Assembly: GCA_015493505.1 (NCBI GenBank)
Contig: WGDA01000153.1
Location: 1,962-65,961, forward strand
Length of the DNA stretch: 64,000 nucleotides
From: Pseudomonadota bacterium
Lineage (GTDB): Bacteria > Desulfobacterota > S145-22
Direction of reading: 5' to 3'
Part shown: positions 1 to 64,000 of the stretch, in pieces
Layout of the letters: every line of letters starts with the position of its first letter
Numbering within the stretch: position 1 is the first letter of the stretch
Notes under the pieces: generated by a model
What the model saw: only the letters and a program-made list of their open reading frames with translations
What the model was told of the DNA's origin: nothing
The model's database searches: none
Position numbers and translations under genes: made by a program

Positions 1-34
1 GAATTTGGCGAAGCCAAAATATTCAACCGGGATG

Positions 35-215
35 AAATCTCGCGAAGCGAATCGGCAAAGCCGATTTAACCCCAGTACCATCTTCAAGAGCTACGGGGCA
101 GGCAGGGTGAATCATTGCAGCGACCTTCAAGGTCGCCTCATTCCTCACGAATTGCGCTCCTTGAACTTGAAGCTTTTTACTTTGCCTTCTCATTCTGACT
201 TTTTGCGAATACATT
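35..215 (+). repeat. Copy 1 of a ~150-bp structured intergenic repeat (element B 35-70, element A 103-215)
   Basis: Element B is aaatctcgcgaagcgaatcggcaaagccgatttaac, containing two short hairpins (tcgc-gaa-gcga and cggc-aaa-gccg). Element A contains the perfect hairpin gcgacc-ttcaa-ggtcgc. A ~95% identical copy lies in inverted orientation at 43520-43687. Confidence 0.6.
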
Positions 216-288
216 ATTTAAGGGAGTTTCGCTTTTTTCCTTGAGAAGGTTTCCGCGTGAAATAATTTTTGCTCCAACGCTGAAGCGC

Positions 289-316
289 TTGACAAGATAC
301 GTGCGTTTGTTATAAT
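289..316 (+). promoter_or_regulatory. Sigma70-type promoter (TTGACA, 16-nt spacer, TATAAT) upstream of the acyl-CoA dehydrogenase gene
   Basis: Perfect -35 TTGACA at 289-294 and perfect -10 TATAAT at 311-316, about 110 nt upstream of the RBS/ATG at 427. Confidence 0.55.
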
Positions 317-426
317 TTGCACAAGGTATGGAACATGCGGTTAGAGATGTGTCAAATACGTCTAAAAAAGAGCTTTTTGTTTGGATAATCAACTTAACGA
401 ACGTTTAACCAAAAAAGGAGGATTGT

Positions 427-1599
427 ATGGATTTTGAACTTGACGATGAATTAAAGGCAATGCGCACCATGGCCCGTAACTTCGGGGAGCGGAAGATCCG
501 CCCGACCATGGAAGAGGACGAAAAAGAACACCGTTTTCGCCGGGAAATCGTGGAGGATATGGCCCGTCAGGGATTTTTTGGGTGTATCGCCCCGGAGGAA
601 TTCGGCGGAAACGACGCCGGGTTCATGGGCGCCACCATCATGTGCGAGGAGATCGCCCGCGTCAGCCCGTCCTGGGGGTTGCCCTTCAACCTTCAGATGA
701 TGGGGATGCAGACCGTCCTGATGAATTACGGAAACGATGAGCAGAAGGCTGCTTTCTATCCGGGGCTGGTGGAGGCAAAAACCCTGGGCGCCTTTGCCAT
801 TACGGAGCCGAACAGCGGTTCTGACGTGGCGGGAATGGGCACCACGGCGACGGAAACGGACGATGGTTTCCTGTTGAACGGCACCAAGACCTGGATTTCC
901 GGAATTCCCGTTGCTGACGTGGCGGTGACTTTCGCCTACACGGACAAGAGCAAAAAGCACCGGGGCATTTCCGCCTTTTTGATCGAGGACATGCACGCGG
1001 AGGGGATCGAGCAGATCCCCATCGAGACGAAGCTGGGCCTGTATTGCGCCCCCACAGGTGAGATTTCTTTTCAGGACGCCTTTGTGCCCAAGAAAAACCT
1101 CGTGGGTGAGTTGGGCCAGGGCTTCAAGATCTGTATGAACATGCTGGACAACACCCGCCTGAGCTCCGCGTCCCGTGCCGTGGGTGTCGGCCAGGCCCTG
1201 ATCGAATACTGTGTCCAGTACGCCAATGAGCGGACCCAGTTCGGCGTTCCTATCGGGAAATTCCAGATGATTCAGCAGCAGATTGCCGACATGTATGTCG
1301 AGCACGAAGCTGCCAAGCTGTTGGTGTATCGCTCCGCGGCGGAAAAAGACAAACAGTGGCGCGAGACAGGAAAGGTCTTCAAAACCACACTGAACACCTC
1401 CGTGGCGAAGCTCTACGCGGCAGAGGCGGCCGTGCACGCGGCGAATATTGCCATGAAGATCTATGGCTCTTACGGATTTTCCACGGAGTATCCCGTGGAG
1501 CGTTACTACCGGGATTCCAAGACGTATCAGATTGTCGAGGGAACCAGCAATATTCAGAAGGTGATTATCGCGGGGTTTGCCCTGGGATACAGAAAGTAA
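427..1599 (+). CDS. Acyl-CoA dehydrogenase (FAD-dependent; possibly acting on cyclohexane/cyclohexene-carboxyl-CoA)
   Basis: 390 aa with ACAD-family motifs (GGNDAGFMGATIMCEE, TEPNSGSD, YGSYGFSTEYPVERYYRD). RBS aaaaaggagg lies upstream. Clustered with Oah/Had-like genes. Confidence 0.85.
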   Translation: MDFELDDELKAMRTMARNFGERKIRPTMEEDEKEHRFRREIVEDMARQGFFGCIAPEEFGGNDAGFMGATIMCEEIARVSPSWGLPFNLQMMGMQTVLMNYGNDEQKAAFYPGLVEAKTLGAFAITEPNSGSDVAGMGTTATETDDGFLLNGTKTWISGIPVADVAVTFAYTDKSKKHRGISAFLIEDMHAEGIEQIPIETKLGLYCAPTGEISFQDAFVPKKNLVGELGQGFKICMNMLDNTRLSSASRAVGVGQALIEYCVQYANERTQFGVPIGKFQMIQQQIADMYVEHEAAKLLVYRSAAEKDKQWRETGKVFKTTLNTSVAKLYAAEAAVHAANIAMKIYGSYGFSTEYPVERYYRDSKTYQIVEGTSNIQKVIIAGFALGYRK

Positions 1600-1677
1600 G
1601 TAACCATAAATTACGGATGGTCATCCATGGGGAAGCGTTGACTCTCCATGGATGGCTATTGCCTGAAAAGGTGGGGT

Positions 1678-2439
1678 ATGATGGCAGGAAAACTGGAAGG
1701 TAAAGTAGCGGTTGTCACGGGGAGCAGCCGGGGCGTAGGCCGTTCCGTGGCTCTGGCGTTTGGCCGGGAAGGGGCCAACGTGGTGGTCAACTACTCCCGG
1801 AGCGAGGGCGCGGCCCAGGAGGTTGTCAAGCAGATCGAGGAGATGGGCCGAAAGGCGATCGCCGTCAAGGCAGACGTTTCCAAACGGGATGACGCCCAGG
1901 CCCTGCTCAAGGCGGCGGGAGACACCTTCGGGAAAGTGGATATCCTGGTCAACAACGCGGGGATTACCCGCCCCGCCATGATGCATAAGATGACGGAAGA
2001 ACAGTGGGACGCGGTGGTGGACCTTCACATGAAGGGCACCTTCCTCTGCGCCCAGGCGGCTTACCCCTATTTCAAGGAACAGCAATCCGGAAGAATCATC
2101 AACGTGACATCCGTGGCGGGGATCGTGGGAACCGTGGGACAGATCAATTACAGCGCCGCGAAGGGTGGGATTATCGCCATGACCAAGTCCATGGCCCGTG
2201 AGCTCGCCCGGTACCAGGTCTGCGCCAATGTCATCTCGCTGGGGATTGTGGCCACCGAGATGACGGAGAAGATCCGGACGGATCCGAAGCTGAAAGAGAT
2301 TTACATGAACCGGATCCTGCTGAAGAAATTTGCGGAGCCGGACCACATTACGCCCGCGTTTGTTTTTCTCGCGTCGGATGAGGCGGGGTACATCACCGGG
2401 CAACTGCTCTGCGTGGATGGCGGCTACGGGATGATTTAG
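1678..2439 (+). CDS. Short-chain dehydrogenase/reductase (FabG-like 3-oxoacyl reductase family)
   Basis: Contains GKVAVVTGSSRGVG (Rossmann TGxxxGxG), NNAG, and the catalytic YSAAK motif. Start is taken at the internal ATG after an RBS; the ORF track starts at 1648. Confidence 0.85.
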   Translation: MMAGKLEGKVAVVTGSSRGVGRSVALAFGREGANVVVNYSRSEGAAQEVVKQIEEMGRKAIAVKADVSKRDDAQALLKAAGDTFGKVDILVNNAGITRPAMMHKMTEEQWDAVVDLHMKGTFLCAQAAYPYFKEQQSGRIINVTSVAGIVGTVGQINYSAAKGGIIAMTKSMARELARYQVCANVISLGIVATEMTEKIRTDPKLKEIYMNRILLKKFAEPDHITPAFVFLASDEAGYITGQLLCVDGGYGMI

Positions 2440-2548
2440 ATGCGGGTAAAAGGGTGAAGGGTGAAGAGGGAATGAGTCAATACCTAATTTAACCCTTCTT
2501 CTTATAACCTTTCAACCTTTAACCTTCTTACAAAAGGAGGGATTGAAA

Positions 2549-3655
2549 ATGGCTGAGGTACCAAAAGAGATATTGACCTGGCAGATGGTCCAGCCGACCA
2601 TCAAGAACCGGGAAACGGGAGAGGTGACGCCGGGGAAACTGGAAAAAAAGGCGATTCCCGTTCCCGAATTGAAAGAGGGGGAAGTCCTTGTCGAGATCGC
2701 CGGTTGTGGCGTCTGCCATACCGATCTGGGCTACTTTTACGATGGCGTGCCGACGGTGAACAAACCCCCGCTGACTTTAGGGCATGAGATCTCCGGGACC
2801 GTCGTGGCGGGTGACGAGGCGTGGATCGGGAAAGAGGTGATTATCCCCGCCGTCATGCCGTGCCGGAAATGCTACATGTGCAAGATTGGCCGCGGGAACC
2901 GATGCCTGGATCAGAAGATGCCCGGAAATAGCCTGGGAATCTATGGGGGCTTTTCCAGCCACATCCCGGTGCCCTCCATCGACCTGTGCGAGATCAAGGA
3001 CCGGGGAGATATTCCTCTGTCGCACCTGGCAGTCATCGCGGACGCGGCCACGACTCCCTTCCAGGCGTCGAAGCGCGCCGATCTCCAGCCGGGAGACAAC
3101 GTGGTCGTCGTCGGGATTACCGGCGGTGTGGGCCAGTACATGGGGCAGATCGCCAAGGCCCTGGGCGCCAAGACCGTCGTGGGAATTGCCCGGAACAAGG
3201 AAAAGCTGGAAAGGGCCCTGAAGTTTGGCGCGGATTTCGTCATCAATTCCACGGACAAGGACGCACGCGCGGTCTCCAAGGAATTTCGCGCATTGTGCAA
3301 GGAAAATGGCCTGCCCAATTACGGCTGGAAGATTTTTGAGGTGACGGGGACAAGGCCTGGGCAGGATATCGCCCTCTCCCTATTGAGTTTCATTGGGAAA
3401 CTCATCGTGGTCGGGTTTGGCCTGGCCAAAAACGAGTACAGCATTTCACGCCTGATGGCCTTCGACGCGGAAATCATCGGAACATGGGGATGCCTGCCCG
3501 AATACTATCCGATCGTGCTGGATATGGTTCTGACGGGGAAGATCAATATTGAAAACTTTGTGGACCCCCGCCCCATGAGCACGATCGCCGAGGCGTTTGA
3601 GGAGGCTCATCGGACACCGCCGGTCAAGCGGATCGTCCTGGAGCCTGACTTCTAA
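2549..3655 (+). CDS. Zn-dependent medium-chain alcohol dehydrogenase; candidate 6-hydroxycyclohex-1-ene-1-carbonyl-CoA dehydrogenase (Had/BamQ-like)
   Basis: Contains GCGVCHTD zinc-binding signature, a GHE motif, and a Rossmann segment VVVVGITGGVGQ. Sits immediately upstream of the Oah/BamA-like gene. RBS aaaaggaggg precedes the ATG at 2549. Confidence 0.7.
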   Translation: MAEVPKEILTWQMVQPTIKNRETGEVTPGKLEKKAIPVPELKEGEVLVEIAGCGVCHTDLGYFYDGVPTVNKPPLTLGHEISGTVVAGDEAWIGKEVIIPAVMPCRKCYMCKIGRGNRCLDQKMPGNSLGIYGGFSSHIPVPSIDLCEIKDRGDIPLSHLAVIADAATTPFQASKRADLQPGDNVVVVGITGGVGQYMGQIAKALGAKTVVGIARNKEKLERALKFGADFVINSTDKDARAVSKEFRALCKENGLPNYGWKIFEVTGTRPGQDIALSLLSFIGKLIVVGFGLAKNEYSISRLMAFDAEIIGTWGCLPEYYPIVLDMVLTGKINIENFVDPRPMSTIAEAFEEAHRTPPVKRIVLEPDF

Positions 3656-3682
3656 CCCCAAAAAAACAAAGGAGGACAAACT

Positions 3683-4813
3683 ATGGCATTAGATTGGTTA
3701 CCCAGAGACAACAACATCAAGAACCACGCGATCTACGGAGACGAGCATTTCGGAACCGAGCCCCCCTGCACCATGTATGAATTGAGGCCCATTGTGGATC
3801 CCAACGGGAACGAGGTGGAAGGGCTCTATACGGCGTGGATCATCCTGAACAACCCGCGGCAGTACAATTCCTATACCACCGAGATGGTCAAGGGCGTCAT
3901 CGCGGGCTTCCAGAAGGCGTCTTCCGACCGGCGCGTCGTCGCGGCCATCTTCACGGGCGTGGGCGATAAGGCCTTCTGCACCGGCGGCAACACGAAGGAA
4001 TACGCTGAATACTACACGAAACGGCCCCAGGAATACGCCGATTACATGGACCTGTTCAACGCGATGGTTGATTCTATTCTGATGTGCAAGAAGCCGGTTA
4101 TCTGCCGCGTCAACGGGATGCGCGTGGCGGGCGGTCAGGAGATCGGCATGGCGTGTGACCTGGCGGTTTCTTCCGACCTGGCCATCTTCGGACAGGCGGG
4201 ACCACGGCATGGTTCCGCACCGGATGGCGGTTCCTCCGACTTCCTGCCGTGGTACCTTGGCATCGAGGACGCCATGTGGAACTGTGTCTCTTGTGAGATG
4301 TGGAGTTCCTACAAGATGAAGCGCCTGGGCCTCATCTCCAAGGTGGCGCCGGTTCTGAAGAAGGATGGCAAGTTCATCCGCAACCCGCTCGTCATTATCG
4401 ATAAGTACATCGATGACGGCGAGATCGTTTACGGTGAGTTCAAGTCTGGCGAAGAGGCCAAAGAGGCACGCGCCATGATCAAGGAGCTGCCCACCGACTT
4501 CGAGCTGGTGGACAAAGAGGTCAACAAGATTGTCTGGACCTTCACGAACCTGATGCCCCACTGTCTGATGAAATCCATCGACAGCGTCCGGGCGAAGAAG
4601 AAATTCTTCTGGGATCAGATGAAGCTCCCCAACAGGCATTGGCTGGCCGCGAACATGAACTACGAGGCCTACATGGGCTTCAATGCCTTCAACACCAAGA
4701 AGATTACGGGCAAAGACACCATAGATTTCATCCGCTACCGCCAGTTGGTGGCAGAGGCGCGCGAACTCAACGACGAGTTCTACGAAGAGATCTTTGCCAA
4801 ACCCCAGAAATAA
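3683..4813 (+). CDS. bamA: 6-oxocyclohex-1-ene-1-carbonyl-CoA hydrolase (ring-cleaving crotonase-family enzyme, Oah/BamA-like)
   Basis: 376-aa crotonase-fold protein with the extended C-terminal region typical of Oah/BamA. Motifs include AAIFTGVGDKAFCTGGN and VNGMRVAGGQEIGMACDL. RBS aaaggagga precedes the start. I recognise it as the anaerobic benzoyl-CoA pathway marker BamA. Confidence 0.75.
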   Translation: MALDWLPRDNNIKNHAIYGDEHFGTEPPCTMYELRPIVDPNGNEVEGLYTAWIILNNPRQYNSYTTEMVKGVIAGFQKASSDRRVVAAIFTGVGDKAFCTGGNTKEYAEYYTKRPQEYADYMDLFNAMVDSILMCKKPVICRVNGMRVAGGQEIGMACDLAVSSDLAIFGQAGPRHGSAPDGGSSDFLPWYLGIEDAMWNCVSCEMWSSYKMKRLGLISKVAPVLKKDGKFIRNPLVIIDKYIDDGEIVYGEFKSGEEAKEARAMIKELPTDFELVDKEVNKIVWTFTNLMPHCLMKSIDSVRAKKKFFWDQMKLPNRHWLAANMNYEAYMGFNAFNTKKITGKDTIDFIRYRQLVAEARELNDEFYEEIFAKPQK

Positions 4814-4825
4814 CCTTCAACCCGC

Positions 4826-4863
4826 GTGTGGCCCGGGTCTTGTGGCTCGGGCCACACTTTTAT
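4826..4863 (+). terminator. Rho-independent terminator/attenuator between the bamA-like gene and the M24 peptidase gene
   Basis: gtgtggcccg - ggtcttgtggct - cgggccacac forms a 10-bp GC-rich stem, followed by ttttat. Confidence 0.5.
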
Positions 4864-4870
4864 CCGCGTG

Positions 4871-6076
4871 ATGCACGGTTATCACCTCGTCCCGAAAAAA
4901 GAAGTCAGGCAGCGTGTCGCCCGCCTCCAGGAAGCCCTCAGGGAGCATCGAATAGAGGCGTCCCTTTGGATTCAGAAGATGGATGTCTTCTATCTGACGG
5001 GAACCTTGCAGCGTTCTTATCTCTTTGTTCCCGCGAACGGTGATCCCCTCCACCTCATCAAGAAGGATTTCAGCCGGGGCGCGCGGGAATCCGGAATCGA
5101 CCGGAAAGTGCCTATCCGGTCCCGGAAGGAGATCCCCGCGGCCATACGCGAGCATTATGGGAAACTCCCCGCGACCCTGGGGCTGGAAGGGGACGTGCTC
5201 CCCTTTCAAGAATGGCAGGTGATGGCGGAGATGTTTAGTAACAGCCGCCTGATGGATGTCTCCCCGTTATTGCTCCGCCAACGTTCGGTCAAGTCTCCCT
5301 ACGAGATTGCCATCATGGAAAAGGCGGGGCGCGTGGGACGGCAGGTCTATGAGCACGGCCGGAAGATCCTGAAGGAAGGCATGACGGAGATCGCCTTCGC
5401 GGGAGAGATGATGGCCAAGGCCTTCGCCCTCGGACATGAGGGGCTGTTGCGGATGCGTTCCCTGAATGATGAATCCTACTGCTGGCACATCCTGAGTGGG
5501 GCGAGCGGGGGAATCGTCAGCTATATCAACGCGCCGATGGGCGGGCTGGGCCTGTCTCCCGCCTTCCCCGTGGGGGCCTCGCGGAAAGCCATCCGCCGTC
5601 ACGAGCCCATCATGGTCGATTTCGGCATCTGCCTCCAGGGCTATCAGATCGATGAGACCCGCATGTTCTGCGTGGGGGCGCTGCCGAAGCGTTACTGGGA
5701 TCTCTATCGTTCCATCGTCCGGATTCATCACGCCATCCTCGGGGCCACGCGACCGGGTGTCCGGGGCAGGGACCTCTTTGAGATGGGTCTGGAGGTGGCG
5801 GAAAAGGAGAGAATTTCGGATATCTACCTCGGCCCTCCCGGTAACAAGGTCAGTTTCGTGGGACACGGCATCGGCCTGGAGATCAACGATCTCCCCTTCA
5901 TCGCAAAACGGGATGAAACTCCGCTGAAGGAGGGAATGACCTTCGCTCTGGAGCCCAAGCTGGTCCTCGAGGGGGAAGCAGCCATCGGGATCGAGGATAC
6001 GGTCGTGGTAACCCGGGACGGGGTTCGCCGCCTGACACCGCTGAGACAGACCGTTTTCCACGCGGCGGGCCATTAA
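4871..6076 (+). CDS. M24-family metallopeptidase (Xaa-Pro aminopeptidase/creatinase-type)
   Basis: Creatinase-type N-terminal domain plus a pita-bread C-terminal domain (HGIGLEINDLPFI, EDTVVVT). Start is set at the ATG after the terminator; the ORF-track GTG start at 4826 lies inside the hairpin stem. Confidence 0.75.
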   Translation: MHGYHLVPKKEVRQRVARLQEALREHRIEASLWIQKMDVFYLTGTLQRSYLFVPANGDPLHLIKKDFSRGARESGIDRKVPIRSRKEIPAAIREHYGKLPATLGLEGDVLPFQEWQVMAEMFSNSRLMDVSPLLLRQRSVKSPYEIAIMEKAGRVGRQVYEHGRKILKEGMTEIAFAGEMMAKAFALGHEGLLRMRSLNDESYCWHILSGASGGIVSYINAPMGGLGLSPAFPVGASRKAIRRHEPIMVDFGICLQGYQIDETRMFCVGALPKRYWDLYRSIVRIHHAILGATRPGVRGRDLFEMGLEVAEKERISDIYLGPPGNKVSFVGHGIGLEINDLPFIAKRDETPLKEGMTFALEPKLVLEGEAAIGIEDTVVVTRDGVRRLTPLRQTVFHAAGH

Positions 6077-6100
6077 AGAAGCGCCCGAATCCCCTGCTTT

Positions 6101-7654
6101 TTATTCTTTTTTCTTCATTCCTGACAGGATGACTTTTATCAGGATGCCAGCCATGAAGAGAAGGCAGAGAAGGAGGAAGAGATTCCCGTATCGCTCGTAA
6201 AAGGTGGGGGGACCCTGCCTCAGGCGTACGACACCCCGGATAAAGCCTTCACTCTGCAGAGGCATCTTTACAAGGGTCCGTCCCGTGGGGCCGATGATTC
6301 CGGAAATGCCCGTTCCGGTGGCGCGGATGAGGTAACATCTCTCCTCCACGGCACGGTAGGCGCTTAAGCGGTAGTGCTGATATGGTCCCGGGGTGCGGCC
6401 AAACCAGGCATCGTTGGTGATGTTGACCAGCAGCCGGGCCCCATGCCGGACGAGCGCCCTGGAAAGGTCTGGGAAGATACCCTCAAAGCAGATGGTTACG
6501 CCAATCGGGCCGAATCCTGATTCAAGGGGCCTGATGACCTTTCCCGGTGTAAAGTCCTCTTCCGTTCCCACGATATTCTTCGCGAAGGGGAGCCACCGCC
6601 GAAGGGGGACGTACTCACCGAAAGGGACGAGGCGGACCTTGTCGTACCGCCCCAGGACTTTCCCGTTTCTCGAGAGCAGGTAGGCGCTGTTATGATAAAT
6701 GGTTTTGCCGGCTATCACGTCATAGGAAGTAGCGCCGAAGATCAGCATAAAGTGGTCCCGACGGGCCAGGTCCACCACCCGCTGGAAGAGGTTCGGTTCA
6801 TTCTGGATGTAAAACGTGAGTGCCGCCTCAGGCCAGACGACGAGATCAGGTTGAAAGCCGCTCACGGCCTGCCCGGAGATGCGAAGGTACCGTTTCAGCC
6901 CCTTGAGCTCCCAGGACGGTTTCCACTTGACGGATTGATCGATGTCCGGCTGGACGAGACAGACCTTCACTGTTTTCCAGGCGCGAATCTCTTTGAGCAC
7001 CCTTGGGATGCGCGTGTACCCATACCCCCAGACGACGATCATGAGAAGGCAGAGGAAAATGAGCTGGGCGAAGGCGGCGGGGGTTCGCTTTTCCCTGCTG
7101 TCGAGCCAGATTCTGAAGATGAGATAGTTGACGAGATAGATAAGGAATCCCAGGCCGTAAATCCCAGTAATATCCACGATTTGGGACAGAATTAAGTGGG
7201 GTGGCAAAGCCATTTCGAGCCCGCCCCACGGGAACCGGATCAGGGGAAGCCCACGGATGTACTCGATGAGCGTTGCCGCGAAGGGGAAGAGATAGGTGCA
7301 TTTCCAGCGATTCAGGAAGACATAAGTGACTCCCATCATTCCCCAGTAGAGGGAGAGGTACAGGATAAACAGCAAGGTCAGGGCCGCGGCGCCCCAGATC
7401 GGGAGGCCGCCGTACCGGTAAACGGAGACGCTGATCCAGTACATGGTGGTTGAAACGTGGATGACCCCCACGTAAAAACCTGACAGGAAGCCCTTCTTTA
7501 AGGAAGATTGCCAGTGCAGCAGGATGAAAAAAGGGATGAGGGCCAGCCAGATAAAGCCGTAATATCCGATAGGGGGAAAGGAGACGGTGAGCAGCGTGCC
7601 GGTCAGGGCGATCAGTGCCCATTCTCTTAAAAACTTTTTCCCCTTTTCTTTCAT
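6101..7654 (-). CDS. lnt: Apolipoprotein N-acyltransferase
   Basis: 517 aa. N-terminal multi-TM region followed by a CN-hydrolase domain, with the architecture typical of Lnt. Confidence 0.85.
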   Translation of the reverse strand: MKEKGKKFLREWALIALTGTLLTVSFPPIGYYGFIWLALIPFFILLHWQSSLKKGFLSGFYVGVIHVSTTMYWISVSVYRYGGLPIWGAAALTLLFILYLSLYWGMMGVTYVFLNRWKCTYLFPFAATLIEYIRGLPLIRFPWGGLEMALPPHLILSQIVDITGIYGLGFLIYLVNYLIFRIWLDSREKRTPAAFAQLIFLCLLMIVVWGYGYTRIPRVLKEIRAWKTVKVCLVQPDIDQSVKWKPSWELKGLKRYLRISGQAVSGFQPDLVVWPEAALTFYIQNEPNLFQRVVDLARRDHFMLIFGATSYDVIAGKTIYHNSAYLLSRNGKVLGRYDKVRLVPFGEYVPLRRWLPFAKNIVGTEEDFTPGKVIRPLESGFGPIGVTICFEGIFPDLSRALVRHGARLLVNITNDAWFGRTPGPYQHYRLSAYRAVEERCYLIRATGTGISGIIGPTGRTLVKMPLQSEGFIRGVVRLRQGPPTFYERYGNLFLLLCLLFMAGILIKVILSGMKKKE

Positions 7655-7791
7655 GCGTCCGTTTTTAACATAAATACCCCGCTAAAAAAAACACCTTCTT
7701 GACACGTGGATGGCAACCCTTTAAGAATATAAGTCAAGGTCAGGCATGAAATACGATCATTTTAATCAAGCCACCCGCGGGGCACGCAAAC

Positions 7792-9966
7792 GTGACACAA
7801 ACCACACCTTCCACTGACTCAGCTTTACAAAAAGCTGCCACAAAAAGAAGTGCCCGCAAACACCCTCTTCGTGCGCTGAAATACTTTATTACCCTGGGGT
7901 TCAGCCTCGCGATACTGGCGTATCTGGGGAATTCTATTTTCGTTGCCGAGAAGAGGCGGGTGATTCAGCAGCACCTCCTTCAGGCCCAGCTCGTGGCACG
8001 CCTTGGGGCCACTTCCATCGCGTATGATTTCGATAAAATCAGGAACGGCCAGCAGATTATTGTTTCTTACCTTGAACATAAACATTGGTGGCGCGTCCGG
8101 GAGGTGAAGCCGCTCCTGGAATCTTTTGTCAAGGCCAATCACGATATCGTCAAATGGGGCGGGGTTTCCCGAATGGACGGGAAGGTCCTGCTCCAGGTGC
8201 CCGAGAGGGCGTCTCTCCCCTTTAACATCAGAAAGCTTGTGAGTAGTGTGCGTGTCCCAAGCCCGGATGGAGTGGTCAAGGTCCTCTACGATCAACGTTT
8301 TGTCCTTTTTCTGCGTCAAATCAATCACTCTCCCTCCATCCGGTACCTCTTTTGGTGTGTGGGAACCTTTGAGGATTTTCTCCGGGGATTTTCCGTTTAT
8401 GAGGGGTTTGAAAGACGGTACCTCTGGCTGGTGTTTCAGACTGCTCAGGGTCAGAAGGCTCTTTTCATGGATACGCATTTCAGGCAGCACCTGATGAACA
8501 CCCATTTCCCCCTGCCTTTTGGGAAGAAGGAGCTGACTTTTGAGGGGGAAACACTCCTCGTGGGTGCCCATCCCTTTCAGCTTGGGAAACTGAGGGGCTG
8601 GTTCGTCGTGGGGATCCCCAAAAACCGAATCGAGGGGCAGCTTTCTGAATTCCGCAATAAGGGCATGATGCTCACCGGCTTTTTTGTCATCTTTTTCGCG
8701 GTGTTTCTCTATACCTATTTCAAAAACCGAAGTCGGCGCATCGTGGCGGAGCGGACCGCCAATATCAGCCGGGAGATTCTCATCTCCAAACAGCAACTTG
8801 AATCCTATATTGAGAACTCCTCCGATGGTATCCTGAGGAATGACCTGGATGGCAAGATTCAGTTTGTCAATCCCGCCTTTACGCGGATCTTTGGTTGGGA
8901 GGCGAGGGAGGTGGTTGGCAGAAATATCCGGGACATCTTCCCCGAAGACAGAGAGAGGATTGAAAGGGTGATCGAGACCATCAAGGCGAAAAAATCGCTT
9001 CCGCCCTATGAGACACGCCGCCGCCGCAAGGACGGCCAGATTCTGGATCTCTATGTTTCTGCCTCTCCCATTCTGAACAGCCGGGGAGAGGTGATCTCCA
9101 TCACGGCGGTTTACCGGGATCATACCCGCCTGAAACGCCTTGAAGACCGGCTGTATCAGTCCGAAAAGATGGCTGCCATTGGCCAGCTGGTTGCCCAGAT
9201 CGCCCATGAAATAAACAACCCGCTCTCGACTTTGCAATTTTCCCTGCAACTTCTCCGGAGGTCCAAGCCGGGCGATCCGGATTTCATGGAAGAGATTGAA
9301 GATATGGACGAGGAGATCAGGCGAATCGCCCGCATCGTCAACCAGTTGCTCTCCTTCTCGCGTCCCCAGTCGAAACGAAAACGACAGGCGTCGTTGCGGC
9401 GCGTCTTTCGGAATAAGATGCTGCAGCTTCTCATTAAGAACCTCCGGGAACGGGGCGTGGAAGTGACCGTTGATTTTCCCGAGTCTCTTCCCATGGTGCG
9501 GGTCTATTCAGACCAGATGCTCCAGGTCTTTATGAATCTTATTCAGAACGCGGGGGATTCCATCGGTGAAAAGGGCAGGATTTCCGTTTCGGCCAGGGTG
9601 AAGACACAAGATTATGACGGGTTTTACCAGCTTCCTTCACGGGTAGGCGAGGTAAGGTCTCCCGGGGGAAAGGTGGTGGAGATCGTGGTTTCCGACACGG
9701 GTGAGGGCATTCCGCCAGACACACTCCCCCATATCTTTGAACCCTTCTTTACCTCTAAGGGAGCCAATGGAACCGGTCTGGGCCTTTCCATTGTTCACAG
9801 CATCATCAGCCGCGCGGGAGGCAGCATCGAGGTGGAAAGCACGCCTGGCAAAGGCACAAAATTTACCATCGTTCTGCCGGCTGTCGAACAGCGGTCCAGG
9901 CGTGACAAGAAGGATAAAAGTATGGTAGAGAATGAACAGCAGACGGAACCACAAAAAGGGGTGTAA
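7792..9966 (+). CDS. Sensor histidine kinase (TM, PAS, HisKA, HATPase_c)
   Basis: Contains a PAS segment (FVNPAFTRIFGWEAREVVGRNI), an H-box IAHEINNPL, an N-box, and G-boxes DTGEGIP and GTGLGLSIV. Putative GTG start. Confidence 0.85.
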   Translation: MTQTTPSTDSALQKAATKRSARKHPLRALKYFITLGFSLAILAYLGNSIFVAEKRRVIQQHLLQAQLVARLGATSIAYDFDKIRNGQQIIVSYLEHKHWWRVREVKPLLESFVKANHDIVKWGGVSRMDGKVLLQVPERASLPFNIRKLVSSVRVPSPDGVVKVLYDQRFVLFLRQINHSPSIRYLFWCVGTFEDFLRGFSVYEGFERRYLWLVFQTAQGQKALFMDTHFRQHLMNTHFPLPFGKKELTFEGETLLVGAHPFQLGKLRGWFVVGIPKNRIEGQLSEFRNKGMMLTGFFVIFFAVFLYTYFKNRSRRIVAERTANISREILISKQQLESYIENSSDGILRNDLDGKIQFVNPAFTRIFGWEAREVVGRNIRDIFPEDRERIERVIETIKAKKSLPPYETRRRRKDGQILDLYVSASPILNSRGEVISITAVYRDHTRLKRLEDRLYQSEKMAAIGQLVAQIAHEINNPLSTLQFSLQLLRRSKPGDPDFMEEIEDMDEEIRRIARIVNQLLSFSRPQSKRKRQASLRRVFRNKMLQLLIKNLRERGVEVTVDFPESLPMVRVYSDQMLQVFMNLIQNAGDSIGEKGRISVSARVKTQDYDGFYQLPSRVGEVRSPGGKVVEIVVSDTGEGIPPDTLPHIFEPFFTSKGANGTGLGLSIVHSIISRAGGSIEVESTPGKGTKFTIVLPAVEQRSRRDKKDKSMVENEQQTEPQKGV

Positions 9967-9978
9967 GGGGATCAGACC

Positions 9979-10395
9979 ATGCCTCGGATTCTCATTGTCG
10001 ATGACGAAGTCAAACTGGTCAAGAAGCTGAAGAAGCTGCTTGAAAAGGATGGCTTTGAGATCAAGACGGCTGGAAATGGCAGAGAGGCGCTTGAGGTCAT
10101 CCGGGCCTCTGACCCCTTTGATGTGATTATTTCGGATATCCGGATGGAAGAGATGGACGGCCTGACCTTTCTCAAACAGGTGCACCAGGACGGGCTTGAC
10201 GTGGGCGTGATTATGATAACCGGATATGGGGACATGGACACCTTTCTGGAGTCCCTTTATTTTGGCGCCTTTCAGTATATCCAGAAGCCCGTGCATTACG
10301 ATACCCTGTTGGAGACGATTAACAAACTGCTTCTTGACCGGGAACGAGAGAGGAAAAAGAAACGCAGACATCCCAAATCGAGGAAGGAGAGATGA
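9979..10395 (+). CDS. Single-domain response regulator (CheY-like receiver, no output domain)
   Basis: MPRILIVDDE...DVIISDIRM fits the receiver phospho-acceptor context. The protein is 138 aa with a K/R-rich tail. Confidence 0.8.
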   Translation: MPRILIVDDEVKLVKKLKKLLEKDGFEIKTAGNGREALEVIRASDPFDVIISDIRMEEMDGLTFLKQVHQDGLDVGVIMITGYGDMDTFLESLYFGAFQYIQKPVHYDTLLETINKLLLDRERERKKKRRHPKSRKER

Positions 10396-11024
10396 TCGGA
10401 CCTAACAACACAGAAAGATTGGACAAGGTTGTGAAGGCACTTGAGGCGCGGGATTTTGAAGCGCGCTGGGTCCCGGACAAGGCCACGGCGCGCCAGGTCA
10501 TTCTGGAGAGGGTTCAGCCGGGCGATGCCGTGGGGGTTGGGGGTTCTGTCAGCATCCGTGAATTGGAGGTTCTCGACACGCTCAGGGAAAAGGGACATAC
10601 GGTGTATGACCACTGGATTCCCGGCCTTTCCAAGGATGAGATCCTGAAGACACGTAAGCTGCAGATGCAGTCAGATATCTTCCTGAGTGGGACAAACGCC
10701 CTGATCTCTGATGGCCGGCTGGTCAATATCGATGGCATCGGGAACCGTGTTGCCAGCATGATTTTTGGACCGGAGCGTGTCATCCTGGTAGCCGGTGTCA
10801 ACAAGATTGTGGAGACGCTGGACGCCGCGATGTATCGCATCAAAAACGTGGCGACGCCCCCCAACGCCAAGAGACTGTCCATCCCGACACCCTGCGCGAA
10901 GACGGGGAGGTGCATGGACTGCCGCAGCCCTAAGCGGATCTGCCGCGCCGTGACCATTCTTGAGTGGCGTCCCTCCCTGACGCAGATCCTTGTCCTCATC
11001 GTGAATGAACCTCTGGGATACTGA
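10392..11024 (+). CDS. LUD-domain protein (lactate-utilization LutC/YkgG-like, DUF162)
   Basis: 210 aa with LUD-family characteristics. Its start overlaps the stop of the response regulator gene. Confidence 0.5.
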   Translation: MIGPNNTERLDKVVKALEARDFEARWVPDKATARQVILERVQPGDAVGVGGSVSIRELEVLDTLREKGHTVYDHWIPGLSKDEILKTRKLQMQSDIFLSGTNALISDGRLVNIDGIGNRVASMIFGPERVILVAGVNKIVETLDAAMYRIKNVATPPNAKRLSIPTPCAKTGRCMDCRSPKRICRAVTILEWRPSLTQILVLIVNEPLGY

Positions 11025-11050
11025 CACTTAAAAACAAAGCGAGGCGAGTT

Positions 11051-12607
11051 ATGAAAATTCAGCGAGCTCTGATTAGTGTGTCTGATAAAACGGGCATTGT
11101 CCCCTTTGCCAAGGCCCTGTCGGAAATGGGAATCGAGATTATTTCCACCGGTGGCACCGGTGCCACGCTCAAGAAGAACGGGGTGCCCGTGGTGGATATC
11201 GCGGATTATACGGGGTTCCCGGAGATGATGGATGGACGGGTCAAGACCCTGCATCCAAAGATTCACGGGGGAATCCTCGCGTTGCGGGACAACCCGGAGC
11301 ATGTCAGGACGATGGAGGAACATGACATCCCTCCCATTGACATGGTGGTGGTTAATCTCTATCCCTTTGAAGAAACCATTCAGAAACCGGATTGTTCTCT
11401 TGGGGAAGCTATCGAGAATATTGATATCGGGGGGCCAACCATGCTGCGCTCCGCGGCGAAGAATTACCGTTTTGTCACGGTTGTGATCGACCCCGCGGAT
11501 TACGAAGCGGTTTTGAAAGAGCTGCGCGAGAATGACGGGGAGGTGTCAGAGCCCCAGCGGATGCGGCTGGCCCAGAAGGTTTTCGCCTTTACGGCCCGTT
11601 ACGATTCTCTGATCTCCACATATCTGGATCGGGCCTGTAATCCCGACGTCCCGTTTCCGGAGGCGCTCCATTTGAATTTCAGGCGGAAATCCGTCCTACG
11701 GTATGGGGAAAACCCGCACCAGCAGGGATGTTTTTACGTGGATCCCGCGGTGGACGAACCCTCTATCGCCACGGCGGAGAGTCTGCAGGGGAAGCCACTC
11801 TCTTACAACAATATCATGGATGCCGACGCGGCGCTCTCGACCGTGCGTGAATTTGAGGAAACCGCCTGCGTGATTATCAAACACGCCAACCCCTGCGGGG
11901 TGGCCATCGATCGGGGAGAGGATATCCTGGCCGCGTACCAGAAGGCCCTGGCCTGTGACCCGGTCTCCGCGTTCGGTGGGATTATCGCCCTCAACCGTCC
12001 CCTGACGGTCGCGCTGGCCGAGGCCCTGACGGAGCGTTTCGTGGAGGTGCTCATCGCCCCGGACTACCCCGACGAAACCCTGGAGATTCTGTCGAAAAAG
12101 AAGGATCTGAGGGTCTTGAGGATTCCCCTGGACACACCCGGGCGAAAGGATTTGTTCGATTTGCGGAAAGTCGTGGGGGGACTCCTGTTGCAGGAGCGCG
12201 ACAGCCACTCCCTGGACATCGAGACCTTCCGCACCGTAACCAGGCGCGCCCCGTCAGAGGAAGAGCTTCGCGCCTTGAAGCTGGGATGGAAGGTCTGCAA
12301 GCACGTGAAATCGAACGCGATTGTGTATGCCAATCCGGAACAGATCGTTGGCGTGGGCGCCGGCCAGATGAGCCGGGTCGATTCGGCCCGGTTTGGCATC
12401 GAAAAGGCGCTGCTGGAGATTAAAGGATCCTGCATGGCCTCGGACGCCCTGATTCCCTTCCGGGACGCGGTGGACGTGGCGGCGGAGGCGGGAGTGACCG
12501 CCATTGTCCAGACGGGCGGGTCGTTGCGTGACGAGGAAGTCATCGCGGCGGCAGACGAACATGGCATGGCCATGGTCTTCACGGGATACCGGCATTTTTA
12601 TCATTAA
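11051..12607 (+). CDS. purH: Bifunctional AICAR transformylase/IMP cyclohydrolase
   Basis: N-terminus MKIQRALISVSDKTGIV and a full-length (518 aa) PurH architecture. Confidence 0.95.
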   Translation: MKIQRALISVSDKTGIVPFAKALSEMGIEIISTGGTGATLKKNGVPVVDIADYTGFPEMMDGRVKTLHPKIHGGILALRDNPEHVRTMEEHDIPPIDMVVVNLYPFEETIQKPDCSLGEAIENIDIGGPTMLRSAAKNYRFVTVVIDPADYEAVLKELRENDGEVSEPQRMRLAQKVFAFTARYDSLISTYLDRACNPDVPFPEALHLNFRRKSVLRYGENPHQQGCFYVDPAVDEPSIATAESLQGKPLSYNNIMDADAALSTVREFEETACVIIKHANPCGVAIDRGEDILAAYQKALACDPVSAFGGIIALNRPLTVALAEALTERFVEVLIAPDYPDETLEILSKKKDLRVLRIPLDTPGRKDLFDLRKVVGGLLLQERDSHSLDIETFRTVTRRAPSEEELRALKLGWKVCKHVKSNAIVYANPEQIVGVGAGQMSRVDSARFGIEKALLEIKGSCMASDALIPFRDAVDVAAEAGVTAIVQTGGSLRDEEVIAAADEHGMAMVFTGYRHFYH

Positions 12608-12619
12608 AAAGGGGAACCC

Positions 12620-13909
12620 ATGAACATCCTGGTTATTGGCGGAGGCGGCAGAGAACATGCGCTGGTCTGGAAATTGAAACAGAGCGACGCGGCCAAGGCC
12701 ATCTTCTGCGCGCCGGGTAACGCGGGGATTCAGGAGGAGGCCGAGTGCTTCCCCGTCTCTCCGACGGATATTCCCGATCTTCTGACCCTGGCCAGGGAGA
12801 AGGCGATTGACATGGCCGTGGTCGGGCCGGAGGCCCCGCTGGTTGCCGGGATCGTGGACACGTTCACCGCCGCCGGAATCCCCATCATTGGGCCGGACAG
12901 GGCCGCCGCCCGTCTGGAGGGGAGTAAGGCCTTTACCAAGGAGCTTTTGCGGGAGGCCGGGGTTCCCACCGCGCCTTTTGAAACCTTCGACGCCCCGGAG
13001 AAAGCCCTTAAGGCCCTAAATGGAAAGTCCTACCCCCTCGTGGTCAAGGCCGACGGCCTGGCGGCGGGGAAGGGGGTCTTGATTGTCCGGGATCGCGGCG
13101 AGGCCGAGGCGGCCATTCGTGCCATCATGCTCGACAAAGCCTTTGGAGAGGCGGGAAACCGGGTTGTCCTGGAGGCCTTCCTTGAGGGGGAGGAGGCATC
13201 TTTTATCGTCCTGACGGATGGGGAAACGATTTTGCCCCTTGCCTCGTCCCAGGATCACAAGAGGATTCATGACGGGGATGTGGGCCCCAACACGGGGGGG
13301 ATGGGCGCGTACAGCCCGGCTCCGGTGGTGGACGCGGTCCTGCATGACCGCATCATGAAGGAGGTCATCGAGCCGGTGGTCGAGACAATGAACCGGCGGG
13401 GTACCCCCTTTCGTGGCATCCTCTACGCGGGTCTCATGATATCCGATGGCACGCCACACGTTCTGGAGTTCAATGTCAGGATGGGAGACCCCGAAACCCA
13501 GCCGATCCTGTTCCGCATGGAGGGAGACCTGGCCGAAACCCTTCTCCTCCTCCACCATCGACAGTTGCACAAGGCAGTCCTTTCCTGGCCATCCAATGCC
13601 GCCCTCTGCGTGGTCCTGGCGTCAGGGGGGTACCCGGGGAACTATGAGAAGGGGAAGGTGATTACCGGACTGGAGGAGTTGGCGGGACGGAAGGATATCA
13701 AAGTGTTTCACGCGGGGACAAAGAGGAACGAGTCAGGCGCCATTGTTACGAACGGGGGCCGCGTTCTGGGGGTCACCGCTCTCGCCCCGGATCTTTCCGC
13801 CTGCCGTGAGAAGGCCTATCAGGCCATTGAAGCGATTCATTTCGAGGGAATGGTGTATCGCAAAGACATCGGCCTCAAGGGGATTCAAAGGCTGTCGGCC
13901 TCCGCGTGA
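12620..13909 (+). CDS. purD: Phosphoribosylamine--glycine ligase
   Basis: N-terminus MNILVIGGGGREHALVWKL, an ATP-grasp core, and a length of 429 aa. Confidence 0.95.
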   Translation: MNILVIGGGGREHALVWKLKQSDAAKAIFCAPGNAGIQEEAECFPVSPTDIPDLLTLAREKAIDMAVVGPEAPLVAGIVDTFTAAGIPIIGPDRAAARLEGSKAFTKELLREAGVPTAPFETFDAPEKALKALNGKSYPLVVKADGLAAGKGVLIVRDRGEAEAAIRAIMLDKAFGEAGNRVVLEAFLEGEEASFIVLTDGETILPLASSQDHKRIHDGDVGPNTGGMGAYSPAPVVDAVLHDRIMKEVIEPVVETMNRRGTPFRGILYAGLMISDGTPHVLEFNVRMGDPETQPILFRMEGDLAETLLLLHHRQLHKAVLSWPSNAALCVVLASGGYPGNYEKGKVITGLEELAGRKDIKVFHAGTKRNESGAIVTNGGRVLGVTALAPDLSACREKAYQAIEAIHFEGMVYRKDIGLKGIQRLSASA

Positions 13910-13921
13910 AGGGAGAAAATC

Positions 13922-14446
13922 ATGCCCCAACCGTTAATTGCCGTCATTCTGGGAAGCAAAAGTGACATGCCCGTGGCGGAAGACGCCCTGAGGATTTTTG
14001 AAGAGTTCAGCGTGCCTTATGAATTCAGGGTACTGTCCGCGCATCGAACCCCCGATGCCGTGCGTGAATTCGTCCAGTCTTTCGAGAGGGAAGGCGGGCG
14101 GGTTTTCATCGCCGTGGCCGGGGCCGCCGCGCATCTCGCGGGAGTGGTGGCCTCTCATACCCTGCTTCCCGTGATTGGCGTGCCCGTTCCTTCCTCCGCC
14201 CTCAATGGTCTGGACGCTCTGCTTAGTACGGTCCAGATGCCGGGGGGAATTCCCGTGGCGACCATGGCCGTCGGGAAGGCCGGCATGAAAAACGCGGTCT
14301 ATTTCGCCCTGCAGATTCTGGCCATCGAAGACGCGTCCCTCAAAAGAGAGTTGATCGGCTTTCGCCAGAGAATGGCCGCGAAGGTCTTTTCCGACGAAGA
14401 AATCGTCAAACAGCTCCTTAAGGAAAAACACGATCAGACTTCTTGA
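13922..14446 (+). CDS. purE: N5-carboxyaminoimidazole ribonucleotide mutase
   Basis: 174 aa with VILGSKSDMPV and a PurE fold. Confidence 0.9.
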   Translation: MPQPLIAVILGSKSDMPVAEDALRIFEEFSVPYEFRVLSAHRTPDAVREFVQSFEREGGRVFIAVAGAAAHLAGVVASHTLLPVIGVPVPSSALNGLDALLSTVQMPGGIPVATMAVGKAGMKNAVYFALQILAIEDASLKRELIGFRQRMAAKVFSDEEIVKQLLKEKHDQTS

Positions 14447-15101
14447 ACTTCAGGCCCTTCTGAAAGATCCGGATCGGATAGCCGGTATTGCCAAAGCGCT
14501 CGCGGCGGGGAAGATTATCGTCTATCCCACGGAAACCCTCTACGGGATCGGGGCGGATCCCCTCGCCCCCGGTGACCCGGCGCGGCGCGTTGCCAGGCTG
14601 AAACGCCGTCCCCTTGACCAGCCCTTCATCTACCTTGTTCCGGATATTCAATTCCTGGAGGAAAACAGGATTTCCCTGTCGCCCGCGGCAAGAAAACTGG
14701 CGCAACGGTTCTGGCCCGGCCCCTTGACCGTTATTCTTTCGGTTCCTCCGGCTTCCCCCCTGGCCCCCATCGCCCATGAAGGATCCATTGCCGTCCGTGT
14801 CTCTCCCCACCCCTTTGTCCAGCTCCTATTCCGGCATCGGAGGTTTCCCCTCATTTCCACCAGCGCCAATCTTTCCGGCGGCCCGGCGGACACAGCGTGC
14901 GATCCCGGGAAAATTCGGAAAACCTTCCGCGACCGGATTGACCTGTTTGTGTCAGAGGGGTATAAACCGGACACGCTCCCTTCCACGCTCCTGGATGTCC
15001 ACAGGGATACGCCAGTTGTGCTCCGTGAGGGGGCGGTGAAAAAGGAAAAACTTGACAGGTTTGTGAGAGAAGAAAGGAGATATTATGACGCAGACGTATA
15101 A
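14442..15101 (+). CDS. tsaC: L-threonylcarbamoyladenylate synthase (TsaC/YrdC family); start codon unresolved
   Basis: Conserved YrdC N-terminal motifs (IIVYPTETLYGIGADP) and STSANLSG lie in one continuous frame from 14355. That frame has no ATG/GTG/TTG before the TTG at 14724 used by the ORF track. Candidate starts are CTG at 14460 or ATC at 14433. Confidence 0.65.
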   Translation, partial: LELQALLKDPDRIAGIAKALAAGKIIVYPTETLYGIGADPLAPGDPARRVARLKRRPLDQPFIYLVPDIQFLEENRISLSPAARKLAQRFWPGPLTVILSVPPASPLAPIAHEGSIAVRVSPHPFVQLLFRHRRFPLISTSANLSGGPADTACDPGKIRKTFRDRIDLFVSEGYKPDTLPSTLLDVHRDTPVVLREGAVKKEKLDRFVREERRYYDADV

Positions 15102-16152
15102 CATCGCCGTGATTCCCGGGGACGGAACGGGACCGGAAGTGGTTCGCGAAGGGATGAAAGCCCTTGACGCCGCGGCGGAGAGGTTTGGATTTTCCATCGA
15201 GTATCACACCTTCCCCTACGGAGGGAAACACTACAAGGAAACGGGAGAAACCCTTCCGGACGCCGCTTTGGATGAACTTCGGAAATTTCCGGCCATTTTT
15301 CTCGGGGCCATTGGACACCCGGACGTGGCGCCGGGCATTCTTGAAACGGGGATTCTCCTCAAGTTGAGGTTTGGCCTCGACCAGTACGTGAACCTCCGGC
15401 CCATCAAACTGTATGAGGGGGTCGATACCCCCTTGAAAGACAAGGGGCCCAAGGATATCGACTTCGTGGTGATTCGTGAAAACACGGAAGGCCTGTACGC
15501 GGGAGCGGGGGGATTCCTGAAAAAAGGGACACCGGATGAGGTTGCCATCCAGGAATCCATCAATACCCGGAAGGGCGTGGAACGCTGCATCCGGTACGCC
15601 TTTGAGCTAACCCGCAGGCGAAACCGTGAAAAGAAGCTGACGCTGTGCGGAAAGACCAACGTCCTGACCTATGCCTTCGACCTGTGGCTCCGTACCTTCA
15701 ATGAGGTGGCGAAAGAATACCCGGACGTGACCACAGACTACGCCCATGTGGACGCCATCTGCATGTGGATGGTCAAGAACCCCGAAACCTTTGATGTAAT
15801 CGTTACGGACAACATGTTCGGGGATATCATTACTGATCTGGGCGCCATGATTCAGGGGGGGATGGGGATTGCTGCGGGAGGCAACATCAACCCCGATGGC
15901 ACCTCCATGTTTGAGCCCATTGGCGGCTCCGCCCCCAAATACGCTGGGAAGGATGTGATCAACCCCCTGGCCGCCATTTCCGCCGCGGGGATGATGATGG
16001 ATTTTCTTGGTGAAGAGAAGGCGGGACGCGCCATTGAAGAGGCGGTTCAGGCCGTGATTCCCCGGCTGAAAAGTCTCTCCGCGGGAAAGATGGGATACAC
16101 CACCCGACAGGTCGGGGATATGGTGGCGGAGACCATACGCGACCTGGGGTGA
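15085..16152 (+). CDS. Isocitrate/3-isopropylmalate dehydrogenase family enzyme (LeuB- or tartrate-dehydrogenase-like)
   Basis: 355 aa. N-terminus IAVIPGDGTGPEV, plus NMFGDIITDLGA and MFEPIGGSAPKYAGKD, which match the beta-decarboxylating dehydrogenase family. Confidence 0.8.
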   Translation: MTQTYNIAVIPGDGTGPEVVREGMKALDAAAERFGFSIEYHTFPYGGKHYKETGETLPDAALDELRKFPAIFLGAIGHPDVAPGILETGILLKLRFGLDQYVNLRPIKLYEGVDTPLKDKGPKDIDFVVIRENTEGLYAGAGGFLKKGTPDEVAIQESINTRKGVERCIRYAFELTRRRNREKKLTLCGKTNVLTYAFDLWLRTFNEVAKEYPDVTTDYAHVDAICMWMVKNPETFDVIVTDNMFGDIITDLGAMIQGGMGIAAGGNINPDGTSMFEPIGGSAPKYAGKDVINPLAAISAAGMMMDFLGEEKAGRAIEEAVQAVIPRLKSLSAGKMGYTTRQVGDMVAETIRDLG

Positions 16153-16155
16153 CCA

Positions 16156-16220
16156 ACGGCGTCACGCCGTTTTCTTGGAATTACCAACGTCCGGTGCCGC
16201 CAACAGGGCCGGACGTTTTT
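16156..16220 (+). terminator. Two tandem rho-independent terminators after the dehydrogenase gene
   Basis: T1 is acggcg-tca-cgccgt followed by tttctt (16156-16176). T2 is gtccgg...ccggac followed by gttttt (16189-16220). Confidence 0.5.
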
Positions 16221-16230
16221 GCGCACTGAC

Positions 16231-17394
16231 ATGAACGACGTTCAGAAAAAGATTTTTGCCGCCCTTTGCATGGCGATTTTCTCCGCCATGCTGGGAATGG
16301 GGATCGTGGCGCCACTGCTTCCCATCTACGCCCAGCATACCGGGGCGTCCGGCATGGCGATCGGCCTGGTTTTCGCCTCTTTTTCCATCTCGCGGACCTT
16401 TCTTCTGCCCCTCATCGGGAAGCTCTCCGACCGCAAAGGGCGGAAAATTTTCATCACGGCGGGACTTCTTCTTCTCTCCCTGACTTCCCTGGGGTATGTC
16501 ATTTCCGCCAGCATTCCCGTTCTTATCCTGACCCGGACCATCCAGGGGATCGCCGCGGCCATGGTGATTCCCATCGCCCTGGCCTACATGGGTGAGATTA
16601 CGCCCGGAGGGAAGGAAGGTACCTACATGGGGATTTTCAATCTCTTCTTTTACGGCGGGCTGGCGGCGGGTCCCATTCTGGGTGGCATTGTGAAGGACAC
16701 CTTCGGCATCAACAGCAGTTTTTACAGCATGGGTGCCATCAGTTTTGTCGGCTTTCTGCTGGCGCTGGTTTTCCTCTCAGAGAAGGGCAGGGAGATCCGT
16801 CACACCCCGACACGGACAGGATACCGGCACTTTTTCAAGCCAAGGCGCCTGAAGGGAATCTTTACCTACCGTCTCTGTTTCTCCATTGGCATTGGCGTGA
16901 CCTGGGCCTTTCTCCCCATTTTCGGGGACAACGTGCTGCGCCTGTCCAGTTCCAGGATTGGCCTGCTGATTTCGCTGAATATTCTTGTGGCGACGCTGTT
17001 GCAGACCCCGTTTGGCCGGCTGGCCGACCGTTTCCCCAAAGGGTGGTTTGTCAGCCTGGGAGGCGTCATGGCAGCCTGTCCCCTGGGACTCATTCCTTTT
17101 ACCCGAAACTTTGCGGAGATATTCCTCGTGAATCTGCTTTTGGGGGTTGCCGGGGGGATCGCCATGCCGGCGCTTACGGCCCTGGTGGTGGAGGAAGGGA
17201 AAAAACTGGGGGAGATGGGGTCAATGATGAGTATTTTTGTGCTGTTTCACAGTATCGGAATGATTATTGGCCCGCTTCTCGCGGGAGTTTCCGAGCAGAC
17301 CATCGGGCTGACCAATACCTTTCTCATCGGCGGGGCGATCGGGCTGGCAGGCGTGGCGGGATTTGGATGGGCGTTTTTTAAAGCGGAAGTTTGA
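16231..17394 (+). CDS. MFS transporter
   Basis: About 387 aa with 12 predicted TM helices and an MFS-type loop GKLSDRKGRK. Start is set at the ATG after terminator T2; the ORF-track TTG start at 16219 overlaps that terminator. Confidence 0.8.
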   Translation: MNDVQKKIFAALCMAIFSAMLGMGIVAPLLPIYAQHTGASGMAIGLVFASFSISRTFLLPLIGKLSDRKGRKIFITAGLLLLSLTSLGYVISASIPVLILTRTIQGIAAAMVIPIALAYMGEITPGGKEGTYMGIFNLFFYGGLAAGPILGGIVKDTFGINSSFYSMGAISFVGFLLALVFLSEKGREIRHTPTRTGYRHFFKPRRLKGIFTYRLCFSIGIGVTWAFLPIFGDNVLRLSSSRIGLLISLNILVATLLQTPFGRLADRFPKGWFVSLGGVMAACPLGLIPFTRNFAEIFLVNLLLGVAGGIAMPALTALVVEEGKKLGEMGSMMSIFVLFHSIGMIIGPLLAGVSEQTIGLTNTFLIGGAIGLAGVAGFGWAFFKAEV

Positions 17395-17404
17395 TTTTAA
17401 TCCT

Positions 17405-17446
17405 ACCCCAAAAAGGGATGGGGGGTATTCCTCCCCCCATATTCGT
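17405..17446 (-). terminator. Terminator hairpin between the convergent MFS and atpE genes
   Basis: atgggggg-tattcct-ccccccat is a perfect 8-bp GC stem. On the minus strand it is followed by cccuuuuugggg. Confidence 0.45.
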
Positions 17447-17490
17447 ATCCCATTTCAAACAACCGATGAAATTTTACCGGTTGCTTTAGA

Positions 17491-17832
17491 TTACAGTTTA
17501 AAGAACAGCAGCAGTTCGATGACCAGGGTATAAATGACCAGAGATTCAATCATCGCGAGGCCAATCAGCATGGCCGTGACCAGTTTACCATAAACGGAAG
17601 GGTTCCGGGCGATTCCTTCCATGGCCGAAGCCATGCCGCGCCCCTGACCGATCGCACCACCCGCAGAAGCGATACCCATACCGATACCAACGGCAAGAAC
17701 AAGGTATTTTTTGACCTCAGTAGGAAGCCCCGCTGCTTTCTGTTCCGCCGCCATGGCTGACGCGGCAAAGGGAAAGAGAGAGCCAAAAACCACACCCAAC
17801 GTTAACCAGAGTTTTTTCAGTTTTTTTACCAT
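17491..17832 (-). CDS. atpE: ATP synthase F0 subunit c with N-terminal extension and a Na+-type ion-binding signature
   Basis: A proteolipid hairpin with AIGQG followed later by MIESLVIY, i.e. a Q...ES...Y pattern like Na+-binding c subunits. The protein is 113 aa with a signal-like N-terminal extension. Confidence 0.8.
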   Translation of the reverse strand: MVKKLKKLWLTLGVVFGSLFPFAASAMAAEQKAAGLPTEVKKYLVLAVGIGMGIASAGGAIGQGRGMASAMEGIARNPSVYGKLVTAMLIGLAMIESLVIYTLVIELLLFFKL

Positions 17833-17976
17833 ATTGTTTTCACCTCCTTTCTTATCGCGGCGTTTGAGAGATAGGGCGCTACCTTCTGCTCAATCGCCTG
17901 TTTTACCTATACACACATCCATTTTTCCGGTGCCTTTCATTCGCGAATGGCCTGACCGTTCAAGGAAGGGCCCGGA

Positions 17977-18678
17977 TTATAACTCCTCTTCCTCCTGCAT
18001 GGCCTGAGAAAAATAGGCAATGGCAAGGAGAACAAAGACAAGGGTTTGAACAACGGACACGAAGATGCCGAGAACCATGACGGGAACAGGCATAAGCAGG
18101 GGAATCAGCAAGAGGACGATTCCCAGGAGAATATGGTCGCCCATCATGTTCCCGAAAAGACGAAGGGACAGGGTCAACGGCCGCGCCAAGTGTCCAATGA
18201 TCTCGATGGGGGTCATCAAGGGAGCCAGCCAGAGAATGGGACCCATGAAGTGTTTCAGATACTTGATGCCATGCGCCTTGAATCCGTAGATCTGATAAAG
18301 GAAAAAGACTGCCAGGGCCATGGCGAGCGTGGTGTTCAGATTGCTGGTGGCCGGCTCGAACCCGGGGACCAGCCCGGACAGGTTGTTGAACAGGATGAAA
18401 AGGATAAGGGGGCCCAGAAAATAGAGGAGGGTGCGTCCCACCTTTCCCATATTTTCCTCTACCAGGGAAACACTCGCTTCGACCATCAGCTCCATAAAGT
18501 TGAGGATGCTGAAATGTTTGTCGGGGACCACATCATCCCCTTTCCTCTTCAGGTTGCGGTATCCCAGCAGGAAAATCACAAACAGGATCAGAAAAACCAA
18601 GACGGCGTTACCCACCTGTTCGGGAAGCTTGTTCAGTCCCGGGATATAGTTGACATACAGAAAGCTGTGATGATCCAT
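17977..18678 (-). CDS. atpB: ATP synthase F0 subunit a
   Basis: 233 aa containing the conserved LSLRLFGNMMGDHILL motif, which carries the essential Arg. Confidence 0.9.
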   Translation of the reverse strand: MDHHSFLYVNYIPGLNKLPEQVGNAVLVFLILFVIFLLGYRNLKRKGDDVVPDKHFSILNFMELMVEASVSLVEENMGKVGRTLLYFLGPLILFILFNNLSGLVPGFEPATSNLNTTLAMALAVFFLYQIYGFKAHGIKYLKHFMGPILWLAPLMTPIEIIGHLARPLTLSLRLFGNMMGDHILLGIVLLLIPLLMPVPVMVLGIFVSVVQTLVFVLLAIAYFSQAMQEEEEL

Positions 18679-19158
18679 CTATCCTTCTCCCTCGCCATTT
18701 ACTCTAAACACCCTGATGACCCCGTCTGTCACGATGCCGAGAACCGACACGGACAACCCTACCAGGAAGGCGATAGGGTTCATCGGTGTGAAATAAATAA
18801 CAAGAGCCACTATAGCCAAAAGGAAAACAAATTTCAAGCCAAATTTTAGGAAGAACCCACCGGTTGGTTTCCCTTTCATCAGAAAAGCCTGCCGGACCAG
18901 CCGCGTAAGCCAGAAAAAATCTACCACCATAATGAGAGCCCCAAGGAAGACGCCCAGAACAACGGTCCAGGACCTAAAAATAATCCCTCCCAGGATGAGA
19001 AACAGGATGCCGTACCCAATTCCAAGATACTGAATGCGCCGGGCGCGGGCGTATTGGCTGCGAAGAAGCTCTTCTTTCTTTTCGTCAGACAAGGGAGGTG
19101 CCGGGCGATTCTCATCCTCTTTGTGCTCCGGAGCCTGAGGTTCATGTGTTTGAGTCAT
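18679..19158 (-). CDS. atpI: ATP synthase protein I (AtpI family)
   Basis: Small hydrophobic protein immediately upstream of atpB. The internal Met (MTQTHEP) is the likely start; the ORF track extends to 19245. Confidence 0.6.
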   Translation of the reverse strand: MTQTHEPQAPEHKEDENRPAPPLSDEKKEELLRSQYARARRIQYLGIGYGILFLILGGIIFRSWTVVLGVFLGALIMVVDFFWLTRLVRQAFLMKGKPTGGFFLKFGLKFVFLLAIVALVIYFTPMNPIAFLVGLSVSVLGIVTDGVIRVFRVNGEGEG

Positions 19159-19417
19159 CTCTTTTCCGATTCTCCTGTTGTTCCCGTTGGTCTTCCCGCA
19201 TGATTCCCTTTGCCAGCCTGAAGAGGCTCTTGAAAGCGGCAACAAGCCCGAAAAGCGTGAAGATGAGCGTCAGCCAGGGGGATGTGTGAAAATGTCGGTC
19301 CAGGTATGTCCCGAACAGGATACCCAGGAAGACACACACCCCCATTTCGAGGCCGACGGTCCCGTATTTTGTGGCCTGTTTGAACCAATTCTCGGATCCT
19401 GGGATCTTGAGTTTCAT
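19142..19417 (-). CDS. atpZ: AtpZ/ATPase_gene1-family small membrane protein
   Basis: 91 aa. The segment GILFGTYLDRHFHTSPWLTLIFTLFGLVAAF matches the AtpZ family. Confidence 0.65.
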   Translation of the reverse strand: MKLKIPGSENWFKQATKYGTVGLEMGVCVFLGILFGTYLDRHFHTSPWLTLIFTLFGLVAAFKSLFRLAKGIMREDQREQQENRKRDDSNT

Positions 19418-19447
19418 CGTGCGGTGAGCGCGGAAAGCCCCTTTTCG

Positions 19448-20731
19448 TTACAATCCCTTCGCGACTTTTCGGACAGCCTCGATGGTGCGGTCCAGGTCTC
19501 CCTTCGTGTGGGCAAGGGAAACGAAGCCCGTCTCAAACTGGGAGGGAGCGATGTAGATACCCTCTTCCAGCAGGCCAGTGAAAACGCGCGCGAACAGGTC
19601 TGTGTCGCTGGACTTGGCCGTGTCGTAATCGGTAACGGGGGTGTCGGTAAAGAAATTGCAGAACATGGACCCGACGCGGTGGGACTGGATGGAGATCCCC
19701 GCGTCGCGATAGGCCTCCGCGACCCCTTTCCCCAGGTAGGCGCCCTTTTCCTCCAGTTGTTCGTAGACGCCCTCTTCCTTCAGAATCCGGAGCGTGGTCA
19801 GTCCCGCCGTGACGGCCAGGGGGTTTCCGGAGAGGGTTCCCGCCTGATACACGGGCCCCAGCGGGGCGAGGGCCTGCATAATATCCGCTTTCCCGCCGAA
19901 GGCGCCCACCGGCAGCCCGCCCCCGATGATCTTGCCCAGACAGGTCATGTCCGGATCGATCCCAAACAGGCCCTGGGCCCCCGTGAGCCCCACGCGAAAT
20001 CCGGTGATGACCTCATCGAAGATCAGCAGGGTCCCATGCCGCCGGGTGATTTCCCTCAGCCCCTCGAGGAATCCCTCCCGGGGCGGAATCATCCCCATGT
20101 TTCCCGCGATGGGTTCCACGATCACGCCCGCGATCTCTTCCGGGTATTGCGCGAACAAGGTCTCCACGGAGGAGAGGTCGTTGAACCGGGCAATGAGGGT
20201 TTCCCGCGCCAGTCCCTCCGGGACCCCCGCGCTGTCCGGTGTTCCGAAGGTCATCCCCCCGGATCCCGCCTTGACGAGCAGGCTGTCCACATGGCCATGA
20301 TAGCAGCCCTCGAACTTGATAATCTTGGACCGCCCCGTGTATCCGCGCGCCAGGCGCAGGGCGCTCATGGTGGCCTCCGTCCCGGAACTGACCATACGGA
20401 CCCAGTCCATGGACGGGACAGCCGCGATGATTTCTTCCGCCATTTCCACCTCGAGGGGGGTAGGGGCGCCATAGCTGGTCCCCCGCCGGGTGGCTTGGTT
20501 CAGGGCTTCCACGACCCTGGGGTGCGCGTGCCCGAGGATCATCGGCCCCCATGAGGCCACATAGTCGATATACGTGTTGCCATCCACATCCGTGATGGTG
20601 GCGCCTTTCGCCTCTTTGATGAAGGGGGGATGACCCCCAACGGACAGGTAGGCCCGCACCGGGCTATTGACTCCCGCGGGGATAATCTTTTTCGCGCGTT
20701 CCATCAGGGCGATTGATGTGTCCAGTTTCAT
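19448..20731 (-). CDS. hemL: Glutamate-1-semialdehyde 2,1-aminomutase
   Basis: Class-III aminotransferase with the GVNSPVRA N-terminal motif. Start is set at the Met preceded by GGAGG; the ORF track extends to 20767. Confidence 0.92.
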
Positions 20732-20798
20732 AATTTTTCCTCCGATAATTTTTTGAGATAACGCCACGAAGGCGATCTGGTGCCTGGGTTCATGGCCT

Positions 20799-21272
20799 TT
20801 ACGTGATGATCTTCAGGCTCTCCTTCTTGAACTCGCGGGTACTGAAGAGGAGTCGATAGCTTGCGATCCCCGTCTTTTCCGAGAGTCTTTTCGCGATACG
20901 TTCGCATGCTTCCTCTGTTTCACCGTGGATCATGGTGTAAAGGTTGTAGGGCCAGTGCGCCACGGGATCCCGCTGGTAGCAGTGGGTGACGTCAGGGTCC
21001 TCCGCCATAAGCCGGCCCACCCGCTTGACCTCCGCTTCCGGGACGCTCCAGACTCCCATGGCGTTTGCCTTGACCCCCGCCTTGCGGTGCCGCAGAATGG
21101 CCCCGACGCGCCGGATGATTCCCCTCGCCATGAGGTCACGAACAATCTTCAGGAGTTCCGGCTCGTCTATGCCGAGGCGTTCAGCGATTTCCGCGTAGGG
21201 ATGTTTGACCAGGGGCAGGTCTCCCTGCAGTTCCCTTAAAACAGCCTTTTCCTTTTCCGTCAGGGGGATCAC
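20799..21272 (-). CDS. AsnC/Lrp-like protein; candidate siroheme decarboxylase subunit (AhbA/AhbB, NirDLGH family)
   Basis: 157 aa with an Lrp-like HTH plus a RAM-like domain. It sits next to hemL, as in alternative heme biosynthesis loci. Confidence 0.5.
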
Positions 21273-21273
21273 C

Positions 21274-22047
21274 TTACGCCGCCACCACGGGATTGGTGAG
21301 TGAGCCGATTCCTTCGATGGTGATGGTGACCACGTCTCCCGGTTTCATGGGGCCGATGCCGGACGTCGTGCCCGTGGCAATGACATCTCCCGGCAACAGC
21401 GTCATCACCTGGGTGATAAAGGAAACAATCTGCCTGACGGGAAAGATGAGCTGGGCGGTGGTGGTGGACTGGACCACAGTGCCGTTCAGTTCTGTTTTCA
21501 GGGCGAGGTTCGATGGATCCAGCCCCGTGACGAGAAAAGGGCCCATGGGCGCGAAGGTGTCGAAGGATTTAGCCCGCGTCCACTGTTTGTCCTTGTACTG
21601 CAGATCCCTCGCCGTGACATCGTTGAAACAGATATAGCCCGCGATCACGTCTTCGGCGTCTTTCTCTTCAATGTTTTTGGCGCGTTTTCCTATGACGATT
21701 CCCAGCTCGCCCTCGTAATCCACCCGCTGAGAGATGGGGGGAATCACAATGGGGTCGCCCGGTCCGATGACGGCCGTGGAAGGCTTCATGAAAAGGAGTG
21801 GTTCCTCCGGAAGCTTCAGACCCACTTCCTGGGCGTGATCCCGGTAATTGAGGCCCAGCGCGACGATCTTGCTCGGCCGCGCGGGGGGCAGGAGGCAGAC
21901 ATCCGCGAGGGGTAACGTCTTGTCTTCTTCCGCATATCCCGTGAAAGGATCTCCGGAGATGACCTGAATCTCCGAATCACCCATGACTTTGCCCCATCCC
22001 TGGGCTCCCCCGTATTCAAAACGACAAAATCTGCTGATTGCTGCCAT
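21274..22047 (-). CDS. Fumarylacetoacetate hydrolase (FAH)-family hydratase/decarboxylase
   Basis: 257 aa. The conserved FAH core includes YEGELGIVIGKRAKNI, SFDTFAPMGP and LPGDVIATGT. Confidence 0.8.
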   Translation of the reverse strand: MAAISRFCRFEYGGAQGWGKVMGDSEIQVISGDPFTGYAEEDKTLPLADVCLLPPARPSKIVALGLNYRDHAQEVGLKLPEEPLLFMKPSTAVIGPGDPIVIPPISQRVDYEGELGIVIGKRAKNIEEKDAEDVIAGYICFNDVTARDLQYKDKQWTRAKSFDTFAPMGPFLVTGLDPSNLALKTELNGTVVQSTTTAQLIFPVRQIVSFITQVMTLLPGDVIATGTTSGIGPMKPGDVVTITIEGIGSLTNPVVAA

Positions 22048-22187
22048 TCTTTACCCTCCGCCCGTGAAAATTACATGATGGCGGTGAAAAGTCAACTGTG
22101 GCGGCGATGAAAGGCATCCGAAAGGGATGCCGGGGAACATGATCGAAATTTTAATTTTTCAGGGGCAAATAGGGATGGAAATGGTTT

Positions 22188-22305
22188 TTCACGGGATTGC
22201 CCATTTTATCAAACGGGCAGGAAGGATTCTAGAGAAGGTCGTATCATTGTCACGGGTAAAAGCCTCTCCTTCCCCAAAGCACGGCTGAGGGTTTCGGCGC
22301 GGCGG
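22188..22305 (+). repeat. Direct repeat R1 (~118 bp), left boundary of the defense island
   Basis: About 94% identical to 34609-34726 in the same orientation, beginning ttcacgggattgcccattttatcaaacgggcaggaagg. Confidence 0.8.
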
Positions 22306-22381
22306 GTGTGGATTCGGTTCCCTCTGCCATATCAAACGCGGTGAAGTTGAAACCCAAGTCTCCAGATTGCAGTCAGATCAC

Positions 22382-22873
22382 TCATTGTTCAATTGCTTTT
22401 GCTAATTCCATTGCCCTTCCAACTCGGTTTTCGAAAAGAAGGTCCCAGATGTCCAGGCATCGATTGGCAACTTGGCTGTTTCGCTCTCCTTGAGCCTGTT
22501 CATATAACCGCAGAAGAATGGATGATAAATCCGATGCAACAAGGGGATACCAAGAACCAGTGTCGCGGCTTTTTTCTTGGAGGGTTGTGGAAAACACTTC
22601 ACAGACAGCAAAGATCGCATCTGCGACAAGAATGAGGCTTCCTGCAAGATCTTTCAACGACCAGACGAAATGGCCAGGATCGTCTGCAAAGGCTTGTGAG
22701 CTGATATAATCCTTTACAAATGCCGCATATGCCGGATCGTTAATTAAATCTTTGTTTCTGAACATGCCGCGTAACTCGGCCCGGACCCCTTTATCAGGAT
22801 CATTCATGAACCTGCGTAAGAGCATTTGACATTGCTGGGAATATTTCTGGTCCTGCAGCAATGCTGCGGCCAC
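22382..22873 (-). CDS. Hypothetical protein, 163 aa, immediately downstream of and co-oriented with the STAND NTPase gene
   Basis: ORF with no recognisable motifs. A 15-nt gap separates it from the 1381-aa gene. Confidence 0.4.
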   Translation of the reverse strand: MAAALLQDQKYSQQCQMLLRRFMNDPDKGVRAELRGMFRNKDLINDPAYAAFVKDYISSQAFADDPGHFVWSLKDLAGSLILVADAIFAVCEVFSTTLQEKSRDTGSWYPLVASDLSSILLRLYEQAQGERNSQVANRCLDIWDLLFENRVGRAMELAKAIEQ

Positions 22874-22888
22874 GTTGGCGACACCCTT

Positions 22889-25800
22889 TCACTGCGGCAC
22901 GGTTCCCCGGCAGCACACGGCAAACTCTTTTTCAAAAAAACCGTGAAACAGCCACCGGGCCGTGATCTGCCTTGCCCCCTGAAAGGCCACCTCATCCAAG
23001 GAAGACATGGCCATTTGTTGAATAACCGAACCGACCTGATCGATATGGCTTGGAACGGTATAATCGAAAAAGCGTAAAGCCCGTGGAGATGCAGGGACTC
23101 GCAAATCATCCTTACACGCCTCGCAAAACCAATGGACAGCCAAATCTTTGTCAACATTCAGGATAGGTTCAATGGCCTCGATGGCCGCCATTCGCACCAC
23201 CGGGTGAGGGTCACGCACAAGGGACTCAATGCCGGGCCTGACCTGCTCCAGACAGCCGTTACGTTCCTGGAGCAATCGCCCGATTGCGCCAGCGGCCACG
23301 CCACGGACACAGTTGATGGTGTTCTGAAAAAGAACTTCGACCGTAGCCGTAGCTTCGTCACTATTCTTGTTACAATAGAGATTCAAATTGCCTGGTTCCA
23401 GGTCCGGATGGCTTCGGGCATAATGGACCATCCGGGCAATGGTCCTATCCGACCAGGATTCATCGGCCCTCTCCGCGATCAAGCGGCAGAACGACGTGGC
23501 GGTCTCCCGGTCGTCGCCGGATTGGTATCTTTGCAGCACGGCTTCAATGGTTTCAACCCTTGCCGGCTGCCAGGATGCCTTTTCAGATTCAGGCACTTCT
23601 TGTCCTGGCTGCTTTTCCCTCAATCCGTCCAGGATGGCGGAAATATATGCCGGATGGACGTCATCCGGGAACCGCAGGGCAAGCCGGCCGAAGCGTTCCG
23701 GGTACCTCTTGGCGATCCGGGCCAGGCTTGAGGCAAATTGACGAATGGATGTTGTGATCACATAATCCGGATCGACCTGAATCCATTTACCATGATCAGA
23801 CTCAGGGACTTTCTTACTTGTGACGATCTCAAGCCATGCCCGGTCACTGATTTTTTCAAGATTCGTATCGAGTTTGGAACCTATTGTACCACCGGAGATT
23901 CTGCCGCCCCTAAGAAACTGCTCTTTGGGGTAGTTCGCAAATTTTCGTTCCAACAAGCGGATCAAGGCTGCCGTTGCCGGACGAATTCTTTCGGTGTCGA
24001 GCGCAGGCAGCAGAAAATATTGGGTCTTCCCCCAATAATGGCCGAAAAATCCATCCCGCCAGCCTTTCAGATAATGTTTTGCATCTCGTTTTTCTTCCGG
24101 AGCATGGTAATGAACAATGGCCTCTTCAATCTGACGAAATAGTTTCTCGGAACAGTAAGGAGACAGCGCCTTGATGAGCCGCACCGCAGGCATCCACTCA
24201 GGCTCATGATAGCCGGACCCGAGCCGAAACCGGGCAGGATCATGGAGCAGCCAGGATATGCCTGTATCCGCGTGACTGGCAGGCAAATGGGCATAGGCCG
24301 CGATGATGATTTCTTGAACCACGGACGAAAAGCTCCTTTCAAGGAGATCAACCCGCGCTATCAGTTCATCGGGCTGTCCTGATGCCAGAACCTGTCCGGA
24401 CAGGACGAGCAGTTCGACAACACCTCTATCAATATCAGTTTCGTTCCTGGCAAACTGCTCATCCATCCACCTTCGTAACCTTGGATCGTAATAATCGGTC
24501 TGGATGTCAGTCAATCTCTCCACATGAGGCATCAGCAGGTCCCAGGTCTGGGACGGATACCTCTTCACTGCATCGTTCAACGCTTCAAGATCCCGGTCAT
24601 ACCACCGCTCCACCCGGCCTCTTCTGCTTCCGAAGGGCTCCTCGTCATCCACGTTCCAGATGGAAAGCACCGCCTCAATCAACCGGACAGCACGAAGAGG
24701 GTATTTGACACAAAGGCCTTTCCAGTCAACGAAATCCTTCACATATCCGAGCCGGACCAGTTGCAGCCGTAGCTCGAACATCTTTTCGGAATCATCCGCC
24801 TCCCTCCAGCAAAGCGTGTTCAAGACACGGGCAGGCCACTCACCGCCTTTGTCCACAAATGGCGCAAGGATTTCCGTCACCGAGTCGGGGATATGCTCTG
24901 CCACCGAGCGCAGCAGCCACAGGGCAAGGTTGATTTCGTGATCATTTGCCGATTCGAGCCATTTCGAGATGATCCCGGCGTCCAAAAGATAAGCTATCCA
25001 CGGATGGTGTCCCAAAAACACTGTCTCCAGAACATGGTCCTGCCAGTCGGGATCATCAAATAGTTCAAGGAGATAGCTGCCAAGCCCGCCGATAATCTGG
25101 TCCATCTGGCCAATCAGCTCAAGGACTAGGTGCTTGAGGTGAAAACGAACAGCATGTGATTCAAGGAGATCACGGATCGTGTCGAAAAAGACTTCCGGCG
25201 ATTCTTCCGCCAGTATAGCAAGGACCTGGCGCAGTTGCTCGCGCCGAAACAGCGACTGGTTCTGCCTCGGCCCCAGCCAGTCGATCACCGAACCGGTTCC
25301 TTGGTAGAGTTTCTGAAGCAGGCGCTCGGCAATCAGGTGGTCCAAATACCGTTGATGGCAAAAGCTTATTCTTCCCGCACCTTGCTGAAGAATGCCGAAT
25401 GAGATGAAGGCATCCCGCATAACCGGGTCTTTTGCCACCATCGTGGCAGGAGCCGAGAGTTCCCCTCGGCTTTCCATGTAATCGAGCAGTGGAGTCAGGA
25501 AGACATCCATTTGCGCAGCGGAGATTCCTGCTTGCTCCTCAAGAAGCTGGCGGCGGTTTTCCCAGAAGCGGTGCATCAGTTCGGTAGCGGTGCGAAACGT
25601 TGGCGCACTCCCTTCCTTTTTGATCTCCAGACAGATGGCCAGGTTCTGCGGACAGGAAAGAATGCGTTTTTGAGATTCGTTCAGGGCGGCAAAGGCATCG
25701 GGCCCGATGACCTCTTTCAACTGTTCTTCTGGAAACTCCCCAACCGGAACCTTGACAACACCCTGCTCGCTGCTGTCAGCGAATAGCTTCTTGATTTCCG

Positions 25801-27034
25801 GATCGTTTTCCAGATCAAAGGTGCGACAGGCAAAGACGATGATGTTCTGTTTCCCGGTGCGGCGAAGGAACCGAACCTGGCGGAGCAGTTCCTTGCACAC
25901 ATCCATGGCTGAGGAGGAATGGGAGGCGGTCCAGCGGATGGCGTCGAGTTGATCCAGGATGAGAACACATCTTCTGTCAACAGCCAAACCCGCCAGGCAA
26001 TAGGCGGGAGACTCGGGCAGGCCCAAATCATTTCCGAATTGTCTGGCTGTATTCTTGGGAATGCGCCTGTCAAGCCGAATGGGAAGAAAAGGGATACTCT
26101 TTTGGCGAAGATACTCCGCCAGTTCATATAAAACACCGCTCTTCCCGTTTCCCGCTGCCCCATGCACCACCACATCTCGCCCGTTGTTAATGGCTTCAAT
26201 AATCCGGGAGGTCGCCTCCCTGGGGATGATTTCGCTGTTTATCAGGCCGGGGCCGATGGAATCAGAGAACTGTTTTTGCAACTCTTCTACGGCAGGCGCA
26301 ATTCGGGTGTCGTGCTGGAGGCGCTTCGGATAGATTTTGTGACATTCGGCAAGGTGGGTCCGTAAATCATCCGCATAAATGGGTTTGCGGTATTTGTCTT
26401 CGTTTTCGACATAGGTAAGCAGAACAGCAATTGCGGTTTCAGGATCACCGGTCAGAAGGAAGCCGGCCCATGTCAGGAGATCATCCCATGTATTGCGGTC
26501 ATCGGGGAAAAGCTCAATACGGGTGCGCTTGAGATAGTCGAAGGCTTTTTCGAGGTCATCCTCTGTTTGGGGATTAAGGCCAACCGCGTCACAAAAGTCG
26601 TGGAAAATTTTACGACGCTCTTGGCTAATTGCCTGAATTTGAAATTGATAAAAATCCCTTGGGTTATCATCGGAGTTTCTGGCGCTTTCACAGGTATCCG
26701 CAAAGGTGCGCGCCGGGATTGTCGATATAAGTGTGAATTCATTGTTTGGAGCGCGATTCAGATGGTCCTTCAAGTGTCCCAGAATCCCCTTGTTGCGTAA
26801 TAGCGCTATGGACCAGGATGCGCGGCTGCCGCAACGGGCCTTGCACTGCTGCAACTGCCGGACACCATCCTTGTCCACAACCAGCAGATCAACCCCCTGC
26901 TCTTCCGGGCCGATAAGCTCCACAGTGACCGATTGAATCTCCTCGTTCAACAGCCGGAGAAGCTGCCTGGCAACCCACCGGCCCTCATAGCGGTTGCCGA
27001 GCTTTTCCGACATGCCGCCTGGTTCAAAGGCCAT
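22889..27034 (-). CDS. STAND-type P-loop NTPase with N-terminal Mrr-like PD-(D/E)xK nuclease domain and C-terminal HEAT/ARM-like repeats (Avs-like candidate antiviral protein)
   Basis: The N-terminus (VELIGPEEQGVDLLVVDKDG...QQCK) fits a D...(Q/E)xK nuclease core. Walker A is VVVHGAAGNGKSGV and Walker B is RCVLILDQLDAI. The long alpha-helical C-terminus contains HEAT-like PVVRMAAIEAIEPIL. It lies directly downstream of hsdM in the same orientation. Confidence 0.6.
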   Translation of the reverse strand: MAFEPGGMSEKLGNRYEGRWVARQLLRLLNEEIQSVTVELIGPEEQGVDLLVVDKDGVRQLQQCKARCGSRASWSIALLRNKGILGHLKDHLNRAPNNEFTLISTIPARTFADTCESARNSDDNPRDFYQFQIQAISQERRKIFHDFCDAVGLNPQTEDDLEKAFDYLKRTRIELFPDDRNTWDDLLTWAGFLLTGDPETAIAVLLTYVENEDKYRKPIYADDLRTHLAECHKIYPKRLQHDTRIAPAVEELQKQFSDSIGPGLINSEIIPREATSRIIEAINNGRDVVVHGAAGNGKSGVLYELAEYLRQKSIPFLPIRLDRRIPKNTARQFGNDLGLPESPAYCLAGLAVDRRCVLILDQLDAIRWTASHSSSAMDVCKELLRQVRFLRRTGKQNIIVFACRTFDLENDPEIKKLFADSSEQGVVKVPVGEFPEEQLKEVIGPDAFAALNESQKRILSCPQNLAICLEIKKEGSAPTFRTATELMHRFWENRRQLLEEQAGISAAQMDVFLTPLLDYMESRGELSAPATMVAKDPVMRDAFISFGILQQGAGRISFCHQRYLDHLIAERLLQKLYQGTGSVIDWLGPRQNQSLFRREQLRQVLAILAEESPEVFFDTIRDLLESHAVRFHLKHLVLELIGQMDQIIGGLGSYLLELFDDPDWQDHVLETVFLGHHPWIAYLLDAGIISKWLESANDHEINLALWLLRSVAEHIPDSVTEILAPFVDKGGEWPARVLNTLCWREADDSEKMFELRLQLVRLGYVKDFVDWKGLCVKYPLRAVRLIEAVLSIWNVDDEEPFGSRRGRVERWYDRDLEALNDAVKRYPSQTWDLLMPHVERLTDIQTDYYDPRLRRWMDEQFARNETDIDRGVVELLVLSGQVLASGQPDELIARVDLLERSFSSVVQEIIIAAYAHLPASHADTGISWLLHDPARFRLGSGYHEPEWMPAVRLIKALSPYCSEKLFRQIEEAIVHYHAPEEKRDAKHYLKGWRDGFFGHYWGKTQYFLLPALDTERIRPATAALIRLLERKFANYPKEQFLRGGRISGGTIGSKLDTNLEKISDRAWLEIVTSKKVPESDHGKWIQVDPDYVITTSIRQFASSLARIAKRYPERFGRLALRFPDDVHPAYISAILDGLREKQPGQEVPESEKASWQPARVETIEAVLQRYQSGDDRETATSFCRLIAERADESWSDRTIARMVHYARSHPDLEPGNLNLYCNKNSDEATATVEVLFQNTINCVRGVAAGAIGRLLQERNGCLEQVRPGIESLVRDPHPVVRMAAIEAIEPILNVDKDLAVHWFCEACKDDLRVPASPRALRFFDYTVPSHIDQVGSVIQQMAMSSLDEVAFQGARQITARWLFHGFFEKEFAVCCRGTVPQ

Positions 27035-27051
27035 TAAACGATCTCCCTTTC

Positions 27052-28536
27052 TCAGATCTGTTTTTCAAGTTCGATTGTAATCTCCCGAAAACTTTGCAGG
27101 GCTGCCTCTATACTCTCAATAATCTCTTCGGCCAGTACGTCCGGTTCCGGCAGGTTATCCAGATCAGTCAGGTTGGCGTCCTTTAGCCACAGGATATCGA
27201 GGCTGGCCTTGTCGCGGCTGATTATTTCCTCATAACTGAATTTCCGCCAGCGGCCCCCCGGGTTTTTCTCCGGGTGCCAGGTTTCCGTGCGTTTGTAGCG
27301 ATTGAGCGGATTATAGAGTTCGATGAACTCCTTAAGGTCTTCGTAGCGAAGGGGCTTTTTTTTCAGTGTGTGATGGATATTGGTTCGGTAATCATAGAAC
27401 CAGACCTCCTTGGTCTGTGGTTCTTTTGCCGCAGGACGATTGTTAAAGAAGAGCACATTGGCCTTGACCCCATGGGCGTAAAAGATGCCGGTGGGCAGGC
27501 GCAAAATGGTATGGAGATCCGTGGTCTCCAATAGTTTGCGGCGCACGGTTTCACCGGCTCCGCCTTCAAAAAGGACGTTATCCGGCACCACAATGGCAGC
27601 CTTGCCGGTGGTTTTCAGCATGGAGCGCACGTGTTGAACGAAATTAAGCTGTTTGTTGGAGGTAGTTACCCAGAAATCCTGGCGGTTATAGGTGAACTCT
27701 TCCTTTTCCGCCTTGCCTTCACCGTTGGTAATGGTGATGGAGCTTTTCTTGCCAAATGGCGGATTGGTGAGCACATAGTCAAAGGTCTGCTTCGGTGGGG
27801 CGATCAAGGCGTCGGTGGGATCAATGGACGGCTCAGCGTCAATATCACCAATGCCGTGCAAAAGCATGTTCATCAGCGCCAGGCGGCGGGTATTGGCGAC
27901 AATTTCGTTGCCAAAAAAGGTTTTGAACTTCAGAAATTCTTTCTGGGCCCTGTCCAGCTTGTAGTTTTTTGAGATAAACTCATAAGCACCGAGAAAAAAA
28001 CCGCCTGTGCCGCAAGCTGGATCGGCAATGGTCTTGCCGGCCTCGGGCCGCACACATTCCACCATCGCCTTGATCAGTGGCCTGGGTGTAAAATATTGCC
28101 CCGCGCCGGATTTCACGTCCTCCGCGTTTTTGGCAAGCAGTCCCTCGTAGATCTCGCCTTTGACATCGGCACCCATCATCGTCCATTGCTCTTTATCGAT
28201 CATGTCGATGATGCGATAGAGCATGGCCGGGTCCTGTATCTTGTTCTGGGCCTTGGTGAATATCTGACCCAGCATTCCCTTCTGCCGGCCAAGTTCACGC
28301 AATAACCGTACATAAAAGGCTTCCAGCTCCGCTCCCCGCCGCTTTTTCAGCTCCGGCCAGCAATATTCCGTCGGAATGCCGATATCCCGGTTATATGGAG
28401 GTTTGCCGTATTCGTCAGCCATCTTCAGAAAAAGCAGATAGGTGAGCTGTTCCAGGTAGTCGCCATAGCTCACACCCACGTCACGAAGGACATGGCAGTA
28501 ACTCCATATTTTTTGAACAATATTTGCTGTGTTCAT
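27052..28536 (-). CDS. hsdM: Type I restriction-modification system methyltransferase subunit
   Basis: N6-adenine methyltransferase motifs (LTNPPFG, and ADPACGTGGF for SAM binding) in a 494-aa protein. Confidence 0.92.
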   Translation of the reverse strand: MNTANIVQKIWSYCHVLRDVGVSYGDYLEQLTYLLFLKMADEYGKPPYNRDIGIPTEYCWPELKKRRGAELEAFYVRLLRELGRQKGMLGQIFTKAQNKIQDPAMLYRIIDMIDKEQWTMMGADVKGEIYEGLLAKNAEDVKSGAGQYFTPRPLIKAMVECVRPEAGKTIADPACGTGGFFLGAYEFISKNYKLDRAQKEFLKFKTFFGNEIVANTRRLALMNMLLHGIGDIDAEPSIDPTDALIAPPKQTFDYVLTNPPFGKKSSITITNGEGKAEKEEFTYNRQDFWVTTSNKQLNFVQHVRSMLKTTGKAAIVVPDNVLFEGGAGETVRRKLLETTDLHTILRLPTGIFYAHGVKANVLFFNNRPAAKEPQTKEVWFYDYRTNIHHTLKKKPLRYEDLKEFIELYNPLNRYKRTETWHPEKNPGGRWRKFSYEEIISRDKASLDILWLKDANLTDLDNLPEPDVLAEEIIESIEAALQSFREITIELEKQI

Positions 28537-29981
28537 GGCGTGTGCCCCTCGATTTCGCGCGTTAGATGTTTCCCCTTTTCCGTCAGGCGGTACTTCTGCA
28601 AACGGCTGTTTGGCTTTTCAGGGTAGGTGTATTCTATCAATCCCTGTTCAAGCAAATTCTTAATCATGCGTTTGAAAGCGCCTGTTTTTGTCTCAAGCCC
28701 CAGGGCCTTTGCCATCTCTGAAGACGAAAGAGGGGTATTTGAAAGGAGCGCCAAGAGGGTTTTCCACTGGGCCCCTGACTGGGCCCTCAACTGGGCCCTC
28801 GACTGGGGCTTCAACTGTGCCGATTTTTTAACGGGAATTGCCTTCGCCAATGGGAAGAGGAAACGTACTCGCAGGCCCAGTTCCCTGATGGAAGGTTCCG
28901 GGAACCCCAGGGCCGCCGTTTGACTGAAGATGCGTGGCACGCCGCTACCCCACTGTTCTATGAGATTCAATTCGCGAAAGACGCGGGCGATGACTGGATT
29001 ACGGATTTTGGAGATTCCTTGTTTCATGTCGTCGACCGTTATGCCGGGAGGCAGGATGCCGGGGTTTTCAATCTCAATGCGGTCATCGAAAAAAGCTATT
29101 CGGACGGGGCCGCCCCGCTGGGACCAGTCGGCGTGTACCAAGGCGTTGATAACCGCTTCCCGAAGCGGTTCCAGTGGAATGCTCCAAACATCCTTGCGCC
29201 GAATATTGGAGAAGTCCGCGCCGCGCATGGCGTGTTTTTTTAGAAACAGCATGATGCTGTCCACGGATTGCGGCAGAGGCTCCTCAATCTCAATATGGTC
29301 GAAAATTTCTGATTTGTCTGTGCCGATGAAGCGTCCGCATTGGACCCAGCAGTCTGGGAAATGAAAGGTCCGGTCACGGCCGAAAAGCAGCACGCCACCC
29401 TTGGAAGGGACGGTTTTGCCCTGATTCTGAACAAGGATTTTAAGGGTGCGCAGCGCGCGATCATTTAGCTCCCTGATTCCGGAAAACACGTGGCGGGCGG
29501 CATCCAGGTTAAGGCCGTTGATGGAAAGCTCCGGCATGGGCATTTCGTCAAAAGAAACCCCTTCCACTGAGCGGCGCAATTCTGCAATCAGCTCCTTGTC
29601 CGCCTGCCTATTGCTGGAGCCCAGGCGAACGTAAACTCCGTTTTCCGGGCCTTCCGCTTTCAGCCAATGGGGACGCAGATTGCTGAGGAATACCTCGACC
29701 ACGAGCAGGGTTTTCCCTTCAACAGTAACAAGCTCGATATTGGGAACCAGGCGTGGAGAGATAGAGTCTGCGATTAAGTTGCTCAGGCGTTCTTCTTCGT
29801 CCAGCGGGTCTTCCACGCCGACAACTTCACGGGTCTTGTCCCGCACTCCGATGATAACTCTTCCTCCGGCAGTGTTGGCGAAGGCGGTTAGCGTTTTCAG
29901 CAGGTTTTGTGGCGAGGACAGGTCTCGTTTGAACTCAAGGGTTTTGCCCTCCGGAGCCTTGAGCAGCTCAGTGATTTTCAT
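28533..29981 (-). CDS. Schlafen-like AlbA_2/HATPase_c_4 putative DNA-binding protein (COG2865 family) embedded in the hsd operon
   Basis: 482 aa with an N-terminal AlbA_2-like divergent ATPase domain (TAFANTAGGRVIIGV) and a C-terminal wHTH. It overlaps hsdS and hsdM by a few nt on each side. Confidence 0.6.
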   Translation of the reverse strand: MKITELLKAPEGKTLEFKRDLSSPQNLLKTLTAFANTAGGRVIIGVRDKTREVVGVEDPLDEEERLSNLIADSISPRLVPNIELVTVEGKTLLVVEVFLSNLRPHWLKAEGPENGVYVRLGSSNRQADKELIAELRRSVEGVSFDEMPMPELSINGLNLDAARHVFSGIRELNDRALRTLKILVQNQGKTVPSKGGVLLFGRDRTFHFPDCWVQCGRFIGTDKSEIFDHIEIEEPLPQSVDSIMLFLKKHAMRGADFSNIRRKDVWSIPLEPLREAVINALVHADWSQRGGPVRIAFFDDRIEIENPGILPPGITVDDMKQGISKIRNPVIARVFRELNLIEQWGSGVPRIFSQTAALGFPEPSIRELGLRVRFLFPLAKAIPVKKSAQLKPQSRAQLRAQSGAQWKTLLALLSNTPLSSSEMAKALGLETKTGAFKRMIKNLLEQGLIEYTYPEKPNSRLQKYRLTEKGKHLTREIEGHTP

Positions 29982-31542
29982 TTTTTCTCCTTCGGGATTT
30001 TTTGGATGGTCGTGTGGAGGCCTCCCGCTCCGCCTTGATGCGTTTCAGGAGTTCCGATGCAGGCGGGTCGTTAGGGTCCTGAGGCATGAGTTTGCCGGAA
30101 AAGGCCTTTTTGAGGATGGCCTGACGGAGAAGTTCGGCTTGTTTGAGGGCGTTGTCGATGGTTCCCTTTATATGTTTAGCAATTGTCAAATGAGTTTCCA
30201 ACTTAAGCAAGATATGTTCTTGTTCAGCACGTGAACAAATCGGTACTGGAACATGCTGAATATCTCTTAAGTAAATTGCCTGTTGTGCGGTAGCTCCAGA
30301 TATCGACACAAGGCGTTTGTTAATTGATGGAGATTTTAGGCTGTAAAGCAAATATGTACTAATTACGTGTGAATAAGTTTTCAATAGAATTACACTTCCT
30401 AATAAACAAAATTTTTCATTAGTATTAACAATGCACATTCTTCCAACAGTTGCCCCGCGACTGACAATAAGAATATCCCCGAATTCTGGATTACAGCGAA
30501 GCAGTGCTTTTCTGGCAGTTTCCTCAGATATAAACAAAGGGTCGGAAAACGAAACACCTTTATCTTGGATATCTTTTGCCGATAGAAAATATACTCCACT
30601 TTTTTCAATTTTAGGCCGAAAATGCTCACCGTCTGTAATCTTGAGTGACAAGTCATTGAGTTTAGTCCACCCCCACCCCTCGGGCAATTCCGGGAGTTCG
30701 GCCAGTTCTTTTTCGGTGAGCGGGGGCAGTTCCTTGGGTTTGCGGGGTTTGGTTGGTTTTTTGCCGGGTTTGCCCTGGGCCTCCCACTCCTTGATAGCCT
30801 GTTTCCATTCCTCCAGTTGCCGCTGATAGCGTTTCTCCCGCTCGGTTTTGGCGCGTGCCAGCAGTTCTTCGGCGGATTCCAGTTCGTCCGCGTGTTCCTC
30901 GCGCCACTGTTCGGTGAGTCGGCCGTCAAAGGCGGATTTGAGCAGGGACTGGCGGTATAGCTCCAGTTTCTCTTTCACCTTTTTCAGCTCTGCCACGGCC
31001 TTGTCCAGTTCGGAGAACAGCCGCTCGATTTTGGCCACGATGCGGTGTTGTTCGGGAAGGGGGGCTAAAAGAATTGGAAATTTTCTGGTTTCTGCCAGCG
31101 GAAGAGTTAATCGACCTGAACCTGTCGCCCTATCATGTGATAGTCGATAAATCCACGGCGTATTCATATATAATTCTAAATACTTAGGCAGAACAATCTC
31201 TTTAATTGGCTTTAGCAATCCTAATCCAACAAACAAGGAGACTTGTTCATGAAAATCAATGCGTTTAGCAAATCCTAAAGTACCAATTCTCGGAAAAACT
31301 ATGTCGTCAAACTCAGGGTCGCATCGTTTACAGAGTTCTGCATGATCTTTTTCAGAAATATATTTTTCATAAGCACTGAAATCGATAGGCTTAAACGGAC
31401 GGATATTTTTAATTGAAATGAACCGAATCCCTTTTGATTGATACTTGGGTGTTTTATGTGTGCCATCGGTAATTTTAGAGCAAACATCTTCCAATGCAGC
31501 TTGCACCCAACCTTTGGGGAGTTCCGTTAGAAAACTACTCAT
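29968..31542 (-). CDS. hsdS: Type I RM specificity subunit
   Basis: Two target-recognition domains separated by a long K/P/E-rich coiled-coil spacer, with the conserved LPPLxEQ-type motif PLPEQHRIVAKIE. The protein is 524 aa. Confidence 0.88.
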   Translation of the reverse strand: MSSFLTELPKGWVQAALEDVCSKITDGTHKTPKYQSKGIRFISIKNIRPFKPIDFSAYEKYISEKDHAELCKRCDPEFDDIVFPRIGTLGFAKRIDFHEQVSLFVGLGLLKPIKEIVLPKYLELYMNTPWIYRLSHDRATGSGRLTLPLAETRKFPILLAPLPEQHRIVAKIERLFSELDKAVAELKKVKEKLELYRQSLLKSAFDGRLTEQWREEHADELESAEELLARAKTEREKRYQRQLEEWKQAIKEWEAQGKPGKKPTKPRKPKELPPLTEKELAELPELPEGWGWTKLNDLSLKITDGEHFRPKIEKSGVYFLSAKDIQDKGVSFSDPLFISEETARKALLRCNPEFGDILIVSRGATVGRMCIVNTNEKFCLLGSVILLKTYSHVISTYLLYSLKSPSINKRLVSISGATAQQAIYLRDIQHVPVPICSRAEQEHILLKLETHLTIAKHIKGTIDNALKQAELLRQAILKKAFSGKLMPQDPNDPPASELLKRIKAEREASTRPSKKSRRRKNENH

Positions 31543-34304
31543 GCCGCAAGCGCCTCGTTCACCTCGTCAATGATCCGGTCCATGTCCGCGCCAAAGAGCT
31601 GCCACATCTTTCCCAGCCCCCCGTGGGCGTCAAACGGCGCCAGGTCCAGGTCGTTCCGTTCCAGGTGATAGGAGGCGGCGATATGGTCGCGGATCATGCG
31701 CAGCCATGCCATCTGTTCCTCGGTGAATTTCCGGCCTGCGCCTTCGTGCCTCTTGAATATCCATTCCTTGAAATTGCGGTTCACGGTCTCGGAAAAAGGG
31801 GTCAGCGTACTGTCAATCCCCGCCACCCTGCGGATCAGGGAGACCAGGGCGGTGAGTTCGCTGACAGGTGATTTGCCCTTGACATCATCCAGCATGGCGT
31901 AGGCGTCCCAAACCCGCAACGGGGCAAGGCGCGGACGGTCGGCGCGCAGTTTTCCCAGAACCTCCCGCAGCATCTGATAGGTGACGTCCCGCCGGCGGTA
32001 GGGCTGGTCATAAAAGATGGTGAGCGCCGTGAGTTTGTCCTTATTTTCCCGTAGAAAATCGGCAAACTCGCGAGTAAGCTTTTCCCCGTTTTCCCTGGCA
32101 TTGCCGTCCCATTCCGCCCGAAGGAGCCGGTCAATGTTCTGGTTGTCGATGACCTGTTCATGGATACGGCGGATGTTTTCCAGCATCTCGTTCAGCTCAC
32201 CAGTGAAGACGGTGGTGGCCTGTTTCGCCAGGATGGAAGCAACCTGTTTACGCTGATCTTCGTCTGGTTCAACCTTTATTGACAGTTTAAACTGCTCTCG
32301 GGCCTGCCGTTCTATCCTGTCCGGATCAACCGCCTCCAGCAGCTCCCGGGCGATACGGGTCAGGGGCTTGCCCGCCTTTTGGGCGACCTGATCCCGCTCT
32401 TTGTCGTCAAGCTGCTGATTGAGGCGCGCCAGGCGATTCGCCAGGGAGGTCAGGGTGTCTTCATCGTCCGCGCCCATGAGCACGGACATGAGCAGGTCCT
32501 TGAAGGAGACCGAGGGCTTGCGTTCCAGAGGGCGGCTGTCGGTTTTGAGGGATTTGGTCACGCCCACGGCGTCCACGATGACGAAATGGTTTTTGGGTCT
32601 GATGGCAGACGGGGTCACCTTCTTGAGGTCGTCATGGCTCAAGACTCGTGTACCGCGCCCCTTCATTTGCTCGAAATAGTTGCGGGATCGGACATCTCGC
32701 ATGAAGAGGAGGCATTCCAGCGGCTTGACGTCGGTGCCGGTGGCAATCATGTCCACGGTGACCGCGATACGGGGGGCGTATTCGTTGCGGAACTGGGCGA
32801 GGACCGATTTGGGGTCTTCCTCGGACCGGTAAGTAACCTTTTTGCAGAAGGCGTTGCCTTCGTCGAACACCTCGCGAACGATTCGGATGATGTCATCGGC
32901 GTGGCTGTCGTTCTTGGCGAATATCAGGGTCTTGGGCACTTCTTTCCGGTTGGGAAAGATGTCCGGCAGCTTTTCCTTGAAGGTACGGATTACCTTACGG
33001 ATCTGACTGGGGTTGACCACGTCGCGGTCGAGTTGGCTGCCGCCGTATTTCAGGTCTTCATCCAGGAGTTCCCAGCGCTTTTTGCGCGTGAGCTTGTCGC
33101 GTTTGGGCACGAGGCGCTTGGCTTTGAGTTCCGCGCCTTTCTGGGTGATTTCGGTTTCGATGGTATAGACATCGTAGCCCACGTTGACGCCGTCGGCCAC
33201 GGCCTGTTCATGGGTGTATTCGCTGACCACGTTTTCATGGAAAAAGGCGAAGGTGCGCTTGTCCGGTGTGGCAGTCAGGCCGATGAGAAAGGCGTCGAAA
33301 TAATCCAACACCTGTTGCCAGAGGTTATAAATGGATCGGTGGCATTCATCGATGACGATGAAATCGAAAAACTCGATGGGGACTTTGGGGTTGTAGACCA
33401 CCGGCAAGGGTTCCTTTTGGGTGAGGCGGTGCTCGGCCGGGTTTTCCAGCTCCGCGGCCTCGTCCAGGGGTTCGCCTTTGAGGATGGAGTAGAGACGCTG
33501 GATGGTCGAGATGACCACCTGGCTGGTGTCGGCGATGTAATTTGAAGAGAGGCGTTGCACGTTGTACAATTCGGTGAACTTGCGGTTGCCGTCGTTTGGC
33601 AGGTACGCCATGAACTCCTGTTCCGCCTGTTCCCCCAGGTTTTTGGTGTCCACCAGGAAGAGAACGCGTTTGGCGTCGGCGTATTTGAGGAGGCGGTAGA
33701 TAGAGGTGATGGCGGTGAATGTCTTGCCCGCGCCGGTTGCCATCTGAATAAGCGCCCTGGGCCGGCCGGCCGCGAATGATTTCTCCAGGCGGGTGATGGC
33801 TTCCACCTGCGCCTTGCGCAACCCTTTGGTGGATAGAGGCGGCACGTTTCGCAGACGGGCACGCAGCGTCAAAGGTTGCCGCGTCCATTCCCCCAAGGTT
33901 TGTGGTTGGTGAAACCAGAATACTTCACGTGACCGGGGTTTGGGGTCACGCTCGTCTCGGAACAGTGTGATCTCGCCAGTGCTTTCATAAAGCATGGGAG
34001 GAGCTTGGCTGTTTTTAACCCATTTCAACCTGGCCCCGGCATATTTGCCGGTCTGGTCCGCGACCACGCTGATTTTTTGGCCCATCTCCGGGCGTTTGGC
34101 CTCGATGATGCCGACGGGTTCGCGGTCGACGAAGAGCACGTAATCTGCTGGGCCACGGTCCGTAGGATATTCCCGCACTGCAATGCCTTTGGCTCTGCCA
34201 AAGTCGATTTTGCTCTTATCCTGCACCGACCAGCCGGCCTCGGTAAGCATTCGATCAATGCGGTCACGGGCGATCTGTTCCGGCGTCTGATTGGGCTGGC
34301 TCAA
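31539..34304 (-). CDS. hsdR: Type I RM restriction subunit (SF2 helicase with N-terminal PD-(D/E)xK nuclease)
   Basis: N-terminus ADYVLFVDREPVGIIEAKR, helicase motif I TGAGKT, and a DEAH-like DECH box, in a 921-aa protein. Confidence 0.92.
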   Translation of the reverse strand: MSQPNQTPEQIARDRIDRMLTEAGWSVQDKSKIDFGRAKGIAVREYPTDRGPADYVLFVDREPVGIIEAKRPEMGQKISVVADQTGKYAGARLKWVKNSQAPPMLYESTGEITLFRDERDPKPRSREVFWFHQPQTLGEWTRQPLTLRARLRNVPPLSTKGLRKAQVEAITRLEKSFAAGRPRALIQMATGAGKTFTAITSIYRLLKYADAKRVLFLVDTKNLGEQAEQEFMAYLPNDGNRKFTELYNVQRLSSNYIADTSQVVISTIQRLYSILKGEPLDEAAELENPAEHRLTQKEPLPVVYNPKVPIEFFDFIVIDECHRSIYNLWQQVLDYFDAFLIGLTATPDKRTFAFFHENVVSEYTHEQAVADGVNVGYDVYTIETEITQKGAELKAKRLVPKRDKLTRKKRWELLDEDLKYGGSQLDRDVVNPSQIRKVIRTFKEKLPDIFPNRKEVPKTLIFAKNDSHADDIIRIVREVFDEGNAFCKKVTYRSEEDPKSVLAQFRNEYAPRIAVTVDMIATGTDVKPLECLLFMRDVRSRNYFEQMKGRGTRVLSHDDLKKVTPSAIRPKNHFVIVDAVGVTKSLKTDSRPLERKPSVSFKDLLMSVLMGADDEDTLTSLANRLARLNQQLDDKERDQVAQKAGKPLTRIARELLEAVDPDRIERQAREQFKLSIKVEPDEDQRKQVASILAKQATTVFTGELNEMLENIRRIHEQVIDNQNIDRLLRAEWDGNARENGEKLTREFADFLRENKDKLTALTIFYDQPYRRRDVTYQMLREVLGKLRADRPRLAPLRVWDAYAMLDDVKGKSPVSELTALVSLIRRVAGIDSTLTPFSETVNRNFKEWIFKRHEGAGRKFTEEQMAWLRMIRDHIAASYHLERNDLDLAPFDAHGGLGKMWQLFGADMDRIIDEVNEALAA

Positions 34305-34608
34305 AGGTAATTCCCCAGATCGGACATATTATTTGCCATCGTGCTCGCAAAATGAGGTTTTACGACTTGAGTTTTTCACCATAAGGTAAAATCCATTCAA
34401 TATGAGCATTTTGGTTGTTGCCGATATTCCATAAAAACTATACCTCATTTGCCGCGTATTGTACAAGAATAATTTGAATAAAATTCGAATAGTTGAAACC
34501 GGTATCAATTGATCGATTCTTGATGGAGCAAAATGGGAGGGAGCATGGTGGGCGTATTAGCTCTCTCATTTATTTTCTTTATAAAAGAGGTAAAGCAGGT
34601 TGTGAGAT

Positions 34609-34726
34609 TTCACGGGATTGCCCATTTTATCAAACGGGCAGGAAGGATTTTAAAGAAGGTCGTATCAATGTCACGGGTAAAAGCCTCTCCTTTCCCAAAG
34701 CACGGCTGGGGGTTTCGGCGCGGCAG
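34609..34726 (+). repeat. Direct repeat R2 (~118 bp), right boundary of the defense island
   Basis: Matches 22188-22305 at about 94% identity. Confidence 0.8.
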
Positions 34727-35013
34727 ATCAAAGGTGAGTAGTTCCCCGCCTGCCTGTCCCTGCTCGCGCGCAGACAGGGGGCGGGAAGAAGTCAATCCTG
34801 AAGGGGTATCTGCCTGAGAAGGGGAAGAAGCGTCGGTTAGGAGGGAGGAGGGGGATGAAAATGGAAAGCCCCTGGCTCAAAACCATGGGCCGGATGCAGT
34901 ATCGTTTGCAGGGGATGGTTCCCTTTCGCATAGACAGGGGGGGCTTTTATATTGGCTCAACACAATATTGTCTGATTGGCATCGATGATCCAGAATACGC
35001 AATTTCCGTTCTG

Positions 35014-35325
35014 TTATATCCCGTAGGCATCATCATGAGGCCCGAGCAGAACGAACTTGATGGTTTTGTCCGGTGTTTCCCGGCAATCCGAGCAGGCCAC
35101 AACGACATTGTCGCCTTTTTTCCGGCACACTTCGCAATAGAGATAGATGATGATGAAATTGCGCTTCACCGGACATGAATAAAACCCCTGCCACTTACCC
35201 TTCAACGGTTCGCCGATGGCAATCGGGTTTTCAATAATCATGTCAACCTTTTTTTTGACCAGTTTTTTTATCGAGGCGTGCTTTTTAACAGCCTTCAGGA
35301 AAGCGACCTCAAATCTGGTTTCCAT
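35014..35325 (-). CDS. Type II toxin-antitoxin toxin, RelE/ParE family
   Basis: 103 aa with a RelE-like core (KGKWQGFYSCPVKRNFIIIY). Its start overlaps the stop of the upstream RHH gene in an ATGA arrangement. Confidence 0.6.
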   Translation of the reverse strand: METRFEVAFLKAVKKHASIKKLVKKKVDMIIENPIAIGEPLKGKWQGFYSCPVKRNFIIIYLYCEVCRKKGDNVVVACSDCRETPDKTIKFVLLGPHDDAYGI

Positions 35326-35582
35326 CAGTCCCCGAAGACCTCATCGTATGAATGCCACTGTGCTGTGCCATTGCGCAGTTTGGCCTGAGCGTCTTCCATG
35401 GCCCGCTGAAAAGCCGGATGAGCGAGAATTTTTTCCATATATTCGCCCTCGACACGCCGCTTCAGGGCAAGCAGGTATTGCGTTACCATGTCCGCAACCG
35501 ACGTGCGATTTTCGGCGGCAAAGATCTTGGCGAACTCGGCAAGATCCTGGTCGAGACTTACATTGAGACGGGTTTTGGGCAT
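35325..35582 (-). CDS. Ribbon-helix-helix antitoxin
   Basis: 85 aa. N-terminal PKTRLNVSLDQDLAEFAKIF is RHH-like (beta strand followed by a helix). It lies upstream of the RelE-like gene. Confidence 0.55.
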   Translation of the reverse strand: MPKTRLNVSLDQDLAEFAKIFAAENRTSVADMVTQYLLALKRRVEGEYMEKILAHPAFQRAMEDAQAKLRNGTAQWHSYDEVFGD

Positions 35583-35785
35583 AAAAAAACCTCCTTGTTT
35601 GTTCCTATTATACGCATATCAGGAACAGATGTCAAGGATAATAAGCTGCAAAGCACAACAGCCCCCAAGCACTTTAAAAAATACCGGGTCGGTGCGCCGG
35701 TTTGAGAGAAACCATCTCCTCCCCGATCTGGTCAAGGTATGCCTGTTTCCCGGGCAGCAGGGCGCAATCTCTTTGGGAACAAGGG

Positions 35786-35822
35786 GAAATAGAAAACCCA
35801 CCTGCCAGTCGGCAGACAGGTT
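35786..35822 (-). terminator. Rho-independent terminator downstream of ssrA
   Basis: On the minus strand, the ctgcc-gact-ggcag hairpin with wobble extensions is followed by a uuuucuauuucc U-rich tract. Confidence 0.45.
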
Positions 35823-35867
35823 GTCCCGGAGAATGACTCCGGAGAGACGGGTTGTCTTTTTTTTAAA

Positions 35868-36222
35868 TGGTGGAGGCGGCGGGAATCGAACCCGCGTCCG
35901 AGAGTCTTCGGCATGAGTCTCTACATGCTTATCCGACCTATTGCATTCGCCGATCAATTGCCGGTCGGCAGGCACCTTGATCGGCATAGCCTGAAGGTCT
36001 TAGCCGCTTTCCGTTAGGCAGCGAAAAACGGTGCAACCTGTCTCGATGACGCCTCGTCAGGGTGTGACAGGTTGACACCCTGGGAGACGTGGCGGTCAAT
36101 TAAGCCGCCAGAGCGTACTCGTAGTCGTTCGCATTTATGTTTATTTCCACCAGATTCCGGGCTGGCAGACCCCGGCATGCAACCCATACCTCAACTACTC
36201 CCGTCGAGCCCTTTTCGCCCCC
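35868..36222 (-). ncRNA. ssrA: tmRNA (SsrA), tag peptide ANDYEYALAA
   Basis: The minus-strand 5' end is GGGGGCGAAAAGGGCUCGACGGG and the 3' end is GGACGCGGGUUCGAUUCCCGCCGCCUCCACCA (tRNA-Ala-like acceptor with T-arm). An internal ORF reads GCG AAC GAC UAC GAG UAC GCU CUG GCG GCU UAA. Confidence 0.9.
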
Positions 36223-36677
36223 AGGAGAGCACGCTGTGCCTCACGCTCCAAGGTTTTCCTCCGGAGCGTTTCCCGTTTGTCAAAAAGCCTTTTGCCCTTC
36301 GCGAGGGCCAATTCCACCTTTACCTTACCACGTTTAAAATATAAGCGCAAAGGAATGAGAGTCAATCCTTTTTCCTTAGTTTTTCCAAGGAGTTTTCTTA
36401 TCTCCTGTTTCTTGAGCAAAAGCTTCCGGTCCCTGAGCGGGGCGTGGTTGTTATAGGTGGCGAAGGGATAGGGGCTGATGTGCGTGCCGATGAGGAACAC
36501 TTCCCCGTTTTTGATGCGGGCGTAGCTGTCCTTCAGATTGGCCTTTCCCATCCGCAGGGATTTGACTTCCGAGCCCTTCAGGGCGATACCCGCCTCGTAG
36601 GTTTCCACGATCTCATAGTCATGCCGCGCCTTTTTGTTCTGGCAGATGACCTTGATGTTTTCATCCGGTTTTCCCAT
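36195..36677 (-). CDS. smpB: SsrA-binding protein
   Basis: [42 protein letters not shown] followed by a K/R-rich C-terminal tail. The last 9 codons plus the stop overlap the tmRNA 5' end. Confidence 0.9.
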
Positions 36678-36789
36678 GGTTTGAGAATCATACCACGGAC
36701 GTTGGAAAAGACAACTCGCGGGAGGGGCATAAATTGACAAAATGGGGGACAGAGGGTATGAAATAGCAAACATCTCCGGGAGGTGGCCT

Positions 36790-37446
36790 ATGAAAATCAA
36801 ATGGTATGGACACGCGTCTTTTCTGATTACATCCGATTCCGGCACGAGGATTATCACCGATCCGTATGAGCCGGGCGCCTACGATGGCGGGATTGCCTAT
36901 AAACCGATCGAGGATGCCGCGGAGATCGTGACGGTATCTCATGATCACGCGGACCACAATTATGTTCAGGGGGTTCAGGGATCACCCGCTGTCGTGAAAG
37001 GGCCGGGTGTTCATGAAGCCCATGGGATTTCTTTTAAAGGGGTGGCCACGTATCATGACCCGTCTAAGGGAAAGGAACGGGGAGAAAACACCATGTTCGT
37101 CTTTACCGTGGATGGCGTAACCGTCTGTCACGCGGGGGACCTGGGCCACGTGCTGCCGAAGGAGAAAGTCGAGGAACTGGGCCCGATCGATGTTCTACTG
37201 CTTCCCATAGGCGGGGTATTTACCCTTGACCCCAAAGAAGCGACGGAGGTGATGAACCTGCTGAATCCGAAGATCCTGATTCCCATGCATTACAAAACCC
37301 CCGGCTGCGGGTTTCCCATTGCCAGCGTGGAGGAGTTTCTTGAAGGCAAGCCCTCCGTCGAGCGGGCGGGAACCTCTGAGATCAGTCTTTCACGGGATTC
37401 CCTTCCGGCCCCTGTGCGTGTCACGGTTCTCGATCCCGCGAATTGA
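36790..37446 (+). CDS. MBL-fold metallo-hydrolase
   Basis: HxHxDH motif (SHDHADHN) in a protein of about 218 aa. Start is set at the internal Met after the RBS gggagg. Confidence 0.75.
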
Positions 37447-37979
37447 TGAAGCCTCCAGCCGTAAAACTGAAAACCCTTATCGATTCGGAAACGCTGGCCA
37501 GGCGGGTCGCGGAGTTGGGCCGTGAGATATCCGAGGATTACAAGGGAGAATCCCTGTACATCTGCTGTATCCTGAAGGGGGCCTTTGTCTTTGCCGCGGA
37601 TTTGATTCGTCATATCGACTGCCCCCTGCGGGTCGATTTCATGCGGCTGGCCAGCTACGGGAACGCGACGGAATCCAGGGGAAAGGTGAAGATTACCAAG
37701 GATGTGGAGCTTTCATTCGAGGGTTGCCACGTCCTGATCGTGGAGGATATCGTCGATACGGGATACACGATGAAATTCCTGGTGGATCGCCTGAAGCTGC
37801 ACAAGCCGAAGTCCGTTCGTATCTGCGCCATGCTGGACAAGAGGTCCCGCCGGGAGATCGACGTGCCGGTCGATTACGTGGGCTTCACCATCGGAGACGG
37901 GTTCGTGCTGGGGTACGGGCTGGACTACGCGGAGTTTTACCGGGATCTCTCTGATATTTGCGTGATGGAAACCCCATGA
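37443..37979 (+). CDS. hpt: Hypoxanthine phosphoribosyltransferase
   Basis: PRTase motif VLIVEDIVDTGYT together with the HPRT-type LKGAFVFAADL segment. Confidence 0.9.
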   Translation: MMKPPAVKLKTLIDSETLARRVAELGREISEDYKGESLYICCILKGAFVFAADLIRHIDCPLRVDFMRLASYGNATESRGKVKITKDVELSFEGCHVLIVEDIVDTGYTMKFLVDRLKLHKPKSVRICAMLDKRSRREIDVPVDYVGFTIGDGFVLGYGLDYAEFYRDLSDICVMETP

Positions 37980-38554
37980 AGTCGCGTCTCTATCAGACTG
38001 GCCTCCTGGCCGTTTTTTTCTTTGTCTTCACGCTGTTTTCCCCGGTGGCTCCGCCGGGACGCTGTGGCCGGTGCCGGGTCCACCTTCTGACAAACGGGGA
38101 ATATTACTACGCGCTGAAGGACGCCATCGATGGCGCGCGGCATTCAATCTTTATTGCCATCTACCTTTTCAAGACGAGCCGTTATCCCACCAATCGCGCC
38201 ACGGGCATCCTGAACGCCCTGATTCGGGCGGCCAGGCGGGGGGTGCAAGAGACCATTATCATGGAGCGCAGTGATGACCCGGATGACTTCATCAACGTGG
38301 AGAACGCCCACACCGGACGGCGGTTGCAGGAAGCGGGCGCGAAGGTCTTCTGGGACCGCCCGGACCGCAAACTGCATATCAAGACGGTGGTGATTGATCA
38401 CCATCTTGTCTTCATGGGGAGCCACAACCTGACGCACAGCGCCATGAAATATAATCAGGAAATGAGCCTGATGCTCAACGATTCAGTGCTGGCCAATGAG
38501 ATTATCAACAGGATTTCACGGTTTCCGAGGACCCCGTTCAGGGCGATAAAGTGA
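37976..38554 (+). CDS. Phospholipase D-like (single HKD motif, Nuc-like) protein with N-terminal TM/signal segment
   Basis: HIKTVVIDHHLVFMGSHNLT is an HxK...D/GSxN motif. The protein is about 190 aa and its start overlaps the hpt stop. Confidence 0.7.
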   Translation: MKSRLYQTGLLAVFFFVFTLFSPVAPPGRCGRCRVHLLTNGEYYYALKDAIDGARHSIFIAIYLFKTSRYPTNRATGILNALIRAARRGVQETIIMERSDDPDDFINVENAHTGRRLQEAGAKVFWDRPDRKLHIKTVVIDHHLVFMGSHNLTHSAMKYNQEMSLMLNDSVLANEIINRISRFPRTPFRAIK

Positions 38555-40512
38555 AACGTCTCCTTTTTTTGCCGGTTCTCTTTTTTATTGTGATCGCGTG
38601 CGCTCCGCCGGGCTATCGCCGTCCGGCGCGGCCGCCTCAGGCGCCGGCGAAACACGTGGTTTATCCTCCCCCCCGGAACATCGCCCTCTACGAGGAAGGG
38701 CGGGCCGCGTTCCAGGAAGAGAAAACCATCATCGCCCTGGAAAAACTGGACCGGTTCGTTAAGCTGAATCCGTCCAGCGATCTGACGGATGACGCCCTGT
38801 ATCTGATGGGGCAGATCTACCTGAAGCGGGACAACCCTTATGAGGCCCTGCGGTATTTCCAGAAAATCGAGAGAAATTTCCCCGGGAGCAACACGGTTCA
38901 GGAGGCGGTGTACGGTCAGGCGTACTGCTGGTACCGGCTGAAGGATTTGAAACGATCGAAAGAGGCTCTGAAGAGGCTCTTTGCCTTCTCCCCGCTGCCA
39001 AAGCCGCTCTTTATCCGGGCGGAAACACTTAAAGGGCACCTGTGCGTGCTGGAGGGAAAGGCCTCTTGCGGCATCGAGGCATACCTGACCGCGCGGTCCA
39101 AAGCCAGCAACGCCACGGAGATCGCGGTCCTCGACGGGTTTCTGGAAAAGGTGATTTTTGAAATCCGTGACCCCGATACCCTCAGGAGCCTCATGGAGGC
39201 TCACGAGGGCGATATCGCCGGAACGGCTGCGCGGGTCCGGCTATCGGAGATTCTCACGCTCAGGAAGGATTTCAAGGCGGCGAAGGCGCTTCTGCCGCCC
39301 TCCTTTGTGGAGGGCCTCACGGGCGCCCTGCGGCAAAAGGCGGGCAAGATTCTATCGGCCCTGCACCGGGCCTTCATCCGGAAGGTTGTCATCGGGTGCC
39401 TCCTGCCCCTCACGGGCCCCCAGGCGCCATTCGGACTCCGGGCTTTGAAGGGGATATTGCTTGCCACCGGGGCGTTTGAAACCACCCCCACGGATGTGGA
39501 CGTAACCCTGCTCGTCCGGGACACGGAGGGGAAGCCGGAAGTGGCAGCGAAGATGGCGAAAGACCTGGTGGAGCGGGGGCACGTCCAGGCGATTGTGGGC
39601 CCCATGTTCCTGAAAACGACCCGGGCGGCGGTGGATCAACTGCGCTCATCTCCCGTTCCCGTGATCAGCCTGTCCCAGGCGGACGGCGTGCCGGAGCTGG
39701 GACCGTTTGTTTTCAGGAATTGCCTCACACCTGATCAACAGGTCGAGAGGCTGGCGCGTTTTCTGATTCAGACCCTGCATGATCGAACCGCGGCGATCCT
39801 GTACCCCCATAACCCCTTTGGCATGAGGTACATGAAGCTGTTCTGGGAAGCGTTCGAAAAAATGGGCGGAGAGATCCGGGGCGCCGAATCGTACCTGCCC
39901 ACCGATACGGACTTTGGCACCCCCATCAAAAAGCTGGTGGGGCTGTACGATACCAAGGCGCGGTGGGAACGGGGAGACGAGCCGGACAAGGAGGGAAAAT
40001 TTCCCCCCGTTATCGATTTCAAGATCCTCTTTATTCCTGATATCTACAGCCGCGTGGTCCTGATTGCCCCGCAATTGGCCTTCTATGACGTGGTTGGCAT
40101 TACCCTGGCCGGGATCAACACCTGGGATGACCCTCAGTTGATTAAGGAGGGGAATCAGTATGTGCGCGGGTCCGTCTTTACGGACGGATTCTCACCCCTG
40201 TCCGATTCCCCGGCCGTCAAAAAGTTTGTGGGAGATTTTAGGGCGTTTTTTGACGAGACGCCCGAGATTCTGGCCGCCCAGGCCTATGACGCCACCCGGT
40301 TTCTGATCCGCTCGTTCAAGCAGACTTCCGTCGAAGACAGAGAAGCGCTGGAGAAGGCCCTGGAGACAAACACGGGGTATCACGGCGTCTCGGGACTGCG
40401 CTATTTTGACGAAGACGGGGAGGCGATCCGGGACGTCCTGGTTTTGACGGCTACTCGGCACAAGATTGTGCCGATCCCCGCGGCTCCGCTTCAATCCATT
40501 CCCTCCCAGTAA
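38551..40512 (+). CDS. Lipoprotein with N-terminal TPR region and C-terminal periplasmic-binding-protein (type I PBP) fold; LpoA-like
   Basis: Lipobox VIAC after a signal peptide and TPR-like helices. The C-terminal half resembles Leu/Ile/Val-binding proteins. Confidence 0.55.
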   Translation: MKRLLFLPVLFFIVIACAPPGYRRPARPPQAPAKHVVYPPPRNIALYEEGRAAFQEEKTIIALEKLDRFVKLNPSSDLTDDALYLMGQIYLKRDNPYEALRYFQKIERNFPGSNTVQEAVYGQAYCWYRLKDLKRSKEALKRLFAFSPLPKPLFIRAETLKGHLCVLEGKASCGIEAYLTARSKASNATEIAVLDGFLEKVIFEIRDPDTLRSLMEAHEGDIAGTAARVRLSEILTLRKDFKAAKALLPPSFVEGLTGALRQKAGKILSALHRAFIRKVVIGCLLPLTGPQAPFGLRALKGILLATGAFETTPTDVDVTLLVRDTEGKPEVAAKMAKDLVERGHVQAIVGPMFLKTTRAAVDQLRSSPVPVISLSQADGVPELGPFVFRNCLTPDQQVERLARFLIQTLHDRTAAILYPHNPFGMRYMKLFWEAFEKMGGEIRGAESYLPTDTDFGTPIKKLVGLYDTKARWERGDEPDKEGKFPPVIDFKILFIPDIYSRVVLIAPQLAFYDVVGITLAGINTWDDPQLIKEGNQYVRGSVFTDGFSPLSDSPAVKKFVGDFRAFFDETPEILAAQAYDATRFLIRSFKQTSVEDREALEKALETNTGYHGVSGLRYFDEDGEAIRDVLVLTATRHKIVPIPAAPLQSIPSQ

Positions 40513-41202
40513 ATGACGCGCGACCTGACCCATTCCTGGAACCTTTCGACGCAAGAGGCCAGACAGCTTCAGGAGACCCTCGCGGGAAAGGTGCGCCTCT
40601 CTTTTCCCGGGGGGGATGTCCGGTATGTGGCCGGCGCGGATGTTTCTTTCAACCGGTTTTCTCCCGTCCTTTACGCGGGAATTGTGGTGCTGACCTACCC
40701 GGAGCTGCGGGTGGTGGAGGAGCAGTGGGTGGCGACTCGAACCGCCTTTCCTTACATCCCCGGCTATCTCAGCTTTCGGGAGGCGCCGGCCGTCCTTGCC
40801 GCCTTTGAGAAGGTGCGTCAGCGCCCCGACGTGATGATACTGGACGGACAGGGCATTGCTCATCCCAGAGGGTTGGGGCTTGCCTCGCACGTGGGGCTGA
40901 TTTTGGATTTGCCAACCATTGGATGCGCCAAGTCTCTCCTTGTGGGGGAGTTCTCTCCCCCCTCTCCGGAGAAAGGGGCGACCTCCCAATTGCGCTATGA
41001 CGGCAAGGTGGTCGGCGTGGTCTTGCGTACACGCGAACGCGTCAAGCCGGTGTTCGTCTCGCCGGGCCATCTGATGGACCTAAGGCATGCCACGGAAATC
41101 GTGCTGCGGTGCTGCCTGAAATTCCGGATTCCTGAGCCGACGCGCCAGGCGCACCGCCTTGTGAACCGGGTGAGAAGAGAAGATGGCCCCCGCGGCGCGT
41201 AG
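40513..41202 (+). CDS. nfi: Endonuclease V
   Basis: Contains GADVSF, YIPGYLSFREAP and LDGQGIAHPRGLGLASHVG, which are EndoV signatures. Confidence 0.88.
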   Translation: MTRDLTHSWNLSTQEARQLQETLAGKVRLSFPGGDVRYVAGADVSFNRFSPVLYAGIVVLTYPELRVVEEQWVATRTAFPYIPGYLSFREAPAVLAAFEKVRQRPDVMILDGQGIAHPRGLGLASHVGLILDLPTIGCAKSLLVGEFSPPSPEKGATSQLRYDGKVVGVVLRTRERVKPVFVSPGHLMDLRHATEIVLRCCLKFRIPEPTRQAHRLVNRVRREDGPRGA

Positions 41203-41977
41203 GTACAAACTGATTCTTTCCTATGACGGCGCGGGATACCATGGCTGGCAGAAACAGCCGGGGAAGGCCAACGCGACTGTCCAGGGGACCCTGGAGGCGG
41301 CGTTGCTCAGGCTGTTTGGCGAGGATGTGACCATTACGGGGAGCGGGCGCACGGATACAGGCGTTCACGCCCTGGGGCAGGTGGCGCACATGGATTTAAG
41401 GGTCCCGGTCACCCCATCAGAATTGCAGGCCGCCCTGAATGGCCAGCTTCCGCCCGATATCCGGGTGCGGCACGTGGCGCGTGTTTCAAACGATTTCCAC
41501 GCCCGTTACAGCGCCACGCGGCGGGCCTACGCCTACCTGATTCATCGGACCCGCCTTCCCTCCCCTTTTCTGGCGCGATACACCCTGGCGTGTTCTTTTC
41601 CGCTTGACGTGGATGCCCTGGCGGATGCCTCGGCCCGCCTGGTCGGTACACACGATTTTTCCGCCTTCCGCGCCACGGGTGGGGGGCGCACGTTACCTAC
41701 CCGGACGATCTATCGGTCGGAAATCCTGGAACTCTCGGAGGATTTCCTGTGCTACCTTGTGGTGGCAGACGCCTTCCTCAGGAAAATGGTGCGGGGGATC
41801 GTGGGGACGCTTCTTGAAATCGGCAGGGGAAAGGTACCGCCAGACAGGATGACGCGGCTCCTGGACACGGGGGACCGGAGCCTGCTGAGTCCTCTGGCGC
41901 CTCCCCAGGGGTTGTACCTTGTTGCCGTTGCTTACCCGGATGGATTGGAAACCGATGGAGGAGACCCCGTTGGATGA
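41183..41977 (+). CDS. truA: tRNA pseudouridine(38-40) synthase
   Basis: Catalytic-Asp context GSGRTDTGVHALGQV in a 264-aa protein. Confidence 0.9.
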   Translation: MAPAARRYKLILSYDGAGYHGWQKQPGKANATVQGTLEAALLRLFGEDVTITGSGRTDTGVHALGQVAHMDLRVPVTPSELQAALNGQLPPDIRVRHVARVSNDFHARYSATRRAYAYLIHRTRLPSPFLARYTLACSFPLDVDALADASARLVGTHDFSAFRATGGGRTLPTRTIYRSEILELSEDFLCYLVVADAFLRKMVRGIVGTLLEIGRGKVPPDRMTRLLDTGDRSLLSPLAPPQGLYLVAVAYPDGLETDGGDPVG

Positions 41978-42434
41978 CGTTTTTTTCATGAGGCAAGCGC
42001 TGATGATGGCCCGAAAAGCGGCACGGTACCAGGAGGTTCCCGTGGGGGCCGTTATCACGCACGAAAACAGGATAATCGCCATGGCGCACAACCTGACACG
42101 CACCCTTCGGGACCCGACGGCGCACGCAGAGCGGGTGGCCATCCAGCGGGCGGCGGAAACCCTGGGGGACTGGCGGTTGGTGGGATGCACCCTGTATGTG
42201 ACCGTGGAGCCATGTCTTCAGTGCGCCGGCGCCTGCGTTCTGTCCCGGGTTTCAAGGCTGGTTTTTGGTTGCAGGGACCCCAAGATGGGCGCGGTGGTTT
42301 CCCTTTACCGCCTTTGTTCGGATGAGCGCCTGAACCATCTGGTGGAGATAACGGAAGGGGTACTGGCGCGGGAGGCGGAGGCCCTGATGCGCGCCTTTTT
42401 CAAAAAGCTGCGGCAATCAACTTCCGAGAGGTGA
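41955..42434 (+). CDS. tadA: tRNA adenosine(34) deaminase
   Basis: CMP/dCMP deaminase zinc motifs HAE and PCLQCAGA. Start is set at the internal Met; the ORF track begins at 41919. Confidence 0.85.
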   Translation: MEETPLDDVFFMRQALMMARKAARYQEVPVGAVITHENRIIAMAHNLTRTLRDPTAHAERVAIQRAAETLGDWRLVGCTLYVTVEPCLQCAGACVLSRVSRLVFGCRDPKMGAVVSLYRLCSDERLNHLVEITEGVLAREAEALMRAFFKKLRQSTSER

Positions 42435-42573
42435 TACGCTCCTTTTTCAGATTTTCTTGAAATTTTTCCTCGTAAATGGTAGAGATGCTCATCAGGAAAG
42501 GCGATGAAGTCCGCCTCTAAACGCCAGCAGGCTGATGACTTCTTGCCGTGAAAAAGCGGGAAAGGAGGCCGTC

Positions 42574-43404
42574 ATGCCTGATCCGACACTTGTTGAACGC
42601 ACCTGCCAATATGTCCTTGAACGCCAATGCCAGTCAGGAGGTTTTTGTTTTTACCGCCTGGAAGAACCCAACGGGGCGGATACCTTTTATGCCCTCGCGA
42701 CGCTGCACCTGTTGGGGAGAAAGATTTCCTCTGAGGAGACCAGCCGGTTTCTGGAGGCCACCCAGAAAGAAGACGGGACGTTTGACAACCTGTATCAGGC
42801 GTATTACACTATTCAGGGTCTCGGGTATCTGAACAGGCCCTTGAAGCGGGATCCCCGGCCCTTTTTGGAGACCGTAATCAACCGTTTCCCCGTTGAGAAC
42901 GCCACGCTGGAGACACAACTGAAGCGCCTCGATATCCTGACCGATCTCTGCGCGGACCTCTGCGTGGAAATTCCTCCCAAAAGGCGGGAGTCGATGATTG
43001 ATTTCATCCTTTCCTACCGCAACGCCGACAAGGGGTTCGGCACGCCCTATTCCAGCCTGTTATCTACTTCTTACGCCCTGTCCTGCCTGGGAAAACTATC
43101 CTACCCGGTGTCCGGCCTGGAAGCGGACCGGTTTCTTCAGGCGTGCGAAAACCCTATTCACGGTTTTCTGGATGTGCCCGACATGGCCCCATCTTTTCTG
43201 GAACATATCCTGGCGGGTGCCGTTGCGTCGCGCGTGTTGGGGTATCGTCCCAGGTATCTGGATACGTGCCAGCAGTTTGTCACGCATTGCCAAAGCACGA
43301 ATGGCGGATTTTCCCGTTCACCGGGGGGGCTGCCCAGCCTTCAGGATACCTACCGGGCCATCCTGGCGCTGATTCACCTCGAGGCCATCGTCTCCGGGAC
43401 TTGA
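42574..43404 (+). CDS. Prenyltransferase/squalene-oxidase repeat (alpha-alpha toroid) protein
   Basis: Repeated QxxxGGF-like segments (QCQSGGFCFY, TNGGFSRS). Start is set at the ATG after the RBS ggaaaggagg; the ORF track begins at 42535. Confidence 0.45.
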   Translation: MPDPTLVERTCQYVLERQCQSGGFCFYRLEEPNGADTFYALATLHLLGRKISSEETSRFLEATQKEDGTFDNLYQAYYTIQGLGYLNRPLKRDPRPFLETVINRFPVENATLETQLKRLDILTDLCADLCVEIPPKRRESMIDFILSYRNADKGFGTPYSSLLSTSYALSCLGKLSYPVSGLEADRFLQACENPIHGFLDVPDMAPSFLEHILAGAVASRVLGYRPRYLDTCQQFVTHCQSTNGGFSRSPGGLPSLQDTYRAILALIHLEAIVSGT

Positions 43405-43519
43405 AAGGGACCCCGGTCCAATCCCAGTGCCTTTTAGGTTGGGACTATCAGGGCGCGAAACGGGAACTGGCAGGGACAATGCCGTGGGTCATAGGGCCCG
43501 TCATAAAAAAGAAAACGCG

Positions 43520-43687
43520 CAAGGGATGATGGTTTCGCAAGAAGTCAGAATTAGAAGGCAAAGTAAAAAGCTTCAAGTTCAAGGAGCGTAATTCCTGAGG
43601 AATGAGGCGACCTTGAAGGTCGTTGCAATGATTCACCCTGTTAAATCTCGCGAAGCGAGACGGCAAAGCCGATTTAACAGGGCAGGG
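43520..43687 (-). repeat. Copy 2 of the structured repeat, inverted relative to copy 1
   Basis: 43557-43640 is the reverse complement of 103-186 at about 95% identity, and 43641-43687 matches element B. Confidence 0.6.
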
Positions 43688-43807
43688 GACGCAGCGCGAC
43701 ACAGAAATTGGACTTTTTACGAAGCCGTCAGGGTTGATTTCGCGCGATTTTTGTGCAATAAAGTAACAAGCCTAATTTCCTTTTTTAAATAAATTTCAGG
43801 AGAGTGC

Positions 43808-43836
43808 TTGACAAGAGTTTTTTTTTTGAGTATATA
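43808..43836 (+). promoter_or_regulatory. Sigma70-type promoter of the tRNA/tuf cluster
   Basis: TTGACA, a 17-nt T-rich spacer, and TATATA, about 24 nt upstream of tRNA-Thr. Confidence 0.5.
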
Positions 43837-43859
43837 GTGAAATTCAATGGGCTGTGAGC

Positions 43860-43935
43860 GCTGGCGTAGCTCAATCGGTAGAGCAGCTGATTTGTAATCA
43901 GCAGGTTGCGGGTTCGAGTCCCATCGCCAGCTCCA
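43860..43935 (+). tRNA. tRNA-Thr (anticodon UGU)
   Basis: Cloverleaf with GTTCGAGTC T-arm and anticodon loop tttgtaa. Confidence 0.85.
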
Positions 43936-43951
43936 TAAGAGGGAGTTTCAT

Positions 43952-44036
<85 letters not shown>

Positions 44037-44040
44037 CGAC

Positions 44041-44117
44041 GCGGGAATAGCTCAGTTGGCTAGAGCATCAGCCTTCCAAGCTGAGGGTCGCGGGTTCGAG
44101 TCCCGTTTCCCGCTCCA
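44041..44117 (+). tRNA. tRNA-Gly (anticodon UCC)
   Basis: Anticodon loop cttccaa with a GGTTCGAGTCC T-arm. Confidence 0.85.
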
Positions 44118-44135
44118 TAAGGTAAGATAGTGAGG

Positions 44136-44209
44136 CCCACGTAGCTCAGGGGTGGAGCACTTCCTTGGTAAGGAAGAGGTCATCGGTTCAATCCCGATCG
44201 TGGGCTCCA
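44136..44209 (+). tRNA. tRNA-Thr (anticodon GGU)
   Basis: Anticodon loop ttggtaa, acceptor stem gcccacg pairing with cgtgggc, and CCA end. Confidence 0.85.
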
Positions 44210-44291
44210 TGGTTTGAAAAAAATTAGGGTGTTGAGATATAAGACATACAGAAAAAGAGTTTAACGTTTAATTTTCAAAGGGGGAACAGGC

Positions 44292-45482
44292 ATGGCGAAG
44301 CAGAAATACGAGAGGACGAAGCCGCACGTAAACATAGGGACGATAGGGCATGTGGATCATGGGAAGACCACCTTAACGGCGGCGATCACCAAGATACTGG
44401 CGGAGAAGGGCAAAGCGGACTTTGTGCCGTTTGACGAGATAGACAAGGCGCCGGAAGAGCGGGAGCGTGGGATCACCATCGCCACAGCGCACGTGGAATA
44501 TGAGACCGACAAGCGGCACTACGCGCACGTAGACTGTCCTGGGCACGCCGACTACATCAAAAACATGATCACCGGGGCGGCGCAGATGGACGGAGCGATT
44601 CTGGTTGTCAGTGCTGCGGATGGCCCCATGCCCCAGACCCGGGAGCACATCCTTCTGGCCAGGCAGGTAGGCGTTCCCTACATCGTCGTCTACTTAAACA
44701 AAGCCGACATGGTTGACGACCCCGAACTGCTCGAGCTGGTTGAACTGGAAGTACGGGAGTTACTCAGCAGCTACGACTTCCCCGGGGACGACATACCCAT
44801 CATCGTGGGCAGTGCCTTAAAGGCCCTGGAGGGAGACAAGGGAGAATACGGCGAGCAATCCATCTTCAAGCTGTTAGACGCCATAGACGAATACATCCCC
44901 GAGCCGCAGCGAGACATCGACAAACCCTTCCTGATGCCGATAGAAGACGTCTTCAGCATCAGTGGGCGTGGGACCGTGGTAACGGGGAGAGTCGAGCGTG
45001 GCGTCATCAAAGTGGGAGACGAAGTGGAGATCGTTGGGATTCGCCCGACCCAGAAAACCGTCTGCACCGGTGTGGAAATGTTCCGAAAGATCCTGGATCA
45101 GGGGCAGGCTGGGGACAACATTGGCGTCTTGCTAAGGGGCATCAAGCGGACCGAAGTTGAGCGTGGGCAGGTTGTGGCGCAGCCTGGGAGCATCACCCCG
45201 CACACCCATTTCATGGGAGAGGTATACGTCTTGACCAAGGAAGAAGGTGGGCGGCACACCCCGTTTTTCAATGGGTATCGTCCGCAGTTTTACTTTCGGA
45301 CCACGGACGTGACGGGAGTAGTGACCTTGCCGGAGGGTGTGGAGATGGTGATGCCCGGAGACAACGTAACGATCGAAGTAAAGCTCATCACCTCCATAGC
45401 GATGGAAGATGGGTTACGGTTTGCGATACGGGAAGGTGGCCGGACGGTTGGCGCCGGGGTCATCAGTAAAATTATTGAATAG
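44292..45482 (+). CDS. tuf: Elongation factor Tu
   Basis: [10 protein letters not shown] and DCPGHADY motifs in a 396-aa protein. Confidence 0.98.
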
Positions 45483-45514
45483 TCTGAAGTCAGGGCTGTT
45501 TTGGAGAACAGAGG

Positions 45515-45664
45515 ATGAGAATTACCGTTCATTTGAGCTGTACGGAATGCAAGAGGCGGAATTACAGCACGACCAAGAATAAGCGGACGACCACCGAGAA
45601 GCTGGAAATGAAGAAATACTGCCGGTTTTGCAGGAAACACACCCTTCACAAGGAGGTTAAGTAG
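45515..45664 (+). CDS. rpmG: 50S ribosomal protein L33
   Basis: [49 protein letters not shown] (49 aa). Too short to appear in the ORF track. Confidence 0.85.
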
Positions 45665-45739
45665 GCCAGTAGCTCTAACGGATAGAGCGCCGGACTCCAA
45701 ATCCGGATGTTGGGGGTTCGAATCCCTCCTGGCCTGCCA
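45663..45739 (+). tRNA. tRNA-Trp (anticodon CCA)
   Basis: Anticodon loop ctccaaa, with acceptor stem aggccag pairing with ctggcct. Confidence 0.85.
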
Positions 45740-45753
45740 TCAGCGGGGATAAG

Positions 45754-45948
45754 ATGATTAAACCGAAAGAAATCAAGCAGTTTTTGAGGGAAGTCAAGGT
45801 TGAACTGAAGAAGGTCACGTGGCCTTCGAGAAAAGAGACGATCTCGGCGACGACTGTGGTCCTGGTTGTGACCTTTATTACCGCGTTTTACCTCGGCCTG
45901 GTGGATATTATCCTGTCAAAACTCGTGAAGTTGTTTCTCAGCCTATAA
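45754..45948 (+). CDS. secE: Preprotein translocase subunit SecE
   Basis: 64 aa with a single C-terminal TM helix. Located between tRNA-Trp and nusG. Confidence 0.85.
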   Translation: MIKPKEIKQFLREVKVELKKVTWPSRKETISATTVVLVVTFITAFYLGLVDIILSKLVKLFLSL

Positions 45949-45984
45949 ACACTGGTTAAAGTTTTTCAGGGAGCAATAAATAAT

Positions 45985-46515
45985 ATGGCGAAAGGATGGT
46001 ATGTCGTTCATACCTATTCCGGATACGAATTGAAGGCCAAAGAGGGGCTTGAGAACCGTATCAAACAGGAGGGAATGGAGGATTATTTTTCCGAGATACT
46101 CGTTCCGACGGAAACGGTCGTGTCGGTGGTTAAAGGGCAGCGGAAGACTTCCCAGAGGAAAATTTATCCCGGTTACATTATTGTCCAGATGGAGATGAAC
46201 GAAAAGACGTGGCACCTGGTGAAGGACACGCCGAAGATTATCGGATTTGCCGGCAACAGCCAGAATCCCAAGCCCATGTCGGAGCGGGAAGTCGCTTCCC
46301 TGATGAAACAGATCCACGAGGGAGCCAGCCGGGTGAAACCCAAGCTGGATTATTCCGAGGGCGACCTGCTGAAGATTATCGACGGGCCCTTCAGCGGTTT
46401 CACGGGAACCATTGATGAAATTAACCCGGACAAGCGGAAGCTTCGGGTCCTCGTGAGTATCTTCGGGCGGTCCACGCCGGTGGAGCTGGAGTTTTCCCAG
46501 GTTGAGAAGGCCTGA
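45985..46515 (+). CDS. nusG: Transcription termination/antitermination factor NusG
   Basis: NGN domain plus KOW domain in a 176-aa protein. Confidence 0.92.
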   Translation: MAKGWYVVHTYSGYELKAKEGLENRIKQEGMEDYFSEILVPTETVVSVVKGQRKTSQRKIYPGYIIVQMEMNEKTWHLVKDTPKIIGFAGNSQNPKPMSEREVASLMKQIHEGASRVKPKLDYSEGDLLKIIDGPFSGFTGTIDEINPDKRKLRVLVSIFGRSTPVELEFSQVEKA

Positions 46516-46555
46516 TAGAAAAGAGGCTGTAAAAATAACAAGGAAAGGGTAGAAA

Positions 46556-46978
46556 ATGGCTAAAAAGGTTATTGGAATGATAAAATTGCAGATACCTGGC
46601 GGACAGGCTTCTCCGTCACCACCCGTGGGGCCGGCCCTGGGCCAGCATGGCGTGAATATCATGGAGTTTTGCAAGGCGTTCAACGCGAAGACACAGAATG
46701 ACGCGGGAACCATCATTCCCGTGGTGATCACAGTGTACGCGGATCGTTCTTTCAGTTTTCAGATAAAAACCCCGCCGGCGTCTTTTCTGCTGAAGCAGGC
46801 CGCCAAGATCGCCAAGGGGTCCGGCGAGCCGAACCGGAACAAGGTGGGAAAGGTGACGAAAGACCAGGTCAAGGAAATCGCGGAGAAAAAGATGCCGGAC
46901 CTGAACTGCAAGGACCTGGAAGGCGCGATCAAGGTAATCGAAGGGACCGCCAGAAGCATGGGGATAGAAATCGTTTAG
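46556..46978 (+). CDS. rplK: 50S ribosomal protein L11
   Basis: N-terminus [40 protein letters not shown]. Confidence 0.95.
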
Positions 46979-46987
46979 GAGCGGAAG

Positions 46988-47692
46988 ATGGCAAAAAAAG
47001 GGAAAAAATACTTAGAAAAAAAGGCCCTGGTTGATAGAATGAAGCGTTACAGCCTCGATGAGGGGCTGGATCTGCTGGAGCAGGTTTCTTACGCGAATTT
47101 TGATGAATCCGTGGATGTGGCCTTCCGCCTGGGTGTGGACCCCCGTCACGCCGACCAGATGGTTCGGGGAACGGTCGTTTTGCCCCATGGCACGGGGAAA
47201 TCCGTCAAGGTGCTCGTGTTCGCGAAGGGGGAAAAGGAGAAAGAGGCCGCGGAAGCGGGCGCTGATTACGTGGGGGCGGAAGACCTGATTGAAAAGATCA
47301 AGGGGGGATGGCTGGAGTTTGACAAGGCCATCGCGACCCCTGACATGATGGGCCAGGTCAGCAAGATTGGACGGATCCTCGGACCGCGTGGCATGATGCC
47401 CAACCCGAAAGTAGGCACGGTCACCTTTGACGTGGGGAAGGCCGTGAAAGAGCTGAAAACGGGTCGGGTGGAGTTCCGCACGGAAAAAACGGGGATCGTC
47501 CATACGAGTATCGGAAAAAAGGGCTTTGGCAAGGAAAAGCTGAAGGAGAACTTTCTGACATTACTGGATACATTGATTCGGATGAAACCCGCTTCGAGCA
47601 AAGGTGCCTACCTGAGAGGGATTGCCCTGTCCACGACCATGAGTCCCGGGGTGAAAATTGATCCCATTCAGGCTCGGAACCTTCTGAAATAG
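46988..47692 (+). CDS. rplA: 50S ribosomal protein L1
   Basis: 234 aa with the L1 fold. Confidence 0.95.
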
Positions 47693-47699
47693 CGGGTTT

Positions 47700-47845
47700 T
47701 CTATAAACGATCCCCCTGTCAGAGACAGATGGTGCTTCGGCATAATGGCATATTGCCGCCTCTCGAGACGGGAAGCTTGAGGTGATAGGATATTCCTGTG
47801 AGGTCACCCTCTGACTTTGATGGGAGTGGAAATCTGAACAGAGGA
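47700..47845 (+). promoter_or_regulatory. Putative rplJ (L10) leader/autoregulatory region
   Basis: About 150-nt structured intergenic leader upstream of rplJ. The position is conserved in bacteria. Confidence 0.3.
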
Positions 47846-47850
47846 AGGGG

Positions 47851-48378
47851 GTGAAGACAATCAAAAAAGAAGAAAAAGCTGCTGTTGTTTCACAACTCAA
47901 AGAGGCATTTTCCGACTATCAGGTTTTAATCCTGACCGATTATCGCGGATTGGACGTGGAGTCGATGAACGCATTGCGCAGACAGTTACAGGAAAGCGGT
48001 GCCACGTTTCGCGTTGCCAAGAACACGCTTCTTCGCATCGCCAGTGAAGGGACCGACGTCGAGAAGTTACAGGAGCTGTTTACGGGTCCAACTGCGATCG
48101 CTATTTCCACGGAAGATCCTGTGGCCCCGGCAAAGGTGCTGAAGGAGTTTGCCAAGGATCACGACGCCCTGAAAATAAAGGGCGGGATTCTGTCGGGGAA
48201 ACCCTTGAGCGTCAGCGACGTGGAAAGCCTTGCCAGCCTGCCTGACCGGGATGTCTTGCTGGCGCAGTTGCTTTCCGTGTTGAATGCCTCGCAGACGGGT
48301 TTGGTCAATGTGCTGGCCGGTGTGATTCGTGGGCTTTTAAATGTATTACACGCGGTTGAGGAGAAAAAAGCCGCTTAA
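47851..48378 (+). CDS. rplJ: 50S ribosomal protein L10
   Basis: 175 aa with a GTG start. Confidence 0.92.
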   Translation: MKTIKKEEKAAVVSQLKEAFSDYQVLILTDYRGLDVESMNALRRQLQESGATFRVAKNTLLRIASEGTDVEKLQELFTGPTAIAISTEDPVAPAKVLKEFAKDHDALKIKGGILSGKPLSVSDVESLASLPDRDVLLAQLLSVLNASQTGLVNVLAGVIRGLLNVLHAVEEKKAA

Positions 48379-48529
48379 AGCCGCATTCGGAATTTCTCGT
48401 GGCATGGTCTCTTGAAAGATGGAGAAAGCGGATAGAGATATTTCAGAAAAAACGAATATCAAATAACCAGAGAAAAACGCAGCAGGGTCAAACGATTTGC
48501 CGTGTTGTATGGAAATCAAGGAGGAATCA

Positions 48530-48916
48530 ATGGCTGAAATAACCAAAGAAGATGTCGTAAAATTTATCGAGAACATGACGGTGATCGAGCTGTCAGAGTT
48601 TGTGAAGGAACTCGAGGAGAAATTCGGGGTTTCCGCGGCGGCGCCCATGGCGGTGGCGGCGGTAGCGCCGGGAGCAGCGGCCGGCGGTGAGGCGGCAGAA
48701 GAGAAAACGGAATTCGATGTCATCCTGACCGGATTCGGTGAAAAGAAGATTCAGGTGATCAAAGCGGTTCGGGAAGTGACCAGCCTGGGGCTTAAGGAAG
48801 CGAAAGAGCTGGTCGAGAGTGCTCCCAAACCCATCAAGGAAGGGATTCCCAAGGAAGAGGCGGAGGCCATTCTCAAGAAGATTGAAGAGGCTGGTGGATC
48901 CGCCGAGATTAAGTAG
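48530..48916 (+). CDS. rplL: 50S ribosomal protein L7/L12
   Basis: N-terminus [34 protein letters not shown], an Ala-rich hinge, and the RBS aaggagg. Confidence 0.92.
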
Positions 48917-48938
48917 GCTGATCAGGGCGACGAACATG

Positions 48939-48975
48939 CGCGGGGGGAGCGTCTCCCCCCGTTAAATCCTGTTTA
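48939..48975 (+). terminator. rplL-rpoB intergenic attenuator hairpin
   Basis: gcggggggag-cgt-ctccccccg forms a stem of about 9 bp. The U-tract is weak. Confidence 0.4.
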
Positions 48976-48989
48976 GAGGTAGGGAGTCG

Positions 48990-51900
48990 ATGAAGGCTAA
49001 AATCATTCGCAAGGATTTCTCGAAGATCCGGGAAGTCATTGAAGTAGGTAATTTAATTGAGATACAGACAAAATCTTATCGGGATTTTCTTCAGAAAGAC
49101 GTGGATCCCGATAAACGGGAAGAGATGGGGCTTCAGAAAGTCTTCAAAACGGTCTTTCCCATTCATGATTTCTATGAGACCGCCACGCTGGATTTTGTGA
49201 ATTATCATATCGGGACTCCCAAGGCGGATGTGAAGGAATGCATCATGAAGGGCCTGACCTATGAAGCCCCCATGAAGGTCAATATCCGTCTGGTGATCTG
49301 GGATACCGAAGGGGAAGACAAGAAGGTCATCAAGGCCATCAAGGAGCAGGACGTTTATCTGGGCGAAATCCCTTTGATGACGGAAAATGGCACCTTCATC
49401 ATCAACGGAACGGAGCGGGTGGTAGTCAGCCAGCTTCATCGCTCCCCTGGCGTGTTTTTCAGTTCGGAAAAGCAGGGAGGGAAAAAGGTCTATTTCTGCC
49501 GGGTTATTCCTTATCGTGGCTCTTGGCTTGATTTTGAATTCGACCAGAAGGATTACATGTATGTGCGGATCGACCGGCGCCGAAAGCTGCCGGTCACTAT
49601 TCTCCTCCGCGCCCTGGGCTACAGCAAGGAAGAGATACTCAATTATTTTTACGAGAGCGAGATCGTCGAGGTCACGCCAAACGGGTTTTATAAAAAGCTG
49701 AACCGGGATATTCTTCTGAAGCAGAGGCTCGATCAGGATGTGGTGCATCCCGAAACCGGTGAGGTGATCGCCCGCAAGGGGAGAAAGATCACCCGATCCA
49801 CCCTCAAGAAGATTGAGGCCGCGGGGATCGACCGCATTCCCATCGACGTGAATTCCCTCGTTGGCAAGGTCGTGGGCAGGGATGTGGTGGACGAGAACAC
49901 CGGCGAGGTGATCGTGGAATGCAACACAGAGCTCTCGGAAGAGGATATCGAAAAGATTTCGAACGCCAAGGTCAAGGAATTCCCCATTCTTTTCATCGAC
50001 AATATCAACGTAAATCCCTCGATTCACCAGACGTTCCAGATTGACAAGCTGACCATCACGGAAAAGGATATCGAGAGCTTGCGCGAGGAAGACACGGAAA
50101 AGGGGCTCAAGGAGCTGGAGCGCGACAAGGCCATGATCGAGATTTACAAGCGTCTGAGGCCGGGGGACCTGCCGACCCTGGAGACCGCGCGGATCTTCTT
50201 CCGGAACCTCTTTTTCAACCCCGACCGCTACGATCTTTCCGAGGTCGGGCGTATGAAGCTGAATTACAAGCTGGGCATCGATGTGGACAAAAACGAGCGG
50301 GCCCTGACGGAACGGGATATCATGGAGGTGGTGCGTTACCTCTTCCGGCTTCGGGACGGCTACGGGATGGAGGACGATATCGACCATCTTGGGAACCGGC
50401 GGGTTCGCACCGTTGGGGAACTGGTGGAGGATCAGTTTCATATCGGGATGGTCCGCCTGGAACGCGCCATCAAGGAGAAGATGAGCCTTCAGGATGTAGA
50501 AACCCTCATGCCCCATGACCTGATTAACTCCAAGCCCTTGACAGCCATCCTGAAGGAATTTTTCGGAAGCAGCCAGTTGTCCCAGTTTATGGATCAGGTG
50601 AACCCGCTGGCGGAAATCACGCATAAGCGGCGGCTGAGTGCCCTGGGGCCCGGCGGCCTGACGCGGGAGCGCGCGGGGTTTGAGGTGCGTGACGTGCATC
50701 CCACGCATTACGGGCGGATTTGCCCCATCGAGACCCCGGAAGGTCCCAATATCGGGCTGATTTCTTCCCTGAGCACCTTCGCACGCATCAATCCGTACGG
50801 GTTCATCGAGACCCCTTACCGCGTCGTTAAGGATGGGAAGGCGACGAATGAGATTAAATACCTCTTCGCCCTGGACGAGGAAAACCATGTGATTGCCCAG
50901 GCGAACGCCCCGCTGGATGAGGAAGGGCGGTTCATCAACGATATGATTTCGGCGAGAAAAGGTGGGGAATTTGTCATGGTTTCCCCCGAGGAAGTCGATT
51001 TCATGGATGTCTCCCCGAAACAGCTTGTCAGCGTCGCGGCTTCTTTGATTCCATTTCTCGAGCACGATGACGCAAACCGCGCGTTGATGGGGTCAAATAT
51101 GCAGCGCCAGTCGGTGCCTCTGCTGCGCGCCGAGTCTCCCCTGGTTGGCACGGGGATGGAACGGATTGTAGCGAGGGATTCGGGCGTGGTCATTCTCGCC
51201 AAACGTGATGGAGAGGTCACCTTTGTCGATTCCACCAAAATCATTGTTAAGCATTATCTCAATGGCGATGGCAAGGACGGCGAATTTGAACTGGACGTCT
51301 ATTCCCTGACGAAATTCATGCGCTCCAATCAGAACACTTGCATCAACCAAAAACCCATCGTCCGCCGGGGACAGTGGGTTGAAGAGGGAGAGATTATCGC
51401 GGATGGCCCCTCGACGGACAGGGGAGAACTCGCCCTGGGCCGGAACGTTCTGGTGGCCTTCCTTCCGTGGGGTGGATACAATTTTGAGGATTCCATCCTC
51501 GTCAGCGAAAAGATTCTTAAAGAGGATATTTACACGTCCATCCATATTGAAGAGCTGGAGATCTCAGCGCGGGATACGAAACTCGGAAAGGAAGAGATAA
51601 CCCGTGATATTCCCAACGTGGGGGAAGAGGCCCTGAAAGACCTGGATGAGAGCGGAATCGTCCGCCTGGGGGCCCTGGTGAGTTCCGGTGATATCCTGGT
51701 GGGGAAGATTACCCCGAAAGGGGAGACACAACTTTCCCCGGAGGAAAAACTGCTGCGCGCCATTTTTGGCGAGAAGGCAGGGGATGTCCGGGATACCTCC
51801 CTTAGGGTACCACATGGTGCTGAAGGGGTGGTGATTGATGTCAAGGTGCTTTCCAGGAGAGGGCAGGAGACGGACAGCCGTACCCAGGCGATCGAGGAAG

Positions 51901-53144
51901 AACAGCGCGAGAACCTGGAACGGGACCAGGGGGATGAGATCCGCGTAGTTCTTGAAGCGACGAAAGAATCCCTCGTCTCCCTGTTCAAGGGAAAGGCCCT
52001 GAGTGAAGAAGTGACCCTGTCGTCGGGGGAAACCCTGCAGAAGGGCGCGCGCCTGACGGAAAAGGTGCTGGAACCGGTCGACGTGAGGGAGTTTGAGAAA
52101 CTCCAGGCGGCAGGCGTGGACCCCGTGAAGGTTCGGGTCATGCTGGATCGGATGCAGGACAAGATAGATGCCATCCGCGCCCTTTATCAGAATCGAATTT
52201 CCAAGATTTCCAGGGGAGAGGAATTGCCCCCGGGCGTGCTCAAAACCGTCAAGGTGTACCTGGCCATGAAGCGAAAACTGTCCGTGGGAGACAAAATGTC
52301 CGGCCGCCACGGAAACAAGGGGATTATCTCACGGATTTTGCCCGAAGAGGATATGCCGTATCTTCCGGACGGCACCCCGGTTGATATCGTGTTGAATCCT
52401 CTTGGTGTCCCGTCCCGAATGAACGTGGGACAGATTCTGGAGACCCACCTGGGATGGGCGGCCCGTGAATTGGGACAGCAGATTCAGAACATGCTGGAAA
52501 AGCAGTTCCCCATCGATGGAATTCGAAAACGCTTGAAAGAGGTGTTTCAGTCCAAGCGGATTGACGCGATTATTGACGAAGCCTCTGACGAAGAGGTTCT
52601 TGAAATTGCCCGCGGTATGCAAAACGGCGTGCATGTTTCCGTCCCGGTTTTTGACGGCGCTTCTGAAGAAGAAGTGAAAGAATACATGGATATGGCGGGA
52701 GTCCCGCGGGTTGGGCAGTCTATCCTTTTTGACGGAAAGACGGGTGAGCCCTATGACCATGAGGTCACGGTCGGCAGTATGTACATGCTGAAGCTGCACC
52801 ACCTGGTGGACGACAAGATTCACGCCCGGTCCATCGGGCCGTATTCCCTGGTTACCCAGCAGCCCCTCGGTGGAAAGGCCCAGTTTGGCGGGCAGCGCTT
52901 CGGTGAGATGGAAGTCTGGGCCATGGAAGGGTATGGCGCAGCCTATTCGCTCCAGGAATTTTTAACCATAAAGTCTGACGACGTCAGTGGAAGAACCCGC
53001 GCCTATGAGGCCATCGTGAAAGGTGAAGATGTCCTGCAGCCCGGGATTCCGGAGTCGTTTAATGTCCTTGTCAAGGAATTGCAGAGTCTTTGCCTGGATG
53101 TCGAGCTTCTCGACACCTCAAAGACGCAGCATAAGGAGGGATAA
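48990..53144 (+). CDS. rpoB: DNA-directed RNA polymerase subunit beta
   Basis: 1384 aa with conserved RpoB blocks. Confidence 0.98.
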
Positions 53145-53146
53145 CC

Positions 53147-56100
53147 TTGCAACGTTTTGCCTCTTCTTGGTTTTCTGATCTGAAGGAAACCGCAGAATTT
53201 GACGCCATTCGGATTGGCCTCGCCTCGCCGGAAAAGATTGAATCCATGTCTCACGGTGAGGTGAAAAAACCGGAAACCATCAATTATCGAACGTTCAAGC
53301 CCGAGAAGGATGGCCTTTTCTGCGCCCGCATCTTTGGGCCGGTCAAGGATTACGAGTGTAACTGTGGAAAATACAAGCGGATGAAGCATCGGGGAATCGT
53401 GTGCGAGAAGTGTGGCGTGGAGGTTATCCAGTCGAAGGTGCGCCGTGAGCGTCTCGGGCACATCAAACTGGCGAGCCCCGTGGCGCATATCTGGTTCCTG
53501 AAAAGCATCCCGAGCAAACTGGGCGTCCTGCTGGACATGTCCATCAGCGAGCTGGAAAGCATCCTCTACTTCGAGTCCTACGTGGTTCTGGATCCGAAAG
53601 AGACCTCCCTGAAACGGGGTGAGCTCCTCTCGGAAGAACGGTACCGTGACCTCTACGATGGCGAGGGATGGGATTTTCGCGCGGGAATCGGCGCGGAAGC
53701 CGTCCGGGAGCTTCTCCAGGAGTTGGACCTGGAGGCCCTGGCGAAGTCCTTGAGAGAAGAATTCAGGGCGACCAACTCCGAGACGAAGAAAAAGAAGATT
53801 GTCAAAAGGCTGAAGATTGTGGATGCTTTTATCGGTTCCGGGAATAAGCCGGAATGGATGATCCTGACGGTCATCCCGGTGCTGCCCCCGGATTTGAGGC
53901 CTCTGGTCCCGCTGGATGGCGGACGGTTTGCCACGTCTGACCTGAATGATCTGTATCGCCGGGTCATCAACCGGAACAACCGTCTGAAACGGCTCCTGGA
54001 GCTCGATGCCCCGGACATCATCATCCGTAATGAGAAACGGATGCTGCAGGAGGCGGTGGACGCCCTTTTCGATAATGGCAAGCGGGGAAGGGCGATTGTT
54101 GGCGCCAACAAGAGACCCTTAAAATCTCTCAGCGACGTTTTGCGCGGCAAGCAGGGGCGTTTCCGACAGAATCTCCTGGGGAAACGGGTCGATTATTCCG
54201 GCCGTTCCGTCATCGTCGTCGGCCCGGAGCTGAAACTGCATAAATGCGGGCTTCCCAAGCGGATGGCGCTGGAACTCTTCAAACCCTTTATCTACGGGAA
54301 ACTGCGGGAAAAGGGCCTGGCGATTACCATCAAGGCGGCCAAAAAGATTGTGGAGAAGGAAGGGCCGGAGGTTTGGGACATCCTGGACGAGATTATCCGG
54401 GAGCACCCCGTGATGCTGAACCGGGCACCCACCCTGCACCGGCTTGGGATTCAGGCGTTTGAGCCCATCCTGATCGAGGGCAAGGCAATTCAGCTCCACC
54501 CGCTGGTCTGCACGGCGTATAACGCGGACTTTGACGGCGATCAAATGGCGGTTCATGTCCCTCTGTCGATCGAGGCCATGACCGAGGCGCGCGTGCTTAT
54601 GATGTCCACGAACAACATCCTGTCGCCGGCAAACGGGAAACCGATTATCGTTCCGACCCAGGATATTATTCTTGGTTTGTATTACATGACGGTAACCCGA
54701 CCGTTTGTGAAGGGCGAGGGAAAGGTTTTTGCCAATCCCGAGGAGGTTCGTATCGCTCATGACCAGGGAGAACTGGATATCCACGCCGCGATCAAAGTGA
54801 GGATGAACGGGGAACTCATCGAAACCAGCACGGGCCGGATTCTCCTGTCTGAAGTGATACCCGAGGATATCCCCTTCGAACTGATCAATAAGCCCATGAC
54901 GAAAAAGGAAGTGGCCAGGCTGGTGGACTACTCCTTTCGAAAGGCGGGGGACAAAAAAACAGTTATCCTGTCTGACAAGTTGAAGAACCTGGGCTACTAT
55001 TACGCGACCAAGGCGGGGATTTCCATCTGCATCGACGACCTGGTCATCCCGGAAAAGAAAGAGGAGTTGCTGAACAAGGCGCATGAGGAAGTGGCGGAGG
55101 TCTATCAGCATTATCGGGACGGCATTATCACGGAAAGCGAGCGCTACAACAAGGTTATCGATATCTGGGCCGACACCACTGAAAGAGTGGCTGAAGAGAT
55201 GATGGAACGCCTCCGGTACGAGACGGTCGAAGACATTGAAGGGAAACGTTCCACGAAGACCAAGAGCCTGAACCCTGTATTCATCATGGCGGATTCAGGA
55301 GCCCGGGGCAGCGCCCAGCAGATTCGGCAGTTGGCTGGGATGCGAGGCCTGATGGCCAAGCCGACTGGTGAAATTATCGAAACCCCGATTACCGCGAATT
55401 TCCGGGAAGGCCTGACTGTGTTGCAGTACTTTATCTCTACCCATGGTGCCCGAAAAGGGTTGGCGGACACGGCCCTGAAGACCGCGAACTCCGGGTACCT
55501 CACGAGGCGCCTGGTCGATGTCTCCCAGGATACGGTGGTGACCGAATACGATTGTGGCACGCTGGATGGTATCGAGATGACCTCTCTTCTCGAAGGTGGG
55601 AAGATTATCGAGCCGGTAGGCGCCAGAATCCTGGGCCGCGTGGCCCTTGAGGATGTGGTAGACCCCTATACCGGCGAGGTTATCGTTCCGGCCAACCATG
55701 AAATCAATGAAGAGACGGTTCAGCGGATTAATGAATGCGGCATCAACTCCGTCAAAATCCGCAGCGTCCTGACCTGCAAGTCGAAGCGGGGCTGCTGTGT
55801 TCTCTGCTACGGGCGTGACCTGGCGCGCGGGCGCCTCGTCAACGTGGGCGAAGCGGTCGGCATCATCGCCGCCCAGTCCATTGGAGAGCCAGGCACGCAG
55901 TTGACCATGCGGACCTTCCATATCGGTGGGACAGCCAGCCGCCGCGTGGAGCAGAACACCCTTGAGTCCCCCATCGAAGGGACTGTGAAATACGTCAATC
56001 TGAAGACCGTGAAAAACCGTCACGGGGAATGGGTCGTCCTGAACCGGAACGGTGAGGTAGCAATTCTCGATGAAGAAGGGCGTGAGCGGAAGAAGTATCC

Positions 56101-57364
56101 CCTGATCTACGGGACGCGACTCAAGGTCGCGGATGGCGACAAAGTCAAGGAAAAACAGCTCATTGCTGAATGGGATCCCTACAACACACCGGTCATTTCC
56201 GAGGTCTCCGGGAAGATTAAATTTGGAGACATCATGGAAGGGTTCACCATGCAGGAACAGGTGGACGAGATTACCGGTCTGTCCACCAAGGTGATCGTGG
56301 AATCACGCGACCCGTCCCTCCGCCCCCGAATCTCCATCAAGGATGAAAAGGGCAGAACGCAGAAACTACCCGGGACCGCCAGCATGGCGCGTTATCTCCT
56401 CCCCGTCGGAGCCATTATCCAGGTGGCCGAGGGAGACGAAGTCCTGGCGGGTGACGTAATCGTCAAGATTCCAAGGGAGACCACGAAAACAAAGGACATC
56501 ACCGGTGGTCTGCCGCGGGTCGTGGAGCTTTTTGAGGCACGGAAACCGAAAGAAAGCGCGGTCATCAGCGAGATCGATGGCATCGTGACCATCGGCAAGG
56601 ACGTGAAAGGGAAGCGCACCGTTATTGTGACCCCGGATGTGGGTGAACCCAAGGAATACACGATCCCCAAGGGGAAGCATATCAGTGTCCATTCCGGTGA
56701 CTTTATCAAGGCCGGGGAGGCGCTGATGGACGGTCCCATCAACCCGCACGATATCCTGCGCGTCAAGGGAGAAAAAGAGCTGGCGAAATACCTGGTTGAC
56801 GAGGTTCAGGAGGTCTACCGCCTGCAGGGTGTCGAGATTAACGACAAACATATCGAAGTCATCGTGCGCCAGATGCTGAAGCGGGTTAAGATTAAGGATC
56901 CCGGGGACACCAAGTTTCTGATGGACGACATCGTGGAGAAATACGCCTTTGAAGAGGAAAATGAACGGGTTCTGAATGAGGGAGGTGCTCCCGCCATCGC
57001 GGAACCTCTCCTGATGGGGATTACAAAGGCGGCCCTTATCACCGACAGCTTCATCTCTGCCGCTTCGTTCCAGGAGACCACCAAGGTCCTGACCGGCGCC
57101 AGCATCGCCGGGAAAATCGATACCCTCAAGGGGCTGAAGGAAAACGTCGTGGTGGGGCGCCTCATTCCGGCGGGAACCGGCTTCCGCAAGTACAAAGACC
57201 TTGAAGTCGTGACCGAAACCGGTGAAAGGGAGTTCGGGCCAAAGTTTGACGCGACCAAGGAGTTAGAGACATTCGACGCCTTCGTGGCGACCGCGCCACC
57301 CCCCACGCCACCTTCTGGCCGGAGCGATGGCGTTGATACCATCACCCCGATCGAGTTTCGCTGA
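53147..57364 (+). CDS. rpoC: DNA-directed RNA polymerase subunit beta' (TTG start)
   Basis: 1405 aa. Contains the catalytic NADFDGD motif and an N-terminal zinc finger [26 protein letters not shown] lies 6 nt upstream of the TTG start. Confidence 0.98.
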
Positions 57365-57468
57365 CCGGGTGGGGTGCGCAGCCGGAAAGATATCGAAAAA
57401 GGGATCTGCCTCAAAGCGGAAACCTTGACCGGTCACTGGCCACGTGGTAAAAACGGGCCATCAGAAAA

Positions 57469-57545
57469 GGGGCGATTAGCTCAGCGGATAGAGCGTTGGT
57501 CTCCGGAACCAAAGGTCGCGGGTTCGATTCCCGCATCGCCCTCCA
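57469..57545 (+). tRNA. tRNA-Arg (anticodon CCG)
   Basis: Anticodon loop ctccgga with a GGTTCGATTCC T-arm. An integrase gene follows immediately. Confidence 0.85.
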
Positions 57546-57758
57546 TTTTTTAAGTTCTCTTGACATCTATTTTCCTTTATTTTATAAGACTTATAAGCGA
57601 TTTAACGGGATAGGATATTATGAGCTTGTTCTATAGAATTCTATTAAAAACCATCAAAAACCCGTTTAAAAATGGGAAAAAGTTGGGAAGAAATTGGGAA
57701 GAATGGCGGTGATGTTTAACAACAAATAACAAATCATCATAGATGGTTAGGAGACGTC

Positions 57759-59114
57759 ATGGCTGGAAATGATGATGATAAAAATGGGAAAAAAGTTGGG
57801 AAACGGCGAAAATACGGAAGTGACAAGCGTTATCCGGGCGTCCGCTGGTATGATTCCCGGATCAAAGGGCGGGTTTTTTATCTCTATTACCGCAACCCCG
57901 CCGGAAGGCTGATTGAACGAAAAGTAGGGACTCAGCATGAAGGATGGACGGCAAAACTTGTTCATGAGCGCCGTCTGGACCTCATAAAAAAATTCGAGCG
58001 TGGCGAAGGCGGCAAGGGGAAGAAGATTCGCACCTTTGGGGATGCGGTGGATGTCTTTTTTGAGCGATGTCAAAAAAGAGGGATAAAGGGAATCGCCCAG
58101 GAACGTTCCCGGCTTCGCTGGCTTTCCCATCTTTCCGATCGGCGGTTTGTGGGTGTTCTTTCCGAACTTGTTCTTACGGAGATTGTGGAAAAGATGCGGG
58201 AAGCGGGGCAATCATCAACAAGTATTCATCACGCCCTGGCTCTTTTTCGCCGCGTCGTCAACGCCGCCCTTGAAGACAAGCGGTGCCCCATTAAAGAGCT
58301 TGACCCTTATTTTAAGAAAGTTCTTTCGGATAAAATATTTGAATTTAGCCCTGACCCAGGCGGAAAAGTAGAACGGCTTCCAATGGATCAAGTAAGGACC
58401 TTTGTGGAAACCCTGGAAACCTGGCCGGACCGCTTTCACGCAAATATTGTCATTCTCGCCCTTTTTACCGGTGCGCGGAAGGGAAATATTTTAAAGTTGG
58501 AATGGTCGGATATTGATTGGGATCAAGACAAAATCATTCTTCGCAAAGAGAAAACCAAAGCGAAGCGGCGTGACACCCCAATTCCCATGAATGACATGGC
58601 GAAAAAGGCTTTACAAGAGATGCGAACCATTCGCGACAATGCCCTTGAACGGTTGGAGATGCTTCGACAAAAGGCCCTGGAAGGCCCGCCCCATGTTCGC
58701 TCAAATGCCGTAAAAGAGTTTCTTCTTTTAATGCGAAAAACCCCTTATGTCGTAAGTGAAAACTGGGACCCTGAGACGGCCCCGGAAACGGTTGAAAGAA
58801 TTCTTCATACCCCCGTTAATAAGATGGGTTCCCCCTATGTTTTTCCGGGAAAGGGTGGTGGTCAACGGGTCGAGATTCGAAGAGGAATTCAAAAGATACG
58901 CGCGGCGGTGGGAATCCCGCCCGACTTCCGCATGCTTCATGGGTCAAGACATCAATTTGCAAGTTTATTAGCCCTCAGTGGCGCTCCGGCCGCGGTCATA
59001 AAGGAATTGTTGGGTCATTCTGATATTCGGATGTCTGAACGATATATTGATATGACTTATAGGGTCAAGCAAGAGGCATCCCAAAAAGTTGTTGAGCAAA
59101 TCAAGGGATATTGA
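57759..59114 (+). CDS. int: Tyrosine-type site-specific integrase
   Basis: C-terminal catalytic region HGSRHQFASLLALSGAPAAVIKELLGHSDIRMSERYIDM carries the R..H..R..Y signature. The protein is 451 aa. Confidence 0.88.
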   Translation: MAGNDDDKNGKKVGKRRKYGSDKRYPGVRWYDSRIKGRVFYLYYRNPAGRLIERKVGTQHEGWTAKLVHERRLDLIKKFERGEGGKGKKIRTFGDAVDVFFERCQKRGIKGIAQERSRLRWLSHLSDRRFVGVLSELVLTEIVEKMREAGQSSTSIHHALALFRRVVNAALEDKRCPIKELDPYFKKVLSDKIFEFSPDPGGKVERLPMDQVRTFVETLETWPDRFHANIVILALFTGARKGNILKLEWSDIDWDQDKIILRKEKTKAKRRDTPIPMNDMAKKALQEMRTIRDNALERLEMLRQKALEGPPHVRSNAVKEFLLLMRKTPYVVSENWDPETAPETVERILHTPVNKMGSPYVFPGKGGGQRVEIRRGIQKIRAAVGIPPDFRMLHGSRHQFASLLALSGAPAAVIKELLGHSDIRMSERYIDMTYRVKQEASQKVVEQIKGY

Positions 59115-59164
59115 GTGTTTCTTTCAAATTGCGATGAATACCATCGCGAAAGGAGGGAAGGGGT

Positions 59165-59353
59165 TTGTATTTTATAGAAAAATACAAGCGCCGGACATGG
59201 GCGGTCTATGATGAGAGGAAAAATCTTGTCTGTGTCACGCTTTATAAGCGGGGTGCCGAGGAGGTGAGGCGCCGCCTTGAAAACCTCGCGACCACGGAAA
59301 GCCAGAAGTCAGGAAAGGGGAAAGGGAGAATTTATCATGAATGTCATTCTTAA
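59165..59353 (+). CDS. Hypothetical small protein (62 aa)
   Basis: ORF only; basic N-terminus. Confidence 0.3.
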   Translation: MYFIEKYKRRTWAVYDERKNLVCVTLYKRGAEEVRRRLENLATTESQKSGKGKGRIYHECHS

Positions 59354-59519
59354 AAATTTAATCACGGGTGAAGAAATCAAGGTTCACCCTTCCACCGATC
59401 ACCCTGATTCCAGTTATGGTCAACCGGTATGGGTGGATGATAACGGCAATGCCTATGGTCTGTGTGATATGGGCGCGCCGCTGGGGTTTGAGCTAATTCA
59501 AGGCAATCATAAAGATTGA
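59337..59519 (+). CDS. Hypothetical small protein (60 aa, MNVILKNLITGEEI...)
   Basis: ORF with an internal ATG after a purine-rich stretch. Overlaps the previous ORF by 17 nt. Confidence 0.3.
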   Translation: MNVILKNLITGEEIKVHPSTDHPDSSYGQPVWVDDNGNAYGLCDMGAPLGFELIQGNHKD

Positions 59520-59605
59520 AATTTCATTTTCCGGGGATCGGGCGTGCGCACCCCGAATGGCGACTTTCCCGGGTCGCCTCCCCGGATTTTTAACCACGGC
59601 GGGAG

Positions 59606-60616
59606 GTGGTTATTATGGAATCCCCAGGTAAAAACGACACATTTCGTGCCCGAAGATATACGAACAGTATAAAGGCCCTTGCCCCGACGCCCGAGGCACA
59701 AAAAAAGCTTATTCAATCCATCATTGAATTGGGCGAAGAAACCCTTCGTTACGACTTCACAAGAAAAACATCACGAGATTGGGAACGTGAAGAAAACCGC
59801 CGGAACTGGGAGGCGTGGCGGTGTTATATCCAAAAACATCCCGTCTTACCAAAGAAGGATGAAACGGCTTTCATGTTATTTTACGCGGAGATGACGGGGT
59901 TTATCGAGGCCGCCACCTGTTTTGGGGGATTCCTGAAAACGGATGAAGAAAAAACGGTAAAATTGAGAGAGCTTGTCACGTTGTGCGTGGAAAAGCATCG
60001 CCACGGACTTTCGCCCCAGGCCGCCCTTTACAAGTGGATCACCGCCGCCGGCGGGGTCTTTCTTATGACCATGGCGGCGGGATTCCCCCCCAACCCGCCG
60101 ATGATTCCCGTAAGGTTTCACCTCGCGTGGATGTCCGAAAGGCTTCGGCCCGACTCCTGGGGGATTGTTACACGAAACCTAAATGAAGTTGTTCGGGCGT
60201 GGGCGTGTCTCTTGGATGAAACGGAGCGGGAGGCCCTTTTAAGGGATTATCGTGACCGGATAAAAGGCCTTTCCTCTGCCGAATGGGGATATGAGGCCTT
60301 AAAGTTTCTCCTTGTCGAATACCTCGGGCGCGGGCGTATTCGCCTTGTTCAACCTGACGACCCCCTTGAAGAAGAAAAAACCTCATTGCCCCTGGACGCC
60401 ACCCCCGGCCACATCAAGGCCCGCATCAAGGACATCATCCGGAATATCTGCCGCCACGCGCGCCGGGAAACGGAACGAAAGACGGGAACCCCGATGACCG
60501 CCGGAGAAGTGGCGTATCATCTCTCGATCATCCTATCATACTTGAAGATTCAGACCCCGGTAAAAAAAAGGGGATATTCGGTGTATCACCTGAGAAATAT
60601 TTTTAGGGGTCAATAA
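59606..60616 (+). CDS. Hypothetical protein (336 aa), island cargo
   Basis: Long ORF with no recognisable motifs. Located between int and the replication module. Confidence 0.45.
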   Translation: MVIMESPGKNDTFRARRYTNSIKALAPTPEAQKKLIQSIIELGEETLRYDFTRKTSRDWEREENRRNWEAWRCYIQKHPVLPKKDETAFMLFYAEMTGFIEAATCFGGFLKTDEEKTVKLRELVTLCVEKHRHGLSPQAALYKWITAAGGVFLMTMAAGFPPNPPMIPVRFHLAWMSERLRPDSWGIVTRNLNEVVRAWACLLDETEREALLRDYRDRIKGLSSAEWGYEALKFLLVEYLGRGRIRLVQPDDPLEEEKTSLPLDATPGHIKARIKDIIRNICRHARRETERKTGTPMTAGEVAYHLSIILSYLKIQTPVKKRGYSVYHLRNIFRGQ

Positions 60617-60725
60617 CACTCCCAGGGTGGAAAAACGCGCCACGGGCGAAATTTCGAAGCGAGACCCCTATTTTCGGGGAAGGCACGACCCCTTAACCCC
60701 GATGGGTTCCCACCCCTCTTTTTTT

Positions 60726-61031
60726 AAGGGACACCTGGTATTTTTGACATTTGAGGCATAACAGGAAATATTTTTTTTCTTTCTTCCTTATATCCCGCGA
60801 TCATATAAGAAAATGTCAATCAGTTTATCCCGCGTAACTGTGAAAAAAGGGACACCGGGAGGGTAAATGCTCTATTTTCCCTATAGTAAAATACCTAATT
60901 TTTAGATTCCTTAAATATATGTAGAACACTCCCTAAGTGTCCCTTTTCCCTGTTTTGTGGTGTTCGCGAGAACACAACAGAAAATAATCGACGCCCACAA
61001 AGCCCCAGGTGTCCCTCGGGCGTGTCCGCGG
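60726..61031. repeat. Iteron-like array: AAGGGACACC at 60726-60735 (+) and 60847-60856 (+), inverted copies at 60938-60946 and 61008-61016, plus a gtgtccg half-site at 61021
   Basis: The 9-10-bp motif recurs four times in a 2-forward, 2-reverse arrangement within the 670-bp non-coding gap upstream of the primase gene. The outer pair, gggacacctgg and ccaggtgtccc, are perfect 11-bp inverted repeats. Confidence 0.6.
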
Positions 61032-61286
61032 AAAATAAAAGAGCATTTAAGACAAAGAACGAAGAACGCCCCAGAGTAAAAACTTGGGATGCCTTCCGCC
61101 GCGGAGCGGTGAAAATCGCGCCGATCACTTCCCAATTTCAAAAAATTTGAAGCAAAATCCCGCCGAACCTTGCCAAAACCCCGAAAGTCGGCGGGATTAT
61201 TATTTACCATTAGATAATATCAATTTGACAACAAAGGCAATAGTGTTTATAAATAGAGCATGATACACGGTGCGAGGCTGTAAAGG

Positions 61287-62369
61287 ATGGATAAGGCGGA
61301 CATTGAAAGAATCAAGATGGCGGTGGATATCGTGGCGCTTATCAGCGAAAATGTTTCACTTCAAAGAAAGGGAAAATATTTTTTCGGTCTTTGCCCCTTC
61401 CATGAGGAAAAGACCCCGTCTTTCGCTGTCGATCCCGAAAGACGGCGGTTTCGCTGTTACGGGTGCGGTGCCTCCGGGGACGCCCTCGAATATTTAGAAA
61501 AAGCGAAAGGGCTGACCTTTCAAGAGGCCCTCCGGGAGTTGGCCGGCCGCGCGGGGGTCGAGATCAAAATTTCATCTCCCGGCCCCGTCTTTAACCGCCC
61601 CTTGACGGTCCCCGAGAGGCGGAAGGAAGTTTTTAGCCCTCCGGCCATCGAATTCCCAAACAAAATATGGCGCGAACACAGCGTCAAATTTTTGATTGAA
61701 AGCCATTTAGAGCTTATGGAAGACAAGGCGGTCCTTCGTTATCTCGGAGGCCGGGGAATCCCACCGGGAACGGCGGAAATGTTTGGCTTGGGGTGGAATT
61801 CAAAAGATGGTTACCGGGACCGTGGCGCGTGGGGTCTGGATGCCACAAGTGGGAAAAGTCTTTATTTACCCGCTGGAATTACAATTCCATCTTATCGGGA
61901 CAGAATGCTTGTAAGAATCAGGATTCGGCGGCGCGAGGGCGAATCCCGATATTTTATCGTGGCGGGGTCGGCGTCTTGCCCCATGGTTTTTCCCCCCGGG
62001 GAAACCGTGCCCGCTATTTATGTCATCGTCGAAAGCGAGCTTGACGCCATCATGATTGCCGGACTTCAAACACCCGTTGGTGTGGTCGCCACCGGGTCCG
62101 CCTTTGCGAAGCCCGATGAAGCCCTTCACGAAACCCTTTCCAGGGCGAAGCGGCTCCTCATCGCCCTGGACAACGACACCGCCGGGCAAAATGCCGCGCG
62201 ATGGTGGCTTGATATCTATGACCACGCGCGGCGGGTTGCCTTCCCCGATGGCGCGAAAGACCCCGGGGAGCTTTACCAAAAAACCGGAGATATCATGGGA
62301 TGGCTCAATGAAAATTTGCCGGAGCGCCTTCGAAGGCGCGAAAGACGGGAAGGAGGTGAAAAGATATGA
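61287..62369 (+). CDS. DNA primase (CHC2 zinc finger + Toprim)
   Basis: CPFHEEKTPSFAV...CYGCGASGDALEY is a CHC2 zinc finger. The Toprim acidic motif is LIALDNDTAGQNAA. Confidence 0.8.
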   Translation: MDKADIERIKMAVDIVALISENVSLQRKGKYFFGLCPFHEEKTPSFAVDPERRRFRCYGCGASGDALEYLEKAKGLTFQEALRELAGRAGVEIKISSPGPVFNRPLTVPERRKEVFSPPAIEFPNKIWREHSVKFLIESHLELMEDKAVLRYLGGRGIPPGTAEMFGLGWNSKDGYRDRGAWGLDATSGKSLYLPAGITIPSYRDRMLVRIRIRRREGESRYFIVAGSASCPMVFPPGETVPAIYVIVESELDAIMIAGLQTPVGVVATGSAFAKPDEALHETLSRAKRLLIALDNDTAGQNAARWWLDIYDHARRVAFPDGAKDPGELYQKTGDIMGWLNENLPERLRRRERREGGEKI

Positions 62370-62572
62370 CGGAATGGATGAATACCCGTGAAATGGCGGA
62401 ACGGCTTCGCATTTCGGAGAAAACGGCGATCGCGTGGCGGTATCAGCGCCGCGGTCCCCGGTTTTATAAACTCGGTCCGCGGACGGTTCGTTATCGGCGT
62501 GAAGACATCGAGGCCTTCGCCCGGTCGATGCCCGTGGGAACTGTTGACCAACCGCCCGCCGATCCGGAGTGA
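62366..62572 (+). CDS. AlpA/excisionase-like HTH DNA-binding protein
   Basis: 68 aa. NTREMAERLRISEKTAIAWRYQRRGPRFYKLGPRTVRYRREDIEAF matches the phage AlpA/MerR-like HTH pattern. Confidence 0.65.
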   Translation: MTEWMNTREMAERLRISEKTAIAWRYQRRGPRFYKLGPRTVRYRREDIEAFARSMPVGTVDQPPADPE

Positions 62573-62763
62573 GCGCGCCCCTTCCTTTCAGGAAATGAAA
62601 AGCGCGTCCCTGTGCCTCCGGGTCCTTTGGGAGAATGTCAACCGCACGGTGCGCCGAGGTCCGGTTTATCTCCAATTTTGCCAAAATTCGCGGGGTTGGA
62701 AAATCGGAACGGGTGCAACGGATTCGATTGAAATCACAGAATAAAAAATGAAGGGGTGAGAAA

Positions 62764-63096
62764 ATGAAAAGACGTGACGAATTCCAAAACGTTGACCACG
62801 AAAAACTTATGGTTTACGCCCGTCAAGCCCTTCTGGCTTGGCTGGAGGCGTCAAGGGCTCTGATTGAAATTCGGGGGCTTTACGGCCCGTGGTATCGCAC
62901 ACAAAACCCACGCTCGATGGCGGAACTTTCGAAGGAAGAACGGTTGGTTGTCGAGGAACTGGACCGGCTCGAACACGCCCCGTTCGGTGCCTGCGAGGCC
63001 TCATTTGCCCGGGTTTTCAAGATTCTGGGCGATCCCGACAACGAACTGATAAACCCTCTCGGAATTAAGGGAGACGGAAACGATGCGGTCCAATGA
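62764..63096 (+). CDS. Hypothetical protein (110 aa)
   Basis: ORF only. Confidence 0.35.
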   Translation: MKRRDEFQNVDHEKLMVYARQALLAWLEASRALIEIRGLYGPWYRTQNPRSMAELSKEERLVVEELDRLEHAPFGACEASFARVFKILGDPDNELINPLGIKGDGNDAVQ

Positions 63097-63146
63097 TGAG
63101 GAAATCCGTTTCCACATGAAGAAATGTAAAAAGCAGAGGCAGTGTG

Positions 63147-64000
63147 ATGAAAAGCGTTGATTCCCTCGATCCGGCTTTCGTTCAATCGTGTCTTGACCGT
63201 GCGCAACGCGGCGATGGCGAACTGTTCGCCCACCTTTTTCGGGATGAATTCTTTTATGAACCGAACGCCAACGAATGGTATTATTGGACGGGACACACCT
63301 GGGCGATCGATATGGAGAATAAACACCTCGCCGCGGTGGATCGGGTGGCCCAGGCCTATCTCGCCGCCGCGGACCGGTGTTTTCAGGAACGCCGCGCCCT
63401 AACCCAAACACCGGAAGACAAAAGGCGGGATGGGCAATTAAAGAGGCTTCAAGAGGCCTTCCTTAAACGCGGGCGTCAATTACGCACCGCGGACGCCCGG
63501 CGGAAGGCCTTGGAATTTGCTGTTTCCATCGAGAATCCCTTGATCACGACGGCGGACCGTCTCGATCAACATCCCCTTTTGATCGGCACCCCGAACGGCG
63601 TTATCAACCTGGAGCTTGGAGACTTCGAAGAAGGCAAGCCCGGGCAATTCATCACGAAGGCGACGGCGGTGAAATGGGCGGGGTTTAATGCCCCGTGCTC
63701 TACCTGGGAAAGAATCTTGATTGAAATTTTCAACGGAGACACCCAGGTTCCCCGTTATCTTCAGCGGGTCATCGGATATGCCCTCACAGGGAAACCTAAT
63801 CGGGATGTCGTCTTTTTTCTCGTGGGCAGGGGTCGCAACGGGAAATCCCTCATCGCGAAAACCCTTGTTGAAGTCTTGGCCCCTTATGCGGCGACAATTC
63901 AAAGCGAGACCCTTTTGGCCGGGGTTCGGCGTGCCGCCGGCTCCCCTAATCCGGAAATTCTCAGGCTCCGCGGTTTAAGACTCGCCTTTGCCAGTGAAAC
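63147..64000 (+). CDS. P4-family phage/plasmid primase C-terminal domain with SF3 helicase (partial, continues beyond window)
   Basis: Open frame with no stop before the window end. Contains the WYYWTGHTW segment and Walker A VGRGRNGKS. Confidence 0.7.
   Translation, partial: MKSVDSLDPAFVQSCLDRAQRGDGELFAHLFRDEFFYEPNANEWYYWTGHTWAIDMENKHLAAVDRVAQAYLAAADRCFQERRALTQTPEDKRRDGQLKRLQEAFLKRGRQLRTADARRKALEFAVSIENPLITTADRLDQHPLLIGTPNGVINLELGDFEEGKPGQFITKATAVKWAGFNAPCSTWERILIEIFNGDTQVPRYLQRVIGYALTGKPNRDVVFFLVGRGRNGKSLIAKTLVEVLAPYAATIQSETLLAGVRRAAGSPNPEILRLRGLRLAFASE

Follow-up and report, generated by a model that had tools for sequence, protein, structure and literature searches.

A defense island near ssrA is bracketed by a 117-nt direct repeat that may be its duplicated insertion site

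A 12.3-kb defense island lies between two copies of a 117-nt direct repeat, here called R, in the 64-kb stretch of DNA that we analyzed (the window). We lean, at somewhat better than even confidence, toward the view that R is a local sequence duplicated as a circular island recombined in, by way of an integrase acting in trans or of host recombination, and that the island is now decaying. Duplication of an attachment or target sequence had been proposed in the first-pass annotation. That proposal is favored by the base composition of the island, by homology to two related islands that ends at the edge of R, by a comparable bracket in another genome, and by the location of cargo relatives beside ssrA, but it does not extend to an origin of R in ssrA itself.

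The copy near the FAH gene, R_left, occupies positions 22187 to 22303 of the window, and the copy toward ssrA, R_right, occupies positions 34608 to 34724. They share one orientation, are spaced by 12,421 nt, and agree at 112 of 117 positions (95.7%), with no mismatch in the initial 42 nt; no such match arose in 100 shuffles. The pair and its orientation had been described correctly at first reading, but with a start 1 base off and an end about 2 bases too long. Logan contig L001 ends 30 nt inside R_left, as expected, because the k=31 assembly graph meets a repeat there. R_right is also present in L009, a contig of a MAG of the same species, and no alternative arrangement of the island was found in two same-species assemblies (L009 and L012). 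A reading of R as coding sequence was rejected: although three of its frames are free of stops, nearly every substitution that separates the two copies is nonsynonymous, and the only homolog is the spurious 90-aa ORF itself.

Only minus-strand genes are enclosed by the R copies, and GC content is 0.46 to 0.55 within the island versus 0.57 to 0.62 in the flanks, so that the block stands out as the discrete, repeat-bracketed unit first described. From R_right inward, an AT-rich leader of 303 nt (34305 to 34607) precedes hsdR, encoding a restriction subunit with an EcoEI-type C terminus (31539 to 34304); hsdS, encoding the specificity subunit (29968 to 31542); a gene combining SLFN/AlbA_2, HATPase_c_4, and Fic-like_C winged-helix domains within the restriction-modification (R-M) operon (28533 to 29981); hsdM, encoding a type I methyltransferase (27052 to 28536; MTase_I, E = 2.5e-196); and a gene with a weak AAA_16 NTPase match and HEAT repeats (22382 to 27034). 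The type I R-M system is complete, with hsdR, hsdM, and hsdS all intact. In the related locus L015, the slot matching the SLFN/AlbA_2 gene holds a Fic gene, and the two have only the C-terminal domain in common. The island lacks an integrase, as had been noted: coding space between 22382 and 34304 is full, and no ORF at 22 to 36 kb matches Phage_integrase. The sole integrase in the window (57759 to 59114) is that of an element at tRNA-Arg, at a distance of 23 kb.

The last of these genes had been taken for two, a STAND gene and a partner. By reading frame and homolog length, they are a single gene of about 1,550 codons cut by an in-frame TGA at 22889 to 22891. The two ORFs share a frame, homologs of 1,546 to 1,552 aa span both, and the TGA takes the place of a conserved Arg for which relatives have AGA, CGA, or AGG; the "partner" is the C-terminal 163-aa piece past the stop. 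An identical TGA occurs in the MAG contig L012. This corrects an annotation trap in which a nonsense-split gene passes for a two-gene system. The protein is uncharacterized and usually appended to type I R-M operons. It has a weak PADLOC match to PDC-M54A, and we found no viral relatives, solved structures, or NCBIfam families for it.

In four further genomes, all uncultured, relatives of the NTPase/HEAT gene adjoin ssrA. The L013 gene, in a locus without an integrase, has the tmRNA on one side and an ssrA 3' remnant on the other. Nucleotide homology to L014 (83%) and L015 (85%) covers the NTPase gene and a 78-nt spacer and ends at window positions 22303 and 22308, which mark the inner edge of R_left. 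Abutting the repeat at this point is a decayed ssrA 3' fragment consisting of a T-arm and a degenerate acceptor end (22304 to 22336, plus strand). This fragment matches the T-arm of the window's own ssrA at 19 of 26 positions (6 of 2,000 shuffles scored as well), is inverted relative to both the island genes and the resident ssrA, and is positionally homologous to an intact T-arm in L014 (21/21) and a near-intact one in L015. Beyond it, L014 and L015 continue into a different arm of about 200 nt that ends in ..TCCACCA and an ssrA-type terminator; on this ground we rejected R as a component of the island family. In L017 the gene alone, again with no integrase, is bracketed by a direct repeat of about 96 nt (96% identity) that joins the sequence just past the ssrA terminator to a convergent 4HBT gene's 3' end. 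This repeat and R show no similarity to each other. No empty-site genome or circular junction was found. Relatives with 75 to 81% FAH identity, too distant to serve as an empty-site comparison, have Prenyltrans, riboswitch, and FAH adjacent and lack the whole 20-kb block.

On the other side of the island, 1,143 nt separate the outer edge of R_right from the tmRNA gene's 3' end (gene at 35868 to 36222, minus strand), in agreement with the distance of about 1 kb first reported. Directly after ssrA comes its native terminator region (35760 to 35867), and the canonical ssrA att site is therefore unoccupied; window positions 35760 to 35876 are homologous to the sequence past the island-distal ssrA remnant in L014. 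Between ssrA and R_right lie, all on the minus strand, a DUF6364 antitoxin (35325 to 35582), a RelE/ParE-like toxin (35014 to 35325), and, downstream of this pair and just outside R_right, a GC-rich hairpin (34742 to 34788) that overlaps a dubious 67-aa ORF with no family match. A search of the R_right outer flank for att-like or ssrA-like features gave nothing significant (770 of 2,000 shuffles scored as well), nor did a search for homology extending upstream of R in the island sense (295 of 2,000). The idea that ssrA acts as an integration hotspot for this cargo is upheld by the landing of its relatives near ssrA in L013, L014/L015, and L017, but R is not derived from ssrA and the ssrA 3' site here is empty.

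Based on these observations, we infer a circular intermediate, a single crossover, and the enzyme responsible, as follows. R would originally have been local noncoding chromosomal sequence downstream of the ssrA-toxin/antitoxin region. A circular form of the type I R-M and NTPase/HEAT defense island would have entered R by a single crossover, leaving the island between two hybrid copies of R that correspond to attL and attR. Either a tyrosine recombinase acting in trans or host recombination using about 117 nt of homology could have carried out the crossover, and recombination between the two R copies would permit loss or circularization of the island. The family would normally be carried on ssrA-targeting integrative elements, and the copy here may have lost the usual arm and core of the family, save for the inverted ssrA T-arm fragment. 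Because it has no recombinase and its NTPase gene carries a nonsense mutation, we regard the island as decaying and nonautonomous. Several observations count against a duplicated insertion site: 117 nt of identity is long for tyrosine-integrase cores outside tRNA genes, neither an empty site nor a circular junction came to light, the outer flank of R_right has nothing att-like or ssrA-like, the nearest relative diverges before R_left is reached, and a second repeat family of similar length occurs in the window.

R might instead be a dispersed intergenic repeat, of the REP, MITE, or small-RNA-like kind, whose two copies flank the island by chance or anchored its exchange by double crossover. 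Both copies are intergenic, and the window contains a second repeat family of about 115 nt, I1 (103 to 217 and 43526 to 43640, 93% identical), which resembles R in length and in divergence between copies; the intergenic region around one I1 copy exceeds its counterpart in relatives by about 300 nt. The presence of I1 means that short dispersed repeats exist in this genome. Other observations speak against this reading. An HMM of R finds only the two copies in the 64-kb window, and the fetched loci, about 170 kb in all, yield none. Its 20- and 22-mers, searched together with I1 words in GTDB representatives, JGI metagenomes, and IMG/VR, collections that the source genome is not among, gave a single chance 20-mer match and nothing more for either family. 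The R-encoded peptide had no other carrier among 1.84 billion representative proteins, from which a positive control was recovered. Dispersal at unrelated loci, which the first-pass annotation named as refuting its own reading, was looked for in about 64 kb and in public collections lacking this genome, where no third copy came up. Moreover, neither end of R (TTTCACGGG... and ...GGCGCGGC) is an inverted copy of the other, so that terminal inverted repeats are lacking, its flanks share no short duplication that would mark a target site, and its fold alone is not significant (z-scores of +0.8 to -1.1 against shuffles). Finally, the edge of R_left falls within 0 to 5 nt of where related-island homology ends, which is unlikely for an independent element. 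We consider a dispersed repeat improbable on balance.

A bolder variant, which we offer tentatively and also think improbable, is that the cassette family moves without a dedicated recombinase. Imperfect direct repeats of about 100 nt would recombine and release a circle that re-enters related genomes beside ssrA by single crossover, each event making a new local bracket, such as R here and the 96-nt repeat in L017. R may in addition be a small RNA gene's promoter and 5' end, split off by the island and now put to use in driving the hsd operon.

A purely functional account of R is more doubtful. Here R would be a duplicated cassette, either a promoter together with a 5' stem-loop or a small-RNA gene's 5' part, kept 96% identical by selection or gene conversion. 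One copy would drive the hsd operon, and transcription from the other would yield a short RNA that stops at the hairpin at 22113 to 22131. Each copy retains on the minus strand a sigma-70-like promoter with a 16-nt spacer (GTGACA and TAGAAT at 22226 to 22253 in R_left; GTGACA and TAAAAT at 34647 to 34674 in R_right), a consensus match at 10 of 12 positions of which 0.4 to 1.0 are expected per region and which is therefore not rare. It is followed at the minus-strand 3' end of R by a 9-bp hairpin, UGCCCGUUU-GAUA-AAAUGGGCA (22198 to 22219, and again at 34619 to 34640). Past R_left, also on the minus strand, a terminator-like hairpin, GGCAUCC-CUUUC-GGAUGCC followed by UUUCAU (22113 to 22131), comes last ahead of the conserved promoter of FAH, and the predicted transcript of about 115 nt from R_left to this hairpin folds with z = -3.2. 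The sequences that follow the two copies are weakly alike, a stretch of the hsdR leader matching the sequence just past R_left at 25 of 34 positions; this 74% similarity (136 of 3,000 shuffles scored as well), in an alignment that starts directly after R_left but 57 nt after R_right, would fit constraint on R, with its 96%. However, R alone folds no better than shuffles, and it has no match in Rfam, tmRNA, or tRNA searches, whether at the gathering threshold or with E <= 10. A separate promoter for FAH, conserved in relatives, lies downstream of R_left (22068 to 22095, minus strand; TTGACT, 16-nt spacer, TAATTT), which also led us to reject R as the FAH promoter. A functional cassette accounts for the conservation of R and not for its bracketing of the island, and it is compatible with duplication of an insertion site rather than exclusive of it. 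At this same side, homology to L010, the nearest relative with data (95%), begins at about 22110, just downstream of the hairpin; L010 and the window part ways about 75 nt short of R_left, and the L010 contig, with just 95 nt upstream of FAH, does not extend far enough to reveal its content at this point.

It is hardly tenable that a tmRNA-integrated island left the R copies as its classical ssrA-derived att sites, and this reading is already contradicted by the tests on R, the ssrA site, and the T-arm fragment: ssrA 3' remnants do bound cargo relatives in L013, L014, and L015, and a T-arm fragment does abut R_left, but R resembles neither tmRNA nor the window's ssrA, the resident ssrA retains its native terminator region with an empty att site, the fragment is inverted, outside the repeat, and beside one copy only, and the interval from 22 to 36 kb has no ssrA 3' pattern apart from ssrA itself and the inverted, decayed one at 22304 to 22336, with no direct-orientation remnant.

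The locus adds a further case to the small set of repeat-bracketed, recombinase-less defense islands, in a hydrothermal "Deltaproteobacteria" lineage that is poorly sampled. One cargo gene is found beside ssrA in several junction formats: with a canonical ssrA remnant, within a long bracket of local sequence, and within a bracket abutted by an inverted T-arm. If long brackets reflect recombinase-independent integration, defense cassettes could spread without mobility genes, and such spread would be missed by island finders that rely on integrases or tRNA fragments.

The architecture of the island is familiar, with a few unusual details. REP/BIME sequences, MITEs, and "mobile promoters" are dispersed intergenic repeats, which R resembles in its intergenic position, its length in the range of about 100 to 120 nt, and its promoter-like motif, with the I1 family present in the same window; R differs in having two copies seen, at the island ends, and no strong palindromic fold. 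Integron attC sites flank short promoterless cassettes, whereas R encloses a 12.3-kb multigene operon, and neither an attC fold nor RYYYAAC/GTTRRRY core sites were seen in R. CIMEs are att-flanked remnants of integrative elements that are mobilized by the integrase of a related element. Like them, the island is flanked by repeats, lacks recombination genes of its own, and belongs to a family found elsewhere in a canonical att site; unlike them, it has no cognate integrase or partner element at this locus.

Defense islands with direct repeats downstream of tmRNA have been described in Pseudomonas (PMC12595487). The island shares with these and with Islander-type islands its defense cargo, ssrA neighborhood, and direct-repeat bracket, and for its cargo relatives in L013, L014, and L015 the end is indeed an ssrA 3' remnant with the ..TCCACCA pattern. 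It differs in lacking an integrase, in having a 117-nt non-ssrA repeat in place of a 14- to 20-nt ssrA 3' core, and in starting 1.1 kb away from ssrA, beyond both the native ssrA terminator and a toxin-antitoxin pair. Another parallel is the Escherichia coli microcin H47 genomic island, which is recombinase-less and has long imperfect flanking repeats (PMC5426353), together with the "unconventional circularizable structures" (Palmieri et al. 2013, as cited in PMC5426353). Although cargo and organism differ and the repeat here is apparently a local target, the island is like them in its size of about 12 to 13 kb, its lack of a recombinase gene, and its long imperfect direct repeats, which could support circle excision and re-integration.

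A minus-strand defence island of approximately 12.3 kb, located between the FAH gene and ssrA, is bracketed by two copies of a 117-nt direct repeat, R. The copy on the FAH side (R_left, 22187-22303) and the copy on the ssrA side (R_right, 34608-34724) align without gaps in the same orientation and are identical at 112 of 117 positions, with no differences in the first 42 nt, and their similarity stops abruptly at both edges. A 42-nt probe from R matches just these two sites in the window (0 expected by chance), and an HMM built from both copies detected no third copy in the window or in any fetched locus. The direct repeats reported in the first-pass annotation are thus confirmed, with essentially the coordinates it gave. 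A Logan contig entering from the FAH side stops 30 nt inside R_left, the expected behaviour of a k=31 assembly graph at a repeat.

All genes between the two copies are on the minus strand: hsdR (31539-34304), hsdS (29968-31542), a gene combining SLFN/AlbA_2, HATPase_c_4, and winged-helix domains (28533-29981), hsdM (27052-28536), a 1,381-aa open reading frame (ORF; 22889-27034) that has HEAT repeats and weakly matches AAA_16 NTPases, and a 163-aa ORF (22382-22873). The GC content of this block is 0.46-0.55, compared with 0.57-0.62 in the flanking housekeeping DNA. We found no integrase gene between the repeats and no space for one, in agreement with the earlier description of the island as lacking an integrase. 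The last two ORFs had been annotated as a STAND gene and its partner, but they share one frame, separated by a TGA codon (22889-22891), and nearly all of the approximately 750 homologs we found are 1,546-1,552 aa long. The TGA position is an arginine in every homolog (VPQ-R-KGVANVAA), encoded by AGA, CGA, or AGG in related loci. A single nonsense-mutated gene, here called the NTPase gene, therefore accounts for both ORFs, the supposed partner being its C-terminal part. MAG GCA_027055435.1, assembled independently from the same species, has an identical stop; its contig is 99.95% identical to the window across 19 kb.

Two same-species MAG contigs, L009 and L012, have the arrangement seen in the window, and both end at 31827-31953 inside hsdR with an overlap of 127 nt. 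This overlap suggests an assembly-graph branch, possibly reflecting strain variation near the hsdR/hsdS boundary.

Outward from R_right lie a GC-rich hairpin, a RelE/ParE-like toxin gene with a DUF6364 antitoxin gene, the native ssrA terminator region, and the tmRNA (35868-36222). For a 67-aa ORF adjoining R_right (34728-34931, minus strand), Pfam, PADLOC, and NCBIfam gave no family match; it overlaps the strong GC-rich hairpin (34742-34788) and is unlikely to be a gene. Outward from R_left are a spacer of approximately 55 nt, a terminator-like hairpin (22113-22131), the FAH promoter (22068-22095), and the FAH gene.

The source organism represents an uncultured "Deltaproteobacteria"-type lineage that has been poorly sampled and comes from hydrothermal material; its closest FAH homologs share 95% identity (on a 1-kb contig), and the next at most 81%. 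In all relatives examined at 75-81% FAH identity, FAH adjoins a fluoride riboswitch and a Prenyltrans-domain gene, whereas in the window these are 20.3 kb apart. Between them (approximately 22113-42440) lie R_left, the island, R_right, the toxin-antitoxin pair, ssrA, smpB, and six further genes; the block includes the core genes ssrA, smpB, nfi, truA, and tadA. These relatives are too distant to stand in for an island-free site. The relative with 95% FAH identity (ERZ27262679) matches the window without differences through the FAH promoter and diverges completely upstream of position ~22110, just beyond the hairpin at 22113-22131. Its 33 bases upstream of this divergence point match nothing in the window, which indicates that the junction just upstream of the FAH promoter was recently rearranged. 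The window riboswitch (42491-42551, 43.9 bits) immediately precedes a 289-aa ORF (42535-43404) with a prenyltransferase alpha-alpha toroid domain and overlaps its start, a pairing kept in relatives L002-L008. To our knowledge, a prenyltransferase-toroid gene is an uncommon type of riboswitch-regulated gene.

Loci carrying homologs of the NTPase gene were the most informative comparison. In L014 (80% amino acid identity), the NTPase gene directly follows a different type I restriction-modification operon, whereas in L015 and L016 (81%) the order is hsdS, Fic, hsdM, NTPase gene. Both L014 and L015 retain 83-85% nucleotide homology to the window through the NTPase gene and the following spacer, and this homology ends at 22303 (L014) and 22308 (L015), the inner edge of R_left. 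At this end point, L014 and L015 each have an ssrA T-arm fragment in inverted orientation; the L014 fragment is identical to the window's ssrA at 21 of 21 positions. The window has a decayed version of this fragment at 22304-22336 (19/26 against its own ssrA; 6 of 2000 shuffles scored as well). Beyond the fragment, L014 and L015 continue into their own arm of approximately 200 nt, ending in ..TCCACCA, and then an ssrA-type terminator; R is thus not part of this island family. The terminator region of L014 is homologous to window positions 35760-35876, which directly follow the window's ssrA, indicating that the window's canonical ssrA attachment site is empty. Between hsdS and hsdM, the window has an SLFN/AlbA_2 plus HATPase_c_4 gene and L015 a Fic gene (331-1347); both end in a Fic-like_C domain, and window/L015 nucleotide homology restarts 115 nt ahead of hsdM, which looks like an N-terminal domain swap in an otherwise conserved operon.

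Two further homologs lie beside ssrA at loci without an integrase. In L013 (86% amino acid identity), the tmRNA is followed by 190 nt, a 264-nt hsdM remnant resembling the window's hsdM, the NTPase gene, approximately 200 nt, and an ssrA 3' remnant (GTTCCCACCACCAGT). In L017 (GCA_027057345.1; 77%), the tmRNA and its terminator are followed by a 96-nt repeat (2233-2328), the NTPase gene alone, and a second, direct copy of the repeat (7363-7458; 96% identical). This repeat joins spacer from downstream of ssrA to the 3' terminus of a convergent 4HBT gene, and the authentic terminus of that gene is the distal copy. Since the L017 repeat has no sequence relation to R, consists of local sequence, and brackets the same cargo by ssrA, it represents a second, independent case of a bracket of approximately 100 nt and 96% identity. 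The wider ssrA region of L017 is flanked by a palindromic repeat pair of approximately 165 nt (1570-1732 and 8673-8833; 91% identical).

In the account best supported by these data, R was originally a local non-coding sequence, and recombination of a circular form of the island into it produced the second copy; this would leave an attL/attR-like bracket. The enzyme could have been a tyrosine recombinase acting in trans or, equally, host recombination on 117 nt of homology. The tyrosine recombinase encoded in the window belongs to what appears to be a separate integrated element (57470-62369) running towards the window's end, in which tRNA-Arg (CCG) is followed by the 451-aa integrase gene (57759-59114) and then by one for a DnaG-like zinc-ribbon/Toprim primase (61287-62369). 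The 4% divergence of the R copies may reflect donor-versus-recipient alleles or later drift. Excision by R x R recombination is predicted to yield an empty site ...CACCTTTGATCT-R-AAAACCATTTCC... and a circle junction ...GAATCCACACCCG-R-TCTCACAACCTGC.... The island is no longer autonomous: it has no recombinase, lacks the arm and core of L014 and L015, and carries a nonsense codon in the NTPase gene.

The main rival explanation, a less probable one, makes R a member of a dispersed repeat family comparable to I1, another repeat of approximately 115 nt in the same window (103-217 and 43526-43640; inverted, 93% identical, internally palindromic, and unrelated to R). The spacer that holds the 43.5-kb I1 copy, between the Prenyltrans gene and tRNA-Thr, is approximately 300 nt longer than in relatives. 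Apart from one chance 20-mer hit, words from R and I1 had no match in GTDB species representatives, JGI metagenomes, or IMG/VR; an I1 22-mer is missing from GTDB representatives. The source genome is evidently outside these collections, so this says little about R copy number in its own genome. That the island's homology boundary falls at R_left, together with the parallel in L017, argues against the dispersed-family explanation. R has no terminal inverted repeats, and its flanks have no target-site duplications.

A regulatory element or small RNA, as also proposed in the first-pass annotation, is compatible with duplication of a local R, but such a role alone leaves the bracketing unexplained. 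On the minus strand, both R copies carry a sigma-70-like promoter (10/12 match) followed by a 9-bp hairpin. A candidate transcript of approximately 115 nt (22106-22219, minus strand) would run from this site in R_left to the terminator-like hairpin at 22113-22131, with a 5' 9-bp and a 3' 7-bp hairpin (fold z = -3.2). R itself folds no better than shuffled sequence and matched no Rfam family. Differences between the copies are almost all non-synonymous in R's open frames, and a search of 1.84 billion protein representatives with a spurious ORF spanning R_right returned that ORF alone, a positive control that an earlier chimeric peptide search had missed. Immediately beyond R_left, the sequence is identical at 25 of 34 positions to a stretch located 57 nt beyond R_right (136 of 3000 shuffles scored equally), a marginal likeness that, if real, would imply a formerly longer duplicated unit, with R constrained or recently homogenised. 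FAH has its own promoter and does not rely on R for one.

The first-pass interpretation is therefore partly supported: an integrase-less island between direct repeats stands, whereas a two-gene STAND system does not. Precedents are defence islands with direct repeats downstream of tmRNA (PMC12595487) and the microcin H47 island, which is recombinase-less with long imperfect repeats, together with the "unconventional circularizable structures" cited in the same paper (PMC5426353). Defence islands that lie near ssrA, are bracketed by repeats, and have no recombinase are a known kind, to which the system in the window belongs. Unusual here are the long non-ssrA repeat, the inverted T-arm fragment abutting it, the empty canonical site, and the recurrence of a bracket of approximately 100 nt around the same cargo in another genome.

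What the first reader, a model, noticed from the sequence alone, without database searches (positions are those of the whole stretch)
22382..27034. Candidate antiviral module: 1381-aa STAND-like NTPase with Mrr-type nuclease head plus 163-aa partner ORF, coupled to a type I RM operon
The large protein combines three parts: (i) an N-terminal restriction-endonuclease-fold segment with the D...(Q)xK pattern (VDLLVVDKDG...QQCK), (ii) a P-loop NTPase core (Walker A GAAGNGKSG, Walker B LILDQLD), and (iii) a ~900-aa alpha-helical HEAT/ARM-like C-terminus. This is the effector-NTPase-sensor architecture of Avs/STAND antiviral proteins. It sits 17 nt downstream of hsdM in the same orientation and is followed after 15 nt by an uncharacterised 163-aa ORF. 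Both lie inside a repeat-bounded island. I cannot assign either protein to a named family from sequence alone, so this may be an undescribed two-gene defense system or a divergent Avs.
Basis: partly seen in the sequence, partly recalled or inferred. Interest (0 to 1): 0.8.

Follow-up and report, generated by a model that had tools for sequence, protein, structure and literature searches.

The report
Truncated Avs7-like antiviral STAND gene
The supposed two-gene defence module is one gene for a large phage-sensing immune protein, a distant relative of the recently characterised Avs7. A single premature stop codon cuts it in two, so the "partner" is only its severed tail.

Summary
The ORFs are real and the architecture was read mostly correctly: PD-(D/E)xK nuclease head, P-loop STAND NTPase, about 950 aa of HEAT/ARM-like repeats. 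The 163-aa "partner" is not a gene. It lies in the same frame as the 1381-aa ORF, separated only by one TGA (22889-22891) and five codons. About 100 of the 120 best homologues are single proteins of 1540-1556 aa that cover both ORFs. At the TGA position 38 of 39 have Arg, most often CGA, so this is a C-to-T nonsense change. A second, non-identical assembly carries the same stop.

The family is large: 1440 clusters at 50% identity, and 268 relatives in GTDB species genomes across many phyla. It has no conserved neighbour. It is homologous almost end to end to Salmonella Avs7 (PDB 9N00; hhalign E 3e-45, ours 6-1544 = Avs7 4-1519). Only the sensor N-lobe has diverged beyond recognition. The nuclease is Cap4-type, not Mrr-type.

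Position at the 3' end of an RM operon recurs in about 8% of loci but is not obligatory. The 12.4-kb island bounded by 117-nt repeats is confirmed.

Verdict: a divergent, probably inactivated member of a known kind of antiviral receptor. Interest is low.

The parts
22382..27034 (-). Single reading frame of an Avs7-like antiviral STAND gene: 1549 sense codons plus one internal TGA and the terminal TGA
   Evidence: One frame with one internal stop. Homologues of 1540-1556 aa cover 100% of the read-through translation. hhalign to Avs7 covers ours 6-1544 = Avs7 4-1519, E 3.4e-45.
26300..27034 (-). N-terminal Cap4-type PD-(D/E)xK nuclease effector domain (aa ~1-245). Candidate catalytic residues are E39, D49 and Q63-x-K65 (QCK at 26840-26848).
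25235..26227 (-). STAND/NACHT-like NTPase module (NBD, helical domain and winged helix; aa ~270-600). Walker A is at 26138-26161, Walker B at 25943-25966; R404 and WHD His560 are conserved.
22892..25234 (-). HEAT/ARM-like alpha-solenoid sensor, aa 601-1381: the N-lobe and most of the C-lobe, up to the premature stop
22889..22891 (-). In-frame TGA nonsense codon replacing a conserved Arg codon
   Evidence: 38 of 39 aligned homologues have R here. CGA is the commonest codon at this site in relatives, 22 of 51. The same stop is present in an independent assembly, L080. TGA is an ordinary stop in this genome.
22382..22888 (-). Severed C-terminal tail of the sensor: five codons (KGVAN) plus the '163-aa ORF'. 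It corresponds to Avs7 residues ~1352-1519, including the C-terminal helix.
   Evidence: The frame is continuous. Identity to homologues (80.7%) equals that between intact homologues. The tail is collinear with the Avs7 C-terminus inside the significant C-lobe alignment; the tail alone gives E 0.0019.
27052..34304 (-). Upstream co-oriented type I RM operon: hsdR 31539-34304, hsdS 29968-31542, AlbA_2/HATPase_c_4/wHTH gene 28533-29981, hsdM 27052-28536
   Evidence: Pfam and PADLOC hits. This is context, not part of the Avs gene.
22187..22303 (.). Left copy of the 117-nt direct repeat bounding the 12.4-kb island
   Evidence: 96% identical to 34608-34724.
34608..34724 (.). Right copy of the 117-nt direct repeat bounding the island
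   Evidence: Island GC is 0.48-0.57 against 0.59-0.60 in the left flank.

Best explanation
Window 22382-27034 (- strand) is one gene of a widespread, single-gene family of antiviral STAND NTPases of about 1547 aa. The family is a deep-branching relative of Avs7.

By homology with Salmonella Avs7 (inferred, not shown here), the intact protein would work as follows:
1. It rests as an autoinhibited, ADP-bound monomer.
2. Its bilobed HEAT-like sensor clamps a phage protein. For SeAvs7 this is the major capsid protein, with EF-Tu as a cofactor.
3. ATP-dependent tetramerisation then assembles the N-terminal Cap4-type nuclease.
4. The nuclease cuts dsDNA and aborts the infection.

In this genome a C-to-T change turned a conserved Arg codon (probably CGA) into TGA. 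The annotated product therefore stops at residue 1381 and lacks the last 168 residues of the C-lobe. The '163-aa ORF' is that orphaned tail. The allele is most likely a recent loss-of-function (pseudogene) variant.

The gene sits at the 3' end of a type I RM operon inside a 12.4-kb horizontally acquired island. That is a recurrent but non-obligatory location for this family.
For: Shown:
- One frame with a single TGA.
- About 100 of the 120 best homologues are single proteins of 1540-1556 aa covering 100% of the read-through.
- Arg at the stop position in 38 of 39; CGA in 22 of 51.
- The same stop in an assembly that differs at 7 of 10,146 nt.
- Tail identity is not degraded.
- No conserved neighbour in 79 loci: the best non-self cluster occurs in 8 loci.
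- The sensor family has 1440 clusters at 50% identity, and nearly all of the best 150 share this architecture.
- The profile hits SeAvs7 9N00/9N01/9YIX at E 5.5e-24.
- hhalign: full length E 3.4e-45, sensor only E 1.3e-14, C-lobe only E 5.2e-16.
- BLASTP of Avs7 gives collinear sensor HSPs down to E 8e-10.
- Fold matches to NACHT, Avs3, Avs4 and Cap4.
- All catalytic and nucleotide-binding residues are intact.

Taken from the literature: the Avs7 mechanism and the role of the C-lobe and C-terminal helix in autoinhibition and activation (PMC13581612).
Against: - No experiment exists on this family, and its ligand is unknown.
- The sensor N-lobe (aa ~645-1000) shows no detectable similarity to Avs7, so specificity for the capsid protein or for EF-Tu cannot be transferred.
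- The solved SeAvs7 structure is not in the fold libraries (they end 2026-04-08), so the sensor fold could not be compared directly.
- Loss of function of the truncated allele is inferred, not shown. The tail is undecayed and a weak AAGGG lies 10 nt before its GTG, so a split but working protein or low-level read-through is not excluded.
- The assemblies that share the stop may come from the same population.
Confidence: 0.85

Rival explanations
1. A genuine two-gene defence system: the 1381-aa STAND protein works with a separately encoded 163-aa partner.
For: Two ORFs are called mechanically, and the second has a GTG start 15 nt after the first. A weak AAGGG lies 10 nt upstream of that GTG.
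Against: The two ORFs share one frame, with a single stop between them. Homologues are one protein. Arg is conserved at the stop position. No PADLOC, Pfam or NCBIfam family matches the tail. No conserved downstream neighbour exists. NCBI gene calling does not call the ORF.
Confidence: 0.03
2. A naturally split or leaky allele that still works. Either the tail is translated by re-initiation at GTG 22873 and re-associates with the truncated solenoid, or UGA read-through yields a little full-length protein, so immunity is kept, perhaps attenuated.
For: The tail shows no extra divergence. The stop is shared by at least two assemblies. One relative (L055) is split at almost the same place, 1390 + 146 aa. 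Lee et al. mention split proteins that carry the Avs7 sensor.
Against: Splits in relatives are scattered, in 10 of 75 loci at different positions and including an IS insertion, as expected of decay. The L055 split is a frameshift. No SECIS or other recoding RNA reached Rfam thresholds in the window. Arg, not Cys/Sec or Trp, is the conserved residue.
Confidence: 0.1
3. Sequencing or assembly artefact: the true sequence has CGA and the gene is intact.
For: The source appears to be a metagenome-assembled genome, and the change is a single base.
Against: The identical 1381-aa product is recorded on three contigs. The one retrieved (GCA_027055435.1) differs from the window at 7 positions elsewhere, so it is not the same assembly. 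Substitution errors at consensus level are rare.
Confidence: 0.07
4. A housekeeping or regulatory STAND/AAA+ ATPase with HEAT repeats, unrelated to defence.
For: Many neighbours in relatives are ordinary metabolic genes. Pfam gives only weak AAA_16 and HEAT hits.
Against: It carries a Cap4-type nuclease effector with an invariant active site. It is homologous end to end with experimentally validated Avs7. Its only PADLOC hit is PDC-M54A, a defence candidate. Its distribution is patchy across many phyla. RM genes, DUF4145, AlbA_2, IS elements and resolvases recur as neighbours. It sits in a low-GC island.
Confidence: 0.03

Closest known systems
Avs7 (antiviral STAND 7; Salmonella enterica SeAvs7, PDB 9N00/9N01/9YIX; Lee et al., Nature 2026, PMC13581612)
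   Same: Same order and size of parts: Cap4 PD-(D/E)xK nuclease with a QCK motif, STAND NTPase with winged-helix His, and an alpha-solenoid sensor of about 950 aa (1547 aa against 1523 aa). Homology is almost end to end (hhalign E 3.4e-45, ours 6-1544 = Avs7 4-1519). The C-lobe alone gives E 5.2e-16. Both are single-gene systems.
   Different: Identity is only about 21%. The sensor N-lobe (aa ~645-1000) is not recognisably similar. The hosts differ: mostly Desulfobacterota, Planctomycetota, Chloroflexota and Bacillota, against Gammaproteobacteria and Betaproteobacteria for the SeAvs7 clade. The ligand is untested. This copy is truncated.
PADLOC candidate PDC-M54A
   Same: It is the only PADLOC family hit. 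The match covers the NTPase/WHD region at equivalent positions in profiles of about 1620-1660 aa (E 1.6e-20, aa 196-573 = profile 224-610). Canonical Avs7 also hits it weakly, so all three belong to one superfamily.
   Different: The match is partial. The nuclease and most of the sensor are not covered. PDC-M54 is listed as a multi-gene candidate, whereas this family has no conserved partner. No paper mentioning PDC-M54 was found.
Avs3 / Avs4 (AVAST; PDB 8DGC, 8DGF)
   Different: No sequence-level hit to the PADLOC Avs models. Their sensors are TPR arrays that recognise terminase or portal. EcAvs4's nuclease is Mrr-like (from my own knowledge).
Dsr1 (defence-associated sirtuin 1)
   Same: It is reported to share the Avs7 sensor (PMC13581612), so it may share the C-lobe with this family.
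   Different: It has a SIR2 effector and no STAND NTPase. No PADLOC Dsr1 hit to this protein was found. The relation was not tested directly.

Membership tests
Avs (antiviral STAND) in general | Tripartite architecture: N-terminal effector, central STAND NTPase (NBD-HD-WHD) and a large C-terminal repeat sensor | tested here: met
Avs (antiviral STAND) in general | Intact Walker A, Walker B, sensor Arg and WHD His | tested here: met
   G295/G297/K298, D361/D364, R404 and H560 are invariant in 61 sequences, including the window copy.
Avs (antiviral STAND) in general | Protection against phage; activation by a phage protein | not testable with these tools
   Requires cloning of an intact homologue and phage or trigger assays.
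Avs7 | NTPase and WHD homologous to SeAvs7 | tested here: met
   hmmsearch of the family profile against PDB sequences gives 9n00_A at E 5.5e-24, profile 49-646 = chain 46-627. hhalign Prob 99-100%.
Avs7 | Avs7-type bilobed sensor (families in Lee et al. are defined by sensor sequence/structure cluster) | tested here: inconclusive
   The C-lobe half is homologous (ours 1002-1544 = Avs7 980-1519, E 1.3e-14; BLASTP HSP E 8e-10). The N-lobe (645-1000) gives no signal. The SeAvs7 structure is absent from the fold libraries, and the paper's supplementary tables are not held.
Avs7 | [quoted passage not shown] | tested here: inconclusive
   Intact homologues align to the very end of Avs7 (position 1519 of 1524) within the significant alignment. 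The last 45 aa alone give z 2.6, with 5 of 300 shuffles reaching the score. In the window copy this helix lies beyond the premature stop.
Avs7 | Senses the phage major capsid protein and recruits EF-Tu | not testable with these tools
   Known for SeAvs7 only.
Cap4/DUF4297 nuclease effector | PD-(D/E)xK fold with D...(E/Q)xK | tested here: met
   No Pfam Mrr hit. The best nuclease fold matches are Cap4 and LmuA, and no Mrr protein is in the list.
Two-gene system (large protein + 163-aa partner) | A separate, conserved partner gene | tested here: not met
   The ORF is an in-frame continuation. It is fused in homologues. No conserved downstream gene exists.
Type I RM-linked module | Conserved linkage to hsdR/M/S | tested here: not met
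   An RM gene is directly upstream and co-oriented in 5 of 59 loci with at least 3 kb of upstream sequence. Three are type I and two are Eco57I-type. L083 adds one more. The arrangement recurs but is a minority.

The most novel reading that the evidence does not exclude
This deep-branching Avs7-like clade, with an N-lobe unrecognisably different from SeAvs7, senses a different phage (or non-phage) ligand. In addition, the in-frame UGA allele is not dead: it is a tolerated split or leaky form, by re-initiation or read-through, that tunes the level of a toxic receptor riding on a type I RM operon.
Probability: 0.1. Interest if true: 0.5.

Novelty: new member of a known kind. Interest (0 to 1): 0.22.

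Why it matters
The result removes a false lead: there is no new two-gene system here. It places a large, unannotated protein family next to Avs7, whose mechanism was solved in 2026. The family comprises 1440 clusters at 50% identity, is labelled 'hypothetical protein' wherever a source names it, and has no Pfam or NCBIfam model and only a partial PADLOC match.

That gives annotators a name and gives experimenters a hypothesis. The family shares the Avs7 chassis and C-lobe but has a diverged N-lobe, so its trigger may differ. It is found mainly in anaerobes and Planctomycetota, whose phages are little studied.

The case also shows that an ORF lying a multiple of three bases after a stop codon should be checked for frame continuity before it is called a partner.

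Tried and rejected
- Pfam, NCBIfam and PADLOC on both ORFs gave only weak AAA_16/HEAT hits and a partial PDC-M54A match, and nothing for the tail.
- phmmer of a homologue against PDB sequences found nothing useful. Only the family profile found SeAvs7.
- A literature search for PDC-M54 returned 0 papers.
- Supplementary tables of Lee et al. are not held, so clade membership could not be looked up.
The tail is therefore not in any model.
- The afdb50 fold library was unavailable.
- The PDB fold libraries end 2026-04-08 and lack SeAvs7, so the sensor gave only generic HEAT/ARM hits.
- A first tblastn with the window's hsdM suggested RM linkage in only 2 of 79 loci. This was an undercount, corrected by iterative HMMs and Pfam.
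- The first hhalign runs, with a narrow family profile, gave only E 1.4e-5 for the sensor. A more diverse profile was needed.
- Searching with the N-terminal SeAvs7 fragment returned only truncated proteins. A full-length Avs7 came from a viral contig and from a sensor query.
- A search for the repeat core in JGI metagenomes, to find an empty site, gave 0 hits.
- Alternative genetic code was rejected: TGA ends 13 of 30 long ORFs, and rpoB and rpoC are intact.
- Selenocysteine was rejected: Arg is conserved at the site and Rfam found no SECIS.
Full report
**1. Observation**

On the minus strand there is a 1381-aa ORF (22889..27034) and a 163-aa GTG ORF (22382..22873). The large ORF starts 17 nt after hsdM (27052..28536). 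The upstream genes are an AlbA_2/HATPase_c_4/wHTH gene, hsdS and hsdR, all co-oriented.

In an alignment of the window sequence with 60 homologues, these residues are invariant:
- E17, E39, D49, Q63 and K65;
- G295, G297 and K298;
- D361, Q362 and D364;
- R404 and H560.

**2. The "partner" is the tail of the same gene**

The 15-nt gap between the two ORFs is five in-frame codons. The sequence reads ...GTVPQ-TGA-KGVAN-VAAALLQ... in one frame.
- A search with the read-through translation (1550 positions) found 769 homologues. About 100 of the best 120 are single proteins of 1540-1556 aa that cover 100% of the query, up to 85% identical.
- At the TGA position 38 of 39 aligned homologues have Arg.
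- In related loci the codon there is CGA in 22 of 51 cases. A single C-to-T transition therefore explains the stop.
- The identical 1381-aa product is on record on three contigs. The one retrieved (GCA_027055435.1, locus L080) differs from the window at 7 of 10,146 positions, none in this gene. The stop is thus probably real and shared within a population.
- NCBI's gene calls there leave the 163-aa stretch uncalled.
- The tail is 80.7% identical to its closest intact homologue. Intact homologues show 79.5-82.7% to one another in the same region, so the tail has not decayed and the mutation is recent.
- TGA is an ordinary stop in this genome: it ends 13 of 30 long ORFs, and rpoB and rpoC are intact.

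**3. What the protein is**

AlphaFold2 models built from the family alignment are confident: aa 1-640, pLDDT 89.2; aa 561-1381, pLDDT 87.1.
- The C-terminal model matches only generic HEAT/ARM solenoids.
- Pfam and NCBIfam have no model for the family. PADLOC gives only a partial hit to candidate PDC-M54A.

A profile of the family hits one solved protein, 9N00/9N01/9YIX, at E 5.5e-24. Those entries are Salmonella enterica Avs7 (Lee et al., Nature 2026, PMC13581612).

I recovered full-length Avs7 sequences and compared profiles. With a diverse family profile of 83 sequences, hhalign gives:
- Full length: Prob 100%, E 3.4e-45, ours 6-1544 = Avs7 4-1519.
- Sensor only: E 1.3e-14, ours 1002-1544 = Avs7 980-1519.
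- C-lobe only: E 5.2e-16.
- Tail only (1380-1546): E 0.0019, collinear.
- N-lobe only (645-1000): no signal.

Plain BLASTP of Avs7 against family representatives also gives collinear sensor HSPs, the best at E 8e-10.

The family is therefore a deep-branching relative of Avs7. It has the same chassis and C-lobe and a diverged N-lobe. The 163-aa ORF corresponds to Avs7 residues ~1352-1519. That stretch includes the C-terminal helix which, in SeAvs7, clashes with the NBD on ligand binding and helps release autoinhibition.

**4. Family size and context**

A sensor-only phmmer search of 1.84 billion representatives gives 1440 clusters at E <= 1e-3 and 375 at E <= 1e-30. Nearly all of the best 150 have the same length and layout.

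GTDB species genomes hold 268 relatives, in Desulfobacterota, Planctomycetota, Chloroflexota, Bacillota, Nitrospirota and a few Gammaproteobacteria.

In 79 fetched loci no neighbour is conserved: the best non-self cluster occurs in 8 loci. This is a single-gene system.

An RM gene lies directly upstream, co-oriented and 50-150 nt away, in 5 of 59 informative loci:
- type I hsdS or hsdR in L008, L010 and L069;
- Eco57I-type methyltransferases in L018 and L074.

The 81%-identical metagenomic relative sits 27 nt after hsdR of a different type I operon. Docking at the 3' end of RM operons is therefore recurrent but not obligatory.

Other repeated upstream neighbours are DUF4145 (four Planctomycetota loci) and AlbA_2-HATPase_c_4-wHTH genes.

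About 10 of 75 loci have the gene broken at various places, and a Nostoc plasmid copy of an Avs7 relative is interrupted by an IS630. Decay of such genes is common.

**5. Island**

Direct repeats of 117 nt (96% identical) at 22187-22303 and 34608-34724 bracket exactly the RM operon plus this gene. GC is lower inside the block. tmRNA and smpB lie 1.1 kb beyond the right repeat. The block contains no integrase.

**6. Mechanism (inferred by homology)**

The intact protein would follow the SeAvs7 pathway described:
1. An autoinhibited monomer.
2. The sensor clamps a phage protein.
3. ATP-dependent tetramerisation.
4. Cap4 nuclease cleavage of dsDNA and abortive infection.

The ligand of this clade is unknown because the N-lobe differs. 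The window allele keeps the nuclease, the NTPase and most of the sensor but lacks the last 168 residues. It is most likely non-functional. A functional split or read-through form is a minority possibility.

**7. Verdict**

- This is a new member of a known kind, in a truncated copy. Interest is low.

Noticed in passing
window 22187-22303 and 34608-34724: The 117-nt direct repeats that bound the 12.4-kb island each carry the same promoter-like element on the minus strand (GTGACA-16 nt-TAAAAT / TAGAAT). One copy sits upstream of hsdR and the other upstream of the FAA-hydrolase gene (21274-22047). The insertion seems to have duplicated a promoter region. No integrase lies inside the island.
   Followed up: partly
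window 35868-36222 (-) and 36195-36857 (-): tmRNA (ssrA, 188 bits) and smpB lie 1.1 kb from the right repeat. tmRNA genes are classic island integration sites, but the repeat is not derived from ssrA. Two small ORFs without Pfam hits (34855-35178 and 35216-35566, + strand) fill the gap.
   Followed up: partly
window 28533-29981 (-): A 482-aa AlbA_2/Schlafen + HATPase_c_4 + winged-helix gene is embedded between hsdS and hsdM. It overlaps hsdM by 4 nt and hsdS by 14 nt. Genes of the same type lie directly upstream of the Avs7-like gene in L016 and L051, and nearby in L009, L024 and L052.
   Followed up: partly
L030:9327-9995, L032:9315-9995, L035:9128-9994, L038:9344-9979: In four Planctomycetota genomes a DUF4145 protein of 212-289 aa is encoded immediately upstream (median gap about 3 nt) and co-oriented with the Avs7-like gene. 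It may be a clade-specific accessory gene.
   Followed up: partly
L055:10001-14574: A Syntrophobacteraceae relative is split into 1390 + 146 aa by a frameshift, almost at the same place as the window's stop (1381 + 163). With about 10 split loci this could be chance (roughly 15%). It may also mark a tolerated break point.
   Followed up: no
L081 (Nostoc sp. MS1 plasmid pNSMS101, NZ_AP023442.1 94031-99856): A gene about 32% identical to the SeAvs7 N-terminal fragment is interrupted by an IS630 transposase (829-aa and 708-aa halves). Related cyanobacterial plasmid copies are annotated as 'caspase family protein', which suggests effector swapping on the same chassis.
   Followed up: no
L082:5866-10440 (IMGVR_UViG_2657245000_000009): A canonical full-length Avs7 (1524 aa, 76% identical to SeAvs7 in the N-terminal part) is carried on a contig classed as viral in IMG/VR.
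   Followed up: no
window 42491-42551 (+) and 43860-45736: There is a fluoride riboswitch (43.9 bits) upstream of the ORF at 42535-43404. A cluster of five tRNA genes surrounds a 396-aa ORF at 44292-45482, and long ORFs of rpoB/rpoC size follow at 48990-57364. This is ordinary core-genome context on the right side of the window.
   Followed up: no
P0476 (1741 aa), P0503 (1668 aa), P0469 (1626 aa): A few representatives carry the same sensor 150-200 residues further from the N-terminus. They may have a larger or different N-terminal effector, like the effector diversity reported for Avs7.
   Followed up: no

Follow-up and report, generated by a model that had tools for sequence, protein, structure and literature searches.

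What kind of mobile element occupies the right-hand end of the 64,000-nt stretch of DNA analyzed here (the window), and how might it move? The host is a Thermodesulfobacteriota bacterium, an uncultured relative of sulfate reducers, and a sequence-only reading had proposed a P4-like integrative element at a tRNA-Arg(CCG) gene. Our analysis indicates that this feature probably represents the left-hand 6.5 kb of an island of 9.0 kb that is integrative and self-replicating but non-self-transmissible. Its window part comprises eight genes, all on the + strand downstream of the tRNA, in the order tyrosine integrase, three unannotated ORFs, CHC2/Toprim primase, HTH_17, a 110-aa ORF, and P4-family SF3 helicase. 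The GC fraction dropped from about 0.55-0.59 to 0.42 in 57500-57999, and was 0.509 over 57547-64000 versus 0.551 for the remainder of the window. The AT-rich block said to begin after the tRNA 3' end therefore has a real but modest onset. The remainder of the element was obtained from a 21-kb contig, L001, that is 99.76% identical to the window. It does run beyond the window, as had been supposed, but ends only about 2.55 kb further on in L001.

The sites of integration are as follows.

57470..57545, + strand: tRNA-Arg(CCG), the integration target (ARAGORN; Rfam tRNA 71.2 bits for the identical gene in L001)
57504..57546, no strand: attL core, 43 nt, starting at the anticodon and ending one base beyond the 3' end of the tRNA (perfect direct repeat in L001)
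57655..57700, + strand: 35-nt block with TGGGAAAAAGTTGG and an overlapping second copy, candidate arm-type sites of the integrase (P' arm) (repeat search)
57786..57799, + strand: third copy of the arm-type repeat, GGGAAAAAAGTTGG, within the first codons of int (repeat search)

The search for attR returned a perfect 43-nt repeat of attL at L001 15224-15266, 9003 nt apart, which extends to 49 nt with one mismatch. This observation comes from the near-identical contig rather than from the continuation of the window itself, and it bears out the proposed insertion at tRNA-Arg(CCG). The core starts at the anticodon, within the anticodon loop, and copies the 3' half of the tRNA, which is still intact after insertion. 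Directly after attR lies a tRNA-terminator-like hairpin, as expected of the original downstream flank of the tRNA. The insertion point of the island is in the 3' half of tRNA-Arg(CCG), and the island regenerates the tRNA and is bounded by the 43-nt direct repeat. Matching arm-type repeats stand just inside both of its ends: the 35-nt block has a perfect second copy at L001 15124-15158, just inside attR, and the repeat gave six matches in L001 at two or fewer mismatches compared with 0.39 expected. One exact-junction scan of JGI metagenomes found no match to an excised circle (attP) or empty site (attB). A check of synteny showed the whole region to be absent from the nearest related genomes (RpoC 86 to 93% identical), the closest sequenced genomes being too distant to share the locus.

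Four genes occupy the left-hand part of the island.

57759..59114, + strand: tyrosine integrase, 451 aa (PF00589, E 2.6e-20; PHROG_1, E 1.5e-45)
59165..59353, + strand: o62, conserved small ORF of the element family, 62 aa, without family match
59337..59519, + strand: o60, conserved small ORF (80 aa from TTG at 59277), without family match
59615..60616, + strand: ORF333 (336 aa from a GTG start), predicted all-helical near-orphan (homologue search)

The integrase gave no match to the P4-type arm-binding domain (PF13356). The search for close homologues of it yielded only three, with identities of 53, 49, and 43%, all in sister elements that lie at or next to tRNA-Arg(CCG) or a piece of that gene. 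One sister, L170, is complete: an 8.8-kb element at tRNA-Arg(CCG), in a different genomic context, with its own perfect 51-nt repeat and an equivalent arm-type repeat at both ends. It shares the core genes of the island, its set being int, primase, o62, HTH_17, an o110-like ORF, helicase, and MazE-PIN. Related integrases of L173 and L175 likewise adjoin this tRNA or a piece of it. Together with the island, these elements form a small family that targets one tRNA, and its complete members have the same core genes in common.

The three ORFs downstream of int had been taken for unknown cargo. Neither o62, o60, nor ORF333 had a Pfam, PHROG, NCBIfam, or meaningful PADLOC match, so they do lack annotation, but two of the three are conserved in sister elements: o62 is 49 to 54% identical at the same position in L170, L173, and L174, and o60 is 69% identical in L173. 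A marginal match of o62 to GajB (E 0.0087) was noted in PADLOC. ORF333 is likely accessory cargo. Its gene is missing from L170, and searches of 5.8 and 1.8 billion proteins returned only itself, an 88% variant, and a remote relative (P0125, E 1.9e-5) that is 27% identical and holds the same position (int-RadC-ORF402-HTH_17) in L175. The AlphaFold2 model of ORF333 reached a pLDDT of 41.

The replication genes follow.

61287..62369, + strand: DnaG-type primase, 360 aa, CHC2 zinc ribbon plus Toprim (PF01807, Zn_ribbon_DnaG, E 9e-32; Toprim_2, E 8e-9)
62366..62572, + strand: HTH_17 protein, 68 aa, AlpA/Xis-like regulator or excisionase (PF12728, E 2.3e-10; PHROG_66, E 8e-8)
62764..63096, + strand: o110, an ORF conserved in the family, directly upstream of the helicase (71% identical in L170)
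63147..64000 (window end), + strand: P4-family helicase (D5_N plus SF3), first 284 codons of a 506-aa protein

The primase matched PDB 1D0Q (E 9e-28) and contains both Toprim motifs, E (VESELD) and DxD (DNDTAG). It has no DnaB-binding C-terminal domain and scored 149.5 bits against TIGR01391, under the equivalog cutoff of 283.6. The HTH_17 gene starts 4 nt before the end of the primase stop codon. Its PHROG_66 match is annotated "excisionase and transcriptional regulator," and its score against TIGR01764 was 22.6 bits, under the cutoff of 28.8. The small ORF o110 (AlphaFold2 pLDDT 62), whose counterpart in L170 overlaps the helicase start, is the positional counterpart of P4 orf106/cnr; its sequence resembles neither P4 cnr nor the C terminus of the helicase. 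For the helicase, D5_N was matched by the window ORF (E 1e-23) and by the full protein from L001 (E 2.7e-23), the latter also scoring 203.9 bits against TIGR01613 (cutoff, 108.7). A Walker A motif, GRGRNGKS, is visible, and PDB matches were ASFV C962R (E 8e-12) and 7OLA. Primase and helicase functions do reside on separate genes, as had been read from the sequence. This split is not peculiar to the island, being the standard two-gene layout in its closest relatives, Desulfobacterota phages. In temperate phages of this group, homologous helicase and primase genes adjoin those for a GpA-type terminase, portal, and capsid, and the nearest homologues (about 40% and 33% identical, respectively) lie in terminase-bearing phage contigs. 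Helicase homologues are equally common on plasmids and in phages, with 490 plasmid records that include an 8.4-kb circle carrying an integrase, HTH, and P4-family primase, as well as some records of 12 to 14 kb.

Between ORF333 and the primase gene lies a non-coding region with the following features.

60712..61060, no strand: copy A of a duplicated module, four GGGACAC(C) boxes, candidate origin/operator region (87 to 89% identical to copy B)
60728..60738, + strand: box 1, GGGACACCTGG
60849..60859, + strand: box 2, GGGACACCGGG
60933..60943, - strand: box 3, degenerate, GGGACACTTAG (the equivalent box of copy B is exact)
61005..61015, - strand: box 4, GGGACACCTGG

The repeats of what had been called an iteron-like array are genuine, but they form part of a longer module of 345 bp, which carries four GGGACACC boxes and has a second copy outside the window. 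Copy B (L001 13485-13830) lies just past the helicase gene, so that the two copies flank primase-alpA-o110-helicase. Copy A also contains stretches of 68 to 75% AT, a TTGACA-17-AATATT promoter-like site, and a palindrome with 10-bp arms. Exact GGGACACCNGG occurs three times in the window (0.23 expected), always within 60728-61015; copy A thus has three exact boxes plus the degenerate one, and copy B has four. Eight of the 12 GGGACAC sites in the 21 kb of L001 fall inside the two modules (binomial P, 6e-10). L170 lacks the 345-bp duplication, its two equivalent non-coding regions having only clustered boxes (6 of its 8 GGGACAC sites; P, 4e-4) and a 56- to 65-nt similarity to each other. Judging from their sequence, the modules could be candidate origins or, alternatively, duplicated promoter/operator regions.

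The sequence-only reading had left room for structural or hijacking genes beyond the window. In the 2.5 kb supplied by L001 there are only the end of the helicase gene, copy B of the box module, and a toxin-antitoxin pair (MazE-PIN), with no capsid, packaging, hijacking, or conjugation gene. A scan of every ORF of the complete element found no transfer gene, and the island has no terminase, relaxase, secretion, partition, or Rep-initiator gene. The analysis identified neither a helper phage nor a cos/pac site or packaging gene for it, its non-coding DNA matched none of the fetched phage loci, and no relatives were found in IMG/VR.

From this gene content, we propose that the tyrosine integrase, aided by the HTH_17 (AlpA/Xis-like) protein, would release the island in circular form. 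DNA may then be opened by the SF3 helicase at the GGGACACC-box modules, which stand on either side of the replication genes, an arrangement like that of ori and crr around the alpha operon of P4. The DnaG-type primase would prime synthesis, and the island would thereby be amplified like a plasmid. Carriage may be stabilized by the MazE-PIN pair at the right end. Because it is without capsid, terminase, relaxase, and secretion genes, the island has to rely on a borrowed vehicle for its passage from cell to cell. That vehicle would most likely be a helper phage, as for minimalist satellites such as PICMIs or PICI-like tycheposons; this is the weakest step of the mechanism.

A less probable but substantial alternative is a plasmid-like integrative episome that excises, replicates as small plasmids do, does not depend on a phage, and spreads by vesicles, transformation, or mobilization from an unrecognized oriT. 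The plasmid-borne helicase homologues, among them the 8.4-kb circle, fit this reading, as do the toxin-antitoxin pair, a typical plasmid-maintenance module, and the failure to recognize any packaging or interference gene; tycheposon hallmark genes are, moreover, enriched in vesicles (bioRxiv 10.1101/2020.12.28.424599). Against it stand the missing partition, relaxase, and Rep-initiator genes, the phage contigs that harbor the closest helicase and primase relatives, and the fact that proven minimalist satellites carry the same gene set. Those phage homologies would also suit a decayed prophage, in which a temperate phage kept its replication and integration end but lost its structural genes. 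We consider this very unlikely: both att repeats are perfect, every gene is intact, and random decay would not yield the same size (8.8 to 9.0 kb) and gene set twice, in the island and in L170 with its different context and own perfect repeats. PIN toxins can act in abortive infection, and ORF333 is variable between sister elements, which would fit host defense as the main role, with ORF333 and MazE-PIN as antiphage cargo on a mobile backbone. Satellites commonly carry defense hotspots (PMC9122126, PMC10085698). We regard this role as unlikely, since ORF333, MazE, and PIN had no PADLOC match and ORF333 has no detectable domain and a poor structural model; in any case, it adds a cargo role only and does not compete with the mobility mechanism.

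There is only the slightest chance that the island is a genuine P4-like satellite, hijacking a P2-type helper with capsid-size redirection, even though its backbone resembles that of P4 (NC_001609). Both integrate at a tRNA 3' end by a tyrosine integrase, have arm repeats that flank the core and one over the int start, and encode an AlpA/Vis-class small HTH protein and a helicase of the P4 primase C-terminal family (TIGR01613). Two short-repeat clusters in both orientations bracket the replication operon in each, like the ori/crr pair, and the one-strand order ori, vis, …, small ORF, helicase, crr, attP, int of the annotated P4 record recurs, so that the island mirrors the int-attP-crr-alpha-cnr…vis-ori half of P4. 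Its 9 kb is also near the 10-kb median of P4-like elements (PMC10085698). However, no more than three of the seven SatelliteFinder core components are present. Homologues of sid, delta, psu, epsilon, cI, and cnr are absent from the complete element by BLASTP and tblastn, with no Pfam or PHROG match, and similarity to alpha is just 23% (E 0.017). The primase is a separate CHC2 DnaG-type gene upstream of alpA rather than part of a single alpha protein, the att core is 43 to 49 nt from the anticodon loop versus 20 bp, the integrase lacks a PF13356 match, and the interval from the second repeat cluster to attP is occupied by a MazE-PIN pair. The host is a member of the Thermodesulfobacteriota, whereas about 93% of P4-like elements are from Enterobacteriaceae (PMC10085698). 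Missing core genes, weak alpha similarity, and a different att core and host effectively refute membership in the P4 family, although the likeness of the backbone stands.

We therefore return to the non-self-transmissible island. With genes for integration and DNA copying and none for a virus coat or transfer, it is an ordinary, if rare, case of a hitch-hiking element, not a true P4 satellite. It is PICMI/tycheposon-like and possibly a minimalist phage satellite. For the PICMI, a proven satellite, int, alpA, and prim suffice (PMC10803314). PICMIs likewise are small, have as recognizable functions just int, an AlpA-class regulator, a P4/D5-family primase-helicase, and a few unknown ORFs, and lack capsid-remodeling and packaging genes. 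They are, however, about 6 to 7 kb, restricted to Vibrionaceae, and integrated beside fis, a hallmark according to the authors (PMC10803314), whereas the island is 9 kb, sits in tRNA-Arg, and has separate primase and helicase genes, and no helper was identified for it. Gram-negative PICIs (PMC6092414, PMC10085698) share the left module of int, alpA, and pri-rep and a size of about 9.5 kb, but the island has no detectable terS, ppi/rpp, or capsid-morphogenesis genes and three of the five PICI core components, where SatelliteFinder requires at least four. Tycheposons and marine VEIMEs (bioRxiv 10.1101/2020.12.28.424599; PMC9618062) were described in marine plankton, Prochlorococcus among them, and have an integrase clade to themselves. 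The island resembles them in a tRNA-specific tyrosine recombinase leaving a partial tRNA repeat, a modular backbone of integrase, excisionase, and primase/helicase with variable cargo, and an apparent relic of an older insertion beside the same tRNA.

The gene inventory of the sequence-only reading proved accurate: the tRNA, the AT-rich onset, the integrase, three ORFs, non-coding repeats, the primase, the HTH_17 gene (alpA), a 110-aa ORF and the helicase were all present. The GC content fell from 0.55-0.59 to 0.42 over the 500 nt past the tRNA, with a mean of 0.509 up to the window end versus 0.551 upstream, and every element gene downstream of tRNA-Arg(CCG) lies on the + strand. A look-up of the primase protein retrieved L001 (JALUNB010000158.1, MAG GCA_027055435.1), a near-identical contig that matches the window at 99.76% identity across 12.7 kb. 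In L001 the full-length helicase is 506 aa; downstream of it lie approximately 1 kb without coding sequence, then genes for a MazE-fold antitoxin and a PIN toxin, and finally the right attachment site, attR. The features are as follows, in window positions unless L001 is named.

57470-57545, + strand: tRNA-Arg(CCG), called by ARAGORN
57759-59114, + strand: tyrosine integrase (PF00589, E 2.6e-20)
59165-59353, + strand: o62, 62 aa, without family match
59337-59519, + strand: o60, 60 aa, without family match
59615-60616, + strand: ORF333, 333 aa, without family match
Between ORF333 and the primase genes: non-coding gap of 670 nt
61287-62369, + strand: primase with CHC2 and Toprim domains
62366-62572, + strand: HTH_17 gene, overlapping the primase stop
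62764-63096, + strand: o110, 110 aa
From 63147 past the window end, + strand: D5_N ORF (helicase)
L001 14417-14680, past the window end: MazE-fold antitoxin (PF04014)
L001 14677-15075, past the window end: PIN toxin (PF13470 and TIGR00305, 68 bits versus a cutoff of 29.15)

Discovery of an attR within about 30 kb had been set beforehand as a test of the element, and a perfect 43-nt direct repeat of the tRNA 3' half was found at L001 15224-15266 (49 nt with one mismatch). The element is thus 9.0 kb long, and its right end, read in the near-identical L001, lies about 2.55 kb past the window end. Structural or hijacking genes, for which this portion had been left open, were not there: the rest of the element holds only the helicase end, a second copy of the repeat module and the MazE-PIN genes. 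Capsid, terminase, portal, tail, relaxase and secretion genes are absent from the complete element. The adjoining small antitoxin and PIN genes overlap stop to start, as in a VapBC-like type II toxin-antitoxin pair. Across the whole element, Rfam models matched the tRNA and, weakly and below threshold, a tmRNA model over the attR tRNA fragment only; no P4 CI-like RNA was detected.

The sole mismatch of the 49-nt repeat (L001 15218-15266) is an element-derived TCG where the tRNA anticodon reads CCG, which places the crossover to the right of the mismatch. Two perfect copies of a 35-nt sequence, CAAAAACCCGTTTAAAAATGGGAAAAAGTTGGGAA, were identified, one at 57655-57689, approximately 110 nt inside attL (the tRNA-end repeat at the left boundary), and one at L001 15124-15158, about 70-100 nt inside attR. 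Its core, TGGGAAAAAGTTGG, has extra copies at 57684-57697 and 57786-57799, the latter within the first int codons. In the circular form these arm repeats would sit on both sides of the core, the usual integrase arm-type layout, and the annotated P4 record has the same arrangement, with one repeat covering the start of int. Outside the element, in the host flank, the arm-type repeat recurs with 20 of 21 positions matching (TTAAAATTGGGAAAAAGTTGG) at L001 15347-15367, 81-101 nt right of attR and about 2.6 kb past the window end; an element that once occupied the same tRNA site may have left it behind. Integrase homologs adjoin tRNA-Arg(CCG) in four independent contexts. The full gene is present in the window and L001 and in two loci with sister elements, L170 and L175, and a fragment opens the contig of a third, L173. 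A scan of JGI metagenomes for the exact attR/attB junction gave no match.

The element is inserted between rpoC and an Ech-like operon. Directly to the right of attR is a terminator-like hairpin, which fits the expectation for the original tRNA flank; beyond it are a fluoride riboswitch and then an operon for an Ech/Hyf-like hydrogenase. The riboswitch (RF01734, L001 15517-15581) lies outside the element, upstream of this membrane hydrogenase operon, and scored 52.8 bits against a gathering score of 34. Upstream of rpoB-rpoC are a tmRNA gene with the tag ANDYEYALAA and five clustered tRNA genes (window 35868-36222 and 43860-45739), namely, Thr, Tyr, Gly and Thr, then Trp about 1.5 kb on. These genes are ordinary host core context, and rpoB-rpoC end just short of the insertion site. 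The nearest RpoC matches (86-93% identical) derive from Thermodesulfobacteriota MAGs. Neither the tRNA-Arg nor the Ech-like operon follows rpoC in the eight nearest genomes within this range, so that comparators with an empty site are not available at such a distance.

The non-coding gap contains module A (345 bp, 60712-61060), in which four GGGACAC(C) boxes (GGGACACC), one of them degenerate, are arranged as two forward and then two reverse copies separated by stretches of 68-75% AT. A promoter-like site, TTGACA-17-AATATT, abuts box 1, and a palindrome, TGTGGTGTTCGCGAGAACACAACA, has 10-bp arms with one mismatch. Module B (L001 13485-13830), just downstream of the helicase gene, is 87-89% identical to module A and has four exact boxes, so that the two modules bracket primase-alpA-o110-helicase. 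Eight of the 12 GGGACAC sites in the 21-kb L001 fall within modules A and B (binomial P 6e-10).

The differences between the window and L001 are unevenly placed, with 27 of 30 packed into non-coding 60655-61095. At 16 of 17 differing sites inside the repeated module, one of the two strains matches copy B, which suggests gene conversion or mixing by the assembler; about 10 differences fall just outside the repeated module and have no explanation. L001 13899-14130 and L170 6445-6532 and 9930-10080 share a GC-rich block of non-coding DNA that contains a repeat of approximately 24 nt (GCCGGCGGYCCGGGTGG…TTGTGCC); each of the two non-coding regions of L170 has a copy. As RNA, this block folded no better than shuffled sequence (z 0.31).

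The primase and helicase had been described as split across two genes, unlike the single alpha protein of P4. Two genes are indeed present, but this state is ancestral in the lineage. The helicase passes the NCBIfam model for "phage/plasmid primase, P4 family" (TIGR01613, 203.9 bits versus a cutoff of 108.7), and most of the 96 homologs identified are stand-alone proteins of about 520 aa. The inspected phage-like contigs carry a GpA-type terminase, one of them together with portal and capsid genes, and in them the helicase is followed by a separate zinc-ribbon/Toprim primase that, where compared, is 32-33% identical to the element primase over nearly its full length. The same helicase and primase pair occurs on a small Desulfuromonadales island beside tRNA-Arg(CCT). 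What sets the element apart is its primase-first order, with alpA and o110 inserted between the two genes.

Relatives of the integrase are rare: a search of 5.8 billion proteins returned two close homologs, and one further homolog, at 43%, was found besides. A scan of JGI metagenomes with the integrase profile found nothing past two contigs already known, IMG/VR scans with the integrase, helicase and o110 gave no match, and an IMG/VR primase scan returned only distant full-length matches (33% or less). L170 harbors an 8.8-kb element in another genomic context, also in tRNA-Arg(CCG), with a 51-nt perfect repeat and an equivalent arm repeat at each end. Amino acid identities are 53% for int, 56% for the primase, 52% for o62, 44% for HTH_17, 71% for the o110 homolog, 53% for the helicase, 91% for MazE and 93% for PIN. 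Of the eight GGGACAC sites in L170, six lie within its two non-coding regions (P 4e-4). The long 345-bp duplication is absent from L170. L173 has int, o62, o60 and HTH_17, and L175, with an identical tRNA, has int (43%), RadC, a 402-aa protein and HTH_17 (55%).

Two further stretches of similarity to L170 were noted. The right end, comprising MazE-PIN and the attR-proximal arm (L001 14188-15266 versus L170 10187-11267), shares 83% DNA identity between elements whose int, primase and helicase proteins are only 53-56% identical, and looks like a product of recent exchange or of far stronger constraint. Between the HTH_17 gene and o110, 95 nt of non-coding DNA (window 62645-62738) are 84% identical in L170 and may be a conserved regulatory site or a small unannotated gene. 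In L175, two adjoining ORFs of 118 and 112 aa (9784-10480) lie past HTH_17, at the place expected for o110 and the helicase; over residues 418-495 of the helicase C terminus, the first shows a resemblance of 27%. Up to the contig end, L175 showed neither a helicase nor a primase.

This gene content revises the label of "three unknown cargo ORFs". All three are without family match, yet o62 and o60, like o110, are family genes, and only ORF333 is a variable accessory gene. ORF333 matched nothing in Pfam, PHROGs, NCBIfam or PADLOC. Searches of 5.8 billion and 1.8 billion proteins returned the 402-aa protein of L175 as its sole remote relative (E 1.9e-5), and its AlphaFold2 model (pLDDT 41) was too poor for a fold search. 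The o110 model reached a pLDDT of 62, and o110 resembles neither P4 cnr nor the helicase C terminus. The o62 family profile retrieved only noise from the PDB.

The element is inserted site specifically with the tRNA gene regenerated, its arm repeats match, and its architecture is conserved in the family. Both replication enzymes show catalytic motifs, namely Toprim E and DxD in the primase and Walker A in the helicase. We infer that the integrase and the HTH_17 protein would excise the element as a circle, with the DnaG-type primase beginning synthesis and MazE-PIN stabilizing carriage. The P4 alpha protein recognizes the type-1 repeats of ori and crr, and by analogy the SF3 helicase would be loaded at the candidate box modules.

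The weakest step of this scheme is transfer. Since the element has no vehicle of its own, it probably rides on a helper phage, a view supported by the PICMI precedent and by the affinity of its replication genes with those of phages. Its non-coding DNA matched none of the phage loci compared. A plasmid-like or vesicle route may operate instead: helicase homologs are found on plasmids just as often (490 records, some of them small circular replicons with integrase, HTH and primase genes). A free circular "plasmid" of Thermaerobacter sp. FW80 (NZ_CP037897.1, 8456 bp) combines genes for a tyrosine integrase and a MerR/HTH protein with one for a fused P4-family primase. Because the end of the record repeats the first three proteins and part of the integrase, the actual unit is likely to be about 6.9 kb.

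Packaging into virions, if it occurs, would make this a satellite family in Thermodesulfobacteriota, a phylum of anaerobic sulfate-reducer relatives in which, to our knowledge, satellites have not been catalogued. It is a tentative and rather doubtful proposal that the element and its three relatives are the first recognizable phage-satellite family there, with o62, o60 and o110 encoding a new form of helper exploitation. Similarly speculative is the picture of a minimalist satellite that kept the two-site (ori/crr-like) replication design of P4 with a separate primase and helicase and no known hijacking genes. The element opens no long-standing question. It adds a cleanly delimited case of 9.0 kb with perfect att repeats, arm sites and two box modules, and in a family of only four members the conserved unassigned ORFs are conspicuous candidates for an interaction with a helper.

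The designation "P4-like" holds for the backbone layout but not for family membership. The annotated P4 genome reads, on one strand, ori (type-1 repeats), orf88/vis, cI, epsilon, orf151, orf106 (cnr), alpha, crr (type-1 repeats), attP and int; as a circle, the element reads module A, primase, alpA, o110, helicase, module B, MazE-PIN, attP and int. By this order the backbone architecture is the same, and it can evidently persist without any P4 hijacking genes. At the sequence level, the link is only deep: the helicase shares 23% identity with residues 413-639 of P4 alpha (E 0.017), and the N terminus of alpha aligns with the zinc finger of the primase (E 0.015). P4 alpha is a single primase-helicase-origin-binding protein, whereas the element primase is a separate DnaG-type gene. 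The integrase reached a BLASTP E of 0.1 with P4 Int and lacks the PF13356 P4-type arm-binding domain. The HTH_17 gene matches PF12728 and PHROG_66 ("excisionase and transcriptional regulator") but not PF05930, and shows no BLASTP similarity to P4 orf88. No similarity to epsilon, cI, cnr, orf151 or vis was found in the element, no sid, delta or psu by BLASTP/tblastn over the complete elements of L001 and L170, and no Pfam or PHROG match for the unassigned ORFs. SatelliteFinder defines P4-like satellites by seven core components (int, psu, delta, sid, alpA, epsilon and alpha), of which at most two may be missing (PMC10085698). Its integrase component is matched through PF00589; by the definition as a whole, the element is not a P4-like satellite.

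Of the PICI gene set, the integrase, regulator and primase-replicase are present, but terS and capsid-morphogenesis or redirecting genes are absent from every ORF of the complete element (Pfam, PHROGs and NCBIfam). PICMIs are recognized by colocalized int, alpA (PF05930/PF12728) and primase (DUF3987/DUF5906), with integration beside fis as a stated hallmark (PMC10803314). The element has this trio as PF00589, PF12728 and the helicase D5_N with a weak DUF5906 match (E 9e-4, 20.3 bits, below the cutoff of 27.6), but is located in tRNA-Arg(CCG) rather than beside fis. Its design is closest to that of the PICI-like tycheposons and marine VEIMEs, which combine a tRNA-specific integrase, an excisionase and a primase/helicase backbone with variable cargo. 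As in tycheposons, a tyrosine recombinase dedicated to one tRNA is found, and the element lies between the full tRNA and a partial one (the 43-nt repeat). Small islands that sit in tRNA genes and combine an integrase and an AlpA-class regulator with a P4-family primase-helicase are widespread, and their genes often bear the annotation "P4 family". We regard the element as a new and rare representative of the known class of small, self-replicating, tRNA-integrated islands that depend on a helper, a dependence that is probable here.

Follow-up and report, generated by a model that had tools for sequence, protein, structure and literature searches.

A repeat array upstream of a primase gene is probably one of two copies of the origin module of a 9-kb tRNA-Arg island

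The 670-bp gap (60617-61286) between a 336-aa ORF and a primase gene, in the 64,000-nucleotide stretch of DNA that was analysed (the window), carries an array of short repeats in both orientations. We believe that this array is probably one of two near-identical copies of the origin module of a 9-kb integrative island, and that the module would be bound by the D5/P4-alpha-family helicase encoded in the same island. The origin reading is well supported and is the most likely one: it describes an iteron origin of the SaPI/P4 type, the unusual trait being that the whole module is present twice. The observations behind it are the way in which the sites are arranged, the presence of a second copy in which the sites are selectively conserved, a sister island that retains the motif, and related helicase genes that have the same architecture beside them.

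Four full copies of GGGACACYK were found in the gap, two on the forward strand (60728 and 60849) and two on the reverse strand (60935 and 61007), and a degenerate fifth site gives the array the orientation + + - - (-) (Table 1). The first-pass annotation had described four copies in this arrangement and a degenerate half-site, all in non-coding DNA, and these claims were borne out, with coordinates right to within 1-2 nt. AGGGACAC lies at 60727 (+), 60848 (+), 60937-60944 (-) and 61009-61016 (-), and occurs once elsewhere in the window, at 15525. Spacings between the sites are 121, 86 and 72 bp, and the consensus extends over 9-13 bp. The outer pair had been called perfect 11-bp inverted repeats about 280 bp apart; the pair is indeed perfect, and its arms proved to be 12 nt long (AGGGACACCTGG, 60727-60738 / 61005-61016) with 266 nt between them. 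An inner perfect inverted pair of 11 nt (AAAAGGGACAC, 60845-60855 / 60937-60947) joins sites 2 and 3. The core between the forward and reverse sites (60860-60935) is 71% A+T with a peak of 80%, compared to 45% in the window background. Multiple sites in both orientations, and an A+T-rich region flanked by opposed repeats, characterize origins of SF3/D5 helicases, and the array has both. Site 3 is followed by a degenerate tandem copy, AGGGAGTGTT, and the sister island has AGGGACACTTAGGGACACTT in tandem. The palindrome located between sites 3 and 4 has arms (GTGTTC/GAACAC) that are similar to the motif core, differing from it by a single mismatch.

Of 5000 shuffles of the gap that preserved its dinucleotide composition, 2 contained some 8-mer in four or more copies, and none of 40 shuffles of the whole window did. 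The real window contains two other clusters of a four-copy 8-mer (28766-28874 and 40215-40442), so the clustering of the array is not unique by itself, and it is the extended consensus and the comparative data that carry the weight. For GGGACACYK, 2.05 matches would be expected in the window and six were counted (six or more in 0 of 100 shuffles); four of the six belong to the array, and outside it the motif occurs at chance frequency. ORFs in the gap are all short, the longest of them (99 aa, 60911-61210, minus strand) being without a Pfam match, and public gene calls on the near-identical contig L161 place no gene there. The gap DNA had no match in phage and plasmid collections, and Rfam at gathering thresholds returned only known RNAs in the window, none of them in the gap.

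Table 1. Features of the island and of the repeat array in the window (positions in window coordinates; copy 2 is the second copy of the module, on contig L161).
Feature	Position	Strand	Remarks
tRNA-Arg(CCG)	57470 to about 57546	+	ARAGORN, Rfam; 3' 49 nt (57498-57546) = attL
Tyrosine integrase, 451 aa	57759-59114	+	Pfam Phage_integrase 73.3 bits; PHROG integrase 1.5e-45
336-aa ORF	59606-60616	+	Upstream of gap; missing from sister island
Origin-like module, copy 1, ~345 bp	60715-61060	.	Holds all motif copies; repeat search and blastn self-comparison of L161
Site 1, AAGGGACACCTGG	60726-60738	+	Outer arm of 12-nt inverted repeat; TTGACA 5 nt further on; 13/13 identical in copy 2
Promoter-like TTGACA-17-AATATT	60744-60772	+	Inside module; consensus scan, 10/12 matches
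Site 2, AAGGGACACCGGG	60847-60859	+	13/13 identical in copy 2
A+T-rich core, candidate DNA-unwinding region	60860 to about 60935	.	Between forward and reverse sites
Site 3, AAAAGGGACACTTAG	60933-60947	-	Inner arm of 11-nt inverted repeat with site 2
Palindrome TTTTGTGGTGTTC-GCGA-GAACACAACAGAA	60953-60982	.	30/30 identical in copy 2
Site 4, GAGGGACACCTGGGG	61003-61017	-	Outer arm of 12-nt inverted repeat
Degenerate fifth site, GCGGACACGCC	61019-61029	-	Read from sequence; 13 nt from site 4, same orientation; kept in copy 2
Hairpin, 11-bp stem, AATCCCGCCGA...TCGGCGGGATT, then ATTATTT	61156-61198	+	Terminator-like
Best candidate primase-operon promoter, TTGACA-17-TATAAA	61225-61253	+	Read from sequence
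DnaG-type primase, 360 aa	61287-62369	+	CHC2 zinc finger and Toprim; Pfam Zn_ribbon_DnaG 109 bits, Toprim_2 36 bits; PHROG DNA primase
HTH_17 protein, 68 aa, AlpA/excisionase-like	62366-62572	+	Pfam HTH_17 41 bits vs cut-off 27; PHROG 'excisionase and transcriptional regulator'
110-aa protein	62764-63096	+	71% identical in sister island
D5/P4-alpha-family SF3 helicase, 5' part (506 aa in full)	63147-64000	+	Translation; runs off window end

The window tail is 99.6% identical to L161, which runs past the window end. On that contig, a second copy of the module (13487-13831) was identified 4058 bp downstream of the first, with 89% identity; it lies beyond the window end and was not visible when the first-pass annotation was made. 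Copy 2 starts about 100 bp after the stop codon of the helicase gene (which ends at L161 13381), in the position 3' of the helicase gene that is typical of SF3/D5 origins, and the window copy is located 5' of the operon, like the ori of P4. The two copies thereby flank the primase, HTH_17, 110-aa and helicase genes. According to a motif scan, the spacing of sites in copy 2 is nearly that of copy 1, and all eight matches to GGGACACYK in the 21-kb locus of L161 fall inside the two modules. Between the copies, 65 of 67 positions are identical in the five sites and 30 of 30 in the palindrome, compared to 206 of 250 in the rest of the module (Fisher p = 3e-5), and the stretch that holds site 4 and the degenerate fifth site (61003-61029) is identical at 27 of 27. 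Since the differences avoid the sites and the palindrome, both copies look, from their sequences, selectively maintained at these sub-elements.

Promoter-like and terminator-like signals accompany the array. The promoter-like element following site 1 keeps its TTGACA in copy 2, with the second hexamer changed to AACAAT. The terminator-like hairpin is located between the module and the operon promoter, outside the duplicated segment, and a minus-strand terminator-like match was observed at 61174-61151. The best candidate for the promoter of the primase operon was not listed by the consensus scan because the scan rule demands T at position 6 of the second hexamer. Its counterpart in the sister island, TTGACA-18-CATAAT, is found about 220 bp upstream of the operon there.

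The island is 9.0 kb long and bounded by tRNA-Arg repeats, with rpoB, rpoC and tRNA-Arg(CCG) upstream of it; the 3' end of the tRNA gene is repeated directly over 49-58 nt at L161 6206-6263 and 15209-15266, 9.0 kb apart. Its genes follow in the order integrase, two small ORFs, 336-aa ORF, the gap, primase, HTH_17, 110-aa protein, 506-aa D5_N protein, a second gap, the MazE/PIN pair and attR. TGGGAA repeat units at 57673-57700, together with a 35-nt exact repeat adjoining attR, make up an att-proximal repeat family that is distinct from GGGACACYK. The 336-aa ORF had no match in Pfam, PHROGs, NCBIfam or PADLOC and no tblastn match in L162, one of the sister-island loci. PADLOC gave no credible defence match for the cargo ORFs, and no terminase or partition gene was found in the island by gene calls, PHROGs and Pfam. 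Searching GTDB representative genomes and IMG/VR with the primase gave matches of at most 36% identity or matches confined to the short zinc-finger region; most of those in GTDB genomes look like ordinary chromosomal primase genes. The helicase had two 30% matches among JGI metagenome contigs and none in IMG/VR.

The helicase, taken in full from L161, matches Pfam D5_N with 83 bits and passes the NCBIfam model TIGR01613 ('phage/plasmid primase, P4 family') with 203.9 bits against a cut-off of 108.7. In PHROGs it matches the helicase two-thirds of phage primase-helicases, and it aligns with residues 401-731 of P4 alpha (hhalign probability 86%). The structure model (pLDDT 85) has the SF3 helicases ASFV C962R and MPXV (monkeypox) E5 as top Foldseek matches, and it includes, at residues 407-492, a confidently predicted C-terminal helix-strand-helix-helix-strand-strand unit that is winged-helix-like. 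Aligned alone, this C-terminal domain showed no significant sequence similarity to the origin-binding domain of P4 alpha, 1KA8 (hhalign probability 3.9%). On the basis of its position and by analogy, we propose this helicase as the initiator that would bind the iterons.

Close relatives of the island proteins were found in only one other element type (L162/L163/L164), which is also located at a tRNA-Arg gene with att repeats, so that two island types were available for comparison. Identities between the two are 53% for the integrase, 55% for the primase, 44% for the HTH_17 protein, 71% for the 110-aa protein, 53% for the helicase and 91-93% for MazE/PIN. The proteins related to those of the island come, by their annotation, from Desulfobacterota-type MAGs. 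The 110-aa protein is the best conserved protein of the replication operon between the two islands, with only the MazE/PIN pair being closer; a profile search among 5.8 billion proteins returned just two members, which are those of the two known islands, and its AlphaFold model, with a pLDDT of 58, is too uncertain to support any inference. The first-pass annotation had proposed a search for the motif in related elements, and GGGACACYK was indeed found in the equivalent gaps of the sister island. In L162 (15.3 kb) it has six matches against 0.48 expected (six or more in 0 of 200 shuffles), and all six are located in the two gaps flanking the operon of HTH_17, 117-aa and helicase genes. Two of these are tandem copies 10 bp apart just after the helicase terminator, followed by 197 bp of 68% A+T. 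An unbiased count of k-mers common to the four non-coding gaps of the two islands also returned GGGACAC as the top 7-mer, with 4, 4, 3 and 3 copies. The gap sequence around the motif can no longer be aligned between the two islands.

More distant relatives of the helicase, 37-42% identical, were compared in five loci (L166, L167, L169, L170 and L171). Most of them have a prophage-like neighbourhood (genes for integrase, repressor-type HTH, terminase, portal or capsid), and in four loci a primase gene comes after that of the helicase. Each of the five has, directly 3' of the helicase gene, an element-specific motif of 8-9 bp in both orientations around an A+T-rich stretch. L167 has 12-13 copies of TGGACCTT, the top repeat cluster of the locus, and L171 has six copies of GGGAGGAT in the orientation + + - - - -. 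Four to six copies of TCATCCTA are present in L169, three in tandem and then one or two inverted, with a stretch of 92% A+T between the two groups. Three copies each were found of AACGCTCCA in L166, with no other copies in the locus, and of AACGGTCC in L170, which is the weakest case of the five. As each relative has a motif of its own 3' of the helicase gene, the presence of an array is linked to the helicase gene, and the repeat sequence varies from element to element. In the prophage relatives there is one array each, and thus the need for two copies is not a trait of the family.

From these observations we propose how the module would work. After excision, the SF3 helicase would use the winged-helix-like domain at its C-terminus to bind GGGACACYK. 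The A+T-rich core has two forward sites on one side and two to three reverse sites on the other, and because the sites are opposed in this way, helicase rings would assemble on both sides of the core and open it. Primers would then be made by the separate DnaG-type primase and extended by the host polymerase. Copy 2, directly 3' of the helicase gene, would be in the usual origin position, as seen in SaPIs and in the prophage relatives of the helicase. The window copy is placed at the 5' end of the replication operon, so that the pair brackets the replication genes as P4 ori and crr bracket the alpha operon; it could be a second cis site, a crr-like partner that cooperates with copy 2 or controls copy number, or it could be a second origin. 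Several observations count against the origin reading, namely the lack of significant similarity between the C-terminal domain and 1KA8, the site spacing of 72-121 bp, which is wide compared to SaPI, P4 and the prophage relatives, the single array of those relatives, and the promoter-like hexamers adjoining sites 1 and 3, which would also fit a regulatory role.

We also considered, tentatively and with some doubt, that the island may represent an undescribed minimalist satellite-like family outside Enterobacterales and Vibrionaceae which needs two complete, selectively maintained origin copies on either side of the replication genes. It would then be an independent, whole-module analogue of P4 ori-crr with a 'split alpha', in which the DnaG-type primase and the D5-type helicase are separate. 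Only two element types of this kind are known so far among 5.8 billion proteins.

A regulatory role would make the sites operators for an island regulator, either the HTH_17/AlpA-like or the 110-aa protein, which would switch the replication operon and module-internal transcripts. This is unlikely in our judgement. The gap does lie upstream of the primase-HTH_17-110aa-helicase operon, and that operon includes an HTH_17 gene, AlpA being a key activator in PICMI satellites (PMC10803314). The hexamers concerned are TTGACA-17-AATATT at site 1 and, on the minus strand, GGGACA-18-TATATT at site 3; GGGACA-17-TATATT is seen at the tandem sites of the sister island. However, none of the sites overlaps the best operon promoter, from which they are 210-500 bp upstream (290-620 bp in L162), and copy 2 is located 3' of the helicase gene, where no operon starts for about 600 bp. 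Furthermore, the arrays of the distant relatives adjoin the helicase gene with no HTH_17 gene called within the retrieved locus (L166, L167 and L171) or with one kilobases away (L169 and L170), and the motif is unchanged between two islands whose HTH_17 proteins are only 44% identical. The first-pass annotation had named an origin or an operator without choosing; the origin is favoured by the duplication 3' of the helicase gene, the motif in the sister island, the five relatives and the SaPI/P4 layout, and the operator is the weaker reading given the promoter distance and the linkage of array and helicase. A further reading takes the nested inverted repeats not as duplex sites for a protein but as a structured element of RNA (for instance a small RNA gene), ssDNA (for instance a single-strand initiation site) or cruciform DNA; we find it very improbable. 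The segment 60715-61065 does fold better than its shuffles (z = -3.1 on the plus strand and z = -4.8 on the minus strand; 0 of 100 shuffles as good), with a promoter-like site at its left end and a hairpin downstream, but the low folding energy arises because one motif is present in the module twice in each orientation. Moreover, the sites of the sister island are tandem or dispersed and not nested, changes between the module copies are not compensatory, and Rfam up to E = 1 gave only snoR9, a eukaryotic snoRNA (E = 0.69, 15.2 bits vs gathering 90).

The module might instead be a neutral duplicated segment left over from recombination that rearranged the island, with motif copies that have no role. 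In the sister island, the primase gene adjoins the integrase gene and there is no long internal duplication; gene order and duplication thus differ between the islands, which indicates that rearrangements have happened in the lineage. Yet the two copies have hardly diverged in the sites and the palindrome, and the motif is kept in both gaps of the sister island even though its surroundings are unalignable, and we give neutrality very little credence. It is also hardly probable that the sites serve another DNA transaction, as arm-type sites for integrase and excisionase, as a packaging signal for a helper phage, or as a partition site. Genes for an integrase and an excisionase-like protein are present in the island, which, if it is a satellite, also needs some packaging signal, but the arrays are 3.2 kb from attL and about 1.4 kb from attR, the position expected of arm-type sites is occupied by the TGGGAA repeats and the 35-nt repeat, and terminase and partition genes are absent from the island. 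Arm-type sites were rejected on the grounds of the distance from the att sites and of this separate att-proximal repeat family.

With the origin reading, an anonymous 670-bp gap becomes a candidate cis element, and the island gains clear borders, from attL to attR at tRNA-Arg over 9.0 kb. It also yields a simple rule which may aid origin annotation in many prophages and islands, namely that 3' of a gene for a D5/P4-alpha-family helicase there are opposed, element-specific repeats of 8-9 bp around an A+T-rich stretch. In addition, the island with its two copies could serve, independently of P4, as a second system in which to ask why P4 requires the distant crr besides ori. If both copies are needed, the island would be a compact model of long-range cooperation between origins; if one copy is enough, the other would be a candidate copy-number or incompatibility element.

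Several known systems can be compared with the island. As in iteron plasmids with Rep_3/RepA-type initiators (pSC101, F, P1 and RK2), repeated initiator sites adjoin an A+T-rich unwinding region. Some iteron plasmids carry extra iteron clusters outside the origin, which control copy number, and the second copy in the island may have a parallel role. However, the iterons of these plasmids are 17-22 bp long, in tandem, in one orientation and regularly spaced, and a Rep_3-type initiator with a double winged helix recruits host DnaB, whereas the sites of the island are short, dispersed and of mixed orientation, and its candidate initiator is itself a helicase. No tandem 17-22-bp iterons and no Rep_3-type protein were found in the island. 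The term iteron-like, used in the first-pass annotation, is therefore apt with regard to function, and does not hold in the sense of a tandem Rep_3-type array.

PICMI are small satellites of Vibrionaceae with int, alpA, up1 and prim, integrated next to fis, with no capsid-remodelling or terS genes and with DUF3987 or DUF5906 as primase markers (PMC10803314). The island is likewise a small element that has an integrase and an AlpA-type HTH protein, a single small gene of no known function separating alpA from the replicase gene, and neither capsid-remodelling nor terS genes. It differs in its site, which is tRNA-Arg and not fis, in the score of its helicase for DUF5906 (20.3 bits, below the cut-off of 27.6), and in having a DnaG-type primase and a MazE/PIN pair as well. 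The word 'iterons' is absent from the main text of the PICMI paper (PMC10803314), and hence no iteron origin is described there.

In SaPIs, the origin is located immediately downstream of rep, and its iterons, at least two per side in opposite directions, are split by a central A+T-rich region and recognised by the C-terminal winged helix of Rep, an AAA+ helicase of the pre-sensor II insert clade, with the primase gene upstream of rep (PMC9371898). The island shares with SaPIs and other PICIs a separate primase gene upstream of the helicase gene, an origin position immediately 3' of the helicase gene (copy 2), and at least two opposed sites on each side of an A+T-rich region. Its helicase is predicted to have a winged-helix-like C-terminus, which in Rep is the part that binds iterons. 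In contrast, SaPI iterons are 5-6 nt long, number 6-12 and are closely packed, compared to a core of 9 nt in 4-5 copies over 300 bp in the island, whose helicase is of the D5/SF3 type and not of the Rep clade. Packaging and capsid-remodelling genes, known from SaPIs/PICIs, are absent from the island, and a second complete copy 5' of the operon is not described for SaPIs.

P4 provides a parallel to the two-site layout. In its record (NC_001609), 8-bp 'type 1' repeats are annotated in both orientations in ori and crr, about 4.8 kb apart; ori is upstream of a leftward operon running from the excisionase-like ORF88 (vis) to alpha, and crr is just beyond the alpha terminator. Likewise, two groups of short repeats in both orientations, separated by about 4-5 kb, bracket the replication operon of the island, one upstream of it and the other immediately 3' of the helicase gene, and the island is a ~10-kb element with a tyrosine integrase, integrated at a tRNA gene, whose helicase belongs to the P4 family by TIGR01613 and hhalign. 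In P4 the operon downstream of ori begins with its excisionase-like regulator. Of the seven core components in the P4-like definition of SatelliteFinder (PMC10085698), the island has three, namely integrase, AlpA-type regulator and alpha (as TIGR01613 helicase plus separate DnaG-type primase); Psu, Delta, Sid and Ash/epsilon are lacking, and Pfam, PHROGs and NCBIfam found no psu, delta, sid or epsilon among the island proteins. Primase and helicase are fused in P4 alpha, whereas they are separate genes in the island. The motif is another one, and spacing is 9-45 bp in P4 compared to 72-121 bp in the island. In P4, the 8-bp repeats are all that ori and crr have in common, crr having its own 2 x 120-bp repeat, whereas the two places in the island are 89%-identical copies of about 345 bp. 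The island thus combines a SaPI-type arrangement of sites with a P4-type two-site layout, and its proposed origin is of a kind that is well understood, in an element that is new and rare.

The origin-like module of about 345 bp, which carries the GGGACACYK sites upstream of the primase gene, has a second copy with 89% identity, and this copy lies directly 3′ of the helicase gene in L161, a near-identical public contig that continues past the end of the window. Its position, about 2.4 kb past the window end, makes it invisible from the window alone, and it is key context for reading the array in the window. Between sites 1 and 2 of the module, TATCCCGCG occurs twice (Table), and both of its units read TATCACGYG in copy 2. 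This concerted C-to-A change suggests a putative second, copy-specific binding motif.

Another repeat, AAA(T/A)AGAGCAT, was found three times with borderline significance, and two of its copies (60867-60877 and 61251-61261) form a perfect inverted repeat of 11 nt. It is less well kept in module copy 2. It could be an operator tying the module to the operon promoter. The stretch that separates the module from the primase promoter holds a hairpin, overlapped by a terminator-like stem on the minus strand, and this candidate terminator could act on transcripts leaving the module.

Several elements are shared with the sister island, which also occupies a tRNA-Arg gene (locus L162). A non-coding element that is rich in G+C and contains repeats of GGCGGCCCGGG shows 75-85% identity between the islands but sits in non-corresponding gaps, and it is absent from the 670-bp gap upstream of the primase gene in the window. 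Both islands carry the palindrome TTCTTACAAGTAAGAA a short distance ahead of mazE, and it is likely an antitoxin operator; the MazE/PIN pair is 91-93% identical between the islands, whereas the rest of the island shows 44-71%. Next to attL, on its island side, are TGGGAA-unit repeats with a period of 11 bp, an exact 35-nt copy of this type of repeat lies just inside attR, and TGGGAAAA repeats are found at the equivalent place in the sister island. The TGGGAA-unit repeats near attL and attR are likely to be arm-type integrase or excisionase sites.

Elsewhere in the window, Rfam RF01734 identifies a fluoride riboswitch (43.9 bits) that overlaps the start annotated for ORF 42535-43404, and a tmRNA gene encodes the tag peptide ANDYEYALAA. 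Two other four-copy 8-mer clusters, of ACTGGGCC and CGTCAAAA, probably reflect coding repeats.

Table. Coordinates of repeats and other features (window positions unless L161 or L162 is named).
Feature	Position	Remarks
TATCCCGCG	60791-60799, 60826-60834	35 bp apart
AAA(T/A)AGAGCAT	60864-60877	inverted; within A+T-rich core
AAA(T/A)AGAGCAT	61037-61049	right edge of module
AAA(T/A)AGAGCAT	61251-61261	overlaps -10 region of primase promoter
Hairpin	61156-61198	11-bp stem, 21-nt loop, then ATTATTT
Module copy 2	L161 13487-13831	
GGCGGCCCGGG element	L161 13899-14130	
GGCGGCCCGGG element	L162 5826-5845, 6445-6532, 6606-6624, 9930-10080	
TTCTTACAAGTAAGAA	L161 14380-14400, L162 10385-10405	
TGGGAA-unit repeats, attL	57655-57700, 57785-57802	
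TGGGAA-type repeat, attR	L161 15124-15158, 15336-15370	35-nt exact copy
TGGGAAAA repeats	L162 2639-2743	
Fluoride riboswitch	42491-42551	
tmRNA gene	35868-36222	minus strand
ACTGGGCC cluster	28766-28874	three copies at 12-nt period, one inverted
CGTCAAAA cluster	40215-40442	four copies

Among contigs carrying more distant relatives of the helicase, a zinc-finger primase gene adjoins the D5-type helicase gene in L166, L167, L169 and L170, and most of the contigs are prophage-like. The primase of L166 (P0003) is 52% identical to that of the island. Phages with such helicase-primase neighbours are probably the source of the island's replication module.
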